From an uncultured bacterium (lineage in GTDB: Bacteria > Desulfobacterota > DSM-4660 > Desulfatiglandales > CALKZT01): a stretch of DNA of 53,887 nt. The position numbers and the translations under genes are program-made. Below are positions 1 through 53,887 of this stretch, piece by piece. The notes beneath the pieces were generated by a model, which did no database searches, was not told the DNA's origin, and saw only the letters and a list, made by a program, of their open reading frames with translations. How positions within the stretch are numbered: the first letter of the stretch is position 1; each line of letters begins with the position of its first letter. The stretch covers positions 1 through 53,887 of the forward strand of contig CALKZT010000079.1 in assembly GCA_938002815.1 (NCBI GenBank), written 5' to 3'.

Positions 1-240
1 GCAAAATGTAAGGACCAACCATTTCCCAAGTACCCCCATAAAAACTCCCCCTTTTTCATTGGTCAGGCAGAATTCTTATACTAATCCGTATAAGCTGGTG
101 GTTCATGGGTGTCAATATCAGAAATTTGAATTTTTTTGTTGACACAAAGACATTGGATGTTAAAAAAGACTTGCAACTTGAAAGTTAGGTGTTTAAATGC
201 ATAATAGCATTAAATCTTAGAGAAAGGAGGAAGTTGAAAG

Positions 241-684
241 ATGGCAAAAACGCTAACAGAGATGGCAGCCGACATAGCAATGGCTCAATCGTCTCACGCA
301 ACCCTATCTCCTGATGAAATATCCGAATTCGTCAGGAAGACGTTTAGTGTGTTAAAGGAGATACATGAAAAGGAGCAAGGTCTGGTTTCTGAACAAGCTC
401 CACAGGGAGAAGAAGAGGTCAAAATAAGTGAGCTGGTAGCAGATCCCAAGCAATCGATTCAGAGAAACAAGGTTATTTGTCTTGAATGCGGGAAGGAGTT
501 CAAGCAGATTACCAACAGGCACTTAAGGAGCCACGGACTTACAGCCAAAGAGTACAGGAAGAAGTGGGGGTTCTCTGCAAGGCAGCCTTTAGCAGCCAAG
601 GCACTTACGGCCAAGAGGAGAAAGACCGCAAAGACTTTGGGGCTGGGAGACAAACTGAAGGAAAGAAGGATGTCAAAAAAATAA
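241..684 (+). CDS. mucR: Ros/MucR family transcriptional regulator (zinc finger)
   Basis: Motif ICLECGKEFKQITNRHLRSHGLTAKEYRKKWG and N-terminal LTEMAADIA; AGGAGG RBS upstream. Confidence 0.9.
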   Translation: MAKTLTEMAADIAMAQSSHATLSPDEISEFVRKTFSVLKEIHEKEQGLVSEQAPQGEEEVKISELVADPKQSIQRNKVICLECGKEFKQITNRHLRSHGLTAKEYRKKWGFSARQPLAAKALTAKRRKTAKTLGLGDKLKERRMSKK

Positions 685-704
685 AGTGGGGTAATTAGAA
701 AATC

Positions 705-731
705 AAAGGCCCGGGGTCCCCGGGCCTTTTT
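705..731. terminator. Bidirectional intrinsic terminator between convergent mucR and groEL
   Basis: AAAGGCCCGGGG-T-CCCCGGGCCTTTTT inverted repeat with A/T tails on both sides. Confidence 0.85.
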
Positions 732-734
732 ATC

Positions 735-2375
<1,641 letters not shown>

Positions 2376-2663
2376 TTATTCTATCACAGCCATTATTTCG
2401 TCTTCCCTCATGATAAGGTGCTCTTCTCCCTTTATCTTCACCTCTGTCCCTGCATACCTGCCAAATAATATCTTGTCCCCCACCTTTACCTGCATAGGCA
2501 TCCTGCTTCCGTCTTCCTTTTTCTGTCCATCCCCTACTGCCACCACTATCCCCTGCTGGGGCTTTTCTTTTGCAGTGTCAGGGATCACAATACCCCCGGG
2601 TGTCTTTTCCTCCTCCTGTATCCTCTTTACAATAACTCGATCATGCAGTGGTCTCATTCCCAT
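2376..2663 (-). CDS. groES: Co-chaperonin GroES
   Basis: [27 protein letters not shown]; upstream of groEL; GGAGG RBS. Confidence 0.99.
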
Positions 2664-2700
2664 AAGAAAACCTCCTTTGCTTTTTGGATTTTAAGGTCAA

Positions 2701-2731
2701 CTCAAGCTAATTACTTGAGACTTGATGTCAA
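2701..2731 (-). promoter_or_regulatory. Sigma70-type groESL promoter overlapped by the inverted repeat CTCAAG-N7-CTTGAG
   Basis: Minus strand TTGACA (2731-2726)-N16-TAGCTT (2709-2704); inverted repeat at 2701-2719. Confidence 0.6.
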
Positions 2732-2844
2732 GGCCAAATAAGGAACCCCTCTTGGAGAAATGGAGAATTTGGCTGGACAGTAGGCCCGGAAATGTCTTAA
2801 TGGTCCATAGCACATGTTTAGGATATTTTAAGGAGGGAAGGGGA

Positions 2845-4773
2845 ATGACAATAGAGGGGACCATGACAGGCCAGATCCTCCGAAAAAGTCTAAGGGAGGG
2901 TGAACTGGAACCCGGCAATGAAATAAGGATCGCCATAGACCAGACCTTGACACAAGATGCCACAGGGACTCTGGCCTTTTTGGAATTTATGGCCTTAAAT
3001 CTTCCAAGGGTGAAAACAGAGGTATCTGTAAGCTATGTGGATCACAACACGTTGCAGACAGGGTTTGAAAATGCAGACGACCATTTGTTTCTTAGGGACT
3101 GTGCCAAGAGGTTTGGGGTCTATTTTTCCAAACCAGGGAACGGGATCTGCCACCAGGTGCATTTGGAGAGGTTTGGAAGGCCATTTAAGACACTTCTGGG
3201 TTCTGACAGCCACACACCCACTGCTGGTGGCTTGGGTATGCTTGCGGTGGGCGCAGGGGGCATGGATGTGGCCCTGGCTATGGCTGGGGTCCCTTTCCCC
3301 ATGAAGGTGCCTGAGGTAATAAATGTGAGGCTCTATGGGAGGCTTCCCGATTGGGTAAGCGCAAAGGATGTCATCCTGGAGCTTCTAAGAAGGCTTAGTG
3401 TAAAAGGGGGGCTTGGTAAGGTCTTTGAGTATACTGGCCCTGGGGTAAAGGAACTCTCCGTATATCAGCGTAGCTGCATCACTAATATGGGTGCAGAGCT
3501 GGGGGCATGGACCTCCCTATTCCCGTCAGACGAAATAACAAGGGAATTTATGCGGGCCCACGGAAGGGAGGGGGAATGGGCCCCCCTTTTTCCCATGGAA
3601 GATGCCCAATATCATGGTGTGATAGAATTGGATCTCTCTTCCCTTCATCCCTTAATCGCCATGCCCCACAGCCCAGACAATGTGGTAGCAGTCTCTGAGC
3701 TCCAGGGGCTGAAGGTGGATCAGGTGGCCATTGGTAGCTGTACCAACTCATCTTATAGGGACTTGAAGATGGTGGCAGAGCTCCTAAAGGGTAAGAGGAT
3801 ACATCCAGATGTGAGCCTGGTAATAAGTCCTGGGTCCAGACGGGTATTTTTGATGCTATTGGAGGATGGCTCCATAGCCCAGATGGTAAAGGCAGGAGCA
3901 AGGATCCTGGAACTTGCATGTGGCCCCTGCATTGGTATGGGGCAGGCCCCTCCCTCAGGTGGGGTGAGCATTAGGACCTTTAACAGGAACTTTAAAGGAA
4001 GGAGCGGCACCGAAGATGCAGAGGTTTATCTGGCGAGCCCAGAGGTTGCAGTGGCAGCTGCCCTAAAGGGAAGGCTGGTATCTCCTTCTGTATTGGGGGG
4101 CTATCCCAAGCTCAAGGAACCCGACAGATATCCCTTGGATGATTCCCTTTTGATTCCACCAGACCCTTCTCCGGTGGAGCTAAACATAAGGATGGGTCCA
4201 AACATAAGACCTTTACCACACCTTCCGGCTGTGGCAGAAGAGATAGATGCCACCATTGTGTTAAAGGTGGGGGATAACATTACAACGGATGATATCCTCC
4301 CCGGAGGTTCCAAGGTCTTGCCCCTCAGAAGTAATATCGAGGCCATAAGTAAATATACCTATCATAGGCTTTTTCCAGACTTTGTGGAGAAGATGAAAAG
4401 ACTGGGTAAGGGGATTATTGTGGCTGGTGAAAACTATGGACAGGGAAGTAGCAGGGAACACGCTGCCCTGGCTCCCCGCTACTTGGGTATTGTGATGATC
4501 CTGGCTAAATCATTTGCCAGGTTACACAGGGCAAATCTCATAAACTATGGTATAATCCCAGTCCAGATAGAAGAAGAGGTGTATGTCCAACTCCAGGAAG
4601 GTGATCAGATAAGGGTCCAGGGTATGTTAGAGATCCTTAGGAAAAGAGAGGAATTTTATGTTGAAGTTCCCAAAAAAGGGATTAAACTCCCTGCAAACTT
4701 GAACCTTAGCGAAAGAGAAAGGGATATCGTATTGGCAGGTGGCATCTTGAATTACTATCAACGTATCCTCTAA
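2845..4773 (+). CDS. acn: Aconitate hydratase (small, about 640 aa type)
   Basis: GICHQVHLERF, GSDSHT, IGSCTNSS, CGPCIG, GQGSSREHAA; start moved to ATG 2845 after an AGGAGG RBS; next to icd. Confidence 0.9.
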   Translation: MTIEGTMTGQILRKSLREGELEPGNEIRIAIDQTLTQDATGTLAFLEFMALNLPRVKTEVSVSYVDHNTLQTGFENADDHLFLRDCAKRFGVYFSKPGNGICHQVHLERFGRPFKTLLGSDSHTPTAGGLGMLAVGAGGMDVALAMAGVPFPMKVPEVINVRLYGRLPDWVSAKDVILELLRRLSVKGGLGKVFEYTGPGVKELSVYQRSCITNMGAELGAWTSLFPSDEITREFMRAHGREGEWAPLFPMEDAQYHGVIELDLSSLHPLIAMPHSPDNVVAVSELQGLKVDQVAIGSCTNSSYRDLKMVAELLKGKRIHPDVSLVISPGSRRVFLMLLEDGSIAQMVKAGARILELACGPCIGMGQAPPSGGVSIRTFNRNFKGRSGTEDAEVYLASPEVAVAAALKGRLVSPSVLGGYPKLKEPDRYPLDDSLLIPPDPSPVELNIRMGPNIRPLPHLPAVAEEIDATIVLKVGDNITTDDILPGGSKVLPLRSNIEAISKYTYHRLFPDFVEKMKRLGKGIIVAGENYGQGSSREHAALAPRYLGIVMILAKSFARLHRANLINYGIIPVQIEEEVYVQLQEGDQIRVQGMLEILRKREEFYVEVPKKGIKLPANLNLSERERDIVLAGGILNYYQRIL

Positions 4774-4818
4774 CCTTCAAAGATCCAGATAAGCGAAAGA
4801 AGGAGTGCCTGAAGGGAC

Positions 4819-6081
4819 ATGGAAGAGCAAACAGAGTTAAGTCGGCCAAGGCGTATCTTGTGGGATTCTGAGGGTAGACCCATAACACCTGAGCATCCCA
4901 TAATCACCTTCATAGAGGGTGACGGTACGGGCCCAGAGATATTCGCTGCTACAAGGCCGGTGATAGATGCAGCTGTAAATAAGGCCTATGGGGGTAAAAG
5001 GGCCATTTACTGGCTTGAGCTCCTTGCCGGTGAAAAGGCGACCAGAGAGTTGGGGGAAGGCCAGCACCTACCTGAGGAGACCTTGGAGAAGCTGGACTTT
5101 TATGGGATAGGCCTAAAAGGTCCCCTTACTACCCCTGTGGGAAAGGGCTTTAGATCCATCAATGTCACCATAAGGCAGAGGCTGGACCTTTACGCCTGCA
5201 TAAGACCTGTAAGATACATTCCTCACCTACCTTCACCCCTAAGGCACCCTGAGAGGGTGAACCTCGTGATCTTCAGGGAGAATACAGAGGACGTCTATGC
5301 AGGCATTGAGTGGCCTGCAGGTCACAGGAGTACCGTTGAACTCATCAATAAGTTAAATGAGCTCTTAAAACAAGAGGATGGCAAAAGCCTCTCTTTAGAG
5401 ACTGCTATTGGGATAAAACCCATGAGTAAATTTGCCTCTCAGAGACTGGTGGAGAAGGCCATTAGATATGCCTTGGAAAATGGCTACCCCTCTGTTACCC
5501 TGGTGCATAAGGGCAACATTATGAAATATACAGAGGGAGCCTTTGTGGAGTGGGGCTATGAGATTGCAAAGGAGAGGTATTCTCATAGGGTGATATTTGA
5601 GAAGGAACTCCAGATGGGAAGAGCCTCCTTCGACGGAAGGCTTATCCTAAAGGATAGAATAGCAGATAACATGTTCCAGCAGATGATCCTGAGGCCTGAG
5701 GAGTACGGTGTTATAGCCACACCGAACCTAAACGGTGATTACCTTTCAGATGCAGCTGCTGCCCTTGTGGGAGGGCTGGGGATGGCGCCTGGGGCAAATA
5801 TTGGAGATAACTGTGCCCTCTTTGAGGCAACCCATGGTTCTGCTCCAAAATATAAGGGCCTGGACAAGGTAAATCCCTGTTCCTTGATACTCTCAGGGGT
5901 AGAGATGCTCAGATTCATGGGCTGGAAAGAGGCAGGGGAATTGATTCTAAGGGCCTTGGAATCCCTTTTTTCAAAAAGGATAGTCACCTATGATCTGGCA
6001 AGGCAGATGGAAGGGGCAGAGGAGGTGAGCTGCTCCCGCTTTGGGGGGTTGGCGGTGGAAGAGATAGAGAAGATGGCATAA
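4819..6081 (+). CDS. icd: NADP-dependent isocitrate dehydrogenase
   Basis: [51 protein letters not shown]. Confidence 0.96.
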
Positions 6082-6102
6082 AGGCTCCCACAAGGAGGTG
6101 AT

Positions 6103-8400
6103 ATGCTCCAGATTAGAGGTTTGGTGGAATATACAGAGGAGATGGTAAAGGTGTTGGATACATTGGAGGATCTATATTTTGAGACGGATCTAAGAGGCAG
6201 GTTCGTATTTTTGAACCAGGCATCTAAGAGTATTACCGGGTATGAAAGGGAAGAGCTCCTTGGAAAGACCTACGAAGTGATTATGGACAAGGAGACGGCA
6301 AGCTTTGTGTTTCAGAGGTTTAATCAGGTCTTTAAGACAGGGGAACATGTGAAGTTTTTCGAGCACGATATACTGACAAAGGACGGGAGTAGGCTGACCA
6401 TTTCCAGCTCCATTTCCCTGGTAAGGGATGAGAGGGGCAAAAAAGTCGGCTTTAGAGGTATTATCAGAGATATTACCATCCAAAAGGAACTTACAGAAAG
6501 GTTAAGGACTCTGGAGCTGTGGTATAGGACCCTCTTTGACTCTTCTGCCACCGCACTCTTCGTGATAGAGCCAGATGCCGTAATTTCCCTAGTGAATAGG
6601 CAGGCAGAGGTGATATTGGGCTATGGGGGGGACCAGATAGTGGGGAAACTCAGGTGGATGGATCTGGTGCACCCAGAGGACATACCTATGCTCATGGAGC
6701 GCTGGAAGGAGAGGCTTAGAACAGACGATCCCACCATAAGACCATACCAGATAAGGATAAAGACCTCGGAAGGTCTCAAGTGGGTCTTTATGTCGGTGGG
6801 CTATCTACCCCATCTAAAGAAGACCATTGCCTCCCTAATAGATATAACTGACAGGGTAAGGGCAGAGGAAGAGGCAAGATATAGGGAGGAGGCCTTTAGA
6901 TTGGCCCTTGAGGCCTCTCCCATACCCATAGCCCTCTATGACATAAACCTCTCCCCCATATTTATAAACCGTGCCTTTGAAGAGACCTTTGGATGGAAGC
7001 TGGAGGAGCTCAGGGGTCCAGACCTCTCTTCCGCTCGCCACATACCAGAGGAATACAAGGGACAGGCCTTTGAAATCGCAAGGGAACTCTACGAAAAGGG
7101 TATAGTGACAGGGATACATACCAAGAGGAAAAATAAGAAGGGAGAGCTTTTAGACGTCCTCTTAAATGGGGCTGCCTTCCTGGATAGAGAAGGTAAACCC
7201 AGGGGGCTTGTGACCTTTCTTATGGATATAACAGAGAGGGAGAAGATAGAGAGCCAGCTGAGGCAGCTTCATAAGTTGGAGGCACTGGGAGGTGTTACAG
7301 GAGGTGTAGCACACGACTTTAACAATGTACTTCAGGCCATATACGGATTTGCCCAGGTAATGCTTCTAAAGAAGAAACCCGAAGATCCAGATTACAGAAG
7401 GCTTAAGGCCATAGAAGAGAGCTGTGAGAGGGCAAGGGACCTTATCCAGAACCTGCTTATATTTAGCAGGAAGTCGGAACCCAAACTAAAGACTGTGAAC
7501 CTAAACAGAGAGCTCAAACAGAACATAGTGGTCTTAGAAAGACTCATTCCCAAGATGATAAAGCTGGAACTCAACCTGGCTGATGAGCTGTATCCAATAA
7601 ATGCAGATACAACTCAGTTGCAACAGGTGATCATCAACCTTAGCGTAAACGCAAGGGATGCCATGCCTGATGGAGGGACACTTACGTTTGAGACGAGAAA
7701 CCTTTACCTCGATGAGGAGTTTTGTAAGACCCATGTGGGCTTTAAACCAGGGCCCTATGTCCTCCTCTCGGTCACAGATACAGGGGTAGGGATTCCCCCT
7801 GAAATAATAGACAAGATCTTTGATCCCTTTTTTACCACAAAGGAGCCAGGTAAGGGGACGGGCCTTGGTCTCAGCACAGTTTATGGCATTGTAAGGAGCC
7901 ATGGAGGTTTCATAAACTGCTACAGTATTGTGGGGCAAGGGACCACCTTTAAGATCTACTTTCCGGCAGCCCTCCAAGAGGACAAGAGGGAACAGCTCAA
8001 AAAGCTCAATAGCCATCTTCCCTTGGGCAAAGGGGAGAGGATACTCGTGGTGGATGACGAGGAGAACATCCTGGAATTATTTAGGGATACACTTACAAAG
8101 GCAAATTATAAGGTAATTACTGCGAGATCAGGGGAGGAATGTATAGGTATATGTGAAAGAGTCGAAGGGAAGATAGACCTGATAATCATGGACCTGAACA
8201 TGCCTGGGATGGGTGGTATTAAGTGCATTAAAGAATTACAAGAGAGAAACATGCTAAAAAAGATCATGATAGCAAGTGGCTACCATCTTAACGGTGAGCT
8301 AAGAGAGCAGTTAGGAATGCAGAAGATTGTCTATCTTACAAAACCCTTTGAATATTCCTCATTGTTGAAGACTATAAGGGAACTTTTGGATGAGGTATAA
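6103..8400 (+). CDS. Cytoplasmic hybrid sensor histidine kinase (three PAS, HisKA, HATPase, receiver)
   Basis: Three PAS/PAC repeats, AHDFNN H-box, NARDAM, PFFTTK, GTGLGL, receiver VVDDE...DLNMP...K. Confidence 0.93.
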
Positions 8401-8728
8401 GGTCATATTTTCCATCTCTTTTTGGATATTTTTTCAATGCCTTGGCCTTGCTTTGGCAGAAGATGTAAAGGATCTCAAAAAGAGATTGGCTGAAACGGAG
8501 GCTATGTTAGGAATATTTACGGAAAACCTGGCAAACTGTGCCGAAGAGCTTGAGGCCTGTGAAAAGAAAAGCATAATAGTGACTGAAGCAAAAAAAGAGA
8601 TGATAAAGAGATTAAAAGAACTTTTGGGTACCGAAGAAGAAGTTGAATATCTTCTAAAGCTTTCAGAAAGCGAGCTTGAAAGGCTTTTGACACTGATCTC
8701 CAAGAATTTGACACAAAAGAGGAATTAG
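8390..8728 (+). CDS. Hypothetical exported coiled-coil protein
   Basis: Signal peptide ending ALA, then helical E/K/L-rich sequence; overlaps the upstream stop. Confidence 0.7.
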   Translation: MRYKVIFSISFWIFFQCLGLALAEDVKDLKKRLAETEAMLGIFTENLANCAEELEACEKKSIIVTEAKKEMIKRLKELLGTEEEVEYLLKLSESELERLLTLISKNLTQKRN

Positions 8729-8733
8729 CTAGA

Positions 8734-9603
8734 ATGAAAATCGCAAACGTGGGTCGAAATGACCCTTGTCCTTGCGGAAGCGGCCTTAAATATAAGAAAT
8801 GTTGCCTAAAAAATGACCAAGATATGGTCACACTCTATTTGGAAAAATATGGGATAAGACTGAAGACTGATAAAGATGTAGAGGGCATAAAGAAATGTGG
8901 AAGACTTGCCCTGATGATCTTGGATGAGGTGGAAAGGATAATCAGACCTGGAATCACCACAGAGGATATTAACTGTCTTGTACACAGACTCACCCTGGAT
9001 GCAGGGGCCTATCCTGCACCCTTGAATTACAGGGGCTTTCCCAAGAGCGTCTGTACCTCTGTAAACGAGGTGATATGCCATGGCATACCAGGGGATAAGG
9101 TCCTAAAGGATGGGGACATAATCAATGTGGATGTGACCCCTATCTTAGAGGGATACTATGCAGATGTGGGAAAGACCTTTTTTGTTGGGCAGCCAGGGCC
9201 AGATGCCCAAAAGGTGGTGAATGTGGCAAGGGAGTGCCTGAGAAGGGGTATACAGGCGGCCCAGCCAGGGAATACCATAGGAGATATAGGCCATGCCATA
9301 CAGTCCTATGCCGAGGCCATGGGTTGCTCTGTGGTGAGGGAATTCGTAGGCCATGGGGTGGGAAAGGAATTCCACGAGCCACCACAGGTCCCCCATTTTG
9401 GAAAGAAGGGGAAGGGTTTGGTCCTGATCCCTGGCATGGTTTTTACAATAGAGCCCATGATAAATTTGGGGACCCATAAGCTCAGGATCCTGGAGGACGG
9501 CTGGACTGCGGTGACCCTTGACGGATCCCTCTCAGCCCAATTTGAGCAGACGGTGTGGGTTACAGAAGATGGCCCCCAGAGTCTAACCCCCTATGAGCTT
9601 TGA
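8734..9603 (+). CDS. map: Type I methionine aminopeptidase with N-terminal SEC-C zinc motif
   Basis: GRNDPCPCGSGLKYKKCC then FPKSVCTSVNEVICHGIP, GHGVG, FTIEPMIN, SAQFEQT. Confidence 0.95.
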   Translation: MKIANVGRNDPCPCGSGLKYKKCCLKNDQDMVTLYLEKYGIRLKTDKDVEGIKKCGRLALMILDEVERIIRPGITTEDINCLVHRLTLDAGAYPAPLNYRGFPKSVCTSVNEVICHGIPGDKVLKDGDIINVDVTPILEGYYADVGKTFFVGQPGPDAQKVVNVARECLRRGIQAAQPGNTIGDIGHAIQSYAEAMGCSVVREFVGHGVGKEFHEPPQVPHFGKKGKGLVLIPGMVFTIEPMINLGTHKLRILEDGWTAVTLDGSLSAQFEQTVWVTEDGPQSLTPYEL

Positions 9604-9634
9604 CCTCAAGAGGAGATCCGATTAAGCCCCATCT

Positions 9635-10996
9635 ATGCCCAAGGAGAAGACCACCTATCTTTGCTCCAGTTGCGGATATCGATCAGTAACCTGGCTCGGT
9701 AGGTGTCCCCAATGTGGTTCATGGGACAGCTTGGAGCCACAGGTAAGTTACAGGCCCAGGGAAAGGGAACCGAAGGGCCCTTCCACGAAAATCCAGAAGA
9801 TATCAGAGATAGGCTATGAGGAGGAAGAGAGGCTTACCACCTCTATCCAGGAGCTTGACAGGGTCCTGGGTGGTGGCTTGGTAAAGGGGAGTCTAATCCT
9901 TTTGGGGGGTGACCCTGGGATTGGAAAATCTACCCTCGCATTGCAGATCCTACACTCCCTTTCCCAAAGGGGATTTTCCACCCTGTATGTCTCAGGGGAG
10001 GAATCCCTAGTACAGTTGAAGATTAGGGCAGAGAGGCTTGGGGCAAGAAGTGGGCTGATCGGTGTAATGGGTAGTGGATCGGCTGAAGAGATGGAGGAGG
10101 GGATCAAAAGGTTAAAGCCCTCCTGTGTTGTCCTGGATTCCATCCAGACCTGCCACACAGAGGCCAGCGACGCACCCTTGGGTAGCATCTCTCAGCTTCG
10201 GGATGTGACCTTGAAGGTTATGAGGGCAGCCAAGGAAAACAATGTCTGCATAATTCTGGTAGGCCATGTCACAAAAGAGGGGATTATTGCAGGGCCAAGG
10301 TTATTGGAGCACATGGTAGACACGGTACTCTATCTGGAGGGAGAGAGTCATCAGCCCGTAAGGATTCTGCGTGTGAATAAGAACAGGTTTGGCCCCACCT
10401 TTGAGATGGCGGTCTTTGAGATGAGGGAAAAGGGGCTTTGGCCTGTTGAGAATCCAAGTCTGCTCTTCTTAAAGGAGAGACCAAAGGGTGCCTCTGGTTC
10501 TGTGGTTACCCCCCACATGGCAGGCTCAAAGCCACTACTGGTGGAGGTCCAGGCACTTGTCACAAATACCTCGCAGCCTATGCCCAGGCGCACATTTTTG
10601 GGGATGGAGGCCCAGAGGATTTGGCTTATCCTTGCGGTTCTGGAAAAGAGGCTAGGGGTTATGGTGGGTAGTAGGGATGTGTTCTTAAATGTTACTGGAG
10701 GTGTAAGGATCCAGGAGACTGCATCAGACTTGGCAGCGGTGATTGCCATACTCTCAAGCTATTTTGACCAGCCTATCCCTGAGGATATGGTGGTATGGGG
10801 TGAGGTGGGCCTGGGTGGTGAGGTGAGGTCTGTCTCGAATCCAGAGCTGAGGATAAGGGAGGCCAAAAAGTTGGGATTTGGTAGCATTATACTCCCAAAG
10901 GGAAACATGTCTGAGCTAAAGGAAAAGGAGGGTTTGTCCCTCCACGGAGTTCGGGACCTAAGGGAGGTGATGAAACTACTCTTTGGGAGAAGATAG
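9635..10996 (+). CDS. radA: DNA repair protein RadA/Sms
   Basis: C4 zinc finger, GDPGIGKST, KNRFG motif, Lon-like C-terminus. Confidence 0.97.
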   Translation: MPKEKTTYLCSSCGYRSVTWLGRCPQCGSWDSLEPQVSYRPREREPKGPSTKIQKISEIGYEEEERLTTSIQELDRVLGGGLVKGSLILLGGDPGIGKSTLALQILHSLSQRGFSTLYVSGEESLVQLKIRAERLGARSGLIGVMGSGSAEEMEEGIKRLKPSCVVLDSIQTCHTEASDAPLGSISQLRDVTLKVMRAAKENNVCIILVGHVTKEGIIAGPRLLEHMVDTVLYLEGESHQPVRILRVNKNRFGPTFEMAVFEMREKGLWPVENPSLLFLKERPKGASGSVVTPHMAGSKPLLVEVQALVTNTSQPMPRRTFLGMEAQRIWLILAVLEKRLGVMVGSRDVFLNVTGGVRIQETASDLAAVIAILSSYFDQPIPEDMVVWGEVGLGGEVRSVSNPELRIREAKKLGFGSIILPKGNMSELKEKEGLSLHGVRDLREVMKLLFGRR

Positions 10997-12376
10997 GCTA
11001 AGGCCTTGTGAGTAGAATATCTTATAGGGATTCAGGATGTTGTTTGGGTCCAAGGCCCTCTTAATGGCCTGCATGACGGATAGATTGATAGCTCCCAATT
11101 CCATCTCCAGGTAAGGGGCCTTTGTGATCCCTATACCATGTTCTCCTGAAATGCTTCCCCCCATACCTACCACCGTGGAAAGGAGTCTCTTTGTGCTGGT
11201 GACCAACATTTCCCTTTCCCGGTCAATTCCCACGTCATACATGATATTCACATGGAGGTTCCCATCCCCCAGATGTCCAAAGACTGGTATGGGCAAGCCA
11301 GTTTCTTTTGAGATCTCCTCTACGGCATCCAAAAGATCCCCCAAGCGCGAGCGGGGCACCACCACATCATGGCTGCTCTTGTTTGGCCTGAGCCTGTACA
11401 TGGAAGGGCTAAGCTCCCTTCTGAGATCCCATATCCACCTGACATCATCCTCATAACCAAGGGCCAAGACCTTTCCAAGGGAATCCAAAAGGGGGGTCAA
11501 TCTCCTTAGGTCTTCCTTAACCTGTTCCTCTCTCCCATCCAGCTCCACAATTACAAAGCAAGGGTTAGGATAGGGGGTTTTGAGGCCCATCTGATCCTCT
11601 ATGGCAGAGAAGCTCAGGTGATCCATAAACTCGAAGGCAGAAGGGAGTATGCCTGTACGCAGTGTCCCAAAGAGGCTATCTATGGCCACATGGGGATGGG
11701 GAAAGCAGACCAAGATAGTTGCCCTCCTCTGGGGCAAGGGTATGAGCCTTAAAATAGCCTTTGTGATTATGCCCAAGGTACCCTCAGATCCCACCATCAG
11801 CCTTGTAAGATCATAACCTGCAACCCCTTTGAGCGTCCTTCCCCCTGTTTTTACTATCTCGCCAGTGGGTAATACCACCTCTAACCCCAATACATAATCC
11901 CTTGTGACCCCGTATTTTATGGCCCTCAGCCCCCCGGCGCACTCAGCTATGTTCCCCCCGATGGTACTCTCTTTGGCACTGGCAGGGTCTGGTGGATAGT
12001 AGAGCCCAAGCTTTTTGGCCTCCATCTGGACCTCATGGGTCTTTGCCCCCGGTTCCACCTCGCAGAGGCCATCCTTTGGATCCATGTCCAAGATCCTGTT
12101 CATCTTGCCGAATTCCAGTACCACCCCACCACTAACCGGCAAGGCGCCGCCGCTCATACCTGTCCCTGCACCTCTGGGTATCACGGGGAATCTATGCAGA
12201 TTGGCAAGCTTTAGGACTTCGGCTACCTCTTTGGGATGGGAGGGGAATAGGACCAAATCGGGTTTGAAGAAGAGCTTTGTGGCGTCTGAGCCATATTGGG
12301 CCAAAAGGGATTCATCTTCACATACGTTTAAAGGGCCCACTATTCCCATTAGGGCCTTATAGACTCCTGGCTCCAC
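10976..12376 (-). CDS. FAD-linked oxidase (GlcD/D-lactate dehydrogenase family)
   Basis: PRGAGTGMSGG, YPPDPAS, GSEGTLGIIT, GHLGDGNLH, SGEHGIG, LDPNNILNP. Confidence 0.93.
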   Translation of the reverse strand: MEPGVYKALMGIVGPLNVCEDESLLAQYGSDATKLFFKPDLVLFPSHPKEVAEVLKLANLHRFPVIPRGAGTGMSGGALPVSGGVVLEFGKMNRILDMDPKDGLCEVEPGAKTHEVQMEAKKLGLYYPPDPASAKESTIGGNIAECAGGLRAIKYGVTRDYVLGLEVVLPTGEIVKTGGRTLKGVAGYDLTRLMVGSEGTLGIITKAILRLIPLPQRRATILVCFPHPHVAIDSLFGTLRTGILPSAFEFMDHLSFSAIEDQMGLKTPYPNPCFVIVELDGREEQVKEDLRRLTPLLDSLGKVLALGYEDDVRWIWDLRRELSPSMYRLRPNKSSHDVVVPRSRLGDLLDAVEEISKETGLPIPVFGHLGDGNLHVNIMYDVGIDREREMLVTSTKRLLSTVVGMGGSISGEHGIGITKAPYLEMELGAINLSVMQAIKRALDPNNILNPYKIFYSQGLSLSSPKE

Positions 12377-12984
12377 TAAAGGATCTCCTTCCTGTGCCTG
12401 ATGGCATGCTCCAGGGTGGCCTTGTCTATGTACTTGAGATCAGCTCCCATGGGCAGTCCTATGGCAATGCGGCTTATCCTCTTTCTTATCCCTTCCTTTG
12501 CCAGGACGTCCATGAGGTAGCTGGCCGTTGCTTCACCCTGAAATGTGGGATTTGTGGCTATTATCACCTCAAGGACCTCTGGGTCTTTCACCCTCTCCAC
12601 CAGTAAGTTTATCCTCAACTCCTCGGGCCCGATCCTATCTAAGGGTGAGATAGTCCCATGGAGTATGTGGTAGAGTCCCCTATAGGCCTTGGACTCCTCC
12701 ACTGCATAAAGGTCTCCTGGGCCTTCCACCACCAGGATAGAGGACCTATCTCTCTTGGGATCCTGGCAGATGGAGCAGGGGTCAGAGTCGGAGAGATTCT
12801 GGCAGAGGCTGCAGAGTCTCACCTGTTCCTTGAAATCTTGGATCAGCTTCCCCAATGTGATGGGGAATTCCTTTGGCTGATTTAGAAGGTACAAGGCTAT
12901 TCGCAAAGCCGACTTAGGGCCAAGGCCGGGGAGTTTGCCCAAAAGGCCCACCAGCTCTTCCATGGGCTTTGGATAGAGGGCCAT
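12376..12984 (-). CDS. recR: Recombination mediator RecR
   Basis: LPGLGPKSA, C4 zinc finger, Toprim IIATNPT; dnaX-ybaB-recR synteny. Confidence 0.97.
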   Translation of the reverse strand: MALYPKPMEELVGLLGKLPGLGPKSALRIALYLLNQPKEFPITLGKLIQDFKEQVRLCSLCQNLSDSDPCSICQDPKRDRSSILVVEGPGDLYAVEESKAYRGLYHILHGTISPLDRIGPEELRINLLVERVKDPEVLEVIIATNPTFQGEATASYLMDVLAKEGIRKRISRIAIGLPMGADLKYIDKATLEHAIRHRKEIL

Positions 12985-12986
12985 CC

Positions 12987-13316
12987 TCAGAGGAGCCCCC
13001 CTAACCCTGGGATGCTGAGGCCCCTTGTGATGGATGACATCCCCTCATTTACCATTGCCTTGCTCTTGGATATGGCATCATTGACTGCTGCCACTATGAG
13101 ATCCTGTAACATCTCCTGATCTTCAGGGTTTATTACCTCTCTCTCTATGGAGATGGAGATGATCTCCTGGCGGCCATTGGCCACCACGGTCACCATCCCT
13201 CCTCCTGCAGAGCCGGTGACCTGCTTTTCCCCCAATTCCTCTTGGAGCTTTGCGATCTTGGCCTGGAGTTCCTGAGCCTGTTTCATAAGCTGTCCTACAT
13301 TACCAAATCCCTTCAT
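12987..13316 (-). CDS. ybaB: YbaB/EbfC nucleoid-associated protein
   Basis: MKQAQELQ, GSAGGGMVTV, EMLQDLIVAAVNDA; start moved to ATG 13316 after GGAGG. Confidence 0.95.
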   Translation of the reverse strand: MKGFGNVGQLMKQAQELQAKIAKLQEELGEKQVTGSAGGGMVTVVANGRQEIISISIEREVINPEDQEMLQDLIVAAVNDAISKSKAMVNEGMSSITRGLSIPGLGGLL

Positions 13317-13326
13317 TGATAACCTC

Positions 13327-14877
13327 CTAATCCATCTGGATTGTGCCATTGGGTACAATTTGGGCACCGAATCTCTTTATCAACTCGGAGATGGCGCTCC
13401 TTCTTTCCGCTAGGTCTTCTTTCCTCTCCCGAACTGTAACCCTTATTTCCTTTCCAAAGTACTCCTTCAAGAGCTGAGATAGCTCTGAGATCTTCTGTGG
13501 GTCTTTTAGATAATCCTTTAAGACAGGATGCTCTGGCGGAACCAATACCAGCTCATCCTCCTTGAGGGATACGATCTCCCAATGGGAAAGACTCCTGGAG
13601 ACCATAGGTTTCTTCTTTTTTAGGGATTCCAAAAACCCCTCCCAGTCCTTTGGGGCTTTGGTATCCCTTTGAGGCAAACCCCCCTCTTCTGAACCCACAT
13701 GGGCTTGCCCTGCCACCCTCTCAGAAATGGGGAGGGTGGGGGTGTCCGATCTGGTACTGAGGGCATCCAAGAGCTTCCCCAGAGGAAGGAGCTCCCCCCC
13801 TATACTCAGCCTGACCAGGATCACCTCCAAAAGGATCCTGATCTCATCGGTGTACCTCAGGAGTTCAAAGTGCTTTAACATAAGGCCAAGCAGGATGCTC
13901 AAGATCTCGGGTGAGAGGGACCTTGTTATACGCAATATGAGATCCTCCTTCCATGGAGGTATCCCCAGGTCCTTTGCCTCAGCACCTGAAAGGTAATAGA
14001 GGGCATCCTTAAATATCTCCATTATGGCCTTATAAAACTCCTTTAGGTCATAGCCCTTCTCATAGGCAATCTTTACGGTCTCAAATATCCCCTTGGGGTT
14101 CCTCTCGGCTATGGCAATACAGGCCTCACTAACAAGGGCAGATTCTATTTCGCCCAATAGTTCTTCTACCTCCTCATGGGTCACCTTAGGGCCCACAAAG
14201 GTGATGAGTTGATCCAAAAGGCTTTGGGCATCCCTCATGCTGCCTTCTGACCTCTTTACAATTAGCTCTATTGCGGCATCCTCAATCTGGATCCCCTCCT
14301 TTTGGGCCACCCTCAGGAGGTGCCTTGCCATCTCTTCCGGAGGGATCCTCCTGAAATCGAATCTCTGGCACCTGGAAAGTATCGTGGCAGGTACCTTGTG
14401 GGGTTCTGTGGTGGCAAAGATAAATACCACATGGCTCGGGGGCTCTTCTAAGGTCTTCAGCAGGGCATTGAAGGCATGGATGGTGAGCATGTGGACCTCG
14501 TCTATGATAAAGACCCTCTTCTTGCCTAAGGTGGGGAGGTATTTTACGTTCTCCCTCAGGTTTCTGATCTCCTCGATCCCCCTGTTGCTGGCACCGTCTA
14601 TCTCTTGCACATCGGGAGATATCCCTGCTGTGATCTCTTTGCAGGAGGAGCAAATGTTACAAGGGTTTGGACCAGGGCCTATCCTGCAATTTAAGGCCTT
14701 TGCAAGTATCCTGGCCACTGTGGTCTTTCCCACCCCCCTTGGCCCGCAAAATAGATAGGCCTGGCCCAATCTGCCTGAGGAGAGGGCATTCTGAAGGGTC
14801 TTCACCACAAAAGGTTGACCTATCACCTCTTCAAAGACCTGAGGTCTCCACTTCCTAGCAAGTACCTGGTATGCCAT
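13327..14877 (-). CDS. dnaX: DNA polymerase III subunit gamma/tau
   Basis: YQVLARKWRPQ, GPRGVGKTT, EIDGASN, IIDEVHML, LSRCQRF. Confidence 0.97.
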   Translation of the reverse strand: MAYQVLARKWRPQVFEEVIGQPFVVKTLQNALSSGRLGQAYLFCGPRGVGKTTVARILAKALNCRIGPGPNPCNICSSCKEITAGISPDVQEIDGASNRGIEEIRNLRENVKYLPTLGKKRVFIIDEVHMLTIHAFNALLKTLEEPPSHVVFIFATTEPHKVPATILSRCQRFDFRRIPPEEMARHLLRVAQKEGIQIEDAAIELIVKRSEGSMRDAQSLLDQLITFVGPKVTHEEVEELLGEIESALVSEACIAIAERNPKGIFETVKIAYEKGYDLKEFYKAIMEIFKDALYYLSGAEAKDLGIPPWKEDLILRITRSLSPEILSILLGLMLKHFELLRYTDEIRILLEVILVRLSIGGELLPLGKLLDALSTRSDTPTLPISERVAGQAHVGSEEGGLPQRDTKAPKDWEGFLESLKKKKPMVSRSLSHWEIVSLKEDELVLVPPEHPVLKDYLKDPQKISELSQLLKEYFGKEIRVTVRERKEDLAERRSAISELIKRFGAQIVPNGTIQMD

Positions 14878-15070
14878 CTCTCTTCTTCTATCTTAAAGCC
14901 TTTGGTGAGAAAAATCTGCTCAAAAGGGCCTGGGCTCCTCATCCCCTAAATGGATGAATTTTGGTTCCGTTCAGGGAAAAGGTCAAGTTATAAAGAGAAA
15001 CGGGGCACTTGAGGTATTTGAATTTGCTATCCATAAGGGTTAGGTTAATATGCCTTAGAAGGAGGAGAGC

Positions 15071-15385
15071 ATGAAAATACTAAGTGTAACAGAAAAAACC
15101 AGTTTTAACCAGCTCCACATGGGGAGGCTCCTGGTACACGATTCACCTCATTTTAAGATCCTCTCCTTTTCATTCCTGGAGGGGCAAGAACTTCCGGTCC
15201 ACTCCCATGAGATCGAAGGTGAGGTGAGCATTTTCGTCATAGAGGGGGAAGGTGAGTTCTTGGGGGGAGAGGTGCCCATACCTGCCAAGGCCGGAGACAT
15301 AATGATATGTAACATAAGTGAACCCCATGGCATAAGGGCCAAGGGCCCCATGAGGGTCCTTGTGACCATAGCCCCGCCAATTTAG
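15071..15385 (+). CDS. Cupin domain protein
   Basis: GQELPVHSHE and EPHGIRA cupin motifs; GGAGG RBS. Confidence 0.85.
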   Translation: MKILSVTEKTSFNQLHMGRLLVHDSPHFKILSFSFLEGQELPVHSHEIEGEVSIFVIEGEGEFLGGEVPIPAKAGDIMICNISEPHGIRAKGPMRVLVTIAPPI

Positions 15386-15460
15386 GCATGCTATTCTTAG
15401 ACAAAAGGATCTCGGCTTAGGTATAAGGGGTGCCATTGGGCTTATAGAGGGGCTGGCCTT

Positions 15461-16588
15461 ATGAGTGTGGTAATAAGAGAATGTGATTCCTATGACCCTG
15501 AATCCGTATACCGGGCCGTAGAGTCGGCCATTGGGGAATTGGGAGGGATCCGAAATTTTGTAAAGAGGGGAGAAAGGGTCCTCCTCAAGCCCAATCTCCT
15601 CTCTGCCCACGAGCCCTCCAGAAATATTACCACAAATCCAGAGGTGGTAAGGGCAGTGGCAAGGCTCTGCAAGGATGTTGGAGCTCATGTGGCAATAGGC
15701 GATAGCCCTGCACTGGATTCCTTCCAAAGGGTATGTGTAAAGACAGGTATGGTGGGGATCGCCGATGAGTTAAATATCGATTTGGTTGAATTTACCCACC
15801 CAGCAGTTGTTAGGGATATCTCCAAGAATGTATTTAAGAGAATAGAACTCGCAAAACAGGTCTTTGAAGCAGACAAGATAATAAACATTCCAAAGCTAAA
15901 GACCCATTCCCAGATGTTAATGACATTGGGGGTGAAAAACAATTTTGGCACTGTTGTGAAACAGGCAAAGGCAGAATGGCATTCCACAGCAGGGACAAGC
16001 AGGGAGCTCTTTGCCACTTTGCTTTTGGATATATATCTGAGCGTAAGGCCATCCCTTACAATCTTAGATGGAATATGGGGTATGGAAGGGATGGGACCTA
16101 CTAACGGAGTTTCTAAACACATAGGGATAGTAGCAGCCTCAGAACATGCCATACTCCTTGATTTGGCTGTACTTACGATGCTAAATATTGAATGGGAAAG
16201 GTTTCCGGTATTCAGACAGGCTAAGCTTAGAAATTTAATAGATCCTTCCATTGAACCTTCAAGTTTTAAAGGGATCATACCTGACAAATTTAGCAAAATC
16301 CCATTTTCTATCCCCAAGCTGGATTCGATGAATGTGATCCCAAAGGGGCTTGAGGCATTAACGAGAAAATACCTGGTCTCTAAGCCCTTGATAGTTAAGG
16401 AGCTCTGTGAAAGATGTGAAAGGTGTAGGAGCATATGTCCGAAGGGGGCCATAAAGAGGGTGCGAAATGAGCTTACAATCGACTATGATTTGTGTATCAG
16501 GTGTTACTGCTGCCAGGAGGTATGTGATAGGGATGCAATAAGGTTCAAAAAGGGGATCTTCTTAAAGATTACGGAAAGGTTATTTTAG
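15461..16588 (+). CDS. DUF362 domain protein with C-terminal 2x[4Fe-4S] ferredoxin
   Basis: VLLKPNL, INIPKLKTH, GMEGMGP; two CxxCxxCxxxC motifs. Confidence 0.9.
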   Translation: MSVVIRECDSYDPESVYRAVESAIGELGGIRNFVKRGERVLLKPNLLSAHEPSRNITTNPEVVRAVARLCKDVGAHVAIGDSPALDSFQRVCVKTGMVGIADELNIDLVEFTHPAVVRDISKNVFKRIELAKQVFEADKIINIPKLKTHSQMLMTLGVKNNFGTVVKQAKAEWHSTAGTSRELFATLLLDIYLSVRPSLTILDGIWGMEGMGPTNGVSKHIGIVAASEHAILLDLAVLTMLNIEWERFPVFRQAKLRNLIDPSIEPSSFKGIIPDKFSKIPFSIPKLDSMNVIPKGLEALTRKYLVSKPLIVKELCERCERCRSICPKGAIKRVRNELTIDYDLCIRCYCCQEVCDRDAIRFKKGIFLKITERLF

Positions 16589-16654
16589 CTGGGCCAGGTC
16601 TTGATCTCAGCCTCTTCTCCCAAGATTTGGGCTGCCTTTGGGATTTGGGGAGGT

Positions 16655-17010
16655 TGGTGGAGGCGGAGGGAATCGAACCCTCGTCCGGAAACCTTCAGCC
16701 TGAGCCTCTACATGCTTATCCTGATCTATGATTTTCGCCTGAGATGGCCCGACCAGGAAGGGCCCAATCAGGCAACCCTGATAAGATCTTCGCCTTGAAT
16801 GGTATCAGGGCCCCATCCAGGGCTATCCTGCATGGTCCACGCCCCCCAAGTTCCGCAGGAAGGAAGATGGGGAACGCTGGCCTAATTAAGCGGCCAGGGC
16901 ATATGCATAATCGTCGGCACTTATTGTGTCTTCCACCTGTTTAACGAGCAGGTAGCACCTCGGCATGCAACTCAGACCTCAATTGTCCCCGTCGAACCCA
17001 GTTCGCCCCC
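16655..17010 (-). ncRNA. ssrA: tmRNA; tag peptide (A)ADDYAYALAA encoded at 16918-16886
   Basis: Minus strand begins GGGGGCGAACTGGGTTCGACGGG and ends GGGTTCGATTCCCTCCGCCTCCACCA; 356 nt; internal tag ORF ends ALAA-TAA. Confidence 0.96.
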
Positions 17011-17018
17011 GTAGTTTC

Positions 17019-17046
17019 ATAATAGGAACCCAGGGCCTTGTGTCAA
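17019..17046 (-). promoter_or_regulatory. Sigma70-type promoter of ssrA
   Basis: Minus strand TTGACA-N16-TATTAT just upstream of the tmRNA 5' end. Confidence 0.6.
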
Positions 17047-17178
17047 GGAAAATCGATTTTATGGGAGAAAACTTTTCCTTGAAAATTCCCCTTCAATGGT
17101 TTAATAGCCAATGACCTAGCCCAAGGTTATGGCTAATTCTTACCTTCAGGCTATGATGAACTTTGGAGAAACAGGGAG

Positions 17179-17415
17179 ATGGTTTCCAAGGAAAAGAGAG
17201 GGTATATCGTAATAGACAGAGAGCTTTGCAAAGGCTGCTATCTGTGTATGGCCTTTTGCCCGAGGCAGAGGATTGTGGCTTCGTCTTCTCTGAACCAAAA
17301 GGGTTATTATCCCATAGAGTTCAAAGAATCTGATGATCCGAAGGAGATGTGTACAGGGTGTGGCACGTGTGCCACCATGTGCCCAGATGTTGCAATAGAG
17401 GTGTACCGTGAGTGA
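17179..17415 (+). CDS. 2-oxoacid:ferredoxin oxidoreductase delta subunit (2x[4Fe-4S])
   Basis: CKGCYLCMAFCP and CTGCGTCATMCP; first gene of the oxidoreductase operon. Confidence 0.92.
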   Translation: MVSKEKRGYIVIDRELCKGCYLCMAFCPRQRIVASSSLNQKGYYPIEFKESDDPKEMCTGCGTCATMCPDVAIEVYRE

Positions 17416-18496
17416 AAAGGTATTAATGAGAGGAACGCATGTTATAGGAGAGGCTGCCATAAGGGCAGGCTGCAGGTTTTATGCAGGTTATCCCATAACA
17501 CCCCAAAATGAGCTTACAGAGTACATGGCCGCTCAGATGGCAAGATACCCAGGAAGGGTCTTTATACAGGCAGAGAGTGAGCTCTCTGCAATAAATATGG
17601 TAATTGGGGCTTCAATGGCAGGAGCAAGGGCCATGACCTCTTCTTCAAGCCCCGGGATCAGCCTAAAACAGGAAGGGATCTCGTATCTGGCAGGCCAGGA
17701 GCTTCCGGCTGTAATAGTGAATACCGTAAGGGGTGGACCAGGACTCGGGAATATTGCGCCCACACAGGGGGATTATTTCCAGGCCACCAGGGGTGGAGGT
17801 CACGGGGATTACAGGACCATTGTACTGGCTCCCTATTCAGGCCAGGAGCTGGCAGATCTCACTGTGAAGGCATTCGAATACGCCGATCGTTATAGGAATC
17901 CGGTAATGATCTTAGCCGATGGCATGATGGGCCAGATGATGGAACCTGTTGTGCTCCCTGAACCTATAGATCCCGTTACTCTTCCCAAGGGGGACTATAT
18001 CTTAGACGGCGCCAAGGGTAGACCCAGCAGGCTTGTCAAGTCCCTCTATCTGGATCCTCCTGTGATGGAAGAGCACAACTGGAAACTCTTCAGGAAATAT
18101 CAGCAGATTGCTAGGGAGATCACCACCTGGGAAGATTTCATGATTGAGGATGCCAAACTCGTTATAGTGGCCTACGGGACCTGTGCAAGGATAGCGAAGG
18201 GGGCTATTAGAAGGCTAAGGGAAATGGATCTGAAGGTGGGTATGCTGAGACCCATTACACTCTATCCCTTCCCCTCTAAGCCCATGAAGGAGCTCACATT
18301 AAAGGTGAAGAGTTTTCTCGTAATAGAGCTGAGCACTGGCCAGATGCTGGAGGACGTAAGGCTTGCTGTGGAGGGAAGGGCAAAGGTCCACTTTTACGGG
18401 AGACCAGGAGGGGTTGTCCCCACCCCGGATGAGATTGCAAAACACACAAACCTAATATACCACAGGCAAGGTTTGGAAGGTGAGGACTATGAGTAA
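17408..18496 (+). CDS. vorB: 2-oxoacid:ferredoxin oxidoreductase alpha subunit (VorB-like)
   Basis: GYPITPQ, QAESE, TSSSSPGISLKQE, RGGPGLG, GGGHGDY. Confidence 0.9.
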   Translation: MSEKVLMRGTHVIGEAAIRAGCRFYAGYPITPQNELTEYMAAQMARYPGRVFIQAESELSAINMVIGASMAGARAMTSSSSPGISLKQEGISYLAGQELPAVIVNTVRGGPGLGNIAPTQGDYFQATRGGGHGDYRTIVLAPYSGQELADLTVKAFEYADRYRNPVMILADGMMGQMMEPVVLPEPIDPVTLPKGDYILDGAKGRPSRLVKSLYLDPPVMEEHNWKLFRKYQQIAREITTWEDFMIEDAKLVIVAYGTCARIAKGAIRRLREMDLKVGMLRPITLYPFPSKPMKELTLKVKSFLVIELSTGQMLEDVRLAVEGRAKVHFYGRPGGVVPTPDEIAKHTNLIYHRQGLEGEDYE

Positions 18497-19235
18497 GGTG
18501 ATCTACAAAAGACCCAGGTATTTAAAGCCTAATATCTTTCATTACTGTCCAGGTTGCGGCCACAGCATAATCCACAGGCTGATCGCAGAGGTATTGGAGG
18601 AGCTGGACATCGGGGAAAAGGCCATATGTGTCCCACCTGCCGGGTGTGCAGTGCTCGCATACAATTATATAGATGTGGACATGGGTGAAGCCCCACACGG
18701 CAGGGCAGCAGCGGTTGCAACGGGAATCAAAAGGATGCTTCCGGACAGGGTAGTTTTTACCTACCAGGGTGATGGGGACATAGCAGCCATAGGGACTGCA
18801 GAGATAATACACGCGGCCAACAGAGGGGAGAGGATCACGGCCATATTTGTGAATAACGGCGTATACGGCATGACAGGGGGACAAATGGCCCCTACCACCT
18901 TGCCCGGACAGATCTCTACCACAACACCCTCTGGAAGGGATTTGAGGAGGGATGGGCCACCATTGGACCTCTCTGAGATGTTGGCCATAGCCAGGGGTAG
19001 TGTATATATTGAAAGGACTGCCGTAAACTCTCCCAAGAATATCCGCAACACAAAGCGTGCAGTTGAGAAGGCCTTCAAGGTTCAGCTTGCGGACTTAGGG
19101 TTTTCCTTGGTGGAGATATTGAGTCAGTGTCCTACAAACTGGAAGATGACCCCACAAGATTCCCTAAAACATATAGATAACGTGGTGACCAAATTCTATC
19201 CCCTGAAGGTCATCAAGGACGAAACAGGCCTTTAG
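18489..19235 (+). CDS. 2-oxoacid:ferredoxin oxidoreductase beta subunit (TPP-binding)
   Basis: YCPGCGH, YQGDGD, NNGVYGMTGGQMAPTT. Confidence 0.92.
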   Translation: MSKVIYKRPRYLKPNIFHYCPGCGHSIIHRLIAEVLEELDIGEKAICVPPAGCAVLAYNYIDVDMGEAPHGRAAAVATGIKRMLPDRVVFTYQGDGDIAAIGTAEIIHAANRGERITAIFVNNGVYGMTGGQMAPTTLPGQISTTTPSGRDLRRDGPPLDLSEMLAIARGSVYIERTAVNSPKNIRNTKRAVEKAFKVQLADLGFSLVEILSQCPTNWKMTPQDSLKHIDNVVTKFYPLKVIKDETGL

Positions 19236-19253
19236 CAAGGAGCGACCGAAGAA

Positions 19254-19793
19254 ATGACCAAGAAGATGATATTTGCAGGCTTTGGAGGGCAGGGTGTGTT
19301 GATGATGGGCTATCTATTGGCCCTCTCGGCCATGAGGGACGGGAAAAACGTGACCTACCTACCTGCATATGGTGCTGAGGTGAGAGGAGGAACTGCCAAT
19401 TGCACTGTGGTTGTCTCGGACGAGGAGATTTACTCCCCTGTGGCCTCCTCCCCTGACTATGTGGTGGTTATGAACAAGCCTTCACTGAAAAAGTATGAGG
19501 GGACTATAGCCCCGGGGGGTATCCTTTTTATAAATTCAAGCCTTGTGGACATAGAACCCAACAGGACCGACATACAGGCCTTAAAGATCCCTGTAAACGA
19601 GCTTGCCAAGGAAGTGGGGTCAGATAGGGCAATAAACATGATTATGTTAGGCGCCTTTGTGGAGAAGACGGGGCTTACCTCCTTGGATTCCCTGGAGGCC
19701 TCTTTGAGATACGTCACCAAGGGGAAAGAAAAGTTTATGGAGATAAACAAGAAGGGGCTTATCAAAGGATCTGAATTTGTAAAAAGGAGCTGA
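19254..19793 (+). CDS. 2-oxoacid:ferredoxin oxidoreductase gamma subunit
   Basis: AGFGGQGV, PAYGAEVRGG, NMIMLGA. Confidence 0.93.
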   Translation: MTKKMIFAGFGGQGVLMMGYLLALSAMRDGKNVTYLPAYGAEVRGGTANCTVVVSDEEIYSPVASSPDYVVVMNKPSLKKYEGTIAPGGILFINSSLVDIEPNRTDIQALKIPVNELAKEVGSDRAINMIMLGAFVEKTGLTSLDSLEASLRYVTKGKEKFMEINKKGLIKGSEFVKRS

Positions 19794-19795
19794 GC

Positions 19796-20224
19796 ATGGA
19801 ATACGTAAAGGAAATAAAACTTAGCCTGGAGAACAAGCCAGGGACACTCTCCACAGTGAGTGAGCTTTTGGGAGCCAATGCCATAAACATCATTGCATTT
19901 TATGTGAGCACCGAAGGCCAAAAGGGGACCTTGAGATTTGTGGCAAATGACCCTGAAAAGGCAATAAATGTCTTGACCACCGCTGGTTACGGGGTTTCTA
20001 CCAAAGAGGTACTCGCCTGTGAGGCCCCTCATCACCCTGGTGGCCTAAATGCCATATTAAAGCCCTTAAAATTAGCAGGTATCAATGTGGATTACATCTA
20101 TCCCTGCCTTGGTACAGGTGCCATGACGGTGCTCATAATAGGCGTTGAGGACCCCGAAAGGGCGGAGAAGGTCCTAAAGGAAAATTGGATCCGGATATTG
20201 GGACCTGAGCTCTACCATTTCTGA
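19796..20224 (+). CDS. Tandem ACT domain protein
   Basis: LENKPGTL and PHHPGGL...GINVDYIY ACT repeats. Confidence 0.88.
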   Translation: MEYVKEIKLSLENKPGTLSTVSELLGANAINIIAFYVSTEGQKGTLRFVANDPEKAINVLTTAGYGVSTKEVLACEAPHHPGGLNAILKPLKLAGINVDYIYPCLGTGAMTVLIIGVEDPERAEKVLKENWIRILGPELYHF

Positions 20225-20279
20225 TCCATGAAAGAGATCGCCCACCTCAATTAAAAAGCTCAAAAGAGGAACCGATTGG

Positions 20280-22313
20280 ATGGCCACGGATTTGGATCTT
20301 CTGTGTATTAATGCCATTAGGGCCTTGGCCATAGATGCCATTGAAAAGGCCACCTCAGGGCATCCTGGTATGGTTTTGGGTGCAGCCCCTATGGGATATG
20401 TGATATTCAAGAAGTTTTTAAGACACAACCCCAAGAATCCCCATTGGCCTGACAGAGACAGATTTGTTCTCTCTGCCGGCCACGGGTCCATGTTATTGTA
20501 TGGGCTATTGCACCTCTCTGGTTATGATCTCTCCTTAGAGGATATAAGGGCCTTTAGGCAGTGGGATAGCAAGACCCCGGGACATCCAGAATATGGCAAG
20601 ACCCCTGGTGTGGAGACAACCACTGGTCCTTTGGGCCAAGGCTTTGCCAACGGCATTGGAATGGCAATAGCTGAGAGGTATCTGGCAGGTTATTTTAACA
20701 GGCCAGGCTTTCCCATTGTGGATCACTGGGTATACGGGATCATAAGTGACGGAGATCTCATGGAGGGGATCTCACACGAGGCTGCATCCTTGGCAGGCCA
20801 TTTGAAATTGGGACGTATCATCTATCTCTATGACTCCAACGAGATATCCATCGAGGGCAGTACCAGGATAACCTTCACCGAGGATGTAGAGAAAAGATTC
20901 GAGGCATATAACTGGCAGGTGCTCAATGTGCCGGATGGGAACGATATAGAGGCCATTGAAAAGGCGGTCTCCCTTGCAAAGGGAGAGATGACCAGGCCTT
21001 CCCTCATCATAGTAAAGACCCACATTGGATATGGGAGCCCCAACAAGCAGGGGAAGGCAGAGGCCCACGGAGAGCCCTTGGGTAAGGAAGAGGCCCTTCT
21101 CACCAAGAAAGCTTTGGGCTGGCCCCTGGACAGGGAGTTTTATGTGCCAGGGGAGGCATATGAGCACATGGCCGAGGTGGTCTTACGGGGCCAGGCCTTG
21201 GAGAGGGAATGGTCTGAGCTTTTTGAGGCCTATAGCAAGAGATATCCAGACCTTGCAAAGGAATGGAGGGTTTGGTGGGAATCATGTGTGGATCCTAAAA
21301 TCCTGGAGACCATTCCTGGCTTTGCCCCAAATCCAATAGGGATACCCACAAGGCAGGCCTCGGGAGAGATATTGAATCTTTTGGCCAGGGAGGTGAAAAA
21401 TCTCCTGGGTGGCTCTGCGGATCTGGGCCCTTCCAATAAGACCCTCATAAAAGGGCACAAGGACTTCTCCCCACCTGATTATACGGGGAGAAACTTGAGA
21501 TTCGGTGTAAGGGAGCATGCTATGGGTGCCATACTGAATGGGATGGCACTCCACGGGGGGATCATACCATATGGGGGGACCTTCTTGATATTTTCCGACT
21601 ACATGAGGCCTGCCATAAGGATGGCGGCAATGATGGGCCTAAAGCTTATATATGTCTTTACCCATGACTCCATTGGCCTGGGAGAAGATGGACCAACCCA
21701 CCAGCCTGTGGAACAGCTTCTGGGGCTCAGAAGTATACCAAACCTTGTGGTAATTAGACCTATGGACGCCAACGAGACTACCGAGGCCTGGAAGGTGGCC
21801 CTTGGGGTCAGGGGAAGGCCTGTTGCACTCTGCCTTACAAGACAGAGGGTTCCCATAGTGGATAGGAACGAGTTTGCCTCCGCCCACCTCTTGAACAAAG
21901 GGGCCTATATATTGAAAGAGGCAGATTCTTTGCCCCCGGATGTGATTCTGGTCTCCACTGGTTCAGAGGTCCATATTGCCCTGGAGGTTCAGAGGAGATT
22001 GTCCCAGAGGGGTATAAGTTCGAGACTGGTAAGTATGCCGTCTTGGGAGCTCTTCTTTGAGCAACCCAAAAGCTATAAGGATTCTCTGTTCCCAAAGGGG
22101 GTTTTAAAGGTTTCCATAGAACCAGGGATAGGCCTGGGATGGGAAAGGATAGTGGGCGACGAGGGTCTCATCATATCTCTGGATAGGTTTGGGGCCTCTG
22201 CCCCCTTTGAGGTGCTCTATGAGAGGTTCGGTTTTAGTGCCCAGGCCATCCTGGAAAGGATCGTGGAAAGGTTAAATGAGAACAAAGGGGAAGGAAACCA
22301 GGGAACCCGATGA
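20280..22313 (+). CDS. tkt: Transketolase
   Basis: [48 protein letters not shown]. Confidence 0.98.
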
Positions 22314-22599
22314 ACTGAGCCCTTTGGGGAATGTGCTAAGGGTCCTTGAGGGACTTAATCCCAACCTCAACAGAGAGATATTTGAGCTTTGGAAGGCCTG
22401 GGATCAGATTATGGGCCCGGAGCTCAAGGGTATAGCAAGGCCTTCTGAGTTCAAAAAGGGGGTGCTGTTAATTAAGGTGGAAGATCCGGTCTGGTTGCAG
22501 GAACTCACACACAAAAAGGAGGAACTCTTAGAAAGGATATGGGCCCAAGTCTCCAAAGGACTCATCAAGGATATCAGGCTTGTACTTGGCAAATATTAG
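22276..22599 (+). CDS. DUF721/DciA family protein
   Basis: WDQIMG...ARP...[16 protein letters not shown] pattern; start uncertain. Confidence 0.8.
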
Positions 22600-23302
22600 A
22601 GTGTGAGCCCTGGCCGAAGATGGGGGGCTCGATCATGAGGCCAGGCCTTGCACCCAGCTGGGCCTCTAAGAGGAGCAGTTCTGCCCTTGAATCTGGTGTG
22701 GGATGTTGAAAAGAAACTCTTTTTGGTTCAAGTCCCTTTCTGCGGAGGCCCTGTATCAGCACCGTAGCCTGTTCGGCTGGGTAGACGAGGCATAACCTCC
22801 CCTTTGATTTGAGGAGGTACCTTGCTCCCTCTATAAGGTCATCTAAGCTCATCAGTATCTGATTCTTGGCAATTGCCTTGCTCATGTCTGGGCTCATGAG
22901 ACAGGAGCTGGGTCTTCTAAAGGGAGGATTTGAAAGGACCATGTCTATACAGCCCCTTTTAAGGGGGATATATCTTATGTCTCCATGGATGACAGAGAAT
23001 CTCTCCTGAAGGCGGTTTAGTATGCTATTCCTCATGGCCTGATGGGCTAGCTCTTTTTGGATCTCAATTCCAATGATATGGGCATTGGCACCCATTGCAA
23101 GGAGACTTAGGGCCACAACCCCACAGCCTGTCCCCAAGTCCACCAGGAGCCCCTTTGCATGCCTCAGGGCAAATTCCGCAAGCAAAATCGCATCTATGCT
23201 GAATCTGTAGCCCTTTTTAGACTGGATTATCCTGAGCTTACCCCAGAGTATCTCATCTACAGATTCCTCGGGACTTACACTAACGCTCTGATTCAGGGAC
23301 AT
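22574..23302 (-). CDS. tRNA1(Val) adenine-N6 methyltransferase-like protein (TrmN6/YfiC family)
   Basis: GYRFSIDAILL, DLGTGCG, GIEIQ, NPPF. Confidence 0.88.
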   Translation of the reverse strand: MSLNQSVSVSPEESVDEILWGKLRIIQSKKGYRFSIDAILLAEFALRHAKGLLVDLGTGCGVVALSLLAMGANAHIIGIEIQKELAHQAMRNSILNRLQERFSVIHGDIRYIPLKRGCIDMVLSNPPFRRPSSCLMSPDMSKAIAKNQILMSLDDLIEGARYLLKSKGRLCLVYPAEQATVLIQGLRRKGLEPKRVSFQHPTPDSRAELLLLEAQLGARPGLMIEPPIFGQGSHSNICQVQA

Positions 23303-24629
23303 ATACGATCTCGTAAGGATCTATCTTGTTCAAGACGAGTCCGCTTAGGACCTTGGGATAGAAAAATGTGGACTTTCTGGGCATTACCAGCCTCTTTTGG
23401 GCCACATCTCTGACCTGTTCTATCTTGGTGGGATTCATAAGGACGGAAATGAGGTATTCACCTTTCTCTGTGGCCTCAAAGGCATGCAGTGCATCCGAGG
23501 TGTAATGGAATATCTCCTCTCTATCCATGTGCTCCTTTTTGAATCCCAGGACCTTCTGGAAAAAGAGGCGAGAAAGCACCATAACATCCAAGACCTTCAA
23601 AGAAGGATCTAGATCATCTCCTATGGCATCCAAACCACTGGGTTGTAAGGACAAAAGGTAGGTATCCCTAATGCCCCTAAACCTGGCCAAGAAAGAAGGG
23701 GTAGATCTACCAGAAGCCTCTAGCTCTTTGAGCAGGTAACCTAAGTCATTATCCTTAAAGACCCGAACATGAAAATAATCTTGAAGACCATTTAAAATTT
23801 GAGCAGGCTCGGTTAGAGGAGCAGTCCTAACAAGCCTATGAGTTGGAAGTATGACGAGACCTTCTCCTAACATGTCTGCAAGGTACATCATTGTGTATTC
23901 ATACGATCTATTGGAAGGTTTAGGATCATATTTAGTCCTCATTATGTTTCTAAAAATCCTGGCGGTCTCGTATCTGTGGTGGCCATCTGCTATAAGTATC
24001 CTCTTGGACAAAAAACTATTGTAAATATCTGATATAATGGAAGAGTCTTTGATGACATAAAATTTATGCTCAGTATTATCTCTGAAAGTAAAGTGTAGCA
24101 GGGGCTCTGTTTTTGAATAAAAATCGATTATTTGCTTGATGCTTTTATCGCCATCTTCATAAAGTCCAAAAATTTGGCTAAACTGAGCGTTACATGCCCT
24201 CATAAGCTTGAGCCTATCCTCTTTATGGGCTGAAAATGTCTTTTCGTGAGGCATTATCACATTTGAGTCAGGCTCTTCAATCCTTACTAAACCAATCACT
24301 CCCCATCTCTCAAAGGTTGGCCCCCCTTCATCTGCTTTAAACCTTACAGATGTGAGATAAAGGCAGGGTTCCTTGGCCCGGACAAGCACCCCTTCCTCTA
24401 ACCACCTCTTGAAGTGGTCAGCTGCCCTGGTGTAACGGTTGTCCCAATCGCTATCCCCTATCCTCTTTTTTCCTAAGATGAGCCTTATGATGTTATGGGG
24501 GTGCAGAAGGTAATAATAGTCCTGTTCCTCCTCAGAGATCACATCATAGGGAGGGGCCAAGAGGTGTGAAGGCTCCTTGAAAAGCTGCCAGTTATAGGTA
24601 ATGCCCTTAAAGGGAGCAACTATTGCCAT
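23280..24629 (-). CDS. DUF1015 domain protein
   Basis: APPYDVIS, PHEKT, IADGHHRYET, MPRKSTFFYPK. Confidence 0.92.
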   Translation of the reverse strand: MAIVAPFKGITYNWQLFKEPSHLLAPPYDVISEEEQDYYYLLHPHNIIRLILGKKRIGDSDWDNRYTRAADHFKRWLEEGVLVRAKEPCLYLTSVRFKADEGGPTFERWGVIGLVRIEEPDSNVIMPHEKTFSAHKEDRLKLMRACNAQFSQIFGLYEDGDKSIKQIIDFYSKTEPLLHFTFRDNTEHKFYVIKDSSIISDIYNSFLSKRILIADGHHRYETARIFRNIMRTKYDPKPSNRSYEYTMMYLADMLGEGLVILPTHRLVRTAPLTEPAQILNGLQDYFHVRVFKDNDLGYLLKELEASGRSTPSFLARFRGIRDTYLLSLQPSGLDAIGDDLDPSLKVLDVMVLSRLFFQKVLGFKKEHMDREEIFHYTSDALHAFEATEKGEYLISVLMNPTKIEQVRDVAQKRLVMPRKSTFFYPKVLSGLVLNKIDPYEIVYVPESER

Positions 24630-25058
24630 TATCTCTCCATATCCCTGTAATTGGACTAACCCAAGGAAGAGTACCTAAAGAGGCGCAATAAAGTGCTTAG
24701 GGATCAGTCCTTAGGATTAGGGATCTTAACTTTCGGTCCCATTGGAGTCAAGAGTCTGGAATGTAGCAGCTCCCCACTTAGTGTTTAGGACCCCCACCAA
24801 GGGGGAGATCTTGAGGGCTCAGTAGGGCCCCAAATTTTGGGGATGCTTTAGACTGCCTAATCACCCTTGAGGGGTCCCAAAGAGCGATTAGGCATACCCT
24901 GGGTAACCGAAAATGAGCGAGAGAAGGGCCATCTTCTGTCGGTAATTGCAACTCGGGGCCTTAAGCTCTAACCCTTTAGAATAGGCTAAAAATTGGCATG
25001 GATCAATGGCCCTACTTTACTCTAAGTAACCACGACTTTTAATTGGAGGGCACTTGTT

Positions 25059-26279
25059 TTAGACCTGCATCACGCAATCCCTGCCAGAAGCCTTTGCGGT
25101 ATAAAGCATATCATCAGCCCTTTTCATTATAGTATCAACGGTGTCCCCTAAAAAAATTGAAGTTATACCAAAGCTAGCAGTAACTTTCCTCCCTATGGAG
25201 TAGTCTTTTTCACGCAGCTTTAACCTCAAATCTTCGGCAAGGGCATAGGCACCCTCTTTATCGGTCTGGGGAAGGAGTAGCACGAATTCCTCTCCTCCCC
25301 ATCTTGCCAGGACATCAATGGATCTGATCCTACTTTTTATTGTGCTAACAGTACCTACAAGTACTTCATCTCCCTTATCATGGCCAAAGTCATCATTTAT
25401 GGATTTGAAATGATCCAAATCAAGCATTATTACTGAAAATTGATCCCCGTATCTCTTAAACCTCCCTATCTCATGTTCGAGCCTTTCTACGAAGTACCTC
25501 CTATTATAAGCTCCTGTAAGTGGATCTGTTATAGATAAATTTTTTAGTCTCTCTTCAAGGCTTTTCCTTTCACTTAGATCCAAAAAGGCCTCCATAATTA
25601 CCTCTGAATCCCCAGTATTCAGAAGCTTAACTGTTCTCAAGATGGGTATATTTTCCCCATCCGCCCTAAGCAGAAAACTCTCACCTCTATATGTGTCCTT
25701 TCCTTCTTTGTTTAGTAGACAAATCGGATTTTCACACAAAAAAATCTCTTTACAGTTCTTATTTAGAACAAATTCTCTCTTTGTTCCAAGCAAATTGGCA
25801 GCTTCAAGATTTAGATCTTCAACTAAACATGTGTCTGCTCTCACGAATATGAGTCCAATAGGTAGATTAAACATGAGTAGCCAAAGGAACTCCTCTTTCT
25901 TATCAAGTTCGAGTTCGATCTTTTTGTAGCTTGTGACATCCCTCAAAAGGCACAAGACACTTTTTGGACCGTTCCAGTCCACCAAAGAGAATTCTATATC
26001 AAAACTGAACTCTGTTCCTCTCGAGTCCATTAAAGTTATGGTGACTGGATGTCCCACTGGGCCTTTTTGGGGAAGGCTTTGACGACTTTTCAAGGAGAGG
26101 AATATATCAACTATAACTTCCGTAATTTCTCTGTGACCTCCGCCGCAGTAACTTTCGTGGACATCTGAGCAGGTGAGGCAGGAGATCGCCTTATATCTGT
26201 CATTGCTGAATAGGACCTGGCCATTTAGATCAAGAAGCAGGCAAGGGCTTGGGAGGGCATTGAGGAACTTGTATTCCAT
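25059..26279 (-). CDS. PAS-domain diguanylate cyclase
   Basis: TDPLTGAYNRR, DLDHFKSIND, RxxD I-site (RSID) and RWGGEEF active site. Confidence 0.93.
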   Translation of the reverse strand: MEYKFLNALPSPCLLLDLNGQVLFSNDRYKAISCLTCSDVHESYCGGGHREITEVIVDIFLSLKSRQSLPQKGPVGHPVTITLMDSRGTEFSFDIEFSLVDWNGPKSVLCLLRDVTSYKKIELELDKKEEFLWLLMFNLPIGLIFVRADTCLVEDLNLEAANLLGTKREFVLNKNCKEIFLCENPICLLNKEGKDTYRGESFLLRADGENIPILRTVKLLNTGDSEVIMEAFLDLSERKSLEERLKNLSITDPLTGAYNRRYFVERLEHEIGRFKRYGDQFSVIMLDLDHFKSINDDFGHDKGDEVLVGTVSTIKSRIRSIDVLARWGGEEFVLLLPQTDKEGAYALAEDLRLKLREKDYSIGRKVTASFGITSIFLGDTVDTIMKRADDMLYTAKASGRDCVMQV

Positions 26280-26598
26280 CCAGACCTTCCTATGGTTTTT
26301 AGGCCTTAGAATACATTTTTGGAGCAGAAGTCAAGAGATAATTTGAGGGGGGGCAACTCTAAGGAGGTCATGGTAGCACCTGAGAGAAGGTGTGGGTATG
26401 CGGTCCTTGATCAATTATATTGGGATAGATCGCGTGGTAACTTGAGAACTTCTGGCTTGTAACTGCCCTGAACTTAATTGTTGGTTTTACAAAAACTTTG
26501 ATAGCTCTTGCAAGAAGCTACTATAATCGAGTTGATATGCTTTCTTCAGAACACTAAAAGCAAGCCATCTTTTTTGAAAGGGAGTATCCAATCTGCTT

Positions 26599-27239
26599 AT
26601 GGCTTACACGATCGAGACCTTTGAAGACCTCCTGAGGGTGTTAAGGGAGAGAGCTGAGTGGCGTGAACAACTACGTGCCCTCATCCTCACCGAAGAACTT
26701 TTGGCCCTTCCTGAAAAATTTGAGAGATTTAGGCAAGAGGAATTCCTCCCACTAAAAGAGAAGATTGATAGTATGGGAAGGGACGAGGGTGTTCTAAAAG
26801 AAGATGTAGCAATGCTAAAGAGAGATATAGGGGATCTAAAAGGTGATAACTTTGAAAGAAAGGTGAAGGAAAAAGTCAATGCCTATTTTGGAAAATTCAT
26901 AAAAAAGCCAAAGGTCCTTTCGACCAATGAGTGGGGAAGTATTCTTGATGATGCCCTGAATAGTAGAATTATCATAAAGGAAGAAAGGAAAGATGCTTTA
27001 AATTCAGACCTTATTCTGACAGGTCTACTAAGAGACTACAGCGAAAAAAATGTGGTTGCTGTTTCTGAGATATCAATGAAGGTGGACAAAAAGGACGTAG
27101 AGAGGGCATCACACAGAGCTAAGGTATTTGAGAAGGCGATGTACCATCTATTGCCGTTGCTTTGGATAAGCAGTTTACCGAAGTAGCGATAAAAAGGTCA
27201 ATTGAACTTAATGTAACGCTTATACAAAAAGGCAAGTAA
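26599..27239 (+). pseudogene. Probably frameshifted conserved hypothetical coiled-coil protein
   Basis: ORF 26599-27186 ends in an atypical tail; the -1 frame from about 27141 reads VPSIAVALDKQFTEVAIKRSIELNVTLIQKGK-stop (27239), which looks like a natural C-terminus. Confidence 0.6.
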
Positions 27240-27517
27240 TTCCCAATTCTTTTCACCGAATCACCTTAGGGATTGACGATTATGGATCGTTTGATTTCTT
27301 GCCCGTAGCTTGTGGGACAGTTTTTTGCATCTTCGGGGGATCACAAGCGAACTAATGGCCCATATCCATCGCTTTTAGATCTGCAACCCAAGCCTCGCAG
27401 GTCCTTAATTAAGAAGATAAACACTTCACCTCTAGTGCCTAAAGGGTATGCTTTCCACCAAGTTCCCCTTGACTTGGGGGCCCTGTTTTGTGAGTATATT
27501 TGCGCAAACATCTAACT

Positions 27518-27928
27518 ATGGGTAGCCATGAGGTGGAAAAGGTAATTGCTATTCTAAAGTCCTTGGGCGACAAGAGCAGGCTAAGGGCTCTGATGTCGTT
27601 GGCTGAATTTGGGGAGCTTTGCGTATGTGAGATAACGGAGTTGCTGGAATTATCCGCTGCCACTGTCTCAAGGCACATGAGCCTGCTTCAGAAGGCCGGG
27701 ATAGTTAAGAGTAGGAAAGATGGAAGGTGGGTCCACTATGGACTCTCAGGGCAATTACCTGGGGAACTACTTGCCTGGCTGAAGGAATGCCTCAATGGTG
27801 AGCAAGTACTCGAAAAAGACAAAAAGAGGATGGCGGTAATATTAAAAAATAAACCCTCAAAGCATTGTAAGAGGCCCCAGAATATGAAAAATGAGGTCCT
27901 CATGAAGGAGGGAACAAATGGGTGTTAA
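27518..27928 (+). CDS. ArsR/SmtB family metalloregulator
   Basis: LGDKSRLR, GELCVCEI, VSRHMSLL, RKDGRWVHY; start set to ATG 27518. Confidence 0.92.
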   Translation: MGSHEVEKVIAILKSLGDKSRLRALMSLAEFGELCVCEITELLELSAATVSRHMSLLQKAGIVKSRKDGRWVHYGLSGQLPGELLAWLKECLNGEQVLEKDKKRMAVILKNKPSKHCKRPQNMKNEVLMKEGTNGC

Positions 27929-28118
27929 CCTGAAGGATATAGTGGTGAGGCTTGATGCCCATGAGGTTCAAAGGCTCTTGGCCATCGAGATGGATGAAGA
28001 CGCAGATGAAGCCTTCATGTACCTTAGAGATGTTGTGGCAAAAAAGGTAAAGGAGGCACTTCAGCCCCATTGAGCGCCTGTTTTTGAGGCTAAGTTTAGC
28101 CGAAACTTTTTTCCTTGA
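27918..28118 (+). CDS. Small unannotated protein, putative selenoprotein (UGA at 28071-28073, ...LQPH-U-APVFE...)
   Basis: AAGGAGG RBS; ATG overlaps the arsR end; 51 sense codons, then TGA followed by a GGCTA-AGTT-TAGCC hairpin; if TGA is a stop the CDS is 27918-28073. Confidence 0.6.
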
Positions 28119-28197
28119 ATTGGCGGGTTGAAAAGATGGTTGGGTCTTATATGTCTTTGTAACGACAGATTTTAAATTATGTTTCGAAGAGTAAAAC

Positions 28198-28581
28198 ATG
28201 ACTGGATCAGAATCAAGCATGGAACTTAAGATAAGATATCTTGATGAAGGTTTTGTTGAGATAGAACCACAAGGCATATCTCCGTTAAGGGTTCTTGAAC
28301 AAATTGCTATTATTTCCTATGAGACAGCTGATTGTCCACTACATCATTTTATTATGCCGTTTGAAATTGACCCACAACTCTCTGATATTACCGGTTTTGT
28401 TAGAAATGGAAGTATACAGATGGACTATGTGAATGGCAGGTTATGTAGTACCTATGCCTATATCTCAGGTAAAAAGATCCTGTTCGACGGAAGGAGGTTT
28501 GAAAGGGATAGGGGTTCTACGAAGGCCTTTCTTACCCTCTTGAGTTACAGGATCAAAACTGAAAAAACTCCTGATGGGTAA
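28198..28581 (+). CDS. Hypothetical protein
   Basis: 127-aa ORF co-oriented with neighbours; no family recognised; start may be the second Met. Confidence 0.6.
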   Translation: MTGSESSMELKIRYLDEGFVEIEPQGISPLRVLEQIAIISYETADCPLHHFIMPFEIDPQLSDITGFVRNGSIQMDYVNGRLCSTYAYISGKKILFDGRRFERDRGSTKAFLTLLSYRIKTEKTPDG

Positions 28582-28638
28582 TTGTAGGCTGTGGGAGAAT
28601 TTATTTATCCCGGAATCTAAAGGGGAGGTGATTTAGAG

Positions 28639-29163
28639 GTGTTACTGAAATCATATAGAATGGAAATCTTTAGGCCAGAGTGTAATCCCAGCTTTCAGTC
28701 GCTACACTGTATTGCACATCTGGATCAAAATATCGAGGGTGTCCTTCCATATCTGAATGCCGTGTTAGGTGGTTTCGAATATCTAAAAGATCCCCCTGCA
28801 GTGACCTTCAAGGTACACGGCAAACTCATAACAGTACATCCAGATAAGATTGCTATAAATGCCCTTAAGGATGATGAAGAAGCGAAAAGGATCCTGGAAT
28901 GGCTAAAGGATGAGATAAACCAAGCATGGGAAAAGAGGGATGAGATCACCCCCTCCTACGAAGGCCAACCCAAACCGCAGGTGTTGGAGGTGTTAAAAAG
29001 GCTGCCGAAGACCAATTGCAAGAAGTGTGGCCTTCCTACCTGCATGGTATTCGCTGTTAGGGTGACCGAAGGGGTAAAGACGGCATCCCACTGTCCTGAG
29101 CTGGATCCTAAGAAAAGGGAATCCTTGGAGGAATACATGTCGCAGTTTAGGTTTGACTGGTAG
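28639..29163 (+). CDS. Fe-S cluster protein with C-terminal LPxTNCxxCGxxTC...C domain
   Basis: LPKTNCKKCGLPTCMVFA...CPEL; GTG start after GGAGG. Confidence 0.85.
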   Translation: MLLKSYRMEIFRPECNPSFQSLHCIAHLDQNIEGVLPYLNAVLGGFEYLKDPPAVTFKVHGKLITVHPDKIAINALKDDEEAKRILEWLKDEINQAWEKRDEITPSYEGQPKPQVLEVLKRLPKTNCKKCGLPTCMVFAVRVTEGVKTASHCPELDPKKRESLEEYMSQFRFDW

Positions 29164-29410
29164 GCGCCTTTCTCAGCTCTTTGGGATCCCACCAAATTAC
29201 TGCTTACCTGTGATGGCCAAAAAAGGGTCCCTTTGGGCAAAAGGGGAAATGCTGGGACTCTTTGGATCCTTGTGATAGATCCATTTTTTTGATAAGAACT
29301 TCGGTGGTAATCCGTTCCATATCGGGTCTCAGGAGTCACATTTAAGGTCTTGTCTTCCTTGGAAGATCCAACTAGGTGAACCTGAGCCCCTGGGTTAGTA
29401 AGGAGGGGGC

Positions 29411-31780
29411 ATGCGAAAGGGAGTATTGAAGGTAGGCACAGGGGTAAGTACACTTCCAAACCCAAGAGAGGCCGCAAGGGAGGCCGTAAGAGCTGCGGTC
29501 AGAGAAATTTCCGATCAAAAGCCATCCTTGCTCTTGGCCTTTTTTGGCCCCGATTTTGCGTCGGATGAGGTCTATGGAGTACTCCGGGAAGAAGGTGGCA
29601 ACTCTCCTTTGGTGGGGTGTAGCACTGCAGGCGAAATCCTAAATGGCCCTTTCGAGAATAGTATTGTAGTGTGTGCCATATCCTCAGCCCATCTGATCCC
29701 CTTTTTGTGTCAGGTAAAAGTCGAAAAAGATCTAAACGAGACCATTTCAAAGCTCTTAGAAGAGGAGCCAGCGAAGCTATCAATGGATCCCTTATTTATA
29801 GAGAATTTAAAGAAAGAGGGAAGGCAGGCCTTTGGACTGCTATTCACTCCAGGTAATACCAGATATAGAGATTCACCGGCCTACTATATCTTTCAGGCAT
29901 TAAAAGGGGCCTTGGGCGAAAAGATACCCATTGTGGGTGCCTGTGCAGCAGACCAATGGAGATTGGATGCCAATTTTACATTGGGACCGGAAGGCATACT
30001 GGAATATTCAGTTACCTTTGGCCTTATTGTGACTTCCTTAAGATATGGGATAGGTATGGCACATGGGTATTCTCCCACCAACAGGTGGGCCCTTGTGACA
30101 AGATCCCATGGCAGCACCATCCTTGAGCTAAACGGACTACCTGCTTCAGAGGTGATCCCTTGGCTCTTTCAAAAGGATCTCACTGAGATAGAGGGTAAAC
30201 ACATAGGTCTTATTGCCCGCCAGGTACTGGGCATACCAGACAGATATGGAAAGTACTTTATATTAGTTCCCAGTTTCCTTACAGAGGAAGGTGGCCTTAG
30301 GCTCAGCCAACCGGTCTATCCAGGGAGCAGAGTGGTGGCCATGGAACCTGGCCCAAATATGGGATTTACCTCCAGAGAGGCCATATCAAGGGCCTTGATA
30401 AGGTCAGGCAGACCATACCCCGATTTAGGACTCTTGTTCTCCTGTGGCCTCCAGTGGAAACTATTGGGTGAGGGGCTGAAGCAGGAGGATATAGAAGCGG
30501 TTAAGGGCTCCTTTGGAGGCTTTCCTTTGGCAGGGTTTTATTCCTTTGGTGAGCAGGGGATCCCCCTTGAAGGGGACAATAGACACTCTAATGGTGTGAC
30601 AAGTGCATTGGTATTTTGCGATGAACTTACCCCTGCGGCCGAGATATACCTCGAAAATAGAAGTTTGATGGAGCTCATCAAGAGGCAGCACCAAGAAATA
30701 TCCAAAAAGGCTTTAGAATGGGAGGCCACCTTTGATGGGGTGCCGATAAGCATCGCAGTATTAGACAATACCTATAGGATCGTAAAAATCAACAAGACCA
30801 TGGCTGAGGCCTTGGGGGCAAGCAAAGAGGAACTCTTAGGAAAGTTCTGCTACCAGGTTGTGCATAAGTCTGATAGCCCTATAGAAAACTGTCCTTTAAT
30901 AGATGTATGCAAAAAAGGCGTCCCTATTTTAAGAGAGATGTTTGAACCGGGTTTGGGTGGCTGGAACTTGGTAGGTGTGTCTCTGTTAACTGAGTTAGGT
31001 TCCCACCCTAGTGAGCTTATTCATTTTGCTATCAACATCAGTGACAAGAAACTCTTGGAGGAAGCACAGGAAAAGATCAAGAAACTCGAGACTTCTTCTA
31101 CCATAGCAGCTGGTATTGCACACGACTTTAATAATATGCTCACGGTAATACTTGGGTCAATAGAACTATCTATGTCAGAGTTGCAAGAAGGTAGCAAGGC
31201 ATTTAGGTATCTTAGTAAGGCCAGAGATATGGTTGGAACAATGGCAGATCTTATAAGGAGGCTGTTGTTGGCCTCGTTTGGGACATCTTTAAAGCTTATT
31301 AAAATGGATCTTACTGTTTTATTAAAGACCGCTATTGAAAATAAGATTAAAGGTGCTGAATTAGACGTAAAATGGTACTTAGAAAAGCCCTTTTTTTATA
31401 TACCAGTTGATCCGGTATATATGAGGATCGCCTTTGAAAATCTTATTGAAAATGCCATAGAGGCCTCAGGAGGAAGAGGTGAAATATTTATCCGGGTCAG
31501 GAGCGAAACGGTAGCTCAGGGCCAAATGCCTGAGCTGAGCCCAGGAGAGTATGTTATTGTGACAATAGAGGATCGTGGAAAAGGCATTCCACAAGATGCC
31601 TTAGGAAAGATCTTTGATCCCTATTACAGTACAAAGCCGAGGACATACAAAAAAGGGATGGGACTCGGTCTCACAGAGGCCTTTTCCATTATCCGCTCAC
31701 ACCAGGGGACCATAAGGGTGGAATCAGAGCCGGGCGTGGGGAGTAAGTTCCATGTCTACCTTCCCAGGACCTCTAGATAA
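29411..31780 (+). CDS. FIST-domain PAS sensor histidine kinase
   Basis: VGCSTAGEI, FSCG, GFYSFGE FIST motifs; PAS; AHDFNN; NAIEA; GMGLGL; no receiver. Confidence 0.9.
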   Translation: MRKGVLKVGTGVSTLPNPREAAREAVRAAVREISDQKPSLLLAFFGPDFASDEVYGVLREEGGNSPLVGCSTAGEILNGPFENSIVVCAISSAHLIPFLCQVKVEKDLNETISKLLEEEPAKLSMDPLFIENLKKEGRQAFGLLFTPGNTRYRDSPAYYIFQALKGALGEKIPIVGACAADQWRLDANFTLGPEGILEYSVTFGLIVTSLRYGIGMAHGYSPTNRWALVTRSHGSTILELNGLPASEVIPWLFQKDLTEIEGKHIGLIARQVLGIPDRYGKYFILVPSFLTEEGGLRLSQPVYPGSRVVAMEPGPNMGFTSREAISRALIRSGRPYPDLGLLFSCGLQWKLLGEGLKQEDIEAVKGSFGGFPLAGFYSFGEQGIPLEGDNRHSNGVTSALVFCDELTPAAEIYLENRSLMELIKRQHQEISKKALEWEATFDGVPISIAVLDNTYRIVKINKTMAEALGASKEELLGKFCYQVVHKSDSPIENCPLIDVCKKGVPILREMFEPGLGGWNLVGVSLLTELGSHPSELIHFAINISDKKLLEEAQEKIKKLETSSTIAAGIAHDFNNMLTVILGSIELSMSELQEGSKAFRYLSKARDMVGTMADLIRRLLLASFGTSLKLIKMDLTVLLKTAIENKIKGAELDVKWYLEKPFFYIPVDPVYMRIAFENLIENAIEASGGRGEIFIRVRSETVAQGQMPELSPGEYVIVTIEDRGKGIPQDALGKIFDPYYSTKPRTYKKGMGLGLTEAFSIIRSHQGTIRVESEPGVGSKFHVYLPRTSR

Positions 31781-31783
31781 GAG

Positions 31784-32659
31784 ATGCGCTTAGCAATCCT
31801 AAGTGCCAAATCAGGGCTTTTTCATCCCAACAAAAGGCTCTTAGAGGCCTCCAAGGGATCTAATGTGGAGGCCTTTCTCCTACATCCCAAAGGCCTTTTG
31901 ACCTCTAAGGACAGGGTGATCTCTTACAGGGATAGGGGCCTTCATTTTGACGTGGCACTCATAAGGATTGGGGCCACCATAAATCCCTATGCCATGGCCG
32001 TTGTGAGGGGCATGGAAATCTCTGGAGTTAGGGTCATCAGCAGGCCAGAGGCCATAGAACTTGCAAGGCATAAGCTTTTGAGCCTGTCCTGGCTCCACAA
32101 AGGCGGTATAAGGGTACCTGAGAGCTATCTTGTGAGTAACAAAAAAAATCTTGGGTGTGCCGTTAAAAAATTGGGTGGTCCCCCGGTGATCCTCAAGGCC
32201 ACCTCAGGGAGGCAGGGAGAGGGTGTATGGCTTTTAAACCAGATAAGTGAGATGGAAGAGTTGATCTCCCACCTGCAAGCCCACAAGCATGGGATTGTGG
32301 TACAGGAGTACATAGGCGGAAGAGAGGTGGAAAACTTAAGGCTCTTTGTGGTGGGTGGAAGGGTGATAGGGGGTGTCCGTTTTATACCAAAGAGGGGGGA
32401 ATTCAGGGCAAATTTCCATATGGGAGCAAAGGCATTTGCCGTATCACCAGACAAAGAACTGGAATCCATAGCCCTAGAGACCTCTCAAATACTGGGCCTT
32501 GAGATAGCAGGTGTGGATATAGTCCTGTCGGATGGAATACCCTATGTATTAGAGGCAAACTATAGCCCAGGTTTTAGGGCCTTTGAGGAGGTTACAGGTA
32601 TTGATGTGGCTAAGTGCATAATAGAGTATATTAAAGAGTCCCATGGAGTCAGGTTATGA
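31784..32659 (+). CDS. RimK family ATP-grasp alpha-L-glutamate ligase
   Basis: GRQGEGV, VQEYI, EFRANFHMG, AGVDI, LEANYSPG. Confidence 0.88.
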   Translation: MRLAILSAKSGLFHPNKRLLEASKGSNVEAFLLHPKGLLTSKDRVISYRDRGLHFDVALIRIGATINPYAMAVVRGMEISGVRVISRPEAIELARHKLLSLSWLHKGGIRVPESYLVSNKKNLGCAVKKLGGPPVILKATSGRQGEGVWLLNQISEMEELISHLQAHKHGIVVQEYIGGREVENLRLFVVGGRVIGGVRFIPKRGEFRANFHMGAKAFAVSPDKELESIALETSQILGLEIAGVDIVLSDGIPYVLEANYSPGFRAFEEVTGIDVAKCIIEYIKESHGVRL

Positions 32660-33654
32660 GAATAGCGTTTGTAATGGATAAACTCGAAGGCATATACCCT
32701 GAACTTGAGACCACAAGCCACCTTATGTATGAATGTAATCAGAGAGGACACCAGGTTTATTTCCTTGAACCGCATGATATCTATATTAGAAGAAATCAGA
32801 TAGTTGCTAGGATGAGAAATGTAACAGTAGCTCCAAATTTGAGTATCAAAAAATATTGGCGAGAACTTATAAGATGTAGTAAAAAGGATGAACTAATCTT
32901 TGAAACTGTAACGGAGTTAGATGCGATTTTTCTAAGAAAAAATCCACCTCTCGTATACCAAACACTGGAATTTTTAGGGCCAGTAAGCGATCAGGTATTT
33001 ATTATAAATAGCACAACAGGTCAGATACAGGCAAATAGTAAACTGTACATACTAAATTTTCCTGATATTATTCCAGAAACTCATGTGAGTAGAGATCCTG
33101 CAAGATTGAAGAAGATCATAGATGAATTCGGGGGAGAAATGATAATAAAGCCCCTTAGTAGGTATGGAGGTGAGGGGGTAATAAAGGTAAGTGTGAGGGA
33201 CAGAGAAAACCTGGTCTCTCTTATAAATTACTACGTGAAGGCCTACAACCCATATCCAGACCGGGAGCCTATTATGGTTCAGGAGTATCTGGATAGGGTA
33301 AAGTATGACGGGGATGTCAGGGTATTGCTACTGAACGGTGAGATATTGGGTGCCATGAGGAGGGTTCCTCAGAAGGGAGACTTTAGGACCAATATTCACG
33401 CAGGGGCCAAGGCCTATAAGCATGAGGTCACAGAGGAAGAGAAAAGGATCTGCAATGCTATAAAGGACAAACTGATAAAGGATGGACTTTACTTTGTGGG
33501 AATAGATATAATAGGAAACAAGCTCGTTGAGATAAATTGTGTGAGCCCAGGAGGGATACCAAGGATAAATAGGCTAAACAAGGTAAAACTTGAAAGTAAG
33601 GTCATAGATTTTGTTGAACAAAAGGTAAACGAAATGAGGGAGAAAATTTCATGA
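32656..33654 (+). CDS. gshB: Glutathione synthetase-like ATP-grasp ligase
   Basis: IAFVMD, FLRKNPP, KPL..YGG.GV, GDVRVLLLNGE, GIDIIG, EINCVSPGG. Confidence 0.8.
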   Translation: MRIAFVMDKLEGIYPELETTSHLMYECNQRGHQVYFLEPHDIYIRRNQIVARMRNVTVAPNLSIKKYWRELIRCSKKDELIFETVTELDAIFLRKNPPLVYQTLEFLGPVSDQVFIINSTTGQIQANSKLYILNFPDIIPETHVSRDPARLKKIIDEFGGEMIIKPLSRYGGEGVIKVSVRDRENLVSLINYYVKAYNPYPDREPIMVQEYLDRVKYDGDVRVLLLNGEILGAMRRVPQKGDFRTNIHAGAKAYKHEVTEEEKRICNAIKDKLIKDGLYFVGIDIIGNKLVEINCVSPGGIPRINRLNKVKLESKVIDFVEQKVNEMREKIS

Positions 33655-35339
33655 AAAAATTGGTTTCCATCTATGTCTTACTGATACCCCTTTTTTTTAC
33701 CTCCGTCTGTTATGGGGAAGGGGTGATAAGGATCGGGCTGCTCCAGGAGCCGAAGACATTAAACATCTGGAACGCAACGGATACCTGGTCTTCCAAGGTA
33801 TTAAGTCTTTTGTACCCAACCCTGTTCTTGAGAGACCCTGATACCTTGGAATTAGTTCCCTTTCTGGCTGAGGAGCATCCCAAACTGAATTTTGAGGAGA
33901 AGTCTTACACTCTGAGGCTTAGGGATCTAAAATGGTCTGACGGCACCCCCTTTACAGCAGAGGATCTGCTTTTTACCGGAGAAACCATATTAAAGTACAA
34001 AATTCCCAATTTCTACAACAGGTGGGACTTGGTCAAGAAGATAGAAGCCGTTGACAAGAGGACCGTAAAGTTCTACCTAAATGAACTCTCCCCACTTTTT
34101 GAGAGCAGGACCCTCTTTAGTCCCGTAGTGCAGAAGAAGGAATGGGAGCCAGTTATAAAGGGGCTTGAGGGCTCGGGCGAACCCCTGAAGGTTCTTATGA
34201 ACCATAAGGTGAAGAGCCCTGTCGCTATAGGTCCTTTTGTGGTATCAGAGGTAAAGGAGGGGGCATATATATTTCTGAAGAAGAATCCACATTTTCCCAA
34301 GGATTGGGATAATAGATACAGGGGTCCCCATGTGAATGGCATAATATTTAAGATCTTCGGTACCACTGATACCGCAATATTGGAGCTCAAAAAGGGTGGT
34401 CTTGATTATATATGGTGGAACCTGCCTGAGGGTTATTTAGAGGACCTTTCGAAAGAGAAGGGTTTGAAGATTTACAGCTCGGAGAAGAATGCCCTCTATT
34501 TCTTGGGTTTCAACCTAAAAAAGGCACCTATGAATGACCTTGCCTTTAGAAAGGCAGTGGCCTACTTGATAGACAAGGAGTTTATAGTTAAAAGGTTGCT
34601 CCAGGAAAAGGGCATAGTTATGGATTCCCCCATCTCTTCCTTTAACACAAAATGGTACTGCACAAATATCTCACTTTACGGCAAAGGGATGAGCAGAGAG
34701 GAGAGGATCAGGCGTGCATACGAGACCCTTAAAGAGGCAGGATACTCCTGGAAGGTCTATCCTGTCGGGGAGGAGAATACCCAGAGGAAGGGGAAGGGAC
34801 TCATGGACCCTCGTGGAGAGGAGATAAAAAGGATCACCATCTTGGTACCCCCTGCGGACTATGACCCTGTAAGAGCGATGGCAGGGACCATGATACAGGA
34901 GTGGCTGCAGGAGATGGGAATAGACGTAACGGTAAAGCCCATGCCCTTTAACGCAATGATGGACCAGGTGAAGTCTCGAAAAGAATTTGACATGGTGATT
35001 ATGGGATATGGGAATCTCACCTTGGACCCAGATTATCTCAGGAGATTTTTTGAGTCTGAGGCAGGGGGCCATAAGGGAGACAACATAACAGGGTACAGCT
35101 CCCAGAGCTTCGACCAGCTGGCCAGGGCATCTTCAGGGTGTATGGATCCAGAAGAGAGGAGAAAGATTGTCTGCCAGATGCAAAAGATTCTTTCAGAGGA
35201 GCTCCCCATCATTCCCCTCTACAATCCGCACGTCATAGAGGTTGTGAGAGAAGACAAGTTTACAGGTTGGGTCAAGACTCTCGGCGGAGTGGGAAATCTA
35301 TGGTCGTTTTTTAATCTAAAACCTGCTAAGAACAAATGA
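33651..35339 (+). CDS. ABC transporter substrate-binding protein, family 5 (peptide/nickel)
   Basis: Signal peptide, KWSDGTPFTAED, GPF, FRKAVAYLIDK, ELPIIPLY. Confidence 0.92.
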   Translation: MKKLVSIYVLLIPLFFTSVCYGEGVIRIGLLQEPKTLNIWNATDTWSSKVLSLLYPTLFLRDPDTLELVPFLAEEHPKLNFEEKSYTLRLRDLKWSDGTPFTAEDLLFTGETILKYKIPNFYNRWDLVKKIEAVDKRTVKFYLNELSPLFESRTLFSPVVQKKEWEPVIKGLEGSGEPLKVLMNHKVKSPVAIGPFVVSEVKEGAYIFLKKNPHFPKDWDNRYRGPHVNGIIFKIFGTTDTAILELKKGGLDYIWWNLPEGYLEDLSKEKGLKIYSSEKNALYFLGFNLKKAPMNDLAFRKAVAYLIDKEFIVKRLLQEKGIVMDSPISSFNTKWYCTNISLYGKGMSREERIRRAYETLKEAGYSWKVYPVGEENTQRKGKGLMDPRGEEIKRITILVPPADYDPVRAMAGTMIQEWLQEMGIDVTVKPMPFNAMMDQVKSRKEFDMVIMGYGNLTLDPDYLRRFFESEAGGHKGDNITGYSSQSFDQLARASSGCMDPEERRKIVCQMQKILSEELPIIPLYNPHVIEVVREDKFTGWVKTLGGVGNLWSFFNLKPAKNK

Positions 35340-36316
35340 ACCTGAAGACGTTTATTTTAAAAAGGTCGATCCAAGTTGTGATAAGCTTTTATGTCATACT
35401 TTCTCTTCTCTTTTTTTTGTTAAGATTGTCACCAGGTGATCCTTATTCAAAATATATTGACAGTGATATGACTCAACAGGAAATTGAGTTAATAAAGAAA
35501 CAGATGGGTCTTGATAAACATATCTTTTATCAGTACTTGATCTATATTAGAAACCTAATCAAGATGGATTTTGGGTATTCCTTTCATTATGGGACGCATG
35601 TTTGGGATGTAATAAAGAATAAAATCTTAAACACAATACTACTCTTTACAACAAGTGTAATTGTATCTGCACTGGTAGGCATATTCCTTGGGAGAATAGC
35701 TGCTTGGAGGAGAAACACATCTTTAGATGCAGGGCTTACCATAGCAAGTCTTGTGACACATACGATATTTTTGCCATGGCTTGGGCTTTTGCTCATTTGG
35801 ATATTTGGCTATAAATTTGAACTCTTTCCCCTAAGCGGTATTTACACACCCGAGATATGGCTGGATCCTGAGTGTGGATTCTTAAGAAAGGCCTTGGATG
35901 TAATGCATCACATGGCCTTACCCTTTTTGTCACTTTTCTTGCTCCACTTTGGGGGCTATCTCCTCCTCATGAGAAATAGCATGTTGGGGACCCTTAAAGA
36001 GGACTACATTCTTACAGCCAGGGCAAAAGGGCTCAGGGAAAAGGATATCATAAACAGGCATGCCCTCCCCAATGCTGCCCTTCCAGTGGTCACTTCTGTT
36101 GGTCTGAGTCTGGCCTTTTCCATAAACGGGGGGGCCCTTACAGAAACGGTATTCTCCTGGCCTGGGATAGGGAGGGAGCTTGTGATGGCAGTGAGCCACA
36201 ACGACTATCCCCTTGCCCAGGCTGCCTTTTTGCTGATTGCCATCGTGGTCCTGCTGGCCAATGTGCTGGTAGATATACTTTATGCCTTTTTGGATCCCAG
36301 GATAAGGTATGAGTGA
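35336..36316 (+). CDS. Peptide ABC transporter permease (OppB/DppB-like)
   Basis: PGDP, DFGYSF, DYILTARAKGL, ETVFSWPGIG, LDPRIR. Confidence 0.93.
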   Translation: MNLKTFILKRSIQVVISFYVILSLLFFLLRLSPGDPYSKYIDSDMTQQEIELIKKQMGLDKHIFYQYLIYIRNLIKMDFGYSFHYGTHVWDVIKNKILNTILLFTTSVIVSALVGIFLGRIAAWRRNTSLDAGLTIASLVTHTIFLPWLGLLLIWIFGYKFELFPLSGIYTPEIWLDPECGFLRKALDVMHHMALPFLSLFLLHFGGYLLLMRNSMLGTLKEDYILTARAKGLREKDIINRHALPNAALPVVTSVGLSLAFSINGGALTETVFSWPGIGRELVMAVSHNDYPLAQAAFLLIAIVVLLANVLVDILYAFLDPRIRYE

Positions 36317-37208
36317 GTTAGGTTTTGAAGGCAAGGGGCCACTTAGAGAGGCATGGGAACTCTTTTTGGAGAGTTCCATCGGAAAGGCAGGGCTGATAAT
36401 ACTCTCTATCTTTGCCTTGATGGCGATCTTCAGTTTCGTTCCACCCATGATAGATCCCATGTATCATCCCATGAAGGGAGTAGATCCTGAGATCACCACC
36501 AGCCAGCCCCCTAGTCTCAGACACTGGCTGGGGACCGATTTTATGGGTAGAGACATACTGAGCCAGCTCCTTGCAGGTGCAAGGGTGGCATTTCTGGTGG
36601 GAATCACCGCTGCCCTGATGAGTATAATACTTGGGACCTTCTTGGGGATGTTGGCAGGCTACTTTGGAGGGGTTGTGGACACGCTCCTCATGAGGACAGC
36701 GGATGTGATAATGGTCTTGCCCACCTTGCTTGTGATCCTGGTCCTGGCATCCCTCTTCAAGGGGCTTTCCATATGGAGTATAGTGATTATCATTGCCCTC
36801 TTTAGGTGGCCGGGCGTCTCAAGGGTGATAAGGGCCCAGACCCTTTCTCTAAAGAATAGGCCCTTTGTGGAGGCAGCAAAGGCATTAGGGGCAAGCCATT
36901 TAAGGATCATGATGAGGCACCTTTTGCCCAATCTGGTCCCCCTTGCCTTTCTGTATATGACCTTTAGGGTCACTGCCGCCATTGTAATAGAGGCTGCCTT
37001 GGCCTTTTTGGGATTTGGAGACCCTACCACAGTAAGCTGGGGAATGATGCTTCAATGGGTCTGGAAGACGGGTCACATGTTTAAGGCCCCCTATTGGCTA
37101 CTACCCCCTGGAATCTGTATCTCACTAATTACCCTTTCCTTCTATATGATTGGCAGGGCAATGGAACAGGTGTTGGACCCAAGACTCAGGAAGGATTGGG
37201 AAGGTTGA
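36309..37208 (+). CDS. Peptide ABC transporter permease (OppC/DppC-like)
   Basis: HWLGTDFMGRD, FVEAAKALGAS, HLLPN, SWGMML. Confidence 0.93.
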   Translation: MSELGFEGKGPLREAWELFLESSIGKAGLIILSIFALMAIFSFVPPMIDPMYHPMKGVDPEITTSQPPSLRHWLGTDFMGRDILSQLLAGARVAFLVGITAALMSIILGTFLGMLAGYFGGVVDTLLMRTADVIMVLPTLLVILVLASLFKGLSIWSIVIIIALFRWPGVSRVIRAQTLSLKNRPFVEAAKALGASHLRIMMRHLLPNLVPLAFLYMTFRVTAAIVIEAALAFLGFGDPTTVSWGMMLQWVWKTGHMFKAPYWLLPPGICISLITLSFYMIGRAMEQVLDPRLRKDWEG

Positions 37209-38161
37209 TGAGGCTCCTTGAGGTAAGGGACCTGGCCCTAGAGTACAGGACAAAGAAAGGTCCGTTCCTGGCCTTGGAGGATATCCAATTCCATGTGGAA
37301 AAAGGTGAGGTCTTGGCCTTTGTGGGGGAGTCTGGCTGCGGAAAGACCACTCTGGGGATGAGCATTTTGAGGCTCTTGCCAGAGAATGCCCATATCCTTA
37401 GAGGCGAGATACTATTTGAAGGAAGGGACATACTCCGTCTCTCCCAAGAGGAGCTTAGGAGATACAGGTGGAAAGAGGTCTCCATGATATTTCAGGCAGC
37501 CATGAATTCCCTGAATCCGGTAAAGAGGGTAGGGGATCAGATAAAGGAGGCCATACAGACCCACGAGCCCGATATATCCAAGGGAGAGCTGAAGCGCAGG
37601 GTAGAGGCACTGTTTCGGCTGGTGAATCTTCCCTTGAGTAGAATAGGGGACTATCCCCATCAGTATTCAGGGGGTATGAGGCAGAGGGCTGTGATAGCCA
37701 TGGCCCTTGCCCTGAGGCCCAAGCTCATAATAGCAGATGAGGCAACCACGGCCCTTGATGTCATTGTCCAGGATCAGATCCTAAAGGAGACAAAGCTCCT
37801 CCAGAAGGAATTTGGGCTCAGTTTTATCTTCATTTCCCATGACATAGCCCTGGCCTTTGAGGTGGCAGATAGGGTGGCTGTTATGTATGGTGGCAGGGTC
37901 GTTGAAATGGGGAGTAGCCATGACCTTGAGGACTCACCCACACATCCCTATACCATGGCCCTTCTGGAGTCATATCCCACACTCACAGTGGAGCGAAGGC
38001 GCCTCCGCCCAATACCTGGAGACCCCATAAAGGTTACCGGTGGGGCCAAAGGTTGCAGATTTTTTATGAGGTGCCCGGAGGCAGAGGCAAGCTGCAAGGA
38101 GATTACCCCCCCTTGGGTGGAGGTGGGGAAAGGCCACATGGTCTCATGTCTTAGGAGATGA
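37208..38161 (+). CDS. Peptide ABC transporter ATPase (OppD-like)
   Basis: GESGCGKT, YSGGMRQR, ADEATTALD, HPYT, C-terminal Cys cluster; start at the TGATG overlap. Confidence 0.93.
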   Translation: MRLLEVRDLALEYRTKKGPFLALEDIQFHVEKGEVLAFVGESGCGKTTLGMSILRLLPENAHILRGEILFEGRDILRLSQEELRRYRWKEVSMIFQAAMNSLNPVKRVGDQIKEAIQTHEPDISKGELKRRVEALFRLVNLPLSRIGDYPHQYSGGMRQRAVIAMALALRPKLIIADEATTALDVIVQDQILKETKLLQKEFGLSFIFISHDIALAFEVADRVAVMYGGRVVEMGSSHDLEDSPTHPYTMALLESYPTLTVERRRLRPIPGDPIKVTGGAKGCRFFMRCPEAEASCKEITPPWVEVGKGHMVSCLRR

Positions 38162-38162
38162 G

Positions 38163-39188
38163 ATGGAAAGACCCATCTTAAAGACAAGGGCCTTATACAA
38201 GACCTACCTCACAAAGGGAGGATTCTTTGGCGGGGGTAAAAAGCGGATTGTAGCCCTCCATGACCTCAATTTGGACATATTCAGGGGTGAGATATTCGGG
38301 CTTGTGGGCGAAAGCGGATCCGGTAAGAGCACCTTTGGTAGGTTGATCATAAGGCTGGAGGATCCAGACAAGGGCGAGATCCTATTTGAAGACATGGATA
38401 TCCTGAGGCTAAGGGGTGATAGGTTACGTTCTTTTAGAAGAGAGGTGCAGATCATCTTCCAGGATCCATACCAGTCTTTGAACCCCTACCTGAGCGTAGA
38501 GGATATCCTAAAAGAGCCCCTCCAGATTCACAAGGTGGGGGATAAGAAGGAGAGGATGGAGATATTGGAGGAGACCATGTCCATGGTGGGGCTCGTGCCA
38601 CCATCTGCCTATATAAAGGCCTATACCCATCAGCTTAGTGGCGGGCAGAGGCAGAGGGTGGCCATTGCAAGGGCAATGGTCCTCCGTCCCAGATTCCTCA
38701 TCGCAGATGAGCCCACCAGCATGCTGGATGCATCCATCTCTGCCCAGCTCTTTGATATCTTCCTCAATTTCAAAGAAACCTATGGGGTTACCATCCTTTT
38801 TATTACCCATAACCTCTCTGCTGCCAATTATCTGTGTGATCGGGTGGGTGTACTCTATAAAGGTCATTTGGTGGAATTGGGAAGGTCACAGGAGATTCTC
38901 ACAAGGCCCTACCACCCGTATACCATGGCACTCCTGGACGCTGTGCCCAAGTTCGGCAGGTGCGACATCCCTACAGAATTCGGGACACTTCAGAGGCAAT
39001 TTGAAGGGGGGGACGAATCCCTGGGCTGCCCATTCTTCAAGAGATGCCAAAGGGCAAAGATGGTAAGATGTAGTAACGAACTGCCCGTACTCTTGGAGGT
39101 GGAGCCAGGACACTTTTCCTCCTGTTTCTATGGGGAGGAGATACACAAGGAGGTCATGGAATCGGCCGCTTGCAGATTGGGGATTTAG
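38163..39188 (+). CDS. Peptide ABC transporter ATPase (OppF-like)
   Basis: GESGSGKS, LSGGQRQR, ADEPTSMLD, HPYT. Confidence 0.93.
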   Translation: MERPILKTRALYKTYLTKGGFFGGGKKRIVALHDLNLDIFRGEIFGLVGESGSGKSTFGRLIIRLEDPDKGEILFEDMDILRLRGDRLRSFRREVQIIFQDPYQSLNPYLSVEDILKEPLQIHKVGDKKERMEILEETMSMVGLVPPSAYIKAYTHQLSGGQRQRVAIARAMVLRPRFLIADEPTSMLDASISAQLFDIFLNFKETYGVTILFITHNLSAANYLCDRVGVLYKGHLVELGRSQEILTRPYHPYTMALLDAVPKFGRCDIPTEFGTLQRQFEGGDESLGCPFFKRCQRAKMVRCSNELPVLLEVEPGHFSSCFYGEEIHKEVMESAACRLGI

Positions 39189-40642
39189 ACTCGGCAAAGG
39201 GGTTTTTGAAGAAAAGTAACATCGGCCTTCTTGGTCTCGGAATAACTGCCTTTTCAAGGATTTCACCCTTTTATCTGAATGACGGATACCAGCTCTTCTG
39301 TGGGAGGGCTACCCCTGATCTACGGCTTTTGAGGTCCATCGGGAGGATCAGATCCATGGAAGAGGAGACTGGGCATATTAGAGAGCCCATAACCTCCCTC
39401 GACCTATTGGAGTATGGGGCCTTTAGAGAGACCATATTATCCAGCAGAGCCAGATACCTTTATGTGTATCAGTCCTATAAGGGATTGGAGGCAATCCTAA
39501 AAGGCACAGGTAAGATTCTCATTGCCAATAGGGCCGAGCTGAGGGAGTCCCTATCCACAAAGCTCTCCTTTATCAGAATACTTGAAGAACTGGGCATTGA
39601 GCCCCTCAAGTGGATGCAGGTCTCTTCTAAGGCCTTTATGGGTTTGACGGCAAAGGAGTTGTTCTCCTCCTTCTCTGGGCCCTTTGTGGTGCAGGTGGCA
39701 GATATCACAAGGGGAGGTGGAAGGGGCCTCTTTTTTGTGCGGGGAGAAGATGCCTTAAGGAGGGTGAGAGAGGTGGTAGGAAAGGGGGTCCTCCATAGAA
39801 CACGTGTCACTGAACTCCTAATAAGACCCTTTGTGGAGGGGATTTCTATATCTGCCCTCGGCTGTGCCACAAGGCAAGGCACTGTCATTGGGCCACTTCA
39901 ATTGCAGTTGATAGACCTATATGGAGAAAGCCCCTTGGGAGAGGGAGGGATCTTTTGCGGCCACTCATGGGACAGGACTCATAGGGAGGGCATCTGCTCT
40001 CAGGTCCAGAATGTGGTAAGAAGGGTAGGGGATCTGCTCTTTCAAAAGGGGTATCGTGGTATGTTTGGTATAGATTTCATAGGAGACGGGGAAAGGGCCT
40101 ATCCTTTGGAGTTGAATCCCAGACTGACAGGTGCTTTGCCTGTGCTGACCTTCCTTCAACTTAGAGACGGGATTTTGCCCATTGAATTCGTGCACATATT
40201 GAGTTTTTTTGAAGAGGCAGAGTTTGACGTGGAGGCCCTAAACTCCATCTTTCAAAGGGGGACAGAGGGCGCCCATGTCATTCTCTTTGGAGACGAAACA
40301 AAGGAGGAATTTTACCCAAAGACCCTTATCCCTGGGATCTACAAATGGGAGAGTGATTGGGCAAGGTACGTGGGATCTGGCCACCTCTTTCCAAAGGAGG
40401 AGCATGAATTTGCCATCTTAGAAGGCCCTTATGGAAGTATAAGGCCTGGTGATGAGGGCTGGAATAATTTTCTGAGGATCCTAAGAATAGTATTCCAAAA
40501 CCCCATAACAAATGCTAATGGTGCATTAAAAGAATGGGCAAGAAATGTGATAGGGTGGACGAGAGGGGCTATCCTTGGAGAAAGGGGATGGAAGATATCC
40601 TTTGCTCATAACAATCCCGCACTCCTCAAACAGAGTCCCTAA
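39170..40642 (+). CDS. ATP-grasp domain protein (uncharacterised ligase)
   Basis: GGGRGLFFV, PFVEG, GMFGIDFI, LELNPRLTGA; start uncertain. Confidence 0.75.
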   Translation: MQIGDLDSAKGFLKKSNIGLLGLGITAFSRISPFYLNDGYQLFCGRATPDLRLLRSIGRIRSMEEETGHIREPITSLDLLEYGAFRETILSSRARYLYVYQSYKGLEAILKGTGKILIANRAELRESLSTKLSFIRILEELGIEPLKWMQVSSKAFMGLTAKELFSSFSGPFVVQVADITRGGGRGLFFVRGEDALRRVREVVGKGVLHRTRVTELLIRPFVEGISISALGCATRQGTVIGPLQLQLIDLYGESPLGEGGIFCGHSWDRTHREGICSQVQNVVRRVGDLLFQKGYRGMFGIDFIGDGERAYPLELNPRLTGALPVLTFLQLRDGILPIEFVHILSFFEEAEFDVEALNSIFQRGTEGAHVILFGDETKEEFYPKTLIPGIYKWESDWARYVGSGHLFPKEEHEFAILEGPYGSIRPGDEGWNNFLRILRIVFQNPITNANGALKEWARNVIGWTRGAILGERGWKISFAHNNPALLKQSP

Positions 40643-41363
40643 GGAGATAAGAGGTAAGCTTGCCTTAGGGGAGGAGGAGGTCTCCAATTCCTGGGACCTG
40701 GGGAGCAGTGAAATATATGGCAGTCTTCCTGTCCGCTACATCCTTAAGGCCAAATATAGCAGGATTGCAGCCGACCTAAACAGGTCACCAAGGGCAGAGG
40801 GCCCCAAAGGGGTAGTGCCTCTGTCTGACTACTCAGGCAGATCCATCTATTTAGATGGCTTCGTCCTCACAGAGGAGGAGACGAAGAGGAGGCTGAAGGT
40901 CTACTACTGGCCATTTCACAGGAAGATAGAGAGGCTTGTTAGAGGGGGGAGGGTCATGGGTATAATAGACTGCCACACCCTAAACGGCATAGGGCCCAAG
41001 AAGGCACCTGACTGTGGAAAGAGGAGGCCTGATGTAGTCTTGGGTAATAACGGAGGCCCTGAGGGTGGGCCTGTTGCTGAGATGGGAGAAATCACTTGTG
41101 ACCCATGGCTTTTGAGGGAGATGGCCTCAATACTGAAAGATTTGGGACTCTCTGTGAAATTAAACGATCCTTATCCAGGGGGTTACATTGTTGTCCACTA
41201 TGGAAGGATTCTGAGGAGGGCTGGAGGTTTTGGGATCCAGATGGAGATAAACCAAGACCTCTTCACAGACCCCCTCTCCGGATCACTTAACCCTACTTGG
41301 GTAGAGGCCCTCAGCAACACCTTAGAGACCTTCTTGGGGAGGCTCTTTGAGCTTATCCGATAG
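40575..41363 (+). CDS. N-formylglutamate amidohydrolase family protein
   Basis: TIPHS, SRIAADLNR, YYWPFH, IDCHT, LNDPYPGGYI, IQMEINQDL. Confidence 0.88.
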   Translation: MEKGDGRYPLLITIPHSSNRVPKEIRGKLALGEEEVSNSWDLGSSEIYGSLPVRYILKAKYSRIAADLNRSPRAEGPKGVVPLSDYSGRSIYLDGFVLTEEETKRRLKVYYWPFHRKIERLVRGGRVMGIIDCHTLNGIGPKKAPDCGKRRPDVVLGNNGGPEGGPVAEMGEITCDPWLLREMASILKDLGLSVKLNDPYPGGYIVVHYGRILRRAGGFGIQMEINQDLFTDPLSGSLNPTWVEALSNTLETFLGRLFELIR

Positions 41364-41366
41364 GGC

Positions 41367-42893
41367 ATGCCCATCCTCTTGAAGCTCTTCCTCATTTCCT
41401 CTACCTATTTGACCAATCTCTTTGCAAACGTGCTAGGGGTTATATCCGTGGAGATCCTTGTCCATAGGATTGGGCTTGGAATCCAGCAAGGGATATATGC
41501 CCATTTGAACCAAATAAGACCTATCATATTCACTTTTGGATTTGTTGTGCTAACACTATTTGCTCTCATCTACGAAGCCCCCATAAGAAGGGTTTTATTA
41601 GCGAATCGTGAGTTTTTGCCTGAGTTTCTCATCCAAAAAGCGAGACAAAGAGTCTTAAATGAGACATTTTCACTTAACGTAGCCAATATTTCCATCTGGG
41701 TATTAGCCTCGCTTTCATATTATCTTTTTTCATTACACATGAATTTTCCCGACTTTTACATCTATTGGTGCCTGCTGGGGCATTTGTTTACAGGAGCCAT
41801 TACAGCAATTTTTGCATTTTTCTTGTGTGAAAAAGTGATTCAAAAGCTTATAGTTCCAATACTATTCCCTCAAGGAGGCCTTTGGAATGTCTCAAATGTG
41901 AGACATATGACCATAAGAACCAGGATGGTGTTATTGTTAATTTCAATAAATACAATTCCATTGTTGGTAATAATGTCAATTATCTCTCAATTAAAAATAG
42001 CTAATTATGATGTTGAACTTAGAAATCAAATTTTAGATGCGCTACTATACGATAGCATGGTTTTCATCATAGTCGGCTTTGGTATTACATGGATTATAGG
42101 TGGCAGCTTCAGGAGATCATTAATCAACATAGTTGAAGTGCTCAAAGACATAAAGATCGGGAGATTTGAAAGAAGGGTAAAGGTGAACACAAGTGATGAG
42201 ATAGGGTATGTTGGAGATTCAATAAATGAAATGGCAAAAGGACTTTTGGAAAGGGAGATAGTAAAAGATCTTTTTGGCAAATATGTGTCAAAAGAAATAA
42301 GGGACCAGATCCTGAGCGGAGGTATCCCTTTAGACGGGGAACTAAAAGAGGTAACGATGCTCTTTTGTGATCTCAGGAATTACACAAATATGGTCCACAG
42401 GTCTGGTCCAAAGAATGCTGTAAAGATGTTGAACCATTATTTTGAAGAGATGGAAGAGGCAATAAGGGAAAACGATGGGGTGGTGATACAATTTATAGGG
42501 GATGAGATAGAGGCCTCCTTTGGAGCACCTATTTCTGTTCCTAAGCATCCTGAGAAGGCTTTAAGGGCTGCCATAGAGATGTGTAAGAGACTAGAGACCT
42601 TAAGATCAGAGTATCACTATGAGCTGGACCATGGGATTGGACTCCATACAGGTATAGTCCTTGCTGCCAACATAGGGAGCCCAAACAGACTCTCATATGC
42701 CCTTGTGGGCGATACAGTGAATATTGCATCCAGGATCCAAGAGCTTACCAAGGAGCTGGGTTTTAGGATCATCCTCAGTGAATCCACATTGGGAGGTATC
42801 AGGGGAGAGTATAGATTTAGAGATTTGGGAAGGCACACCTTGAAAGGTATCCAAACTCCGGTGGCACTTTTTGGACTTCTGGGAAAGGATTGA
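41367..42893 (+). CDS. Membrane adenylate/guanylate cyclase (class III) with HAMP domain
   Basis: About six TM helices, HAMP DEIG, LFCDLRNYT, FIGDEI, GDTVNIASR. Confidence 0.92.
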   Translation: MPILLKLFLISSTYLTNLFANVLGVISVEILVHRIGLGIQQGIYAHLNQIRPIIFTFGFVVLTLFALIYEAPIRRVLLANREFLPEFLIQKARQRVLNETFSLNVANISIWVLASLSYYLFSLHMNFPDFYIYWCLLGHLFTGAITAIFAFFLCEKVIQKLIVPILFPQGGLWNVSNVRHMTIRTRMVLLLISINTIPLLVIMSIISQLKIANYDVELRNQILDALLYDSMVFIIVGFGITWIIGGSFRRSLINIVEVLKDIKIGRFERRVKVNTSDEIGYVGDSINEMAKGLLEREIVKDLFGKYVSKEIRDQILSGGIPLDGELKEVTMLFCDLRNYTNMVHRSGPKNAVKMLNHYFEEMEEAIRENDGVVIQFIGDEIEASFGAPISVPKHPEKALRAAIEMCKRLETLRSEYHYELDHGIGLHTGIVLAANIGSPNRLSYALVGDTVNIASRIQELTKELGFRIILSESTLGGIRGEYRFRDLGRHTLKGIQTPVALFGLLGKD

Positions 42894-43085
42894 GGGATAT
42901 CCCTTCTCTTAGGCATGTGACCCACTATTGCGGTAGATATAGTGGATTTAGGGGCTAAGCGTGGCATAGAGGCCCTTTAGGGCCAAAAGAAAAGCTCTTG
43001 AATGGACTACTGGCGTGGGGTATGAAAGTTTATACACTTAAGGTGAGGCTTTGAGATTTTTTAAAGGGGTAGAGGAGAACTGGAG

Positions 43086-43952
43086 ATGGAATGTAATAGC
43101 TGCAACCAGGAGGACTGTGCGGCCAAAAAGAGAGGGTCTGAGGAGACCGACAAGGAATACGAAGAAAGGAAGAGGCTCTATTCCAGGCTGTGCAGGATAA
43201 AAAAGAAGATACTGGTCCTTTCAGGGAAAGGTGGGGTTGGCAAAAGCACTGTGGCAGTGAACCTGGCATTTTCCTTAAGAAAGGCAGGGTATAAGGTTGG
43301 GCTCTTGGATACAGATATACATGGGCCTAGTATTCCCACCATGTTGGGTCTAAACGGCAAGAGGCCATCTATGGATCCAGATGGGATGGTCCCATTGGAT
43401 GTGCATGGGGTAAAGGTAATGTCTGTGGGCCTCTTTTTGAGGGATGAAGATGAGGCAGTGATCTGGAGAGGGCCTCTCAAGATGGGAGTGATAAAGCAGT
43501 TCTTGATGGACGTAAAGTGGGGGGATTTGGACTATCTGGTTATAGACTCTCCTCCTGGCACAGGGGATGAGCCACTTTCGGTCTGTCAACTGATAGGGGA
43601 CATTACTGGAGCAATCATTGTGACCACTCCCCAAAGGGTATCTGAGGTGGATGTGAGAAAGTCCATCACCTTTTGCCAACGTCTGAATGTCCCTGTTTTG
43701 GGCGTGGTGGAGAACATGGGAAGTTTTGCCTGTCCCAAATGTGGAGAGGTAACAAAGCTCTGGGGAGAAGGCGCAGGCCAGAAGATATCCGGGGATATGG
43801 GTGTCCCATTCTTGGGAAGCATACCCCTAGACCCTCAGCTTGCCTATTTTTGTGATGCAGGGAAGGTCTTCGTGGAGGAGTTCGGTGAGACCGCCACTGG
43901 TAGGAGCTTTTCTGAGATCCTAAAACCCATTCTTGAAAGAGACCAAAAATAG
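43086..43952 (+). CDS. mrp: Mrp/NBP35 (ApbC) Fe-S cluster carrier ATPase
   Basis: SGKGGVGKST, DIHGPS, WRGP, DSPPGTGDE, ENM..F.CPKC. Confidence 0.94.
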   Translation: MECNSCNQEDCAAKKRGSEETDKEYEERKRLYSRLCRIKKKILVLSGKGGVGKSTVAVNLAFSLRKAGYKVGLLDTDIHGPSIPTMLGLNGKRPSMDPDGMVPLDVHGVKVMSVGLFLRDEDEAVIWRGPLKMGVIKQFLMDVKWGDLDYLVIDSPPGTGDEPLSVCQLIGDITGAIIVTTPQRVSEVDVRKSITFCQRLNVPVLGVVENMGSFACPKCGEVTKLWGEGAGQKISGDMGVPFLGSIPLDPQLAYFCDAGKVFVEEFGETATGRSFSEILKPILERDQK

Positions 43953-43966
43953 ATAAGGGAAGGCAG

Positions 43967-43994
43967 AAAGGGGGTCTAAGGATAGACCCCCTTT
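43967..43994. terminator. Intrinsic terminator after mrp
   Basis: AAAGGGGGTCTA-AGGA-TAGACCCCCTTT, a perfect 12-bp stem. Confidence 0.8.
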
Positions 43995-44067
43995 GGCCTT
44001 TGGGACCAAAGGATATGGGGAGATATTGTCCTGCTCTTGGTAAGGCTCAAAGCTCCCTTTAAGGGCT

Positions 44068-44143
44068 CCCTATAAAATCAGCCCCTGTCCAAAAATAAAT
44101 CGACCTCCAGACGATACCTTCCCTCATCAGCTGGGCCTAAGAT
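44068..44143 (+). promoter_or_regulatory. Putative activator-dependent promoter, copy 1 (shared with the mtrH-like operon)
   Basis: CCCTATAAAATCAGCC-N18-GACCT-CCA-GACGATA-N21-TAAGAT; same blocks and spacing at 50887-50962. Confidence 0.7.
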
Positions 44144-44162
44144 ACTAAAAAAGGGGGTATCT

Positions 44163-44453
44163 ATGGTGCTCTTAGAGGTCCTACACGAAGGTGAGCATTG
44201 AATTCCATGTGTCTACATGGCCAGGTTGGCCCAAGGGGTCGTCTCTCAAATGGAGGGGGTAGAATTCAAGGTGGTACATACCAAGACACTTGAGGGGGCA
44301 ACTCGGTACTTTCAACTCTCCATGACGACCACAAGAAAACCCCCTGTCCCTTCTATATTCATAAATGGTGAACTTGCCTTTGAATCAACGCCCACAGAGG
44401 ATGAACTGATAGAGAGAATAAACCAAGCATTAAAAGGCTCTAAAGATGTCTAA
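44163..44453 (+). CDS. Thioredoxin-fold selenoprotein 1 (UxxC: U13-I-P-C)
   Basis: AAGGGGG RBS, ATG 44163, in-frame TGA 44199-44201 (MVLLEVLHEGEH-U-IPCVYM), downstream GGCCA-GGT-TGGCC hairpin, cis-Pro motif VPSIFINGE. Confidence 0.85.
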
Positions 44454-44745
44454 GGAGACGGATAAGGATAAAATCGCACTTGATTTACTGGTAACCGACT
44501 TTCATCAGTGAATGGCTTGCGTCTATATGGCGGAAACGGTAAGGTCCTTACCGGAAGAGATAAAAGAGAAAATTGTTATAAGAGAATGGGACATGAGGAC
44601 AAGAGAAGGGGTAATGAAATATAGAGAACTAAGAGCTAAAATGCTACCTTCTATAGCAATAGATGGGGATCTTATTTACGAAGCAATAATACCAGCATCT
44701 GAGGAATTAGTAGAAAAAATCAAGTCCTACCTAAATGGGAAGTAA
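44446..44745 (+). CDS. Thioredoxin-fold selenoprotein 2 (UxxC: U22-M-A-C)
   Basis: ATG overlaps the end of gene 1, in-frame TGA 44509-44511 (LDLLVTDFHQ-U-MACVYM), downstream CGGTAAG-GTC-CTTACCG hairpin, LPSIAIDGD motif. Confidence 0.85.
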
Positions 44746-45745
44746 ACTGGAGGTAAGGATTATGCTGAATAATCGAAGTGTATATATTGAAGATGTAATA
44801 ATTGAAGGCTTCAAATCATTTTCTGAAGAAACACATATGAGCTTCAAGAAAGGTATAAACGTCATAATAGGTAATAATGGGGTTGGGAAGTCTAATATAC
44901 TTGATGCAATAGCCTGGTGTCTTGGAGAAAATGACTTGTATAAACTCAGGTGTTATTATGCTGATGAAATATTCTTTGCAGGAAATAGGCAATATCCTCC
45001 AGCCAAAACAGCAGCAGTTACCCTCAAAGTGAACTATAGCATTGGTGAAACAAAAGGCACCTTAAATTTGACAAGGAAGGCGTACCTATCTGGCGAAGAG
45101 TCCTACTTTATAGATAGTGCACAAGTTTCAAGGGCCGAATATGAAGAAAAACTGGATGTCCTTGGATTAAATAATGTCATAAAATCTATAATAAGACAGG
45201 AACAAATTAACGACATCTTTTCCCTCCCTGCAGAAAAGAGATTTGATATGATTAGCGACTTATTCGGTATCAGCGATAGAGAAGAGGTGACCAGAATGGT
45301 AACCTCTTCTAAATCCACATTTGTAAATTATATGACAACTCTTGTCCCAAGATTTAATCCTGACATAGTCAATGAGAATGGTATATTAGAAATTTTAATA
45401 TCCACAGGATCAAATACAAGAAGACATATCCACCAGCTGAGTGGGGGAGAGAAATCTATAGTGAGCCTTGCTTTTAAAGCTTCACTGTTTGACCAATTGG
45501 GAAGTACTATATATCTTTTTGATGAAGTTGAGCCATCACTTGATTATGTAAATCATAAATCAATACAAGTATTTCTCAAAGATATCAGCAAAAATAAACA
45601 GCTTATAATTATAACACATCTAAGAGCAACAGTTGAAATGGCAGATACTCTTCATGGAGTAAGAGCAAGGCCTGATGGTTCAAGTTTTATGAAATTCTAC
45701 TTTGTGATGGACAAAAGGCTTTTAAGATTGTACAAATGTTGCTAA
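44735..45745 (+). CDS. Short SMC/RecF-like ABC ATPase (head domain only) ending in Cys-Cys
   Basis: EGFKSF, GNNGVGKSNILDAI, Q-loop IRQ, LSGGEKS, FDEVEPSLD, ITH; only 336 aa; may start at ATG 44762. Confidence 0.85.
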   Translation: MGSKLEVRIMLNNRSVYIEDVIIEGFKSFSEETHMSFKKGINVIIGNNGVGKSNILDAIAWCLGENDLYKLRCYYADEIFFAGNRQYPPAKTAAVTLKVNYSIGETKGTLNLTRKAYLSGEESYFIDSAQVSRAEYEEKLDVLGLNNVIKSIIRQEQINDIFSLPAEKRFDMISDLFGISDREEVTRMVTSSKSTFVNYMTTLVPRFNPDIVNENGILEILISTGSNTRRHIHQLSGGEKSIVSLAFKASLFDQLGSTIYLFDEVEPSLDYVNHKSIQVFLKDISKNKQLIIITHLRATVEMADTLHGVRARPDGSSFMKFYFVMDKRLLRLYKCC

Positions 45746-46695
45746 AGAGCACATTTGTTTAAGTTTTCTGTAATAAATGAAATGTCCATATTCCACCCAA
45801 TAAATACAATTTTATTCGGAAACTTGTCATATACTTTTTCAAAAAGCCCTTTTCCTCCAGCAAGATTAATAAAATATGTACCTTCATCAGATACGAACCA
45901 ACCCTTTATCCTAAATATGTTTAGTGGAAAATTAAGGAGAGTTTGCTTTATACATTCGAGCCTAAATCTTACTTCACTTGTATATGAAAATGAGGTATAT
46001 CCTTGGAAACTGAAAGTTTTCGGAAGAATGTCTGCATCATGATGGTGGTGATCGTGTGAAATTATGGGGAAGATATCTTTGGGCATCTTTGTTTCTATGG
46101 AGGGTGGAAGAAATATTACGTCAGGGTCAACTTTTGCAAATACAGTGGGTATAACCTGCTTGGAAGGGAAGTGGTGGTATATGGATTGAAGGATTACAGG
46201 AACACGCTCATGGGGAACCAGATCCACCTTGTTCAGTATTATGGTGTCAGCAGCTTTGAGCTGGTTTTCAAAGAGAGGTCCAAATATGTCTCTACCTTCC
46301 CAGTATTCTGCATCAAGTACTGTTATTACCTTAAATAGGGCTACCCTCTCCCTCAAATATCCATCAGAGAAGAGGGCGATGATGTTAGCGGGGTCTGCCA
46401 ATCCAGTGGCCTCTATGAGAAGCCAGGATGGGTGATATACCTCAAAAAGCTCCAGGAGCGTGCTTCTAAGGTCAGCCTGGACAGTGCAGCAGATGCAACC
46501 ACTTGTAAGCTCTACAACGTTTGAGCCTATGTCTTTGAGAAGATCACCATCTATCCCCACATCTCCAAATTCATTGACTATCACAGCTACATCCCGTAAA
46601 TCCCCTTTCCAGGAGAGAATCTCTCTTAGGAGTGTGGTCTTACCTGAGCCCAAAAATCCACTTATGAGTATTGCCCTGCTCTGTTTTTCTCTCAT
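45742..46695 (-). CDS. COG0523/CobW family metal-binding GTPase
   Basis: GFLGSGKTT, NEFG, GCICC, EATG, NKVD, HDHHHHD, RIKG; start set at MREKQ. Confidence 0.93.
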   Translation of the reverse strand: MREKQSRAILISGFLGSGKTTLLREILSWKGDLRDVAVIVNEFGDVGIDGDLLKDIGSNVVELTSGCICCTVQADLRSTLLELFEVYHPSWLLIEATGLADPANIIALFSDGYLRERVALFKVITVLDAEYWEGRDIFGPLFENQLKAADTIILNKVDLVPHERVPVILQSIYHHFPSKQVIPTVFAKVDPDVIFLPPSIETKMPKDIFPIISHDHHHHDADILPKTFSFQGYTSFSYTSEVRFRLECIKQTLLNFPLNIFRIKGWFVSDEGTYFINLAGGKGLFEKVYDKFPNKIVFIGWNMDISFITENLNKCAL

Positions 46696-46725
46696 ATTAC
46701 TGACTCCCCTTTTTCGTGAATCTAC

Positions 46726-46734
46726 TGGTATAAT
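46726..46734 (+). promoter_or_regulatory. Extended -10 promoter for the V4R/two-component operon
   Basis: TGGTATAAT (TGnTATAAT) 45 nt before ATG 46780. Confidence 0.5.
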
Positions 46735-46779
46735 AGATAAAATGAGACTAAAGGACAACCTTGATAACGGAGCCCAGAT

Positions 46780-47310
46780 ATGGCCTTAATAAAATGGGAG
46801 AAAGACCTCACTCGAAAAGGCGGCCAGGTCCTCCTCTCAAGCCTGCCCATAGCAATGCATTGTCACCATTATAATATTAATCTCCAGGCTATGCTGGAAG
46901 AGACCTTTGGGGAAATCGGTATCGATCTCATGTGCCGTTCCGCAGAGGAGGCCACCTACTCCATGTTTCGTGAATATTTTAAACGATATCCAAATATAAA
47001 GACGATCAAGAGCAGGATTGAACTTGCTTGCACCCTTTATCAGAGCTGCGGCCTTGGGATCATACACTTTGTAAGCCTCGATGAGGAAGGGGGTGAGGCA
47101 GTGAGCCCATTTAGTCATTATGTTACAGGCTGGCTAGCCAAACATGGGAAGAGGGATACCCCAGGTTGTCACTTCACAAGGGGGTGGATTGCTGGGCTCT
47201 GTAATCTACTATATGAAAAACACCTTGGTTACTTTAAGGTGGCTGAAGTTGCCTGCAAGATGATGAGGCATGAAACTTGCGTCTTCAAGATAGCAGGGAG
47301 TCACAGATGA
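46780..47310 (+). CDS. Stand-alone V4R domain protein 1
   Basis: HCHHYN, GLG, CHFTRGWIAG, EVAC...C.F V4R Cys pattern. Confidence 0.82.
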   Translation: MALIKWEKDLTRKGGQVLLSSLPIAMHCHHYNINLQAMLEETFGEIGIDLMCRSAEEATYSMFREYFKRYPNIKTIKSRIELACTLYQSCGLGIIHFVSLDEEGGEAVSPFSHYVTGWLAKHGKRDTPGCHFTRGWIAGLCNLLYEKHLGYFKVAEVACKMMRHETCVFKIAGSHR

Positions 47311-47352
47311 TATCACCATTAGTAGTTAACTAAGTTAAACATCCAAAATATC

Positions 47353-47970
47353 ATGGCAATTGATACTCAAAAGATTATACAGGCAATAATGGAAGGTTCA
47401 AAATACAGAGATGCAAAAGGAATTATCCCTATTTTTGGTGTGTACCTCTCATTGTTTTCTGTAGACTACTATAATAAGCTTTCCTTTGAATTTGAACTTA
47501 TGATGGAGCCTAGTAGACAAACTAAAGCCGAGCAACTGTTGATTGATGCTGCCCAAGAGTGTGGATATGCCACATTCCATGGTATAAGGACGTCAAAGGA
47601 ATGGGAAAAAATCGTTCAACCTATGATAGAGACTCAAGAAGATGAATTGCAAGGCTTCATATCAGTTGCAATAGGGCTGGGATGGGGAAATATTGAGCTT
47701 GTGAAGTTGGTGCCAGGCGAAAACTTAGTTTTAAGAGCGACTGAGTCTTATGAAGCAGATGGCTACATTTCACGACACGGGTTGTCTAAATCAGGCAAGT
47801 GCTATATGTTGAGGGGTGTTAGCGCCGCATTTATGGATCTAATTTATGGAGACAGCTATCCCGAAGGGTATAATACATTTACGGCGATTGAACCAAAATG
47901 TAGAGCCAAAGGAGATGATTTTTGTGAATTCGTTGTTCAAAAATCACATAAAAAAGAATATACTTGCTGA
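47353..47970 (+). CDS. Stand-alone V4R domain protein 2
   Basis: GLGWG, SYEA, CYMLRG, EPKCRAKGDDFCEFV. Confidence 0.85.
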   Translation: MAIDTQKIIQAIMEGSKYRDAKGIIPIFGVYLSLFSVDYYNKLSFEFELMMEPSRQTKAEQLLIDAAQECGYATFHGIRTSKEWEKIVQPMIETQEDELQGFISVAIGLGWGNIELVKLVPGENLVLRATESYEADGYISRHGLSKSGKCYMLRGVSAAFMDLIYGDSYPEGYNTFTAIEPKCRAKGDDFCEFVVQKSHKKEYTC

Positions 47971-50203
47971 ATCAAAGAAGCAAGACCTTAGGTGTTGGGA
48001 ATACCTTCAATGCAACAAGATGCTTTGCCCTGCCTTTGAAAAATTTGACTCGGAATGTTGGTTTATTTCTAAAACAAGTTGCACAATAATCCCATTAAAA
48101 GGGAGCATGTTTCAAAAAATAGGTTACTGTCTTTATTGCTCCTATTTTACGTTTAGGGCAACTCTACATCCTGATGGAGTAAGTTCATTTCTTTCAGCTC
48201 AAATTCAGAGATACAACTTTGAAGCTCTAAAGAAGATATATGAGAGGGAAGAGAGTTTTATTGAAACATTAAACAGAATACCCGATGGTGTTTTTACAAC
48301 AGATAGGGAGTTTCGGATAACCTATTTCAACCCAGCAGCTGAAAAAATAACAGGCTTTTCAGCGGTTGATGCAGTGGGTATGTACTGCAAAGATGTATTC
48401 AAAAATACTGTATGCGAGACCTCCTGTGCTTTAAAAAGGGCTATAAAAGTTCAAAGTGATATCTTAAATCAAGAATATGAAATTACCAATATATATGGGC
48501 AAAAAATTCCCATAATATGTTCTACCTCGGCCTTTAGAGATAAAGACGGAGAGATAGTGGGTGGCCTTGAGATCTTTAAGGATATCAGCGAACTGAAAAA
48601 ACTGCAAAATGAGATCGTTGCAAGCGAACAGAAGTACCGGAGGATATTTGAAGGAAGCCATGATATGATATTTATCTCTACCGAACAAGGGAAAATTAGG
48701 GATATAAACGAGGCGGGCGTCAAAATGCTTGGATATTCCAATAAACAAGAGGTATTAGATATAGAATCTGTGCAGAGTTTATACCTAAGACCTGAATATC
48801 GAGATAAATTTATAGATCTAATACAGCACAAAGGTTATGTTAAGGATTATGAAACAATATTTAAGCGTAAAGATGGCACAAAGATTCATGTTCTGATATC
48901 TGGCAGGAAATACTACAATGAAAAGACAGATGAAGTGGAAATTGAAGGCATCATAAAAGATATAACACAGAGAAAATTAGTCGAAGATGATTTGAAAAAG
49001 AGAAATAGGGAATTATCGCTAATCAATTCAATTGCAGTTGCTATGAATCATACTATGGATATAAATTACATTCTTGATGTGACTTTGCGAAATCTCTTAA
49101 AAATTATAAGAAACAGCGAGGGAGCTATATTTCTGTTAAACAGAGATAAGAGGAGTTTTGAAATAGCAACTGCCACGGGTAGCCTAGCAGAACTTCGAAA
49201 AAAAGAAATAGAGATCCAATTTAAAGACTTGTTGTTAATGAAAAAGCTTTTTAAAGAAGATGTTGACCTCCCTCCCACAAGCACCTTCCCACCATTTCAT
49301 ATAAGTGTTTCCACGAAAACCACTGATAAGCTCCTTTGGCTTAAATGTTTTCTAATTGCCTTTAAAGGGAAGGCCATTGGCTTTTTTGCATTCGATGCAA
49401 GGGCAAAGGACCTCCTGGGGGCCCATGTTCAACGTCTTATGGGTTCACTGGGGAACTTTTTGGGTGGGGCCATTGAAAATGTTAGATTGATGAACACCAT
49501 AAGTGGGCATCAGCAGGAGTTACAAAGGCTTACCCAAAGGCTCTTTGCTACACAAGAGGAGGAGAGGAGGCGCATTGCAAGAGAACTCCATGATGAGGCA
49601 GGGCAATCTTTGACTGCCATAAATCTTGCCCTCGAGCGTCTGCAAGGGCTTATACCCCCAGATAATATCAAGCTTATAGATGAACTTCATGAAATTCGGC
49701 GGATGGTCCTTAGGGCTTCCACCGAGATCAGGCAACTTTCTTATAAGCTTCATCCCACCCTCTTGGTAGACTTGGGGCTTGAGCCAGCACTCCATTCTTA
49801 TTTCAAGCAGATTCAAGCAAGGGTAGGGATACAGATCGATTTCAAAATGATAGGTTTTGACAGGCGCCTGGATTTAGATATGGAGACTACCCTATATAGA
49901 TTTGCCCAGGAGGCCTTGACAAACACCTTAAAGCATTCTGGGGCGGAGCATTTTCGGCTCTCTATAATAAAGAGCTACCCCAATATCATATTCTTGGCAG
50001 AAGATGATGGCTGCGGTTTTGACCCGTTAGGTGCCGGAGAGAAGAACTCTTCCCTTGGTCTACTGGGCATGAGGGAGCGAAGCTCCCTACTGGGTGGAAC
50101 CTTTTCTGTAAAATCTCAGATAGGAAAGGGCACCAAGATAAGGATAGAGATCCCTTTGGGAGGGAGGGACCATGAGCCAAAAGATAAGGGTATTGATAGC
50201 TGA
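47846..50203 (+). CDS. Cytoplasmic NarX/UhpB-type (HisKA_3) sensor kinase with Cys-rich N-terminus, two PAS and a GAF-like domain
   Basis: CWEYLQC...CPAF...CWF...C...CLYC; two PAS; EEERRRIARELHDE; QEALTNTLKH; DDGCGF; GLLGMRER; true start probably downstream (for example 47915). Confidence 0.9.
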   Translation: METAIPKGIIHLRRLNQNVEPKEMIFVNSLFKNHIKKNILAESKKQDLRCWEYLQCNKMLCPAFEKFDSECWFISKTSCTIIPLKGSMFQKIGYCLYCSYFTFRATLHPDGVSSFLSAQIQRYNFEALKKIYEREESFIETLNRIPDGVFTTDREFRITYFNPAAEKITGFSAVDAVGMYCKDVFKNTVCETSCALKRAIKVQSDILNQEYEITNIYGQKIPIICSTSAFRDKDGEIVGGLEIFKDISELKKLQNEIVASEQKYRRIFEGSHDMIFISTEQGKIRDINEAGVKMLGYSNKQEVLDIESVQSLYLRPEYRDKFIDLIQHKGYVKDYETIFKRKDGTKIHVLISGRKYYNEKTDEVEIEGIIKDITQRKLVEDDLKKRNRELSLINSIAVAMNHTMDINYILDVTLRNLLKIIRNSEGAIFLLNRDKRSFEIATATGSLAELRKKEIEIQFKDLLLMKKLFKEDVDLPPTSTFPPFHISVSTKTTDKLLWLKCFLIAFKGKAIGFFAFDARAKDLLGAHVQRLMGSLGNFLGGAIENVRLMNTISGHQQELQRLTQRLFATQEEERRRIARELHDEAGQSLTAINLALERLQGLIPPDNIKLIDELHEIRRMVLRASTEIRQLSYKLHPTLLVDLGLEPALHSYFKQIQARVGIQIDFKMIGFDRRLDLDMETTLYRFAQEALTNTLKHSGAEHFRLSIIKSYPNIIFLAEDDGCGFDPLGAGEKNSSLGLLGMRERSSLLGGTFSVKSQIGKGTKIRIEIPLGGRDHEPKDKGIDS

Positions 50204-50837
50204 AGATCACACCATAGTAAGGCAGGGGATAGCAAGGCTTCTGAAGGATCAGGAAGGTATCCTTGTAATAGGTGAGGCATCTAACGGCAAGATCGCGGTG
50301 GAAAAGGCGGTGGAGCTTGAGCCGGACGTGGTGATAATGGATATAGCCATGCCCTTACTAAATGGTGTAGAGGCCACCAAGAGGATCAAAAAGGCCTTGC
50401 CTAAGACAAAAGTGATAATCCTTTCCATGTACTCTAACGAGCACTATATTCATGAGCTACTTGAGACGGGTGTGTCGGGGTATCTCCTGAAAGACTGTAG
50501 TGGTAGGGACATCTTGAATGCCATAGAAGCTGCCATAAAGGGGGAGACCTACTTGAGCCCAGGTGTCTCAAAGGTGGTTGTGGAGAACTACTTGTCTACC
50601 AATCAGAAGATGAGCAGGGATGAGAGGTTTAAAACCCTTTCAGACAGAGAAAGGGAGGTATTTCAACTTATTGCAGAGGGCTATTCCACAAAGCAGATAG
50701 CTGACATGCTTTGCGTAAGTACCAGTACCGTAAAGACGCATCGGGCTAAGATCATGGAAAAGCTAAATCTGGATACCCACGCCAAGCTCATCAGGTATGC
50801 AATACAGCTTGGGTTAGTGGAAAGGGATAATGTTTAA
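50172..50837 (+). CDS. NarL/LuxR family response regulator
   Basis: AEDH, MDIAMP, GYLLK; HTH LSDREREV...TVKTHRAKIMEKL. Confidence 0.95.
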   Translation: MSQKIRVLIAEDHTIVRQGIARLLKDQEGILVIGEASNGKIAVEKAVELEPDVVIMDIAMPLLNGVEATKRIKKALPKTKVIILSMYSNEHYIHELLETGVSGYLLKDCSGRDILNAIEAAIKGETYLSPGVSKVVVENYLSTNQKMSRDERFKTLSDREREVFQLIAEGYSTKQIADMLCVSTSTVKTHRAKIMEKLNLDTHAKLIRYAIQLGLVERDNV

Positions 50838-50886
50838 GGCCTTTTACTGGCCCAAGTCATCGGACATCTTTTAATAACCAGCCGTA

Positions 50887-50962
50887 CCCTAAAAAATCAG
50901 CCGATCCTTCTTTCACTATAGACCTTTGGACGATAGCAAAGGCCCTCATTTCCAGTTAGTCT
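50887..50962 (+). promoter_or_regulatory. Putative activator-dependent promoter, copy 2
   Basis: CCCTAAAAAATCAGCC-N18-GACCT-TTG-GACGATA-N21-TAGTCT; same architecture as 44068-44143. Confidence 0.7.
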
Positions 50963-51027
50963 CCAAACCGATGTAGATGGTCCGAGAAGTATGTCGACAC
51001 CCTAAGCCCACAGAAGGGAGGTGTTCT

Positions 51028-51978
51028 ATGTTTAGATTTTCCACTGTGCAGAAAAGAGCAGAGATAGGAGGTGTGAAGGTAGGAGGTCAGCCTGGGGAAT
51101 ATGCGACTGTGGTGATCTCGAGCATATTTCAGAAGGGGGACAAGGTATTTGAGGGGAAGAGGAAGGAAGGTTTTAACGAGAAGAGGGCAGAGGAGCTACT
51201 GAGGACACAGGATAGGCTCAGTGAGGAGACAGGGGTACCGGGTATGGCAGACATTGTGGGGAACAGTGGTCAGGAGTTCAAGCTTTTCATAGACTTTGTG
51301 ACCTCTGTGAGCGATATGCCTTTTTGCATAGATGCGTGGGTGATGAAGCCCAAGTTGGAGGGGGCTGCGTATTGTGCTGAGAAGGGTTTATTGGATCGGA
51401 TGTTTTACAATTCTCTGACGGTATGGGAGCAAGACATAGAGACTGAGATAAGGGAGATATACCAGATAGGGGTGAAGCACGTGTTGTTGGTGAGTTTTGA
51501 TCCGGCAGATCAGATGCCCGGTGGGAGGATAACAGGTACACAGAAGCTATTGGATGCCATAGAGCGGGTAGGAGCCAAGTTTGAGACGATCATGGTGGAT
51601 ACCTCAGTGATGAACGGACCTGCCACAGCGTTATGTGGTTTAGCGAACCGTCTTATAAAGGAGAAGTGGGGATTTCCGTGTGGTAGTGCCCCATCGAATG
51701 GTTCATATATGTGGAAGCAGGCGAAGGAGCTATGGGGATTTAAGGGGTGGTCAGCAGCGGATGCTGCTTTGGAGGCGCTTTCGTCATATATGTACCATGA
51801 TTTTATCTTTTCAGGGCCCATGGCAGGGGCACCGAGGATCTTTCCTGCTGTGGCATTGGCGGATGCCTTTTTGGCAACGGCTGTATTTGGGGAGACAAGG
51901 GAGCTTCCGAAGGCCGAGAGTCATCCACTCTACAAGCTATTTCCTGATTTTGTCGAGCAGTTGAAGGCCATCAAATAA
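51028..51978 (+). CDS. mtrH: MtrH/MtgA-like methylcorrinoid:tetrahydrofolate(pterin) methyltransferase
   Basis: N-terminus MFRF..VQ....IGGVKVGGQPGEY, YNS, GSAPSN, HPLYKLF; ATG after GGAGG. Confidence 0.85.
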   Translation: MFRFSTVQKRAEIGGVKVGGQPGEYATVVISSIFQKGDKVFEGKRKEGFNEKRAEELLRTQDRLSEETGVPGMADIVGNSGQEFKLFIDFVTSVSDMPFCIDAWVMKPKLEGAAYCAEKGLLDRMFYNSLTVWEQDIETEIREIYQIGVKHVLLVSFDPADQMPGGRITGTQKLLDAIERVGAKFETIMVDTSVMNGPATALCGLANRLIKEKWGFPCGSAPSNGSYMWKQAKELWGFKGWSAADAALEALSSYMYHDFIFSGPMAGAPRIFPAVALADAFLATAVFGETRELPKAESHPLYKLFPDFVEQLKAIK

Positions 51979-51995
51979 AGGGAAAGGAGAGGGTT

Positions 51996-53048
51996 ATGGG
52001 AGAGTTGACGCCCAAGGAGAGGGTATTGAGGTTACTGAGGAAGGAGCCCATAGATACGATGCCCTTTTTCAGTGGGATGGGGATGGTGGTGATGCCTGGG
52101 ATAGAGAAGGTAGGTTGTAAGTTTGCGCAGATACACACGGATGCCAGTCGTATGGCCATGTCGGCCATATGGTCATCGAGGCTTATGGGATTTGACTGTG
52201 TGGTAATTCCCTATGACATGACCATGGAGTCCGAGGCAGTGGGGAATGAGATAAGCCTATACGAGAACTCAGAGGACATACTGTATCCGACGATCCCCCA
52301 CAAGAAATGGAAGACGATGGAGGAGGTGGAGATACCGAAGGACATAATGGAGAGGGGGAGGCTACCTTTACTGCCCAAGGCGATCAAGATCATAAAGGAG
52401 GAGGCGCCTGAGCTACCCATAGGGTGTTGGCAGTTGGGGCCATTTACACAGGCGGGGCAGATGTTAGAGCTGGATATGATCTTAAAGGCGGTATTTAAGG
52501 AAAAGAAGAAGGTGGAAGAGTTATTGGACAAGCTGACGGATATGATCATAGAGCTTGGGAAGTGGCTTCAGGCGTCTGGCTGTGATTATATCACCCTCAG
52601 GGAGCCAGGTGTTGCTGCGGATCTTCTAAGCCCGAGGACCTTTAAGGAGCTGATACAACCTAGGCTGACCAGGATACTGGATGCCTGGAAGTCTCCCAAA
52701 TTATTGCACATATGTGGACAGACGGATCCTTTGATCACCATGATGGCAGAGTGTCATGCAGATGGTCTAACAGTGGATATCAAGAACAACATCAAAGAGT
52801 CGAGGAAGAAGCTTGGTCCTGATGTGCTGTTGATGGGGAATGTGGACACCTACAAGATCACCTGTGATCCATCTACCACAGTGGAGCAGGCCGTAGAGCA
52901 CATAAAGTGGATCATAGACAATGGTGTGGATGCAGTAATGCCAGGGTGTGATCTGTGGCCTGCCATAGTTTTCGAGAACATGAAGGCATGTGTAGATACC
53001 ACACATGAATACGGAAGAAGACCCAGCCCAGCAGTGGGTAGGCTCTAA
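51996..53048 (+). CDS. MtaA/CmuA (UroD-fold) corrinoid-dependent methyltransferase
   Basis: GPFT, LLSPRTF, Zn motif LHICG...PGCD, MGNVD. Confidence 0.88.
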   Translation: MGELTPKERVLRLLRKEPIDTMPFFSGMGMVVMPGIEKVGCKFAQIHTDASRMAMSAIWSSRLMGFDCVVIPYDMTMESEAVGNEISLYENSEDILYPTIPHKKWKTMEEVEIPKDIMERGRLPLLPKAIKIIKEEAPELPIGCWQLGPFTQAGQMLELDMILKAVFKEKKKVEELLDKLTDMIIELGKWLQASGCDYITLREPGVAADLLSPRTFKELIQPRLTRILDAWKSPKLLHICGQTDPLITMMAECHADGLTVDIKNNIKESRKKLGPDVLLMGNVDTYKITCDPSTTVEQAVEHIKWIIDNGVDAVMPGCDLWPAIVFENMKACVDTTHEYGRRPSPAVGRL

Positions 53049-53072
53049 CATTAAGGGAAAGGAGACAAAGGG

Positions 53073-53747
53073 ATGACAACAAAGGAAGAGCTACTGAAAC
53101 AATTAAAGGAAGGGGTCATCAATTATAACGAGGAACAGGTAAAGGAGGCTGCGTCAAAGGCCATTGAATTGGGTTACCCTGCCCTGGAGATGATAATGGA
53201 TGGGCTCGCAGCAGGTATGGAGGTGGTAGGGGAACTCTATGAGCGTAACGAATACTTTGTGCCTGAGGTGCTTATGTGTGCTGATGCCCTTTACGCTGGT
53301 CTTGACATCCTAAGACCCCATGTACCTAAGCAGGAATCAGGGGTGGTGGCCCAGGTGGTTATAGGGAGCGTTCAAGGAGACGTGCATGATATAGGGAAGA
53401 ACCTCGTAAAGATGATGTTTGATGTAGCCGGATGGCAGGTTCACGACCTTGGGAGGGATGTGCCTTTGGAGAAGTTTGTGGAGGAGCAGTTGAGGACGGA
53501 TGCGGAGGTGGTGGCCATGTCAGCCATGATGACCACTACCATGTTAGGCATGAAAAAGGTGATCAAGATGATAAAGGAGAAGAACCCCAATGTGGCCATA
53601 ATGCTTGGGGGTGCACCTGTCACAAAGGATGTGGCCAAGCTGTTTGGTGCTGATGGTTATGCAGAATCAGCAGGGAATGCGGTGCAAGAGGCCATTAAGA
53701 TGATAGCGAGGCTGAGGGAAATGCAGCAGACTAAGGCAGCCAACTGA
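53073..53747 (+). CDS. Methyltransferase cognate corrinoid protein
   Basis: Cap domain GL..GMEVVG...EYFVPEVL; B12 motif GDVHDIGKN; SAMMTTT; GGAP; GADGYA. Confidence 0.95.
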   Translation: MTTKEELLKQLKEGVINYNEEQVKEAASKAIELGYPALEMIMDGLAAGMEVVGELYERNEYFVPEVLMCADALYAGLDILRPHVPKQESGVVAQVVIGSVQGDVHDIGKNLVKMMFDVAGWQVHDLGRDVPLEKFVEEQLRTDAEVVAMSAMMTTTMLGMKKVIKMIKEKNPNVAIMLGGAPVTKDVAKLFGADGYAESAGNAVQEAIKMIARLREMQQTKAAN

Positions 53748-53759
53748 TTGGAGGGGTTT

Positions 53760-53887
53760 ATGGACCAGAAGGCCAAAGTAATCTTTCAACCATCAGGCAG
53801 GAGGGGGGAGGTCCCCAAAGATATCAGTTTAATAGAGGCATCCAGGCTGTTGGGTGTGGATATAGAGGCCCTATGTGGGGAGAAGAA
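53760..53887 (+). CDS. Partial: probable reductive activator of corrinoid enzymes (RACE/DUF4445, N-terminal 2Fe-2S domain), cut by the window end
   Basis: GGAGG RBS; MDQKAKVIFQPSGRRGEVPKDISLIEASRLLGVDIEALCGEK; follows the corrinoid protein. Confidence 0.75.
   Translation, partial: MDQKAKVIFQPSGRRGEVPKDISLIEASRLLGVDIEALCGEK

Follow-up and report, generated by a model that had tools for sequence, protein, structure and literature searches.

Selenothioredoxins of the UxxC kind are the commonest kind of selenoprotein, so that what surprises in the locus reported here is the gene cluster and not the two genes of this type (P1 and P2) that it contains. By the bSECIS rule, a hairpin with a G-first loop lies about 16–37 nt after the UGA. 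One family related to both genes has been catalogued as NF047660, the HUIPC motif thioredoxin-like (seleno)proteins; the 2026 review PMC13188914 includes HUIPC among the 119 families of its Table 1, with Haft and Tolstoy 2025 as the source, and in its accessible part assigns the family no function. On the side of methyl transfer, Kountz and Balskus (PMC10418091) argued that a His-Cys-Cys site marks S/Se methyltransferases and described type 1 mlp clusters, which are defined as being without a THF methylase, encode His-Cys-Cys enzymes, occur in Sec-using anaerobes and were proposed to perform methyl-S/Se chemistry. The main text of that paper mentions neither SMC nor CobW, and 'thioredoxin' appears only in the title of a reference.

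The window analysed here is a whole contig of 53,887 nt (C79) from an uncultured member of the Desulfobacterota, whose genome assembly comprises 2.25 Mb in 128 contigs and is 90.7% complete. A sequence-only reading of it had proposed two tandem, hidden selenoproteins of the thioredoxin fold and a link between the second of them and an mtaA-like gene at 51996 through proteins in which a similar domain is fused to a UroD/MtaA-family methyltransferase.

Two predicted selenoprotein genes in tandem

The table-11 ORFs at this position start at 44217 and 44512 and are truncated at the N-terminus, and extension through one in-frame TGA each gives full ORFs. P1 (44163..44453, forward strand) then encodes 96 residues with U13, follows a Shine-Dalgarno-like AGGGGG (44152..44157, forward strand; 5 nt before the ATG) and carries the motif H-U-IPCVYMA, in which HUIPC forms residues 12–16. 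P2 (44446..44745, forward strand) encodes 99 residues with the motif Q-U-MACVYMA (U22-x-x-C25, TGA at 44509–44511) and a Leu-Pro pair at 67–68, and its ATG overlaps the end of P1 (TAA at 44451–44453) by 8 nt. The TGA occupies the first position of a CxxC-type motif in both (HUIPC and QUMAC), and the two proteins are homologous (27 of 84 positions identical, 32%, E 1e-13). On all these points, from the truncated frames to the ribosome-binding site, the overlap and the kinship, the sequence-only reading was accurate.

The source genome has all four of the genes that the same reading had named for checking: selA, a full-length selB and selD score over their cut-offs, selD itself carrying one TGA, and tRNA-Sec (selC) is present. 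The TGA also aligns with Cys in homologues, for P1 in 17 Cys copies and for P2 in 16 paralogues with a CAAC motif and in fusion proteins. With the comparative evidence given below, we predict with high confidence that the in-frame TGA of both genes is read as selenocysteine.

Contig C32 of the same genome carries a second SelB-like factor with a short C-terminus and a second UCA tRNA within a run of HdrA/MvhD-like genes near selD (G000:C32:43-2893, locus L128). The acceptor stem of this tRNA(UCA) is 8 bp long, its position 73 is U (U73) and the 467-aa SelB-like gene lies downstream of it; the pair resembles the selC* tRNA-Cys and selB* that PMC5389517, in its accessible part, describes as able to insert Cys at UGA. 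Through such a pair the TGA might often be read as cysteine, and P1 and P2 would partly be Cys proteins. This is very improbable, given that a canonical tRNA-Sec, SelA, full-length SelB and SelD are all encoded in the genome, that a motif scan of the genome gave one CysRS and no second copy, and that SECIS-type hairpins are kept in TGA forms only; a Cys reading would moreover alter the residue and not the gene model.

Conservation of the coding frame and of the recoding signals

P2 orthologues were gathered by a profile scan of GTDB with patterns from downstream of the TGA, which confirmed 98 of 107 candidate stretches; the best 80 of these 98 were used. TGA stands at the Sec position in 80 of the 80, and no Cys was found there among them. 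Over the 11 codons before the TGA, pairwise differences number 5476, 1982 and 14474 at codon positions 1, 2 and 3, and 71 distinct stretches contain no stop; by this pattern the region upstream of the P2 TGA evolves as coding sequence. The sequence-only reading had held that a lack of homology upstream of the TGA, or of an aligned Cys or Sec at its position, would count against it; we found coding-type conservation for the former and, for the latter, the Cys copies of P1 and the CAAC paralogues of P2.

The predicted bSECIS hairpin of P2 (CGGTAAG-GTC-CTTACCG, 44537..44553, forward strand) has 97.0% of cells paired over 77 distinct sequences, is complete in 63 of them and has a G-first loop in all 77, and its loop-closing pair has undergone an A-U to G-C double change in seven sequences, including the window. 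The structure was derived from the window sequence, which biases these figures toward pairing. Two observations are independent of that derivation, so that the support for the hairpin survives the bias: third codon positions within it are near-fixed (Val GTA in 75/77, Leu TTA in 76/77 and Pro CCG in 75/77), and the same offsets in 16 Cys paralogues of the CAAC type pair in 25%.

P1-type genes near P2 were found by motif pattern in 29 of the best 80 P2 loci. These 30 genes have TGA (12), Cys (17) or Ser (1) at the Sec position. In the 13 TGA forms (window included) the predicted P1 hairpin (GGCCA-GGT-TGGCC, 44219..44231, forward strand) has 90.8% of cells paired and a G-first loop in every case and is complete in eight, and all five pairs occur in none of the 18 Cys/Ser forms. 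The loops begin 22 nt (P1) and 32 nt (P2) after the TGA, both within the bSECIS spacing, and both hairpins, now conserved comparatively, lie where they had been placed from the sequence alone. When the 62-nt stretches were folded singly, neither was remarkable (z -1.38 for P2, not unusually stable; z -0.23 for P1, whose lowest-energy fold prefers a neighbouring hairpin), so that the evidence for the hairpins is comparative and not energetic.

There is next to no chance that the TGA is a true stop and that short ORFs or pseudogenes are all that exists. In favour of that reading, databases hold almost only truncated forms, just two of 84 matches exceeding 84 aa (97 and 111 aa, each with W in place of the TGA codon); against it stand the coding-type conservation before the TGA, the presence of this codon in all 80 orthologues (the best 80 of 98), the Cys counterparts and the conserved hairpins.

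Fold and family membership

An AlphaFold model of P2 (Sec entered as Cys) has a pLDDT of 91.8 and the beta-alpha-beta-alpha-beta-beta-alpha topology of thioredoxins; helix 1 begins with the motif and, by the alignment, a conserved Pro precedes beta3. The top Foldseek matches of the model are thioredoxins, and all 45 P2/CAAC alignment rows keep C25 and L67-P68 unchanged. P2 has, on the model, a thioredoxin fold, in keeping with the original description of a UxxC thioredoxin-fold selenoprotein.

The HMM of NF047660 gives P1 115.4 bits, over the curated cut-off of 105, and P2 49.3 bits, below it. By this score, together with the aligned copies and the tree, P1 is a member of NF047660 and adds one more member to a family catalogued in 2025, which corrects the sequence-only reading on this point. 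The model gives weak matches to each of the 45 P2/CAAC rows (best E 3.2e-13), no NCBIfam model (release 20) scores over its cut-off for P2, and none covers the 45 rows better than NF047660. In PMC13188914, over its accessible part and the whole of Table 1, no entry bears the name of a QUxAC protein, the generic thioredoxin entries being judged by name only, or of a UroD/MtaA-family selenoprotein; Haft and Tolstoy 2025 may still mention P2. The BSepDB supplement gave no match, which carries little weight since even 'thioredoxin' is absent there. On these sequence comparisons we regard P2 as a Sec-only sister family that has no model of its own and that we did not find described, with at least 80 GTDB loci in several phyla. 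Protein databases hold almost only truncated forms of it.

Paralogues and fusion proteins

A tree of 92 rows (21 of 81 P2 sequences, 31 P1 sequences and subsets of the other paralogues) was built from only 102 columns, and the window rows form long branches, which calls for caution in reading the following support values. P2 has a clade to itself (95/87), to which the UASG and CAAC forms are sister: it groups at 100/95 with a second Sec-only paralogue (motif TDQ-U-ASG), this pair is sister to free-standing CAAC proteins at 100/89, and the fused CAAC domains branch next with weak support (85/45). P1 lies on the other main branch, where the 13 Sec forms make up one clade (97/86) nested among Cys forms. 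The separate branches and the different hairpin positions suggest that P1 and P2 are old paralogues that probably gained Sec separately; a recent tandem duplication was rejected on their 32% identity and their separate branches.

The second Sec-only paralogue (TDQ-U-ASG[PAT]YM) lacks a resolving Cys and has the same hairpin. It was seen directly 3' of P2 at eight of the best 80 of 98 P2 loci, of which seven are from Bacillota and one is from a spirochaete (L027:6345, L073:6353, L075:6327, L076:6348, L077:6339, L088:6348, L094:6348 and L097:6346). Natural fusions in one ORF of a DYCLPC form with a Cys form of the HUIPC type occur at L062:1951-2604 and L092:384-1025.

Single-sequence searches, both of GTDB and for longer P2 homologues, returned nothing; the profile versions succeeded. 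Among 7998 candidates scored, 725 longer proteins match the P2/CAAC profile. In the best 120 of these 725, 105 have 430–480 aa, of which 104 carry CAAC and 104 carry PGCDMP, and the His ligand is absent from all 104 readable sites, where F, L or M-F-V-C-G stands in its place. By its motifs the UroD half of the fusions falls in the FF[VI]CG...PG[C/U]DMP clade. One example, at L017, is a UroD-family protein of 449 aa that ends in a CAAC thioredoxin domain and adjoins CobW. A fusion-type match at L110 (G076:C1:583114-584427) has internal stops in its thioredoxin part and is possibly a decaying gene.

By these matches the UroD-CAAC fusion is common, and the proposed fusion does exist. Its thioredoxin domain is, however, closest to the Cys sister with CAAC and not to P2: the single-sequence search gave no longer homologue of P2, and the fusions found by profile (best 120 of 725) carry the CAAC form. 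Nor does the fusion tie P2 to the mtaA gene at 51996, as had been suggested, since its methyltransferase half is far closer to a gene that the source genome carries on contig C40 (median 35% identity, 223 bits) than to the mtaA gene of the window (23%, 66 bits). A link between P2 and that mtaA gene persists on another ground, that of synteny in three genomes of one genus, described below.

Gene neighbourhood

Upstream of P1 lies a gene for an Mrp/ApbC Fe-S carrier ATPase (43086..43952, forward strand), which is a local neighbour only; it was rejected as a conserved partner of P2, being present in none of the best 80 of 98 P2 loci. Farther upstream, a run at 31784-41363 contains, by eye, two ATP-grasp-like genes (RimK- and glutathione synthetase-like) and a peptide ABC transporter and, judging from translations, another ATP-grasp-like ORF and an N-formylglutamate amidohydrolase-like ORF. 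A scan for promoters and terminators gave results at chance level.

Directly 3' of P2 is a gene for a 327-aa, head-only SMC-type ABC ATPase (44762..45745, forward strand), which has no hinge, retains Walker A, signature, Walker B and H-loop, and ends in Cys-Cys immediately before the stop; this C-terminus is invariant in 28 of 28 aligned sequences. The ATPase lies within 1.1 kb 3' of P2 in 62 of 72 evaluable loci among the best 80 of 98, and it is the most constant partner of P2. It is followed by a metallochaperone-type GTPase of the CobW family (45742..46758, reverse strand), two V4R proteins, a PAS histidine kinase and a response regulator (46780..50837, forward strand), and, all on the forward strand, an MtrH/MtgA-type methyl-corrinoid:THF methyltransferase recognised by family scan (50977..51978), directly before the MtaA/UroD-family methyltransferase with a His-Cys-Cys site (LHICG...PGCD; 51996..53048), a corrinoid-binding protein (53073..53747) and a corrinoid reductive activase of RACE/AcsV type, of which the contig contains no more than the 5' end (53760..53887; 79% identity to the N-terminus of the activase of locus L129).

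Across the same best 80 of 98 P2 loci, 68 have a B12-related gene within 6 kb and 34 have a component of methyl transfer; CobW is found in 48, a V4R homologue in 22, an MtrH/MtgA-type gene in 17 and a thioredoxin reductase homologue in only five. Where the locus is full-length, a methyltransfer gene lies within 6 kb in only 24 of 44. A TSCPD-domain gene stands directly 5' of P2 in 67 of 74 evaluable loci. It was not found in the source genome (90.7% complete), where P1 and P2 form a direct tandem, and for that reason TSCPD was rejected as an obligatory partner; it occurs in five of the 11 P2 genomes sampled. At L040:5031-5978 and its kin, the TSCPD domain (TIGR03905) is fused to an unannotated domain of about 215 aa that looks, by eye, like a degenerate metallophosphoesterase.

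The sample from which those 11 genomes come comprises 401 genomes, spread evenly over the phylum; related genomes are not independent, and the figures are counts and not a test. P2 is present in 11 of the 401 (in 10 with the TGA seen, in one cut by a contig end), the head-only SMC ATPase in 10, always adjoining P2, the TSCPD fusion in five and the His-less MtaA clade in 11, eight of these among the 10 with the P2 TGA seen. Genomes G316 and G417 lack P2 and encode both CAAC and the His-less methyltransferase, and in G071 P2 lies on a 5-kb contig with none of the cluster genes.

A fuller arrangement, the g60 cluster (L129-L131), occurs in three genomes of one genus, which are not independent. 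It runs, co-oriented, from a window-type MtaA, corrinoid protein, activase, DUF2284 gene and CobW through a Sec-MtaA, CAAC, a further Cys paralogue, P1, P2 and the SMC ATPase to a small Cys protein, an ArsE-type thioredoxin and a second CobW; its copies of the window genes are 72–75% (MtaA), 83–84% (corrinoid protein) and 40–42% (CobW) identical. In the source genome the Sec-MtaA is on contig C40 (G000:C40:863-1897, L014:3-1028), as a His-less MtaA/UroD-family methyltransferase with an in-frame TGA at PG-U-D. Sec-MtaA has TGA in 16 of 16 copies among the best 80 of 98 P2 loci, with Cys forms in L108 and L110, and its hairpin (GTTCC-GNN-GGAAC) is complete in 15 of 15 distinct sequences. Next on C40 stand thioredoxin paralogues of the CAAC and QG kinds, then a small Cys protein, a thioredoxin of the ArsE type and CobW, with a thioredoxin reductase-like gene at the end of the cluster.

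Contigs C40 and C34 both open with the 3' end of an activase, their first 141 bases being identical, which suggests two collapsed activase copies, each followed by a DUF2284-like gene. By sequence overlap alone C34 is an equal candidate for continuing the window; C40 continues the order of the g60 cluster and lacks only the window-type CobW and the P1-P2-ATPase block, and this synteny favours C40. C79 and C40 are thus likely to join, and the P1-P2-ATPase block appears, from gene order, to have changed its place as a whole inside one cluster. Synteny would thereby tie P1, P2, the ATPase, Sec-MtaA and the window-type MtaA into one corrinoid cluster, and the source genome and three others, which unite P1, P2, Sec-MtaA and the SMC-head ATPase, give the family a concrete setting. 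For P2 that setting can be tested in named species (Desulfofundulus australicus, D. thermosubterraneus and Desulfatitalea alkaliphila).

Proposed function

Our preferred reading, to which we assign a probability of roughly 0.6, is that P1 and P2 serve as dedicated thiol/selenol reductants, or redox helpers, of the corrinoid methyl-transfer cluster, which would pass the methyl group of an S-, Se- or metalloid-methyl compound to its corrinoid protein and on to tetrahydrofolate. With its selenolate, which opens helix 1 (U13 in P1, U22 in P2), each protein would attack a partner at a disulfide or selenenylsulfide; the second Cys of the motif (C16 or C25) would resolve the bond with the partner, and the product of the thioredoxin reductase-like gene on C40 would re-reduce the U-x-x-C pair. 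The work is likely to be split among the paralogues. Fusion to the methyltransferase suggests the His-less enzyme as client of the CAAC sister: its Cys and Sec could make up a redox pair and not a zinc site, and the CAAC sister would recycle that pair. Co-occurrence with the ATPase points P2 at the Cys-Cys tail of its neighbour. Vicinal C-terminal cysteines act as redox or metal-relay groups, as in MerA, and by reducing this tail P2 may keep a metal- or cofactor-handling step reduced; where the four-Cys TSCPD protein is present, P2 may act on that as well. P1, existing as a Cys or Sec form, would be an optional extra reductant. Against this role count the lack of any P2-methyltransferase fusion among the profile matches, the full-length loci without a methyltransfer gene nearby, the isolated P2 of G071, G316 and G417 with their P2-less methyltransferases, and the scarcity of thioredoxin reductase homologues near P2.

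It is possible but doubtful that the two selenoproteins are instead metal carriers, whose UxxC would bind Co, Zn or a toxic metal(loid) and, as the corrinoid or methyltransferase matures, deliver it to CobW or to the ATPase's Cys-Cys tail. CobW in 48 and a cob(I)alamin adenosyltransferase in 20 of the best 80 of 98 P2 loci, a CbiM-type cobalt transporter and DUF2284 genes nearby, and the invariant Cys-Cys tail would all suit a carrier, whereas redox thioredoxins have their motif at this same position and share the conserved Leu-Pro, and it is a thioredoxin reductase-like gene that closes the C40 cluster.

That the cluster detoxifies or scavenges methylarsenic, methylselenium or methylmercury, with P1 and P2 reducing the metalloid substrate or product directly, is quite unlikely. 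Among the best 80 of 98 P2 loci a MIP channel occurs in nine, and an arsenite methyltransferase/DUF2284-type gene in three; there are also several thioredoxins of the ArsE/MTH895 type, and the MtaA of the window has the His-Cys-Cys site tied to S/Se methyl transfer (PMC10418091). These genes are found in a minority of loci, however, with none beside P1 and P2 in the window, and the MtgA/MtrH gene and two-component regulators fit the use of a growth substrate equally.

An extension of the redox-helper role, unlikely as it stands, would make P1 and P2 the redox arm of a hitherto undescribed, selenium-rich corrinoid demethylation machine found in anaerobes that strips methyl from methylated Se, As or Hg and feeds tetrahydrofolate. 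Its parts would be up to four Sec proteins (P1, P2, the UASG paralogue and Sec-MtaA), a thioredoxin relay and the Cys-Cys-tailed SMC-head ATPase; if it were true, these loci would supply candidate genes for the anaerobic oxidative demethylation of organometalloids. We found no literature joining TSCPD to selenocysteine, UroD plus a thioredoxin domain to corrinoid, or dimethylarsinate to corrinoid.

Comparison with known systems

P2 differs from the NF047660 HUIPC family in its QUxAC motif, in its place on the other main branch of the tree, in being always Sec and in a hairpin that lies 32 and not 22 nt after the TGA. The nearest solved sequences are those of the MTH807/MJ0307 and MTH895/ArsE thioredoxins (PDB 1NHO and 1FO5; E 6e-4 and 2e-3), which share with P2 a short glutaredoxin-like thioredoxin fold but are distant, below family cut-offs and without Sec. 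The C-terminal domain of the proteins of about 450 aa named 'uroporphyrinogen decarboxylase family' (PF01208, with PF13192 in many) has the same fold and the CxxCxYM signature; unlike P2, it has Cys, is about 30% identical to P2 and is attached to a His-less methyltransferase half.

With the type 1 mlp clusters the window cluster shares MtaA-like proteins, a corrinoid protein and a RACE activase. That class is delimited by the absence of a THF methylase within 20 kb, and an MtrH/MtgA gene lies at 50977-51978; two or more candidate Mlps, together with a corrinoid protein and RACE, are co-oriented in L129-L131 and are split by the contig end in the source genome. The present cluster is also set apart from type 1 mlp by its His-less Cys/Sec enzyme, its thioredoxin paralogues and its SMC-head ATPase.
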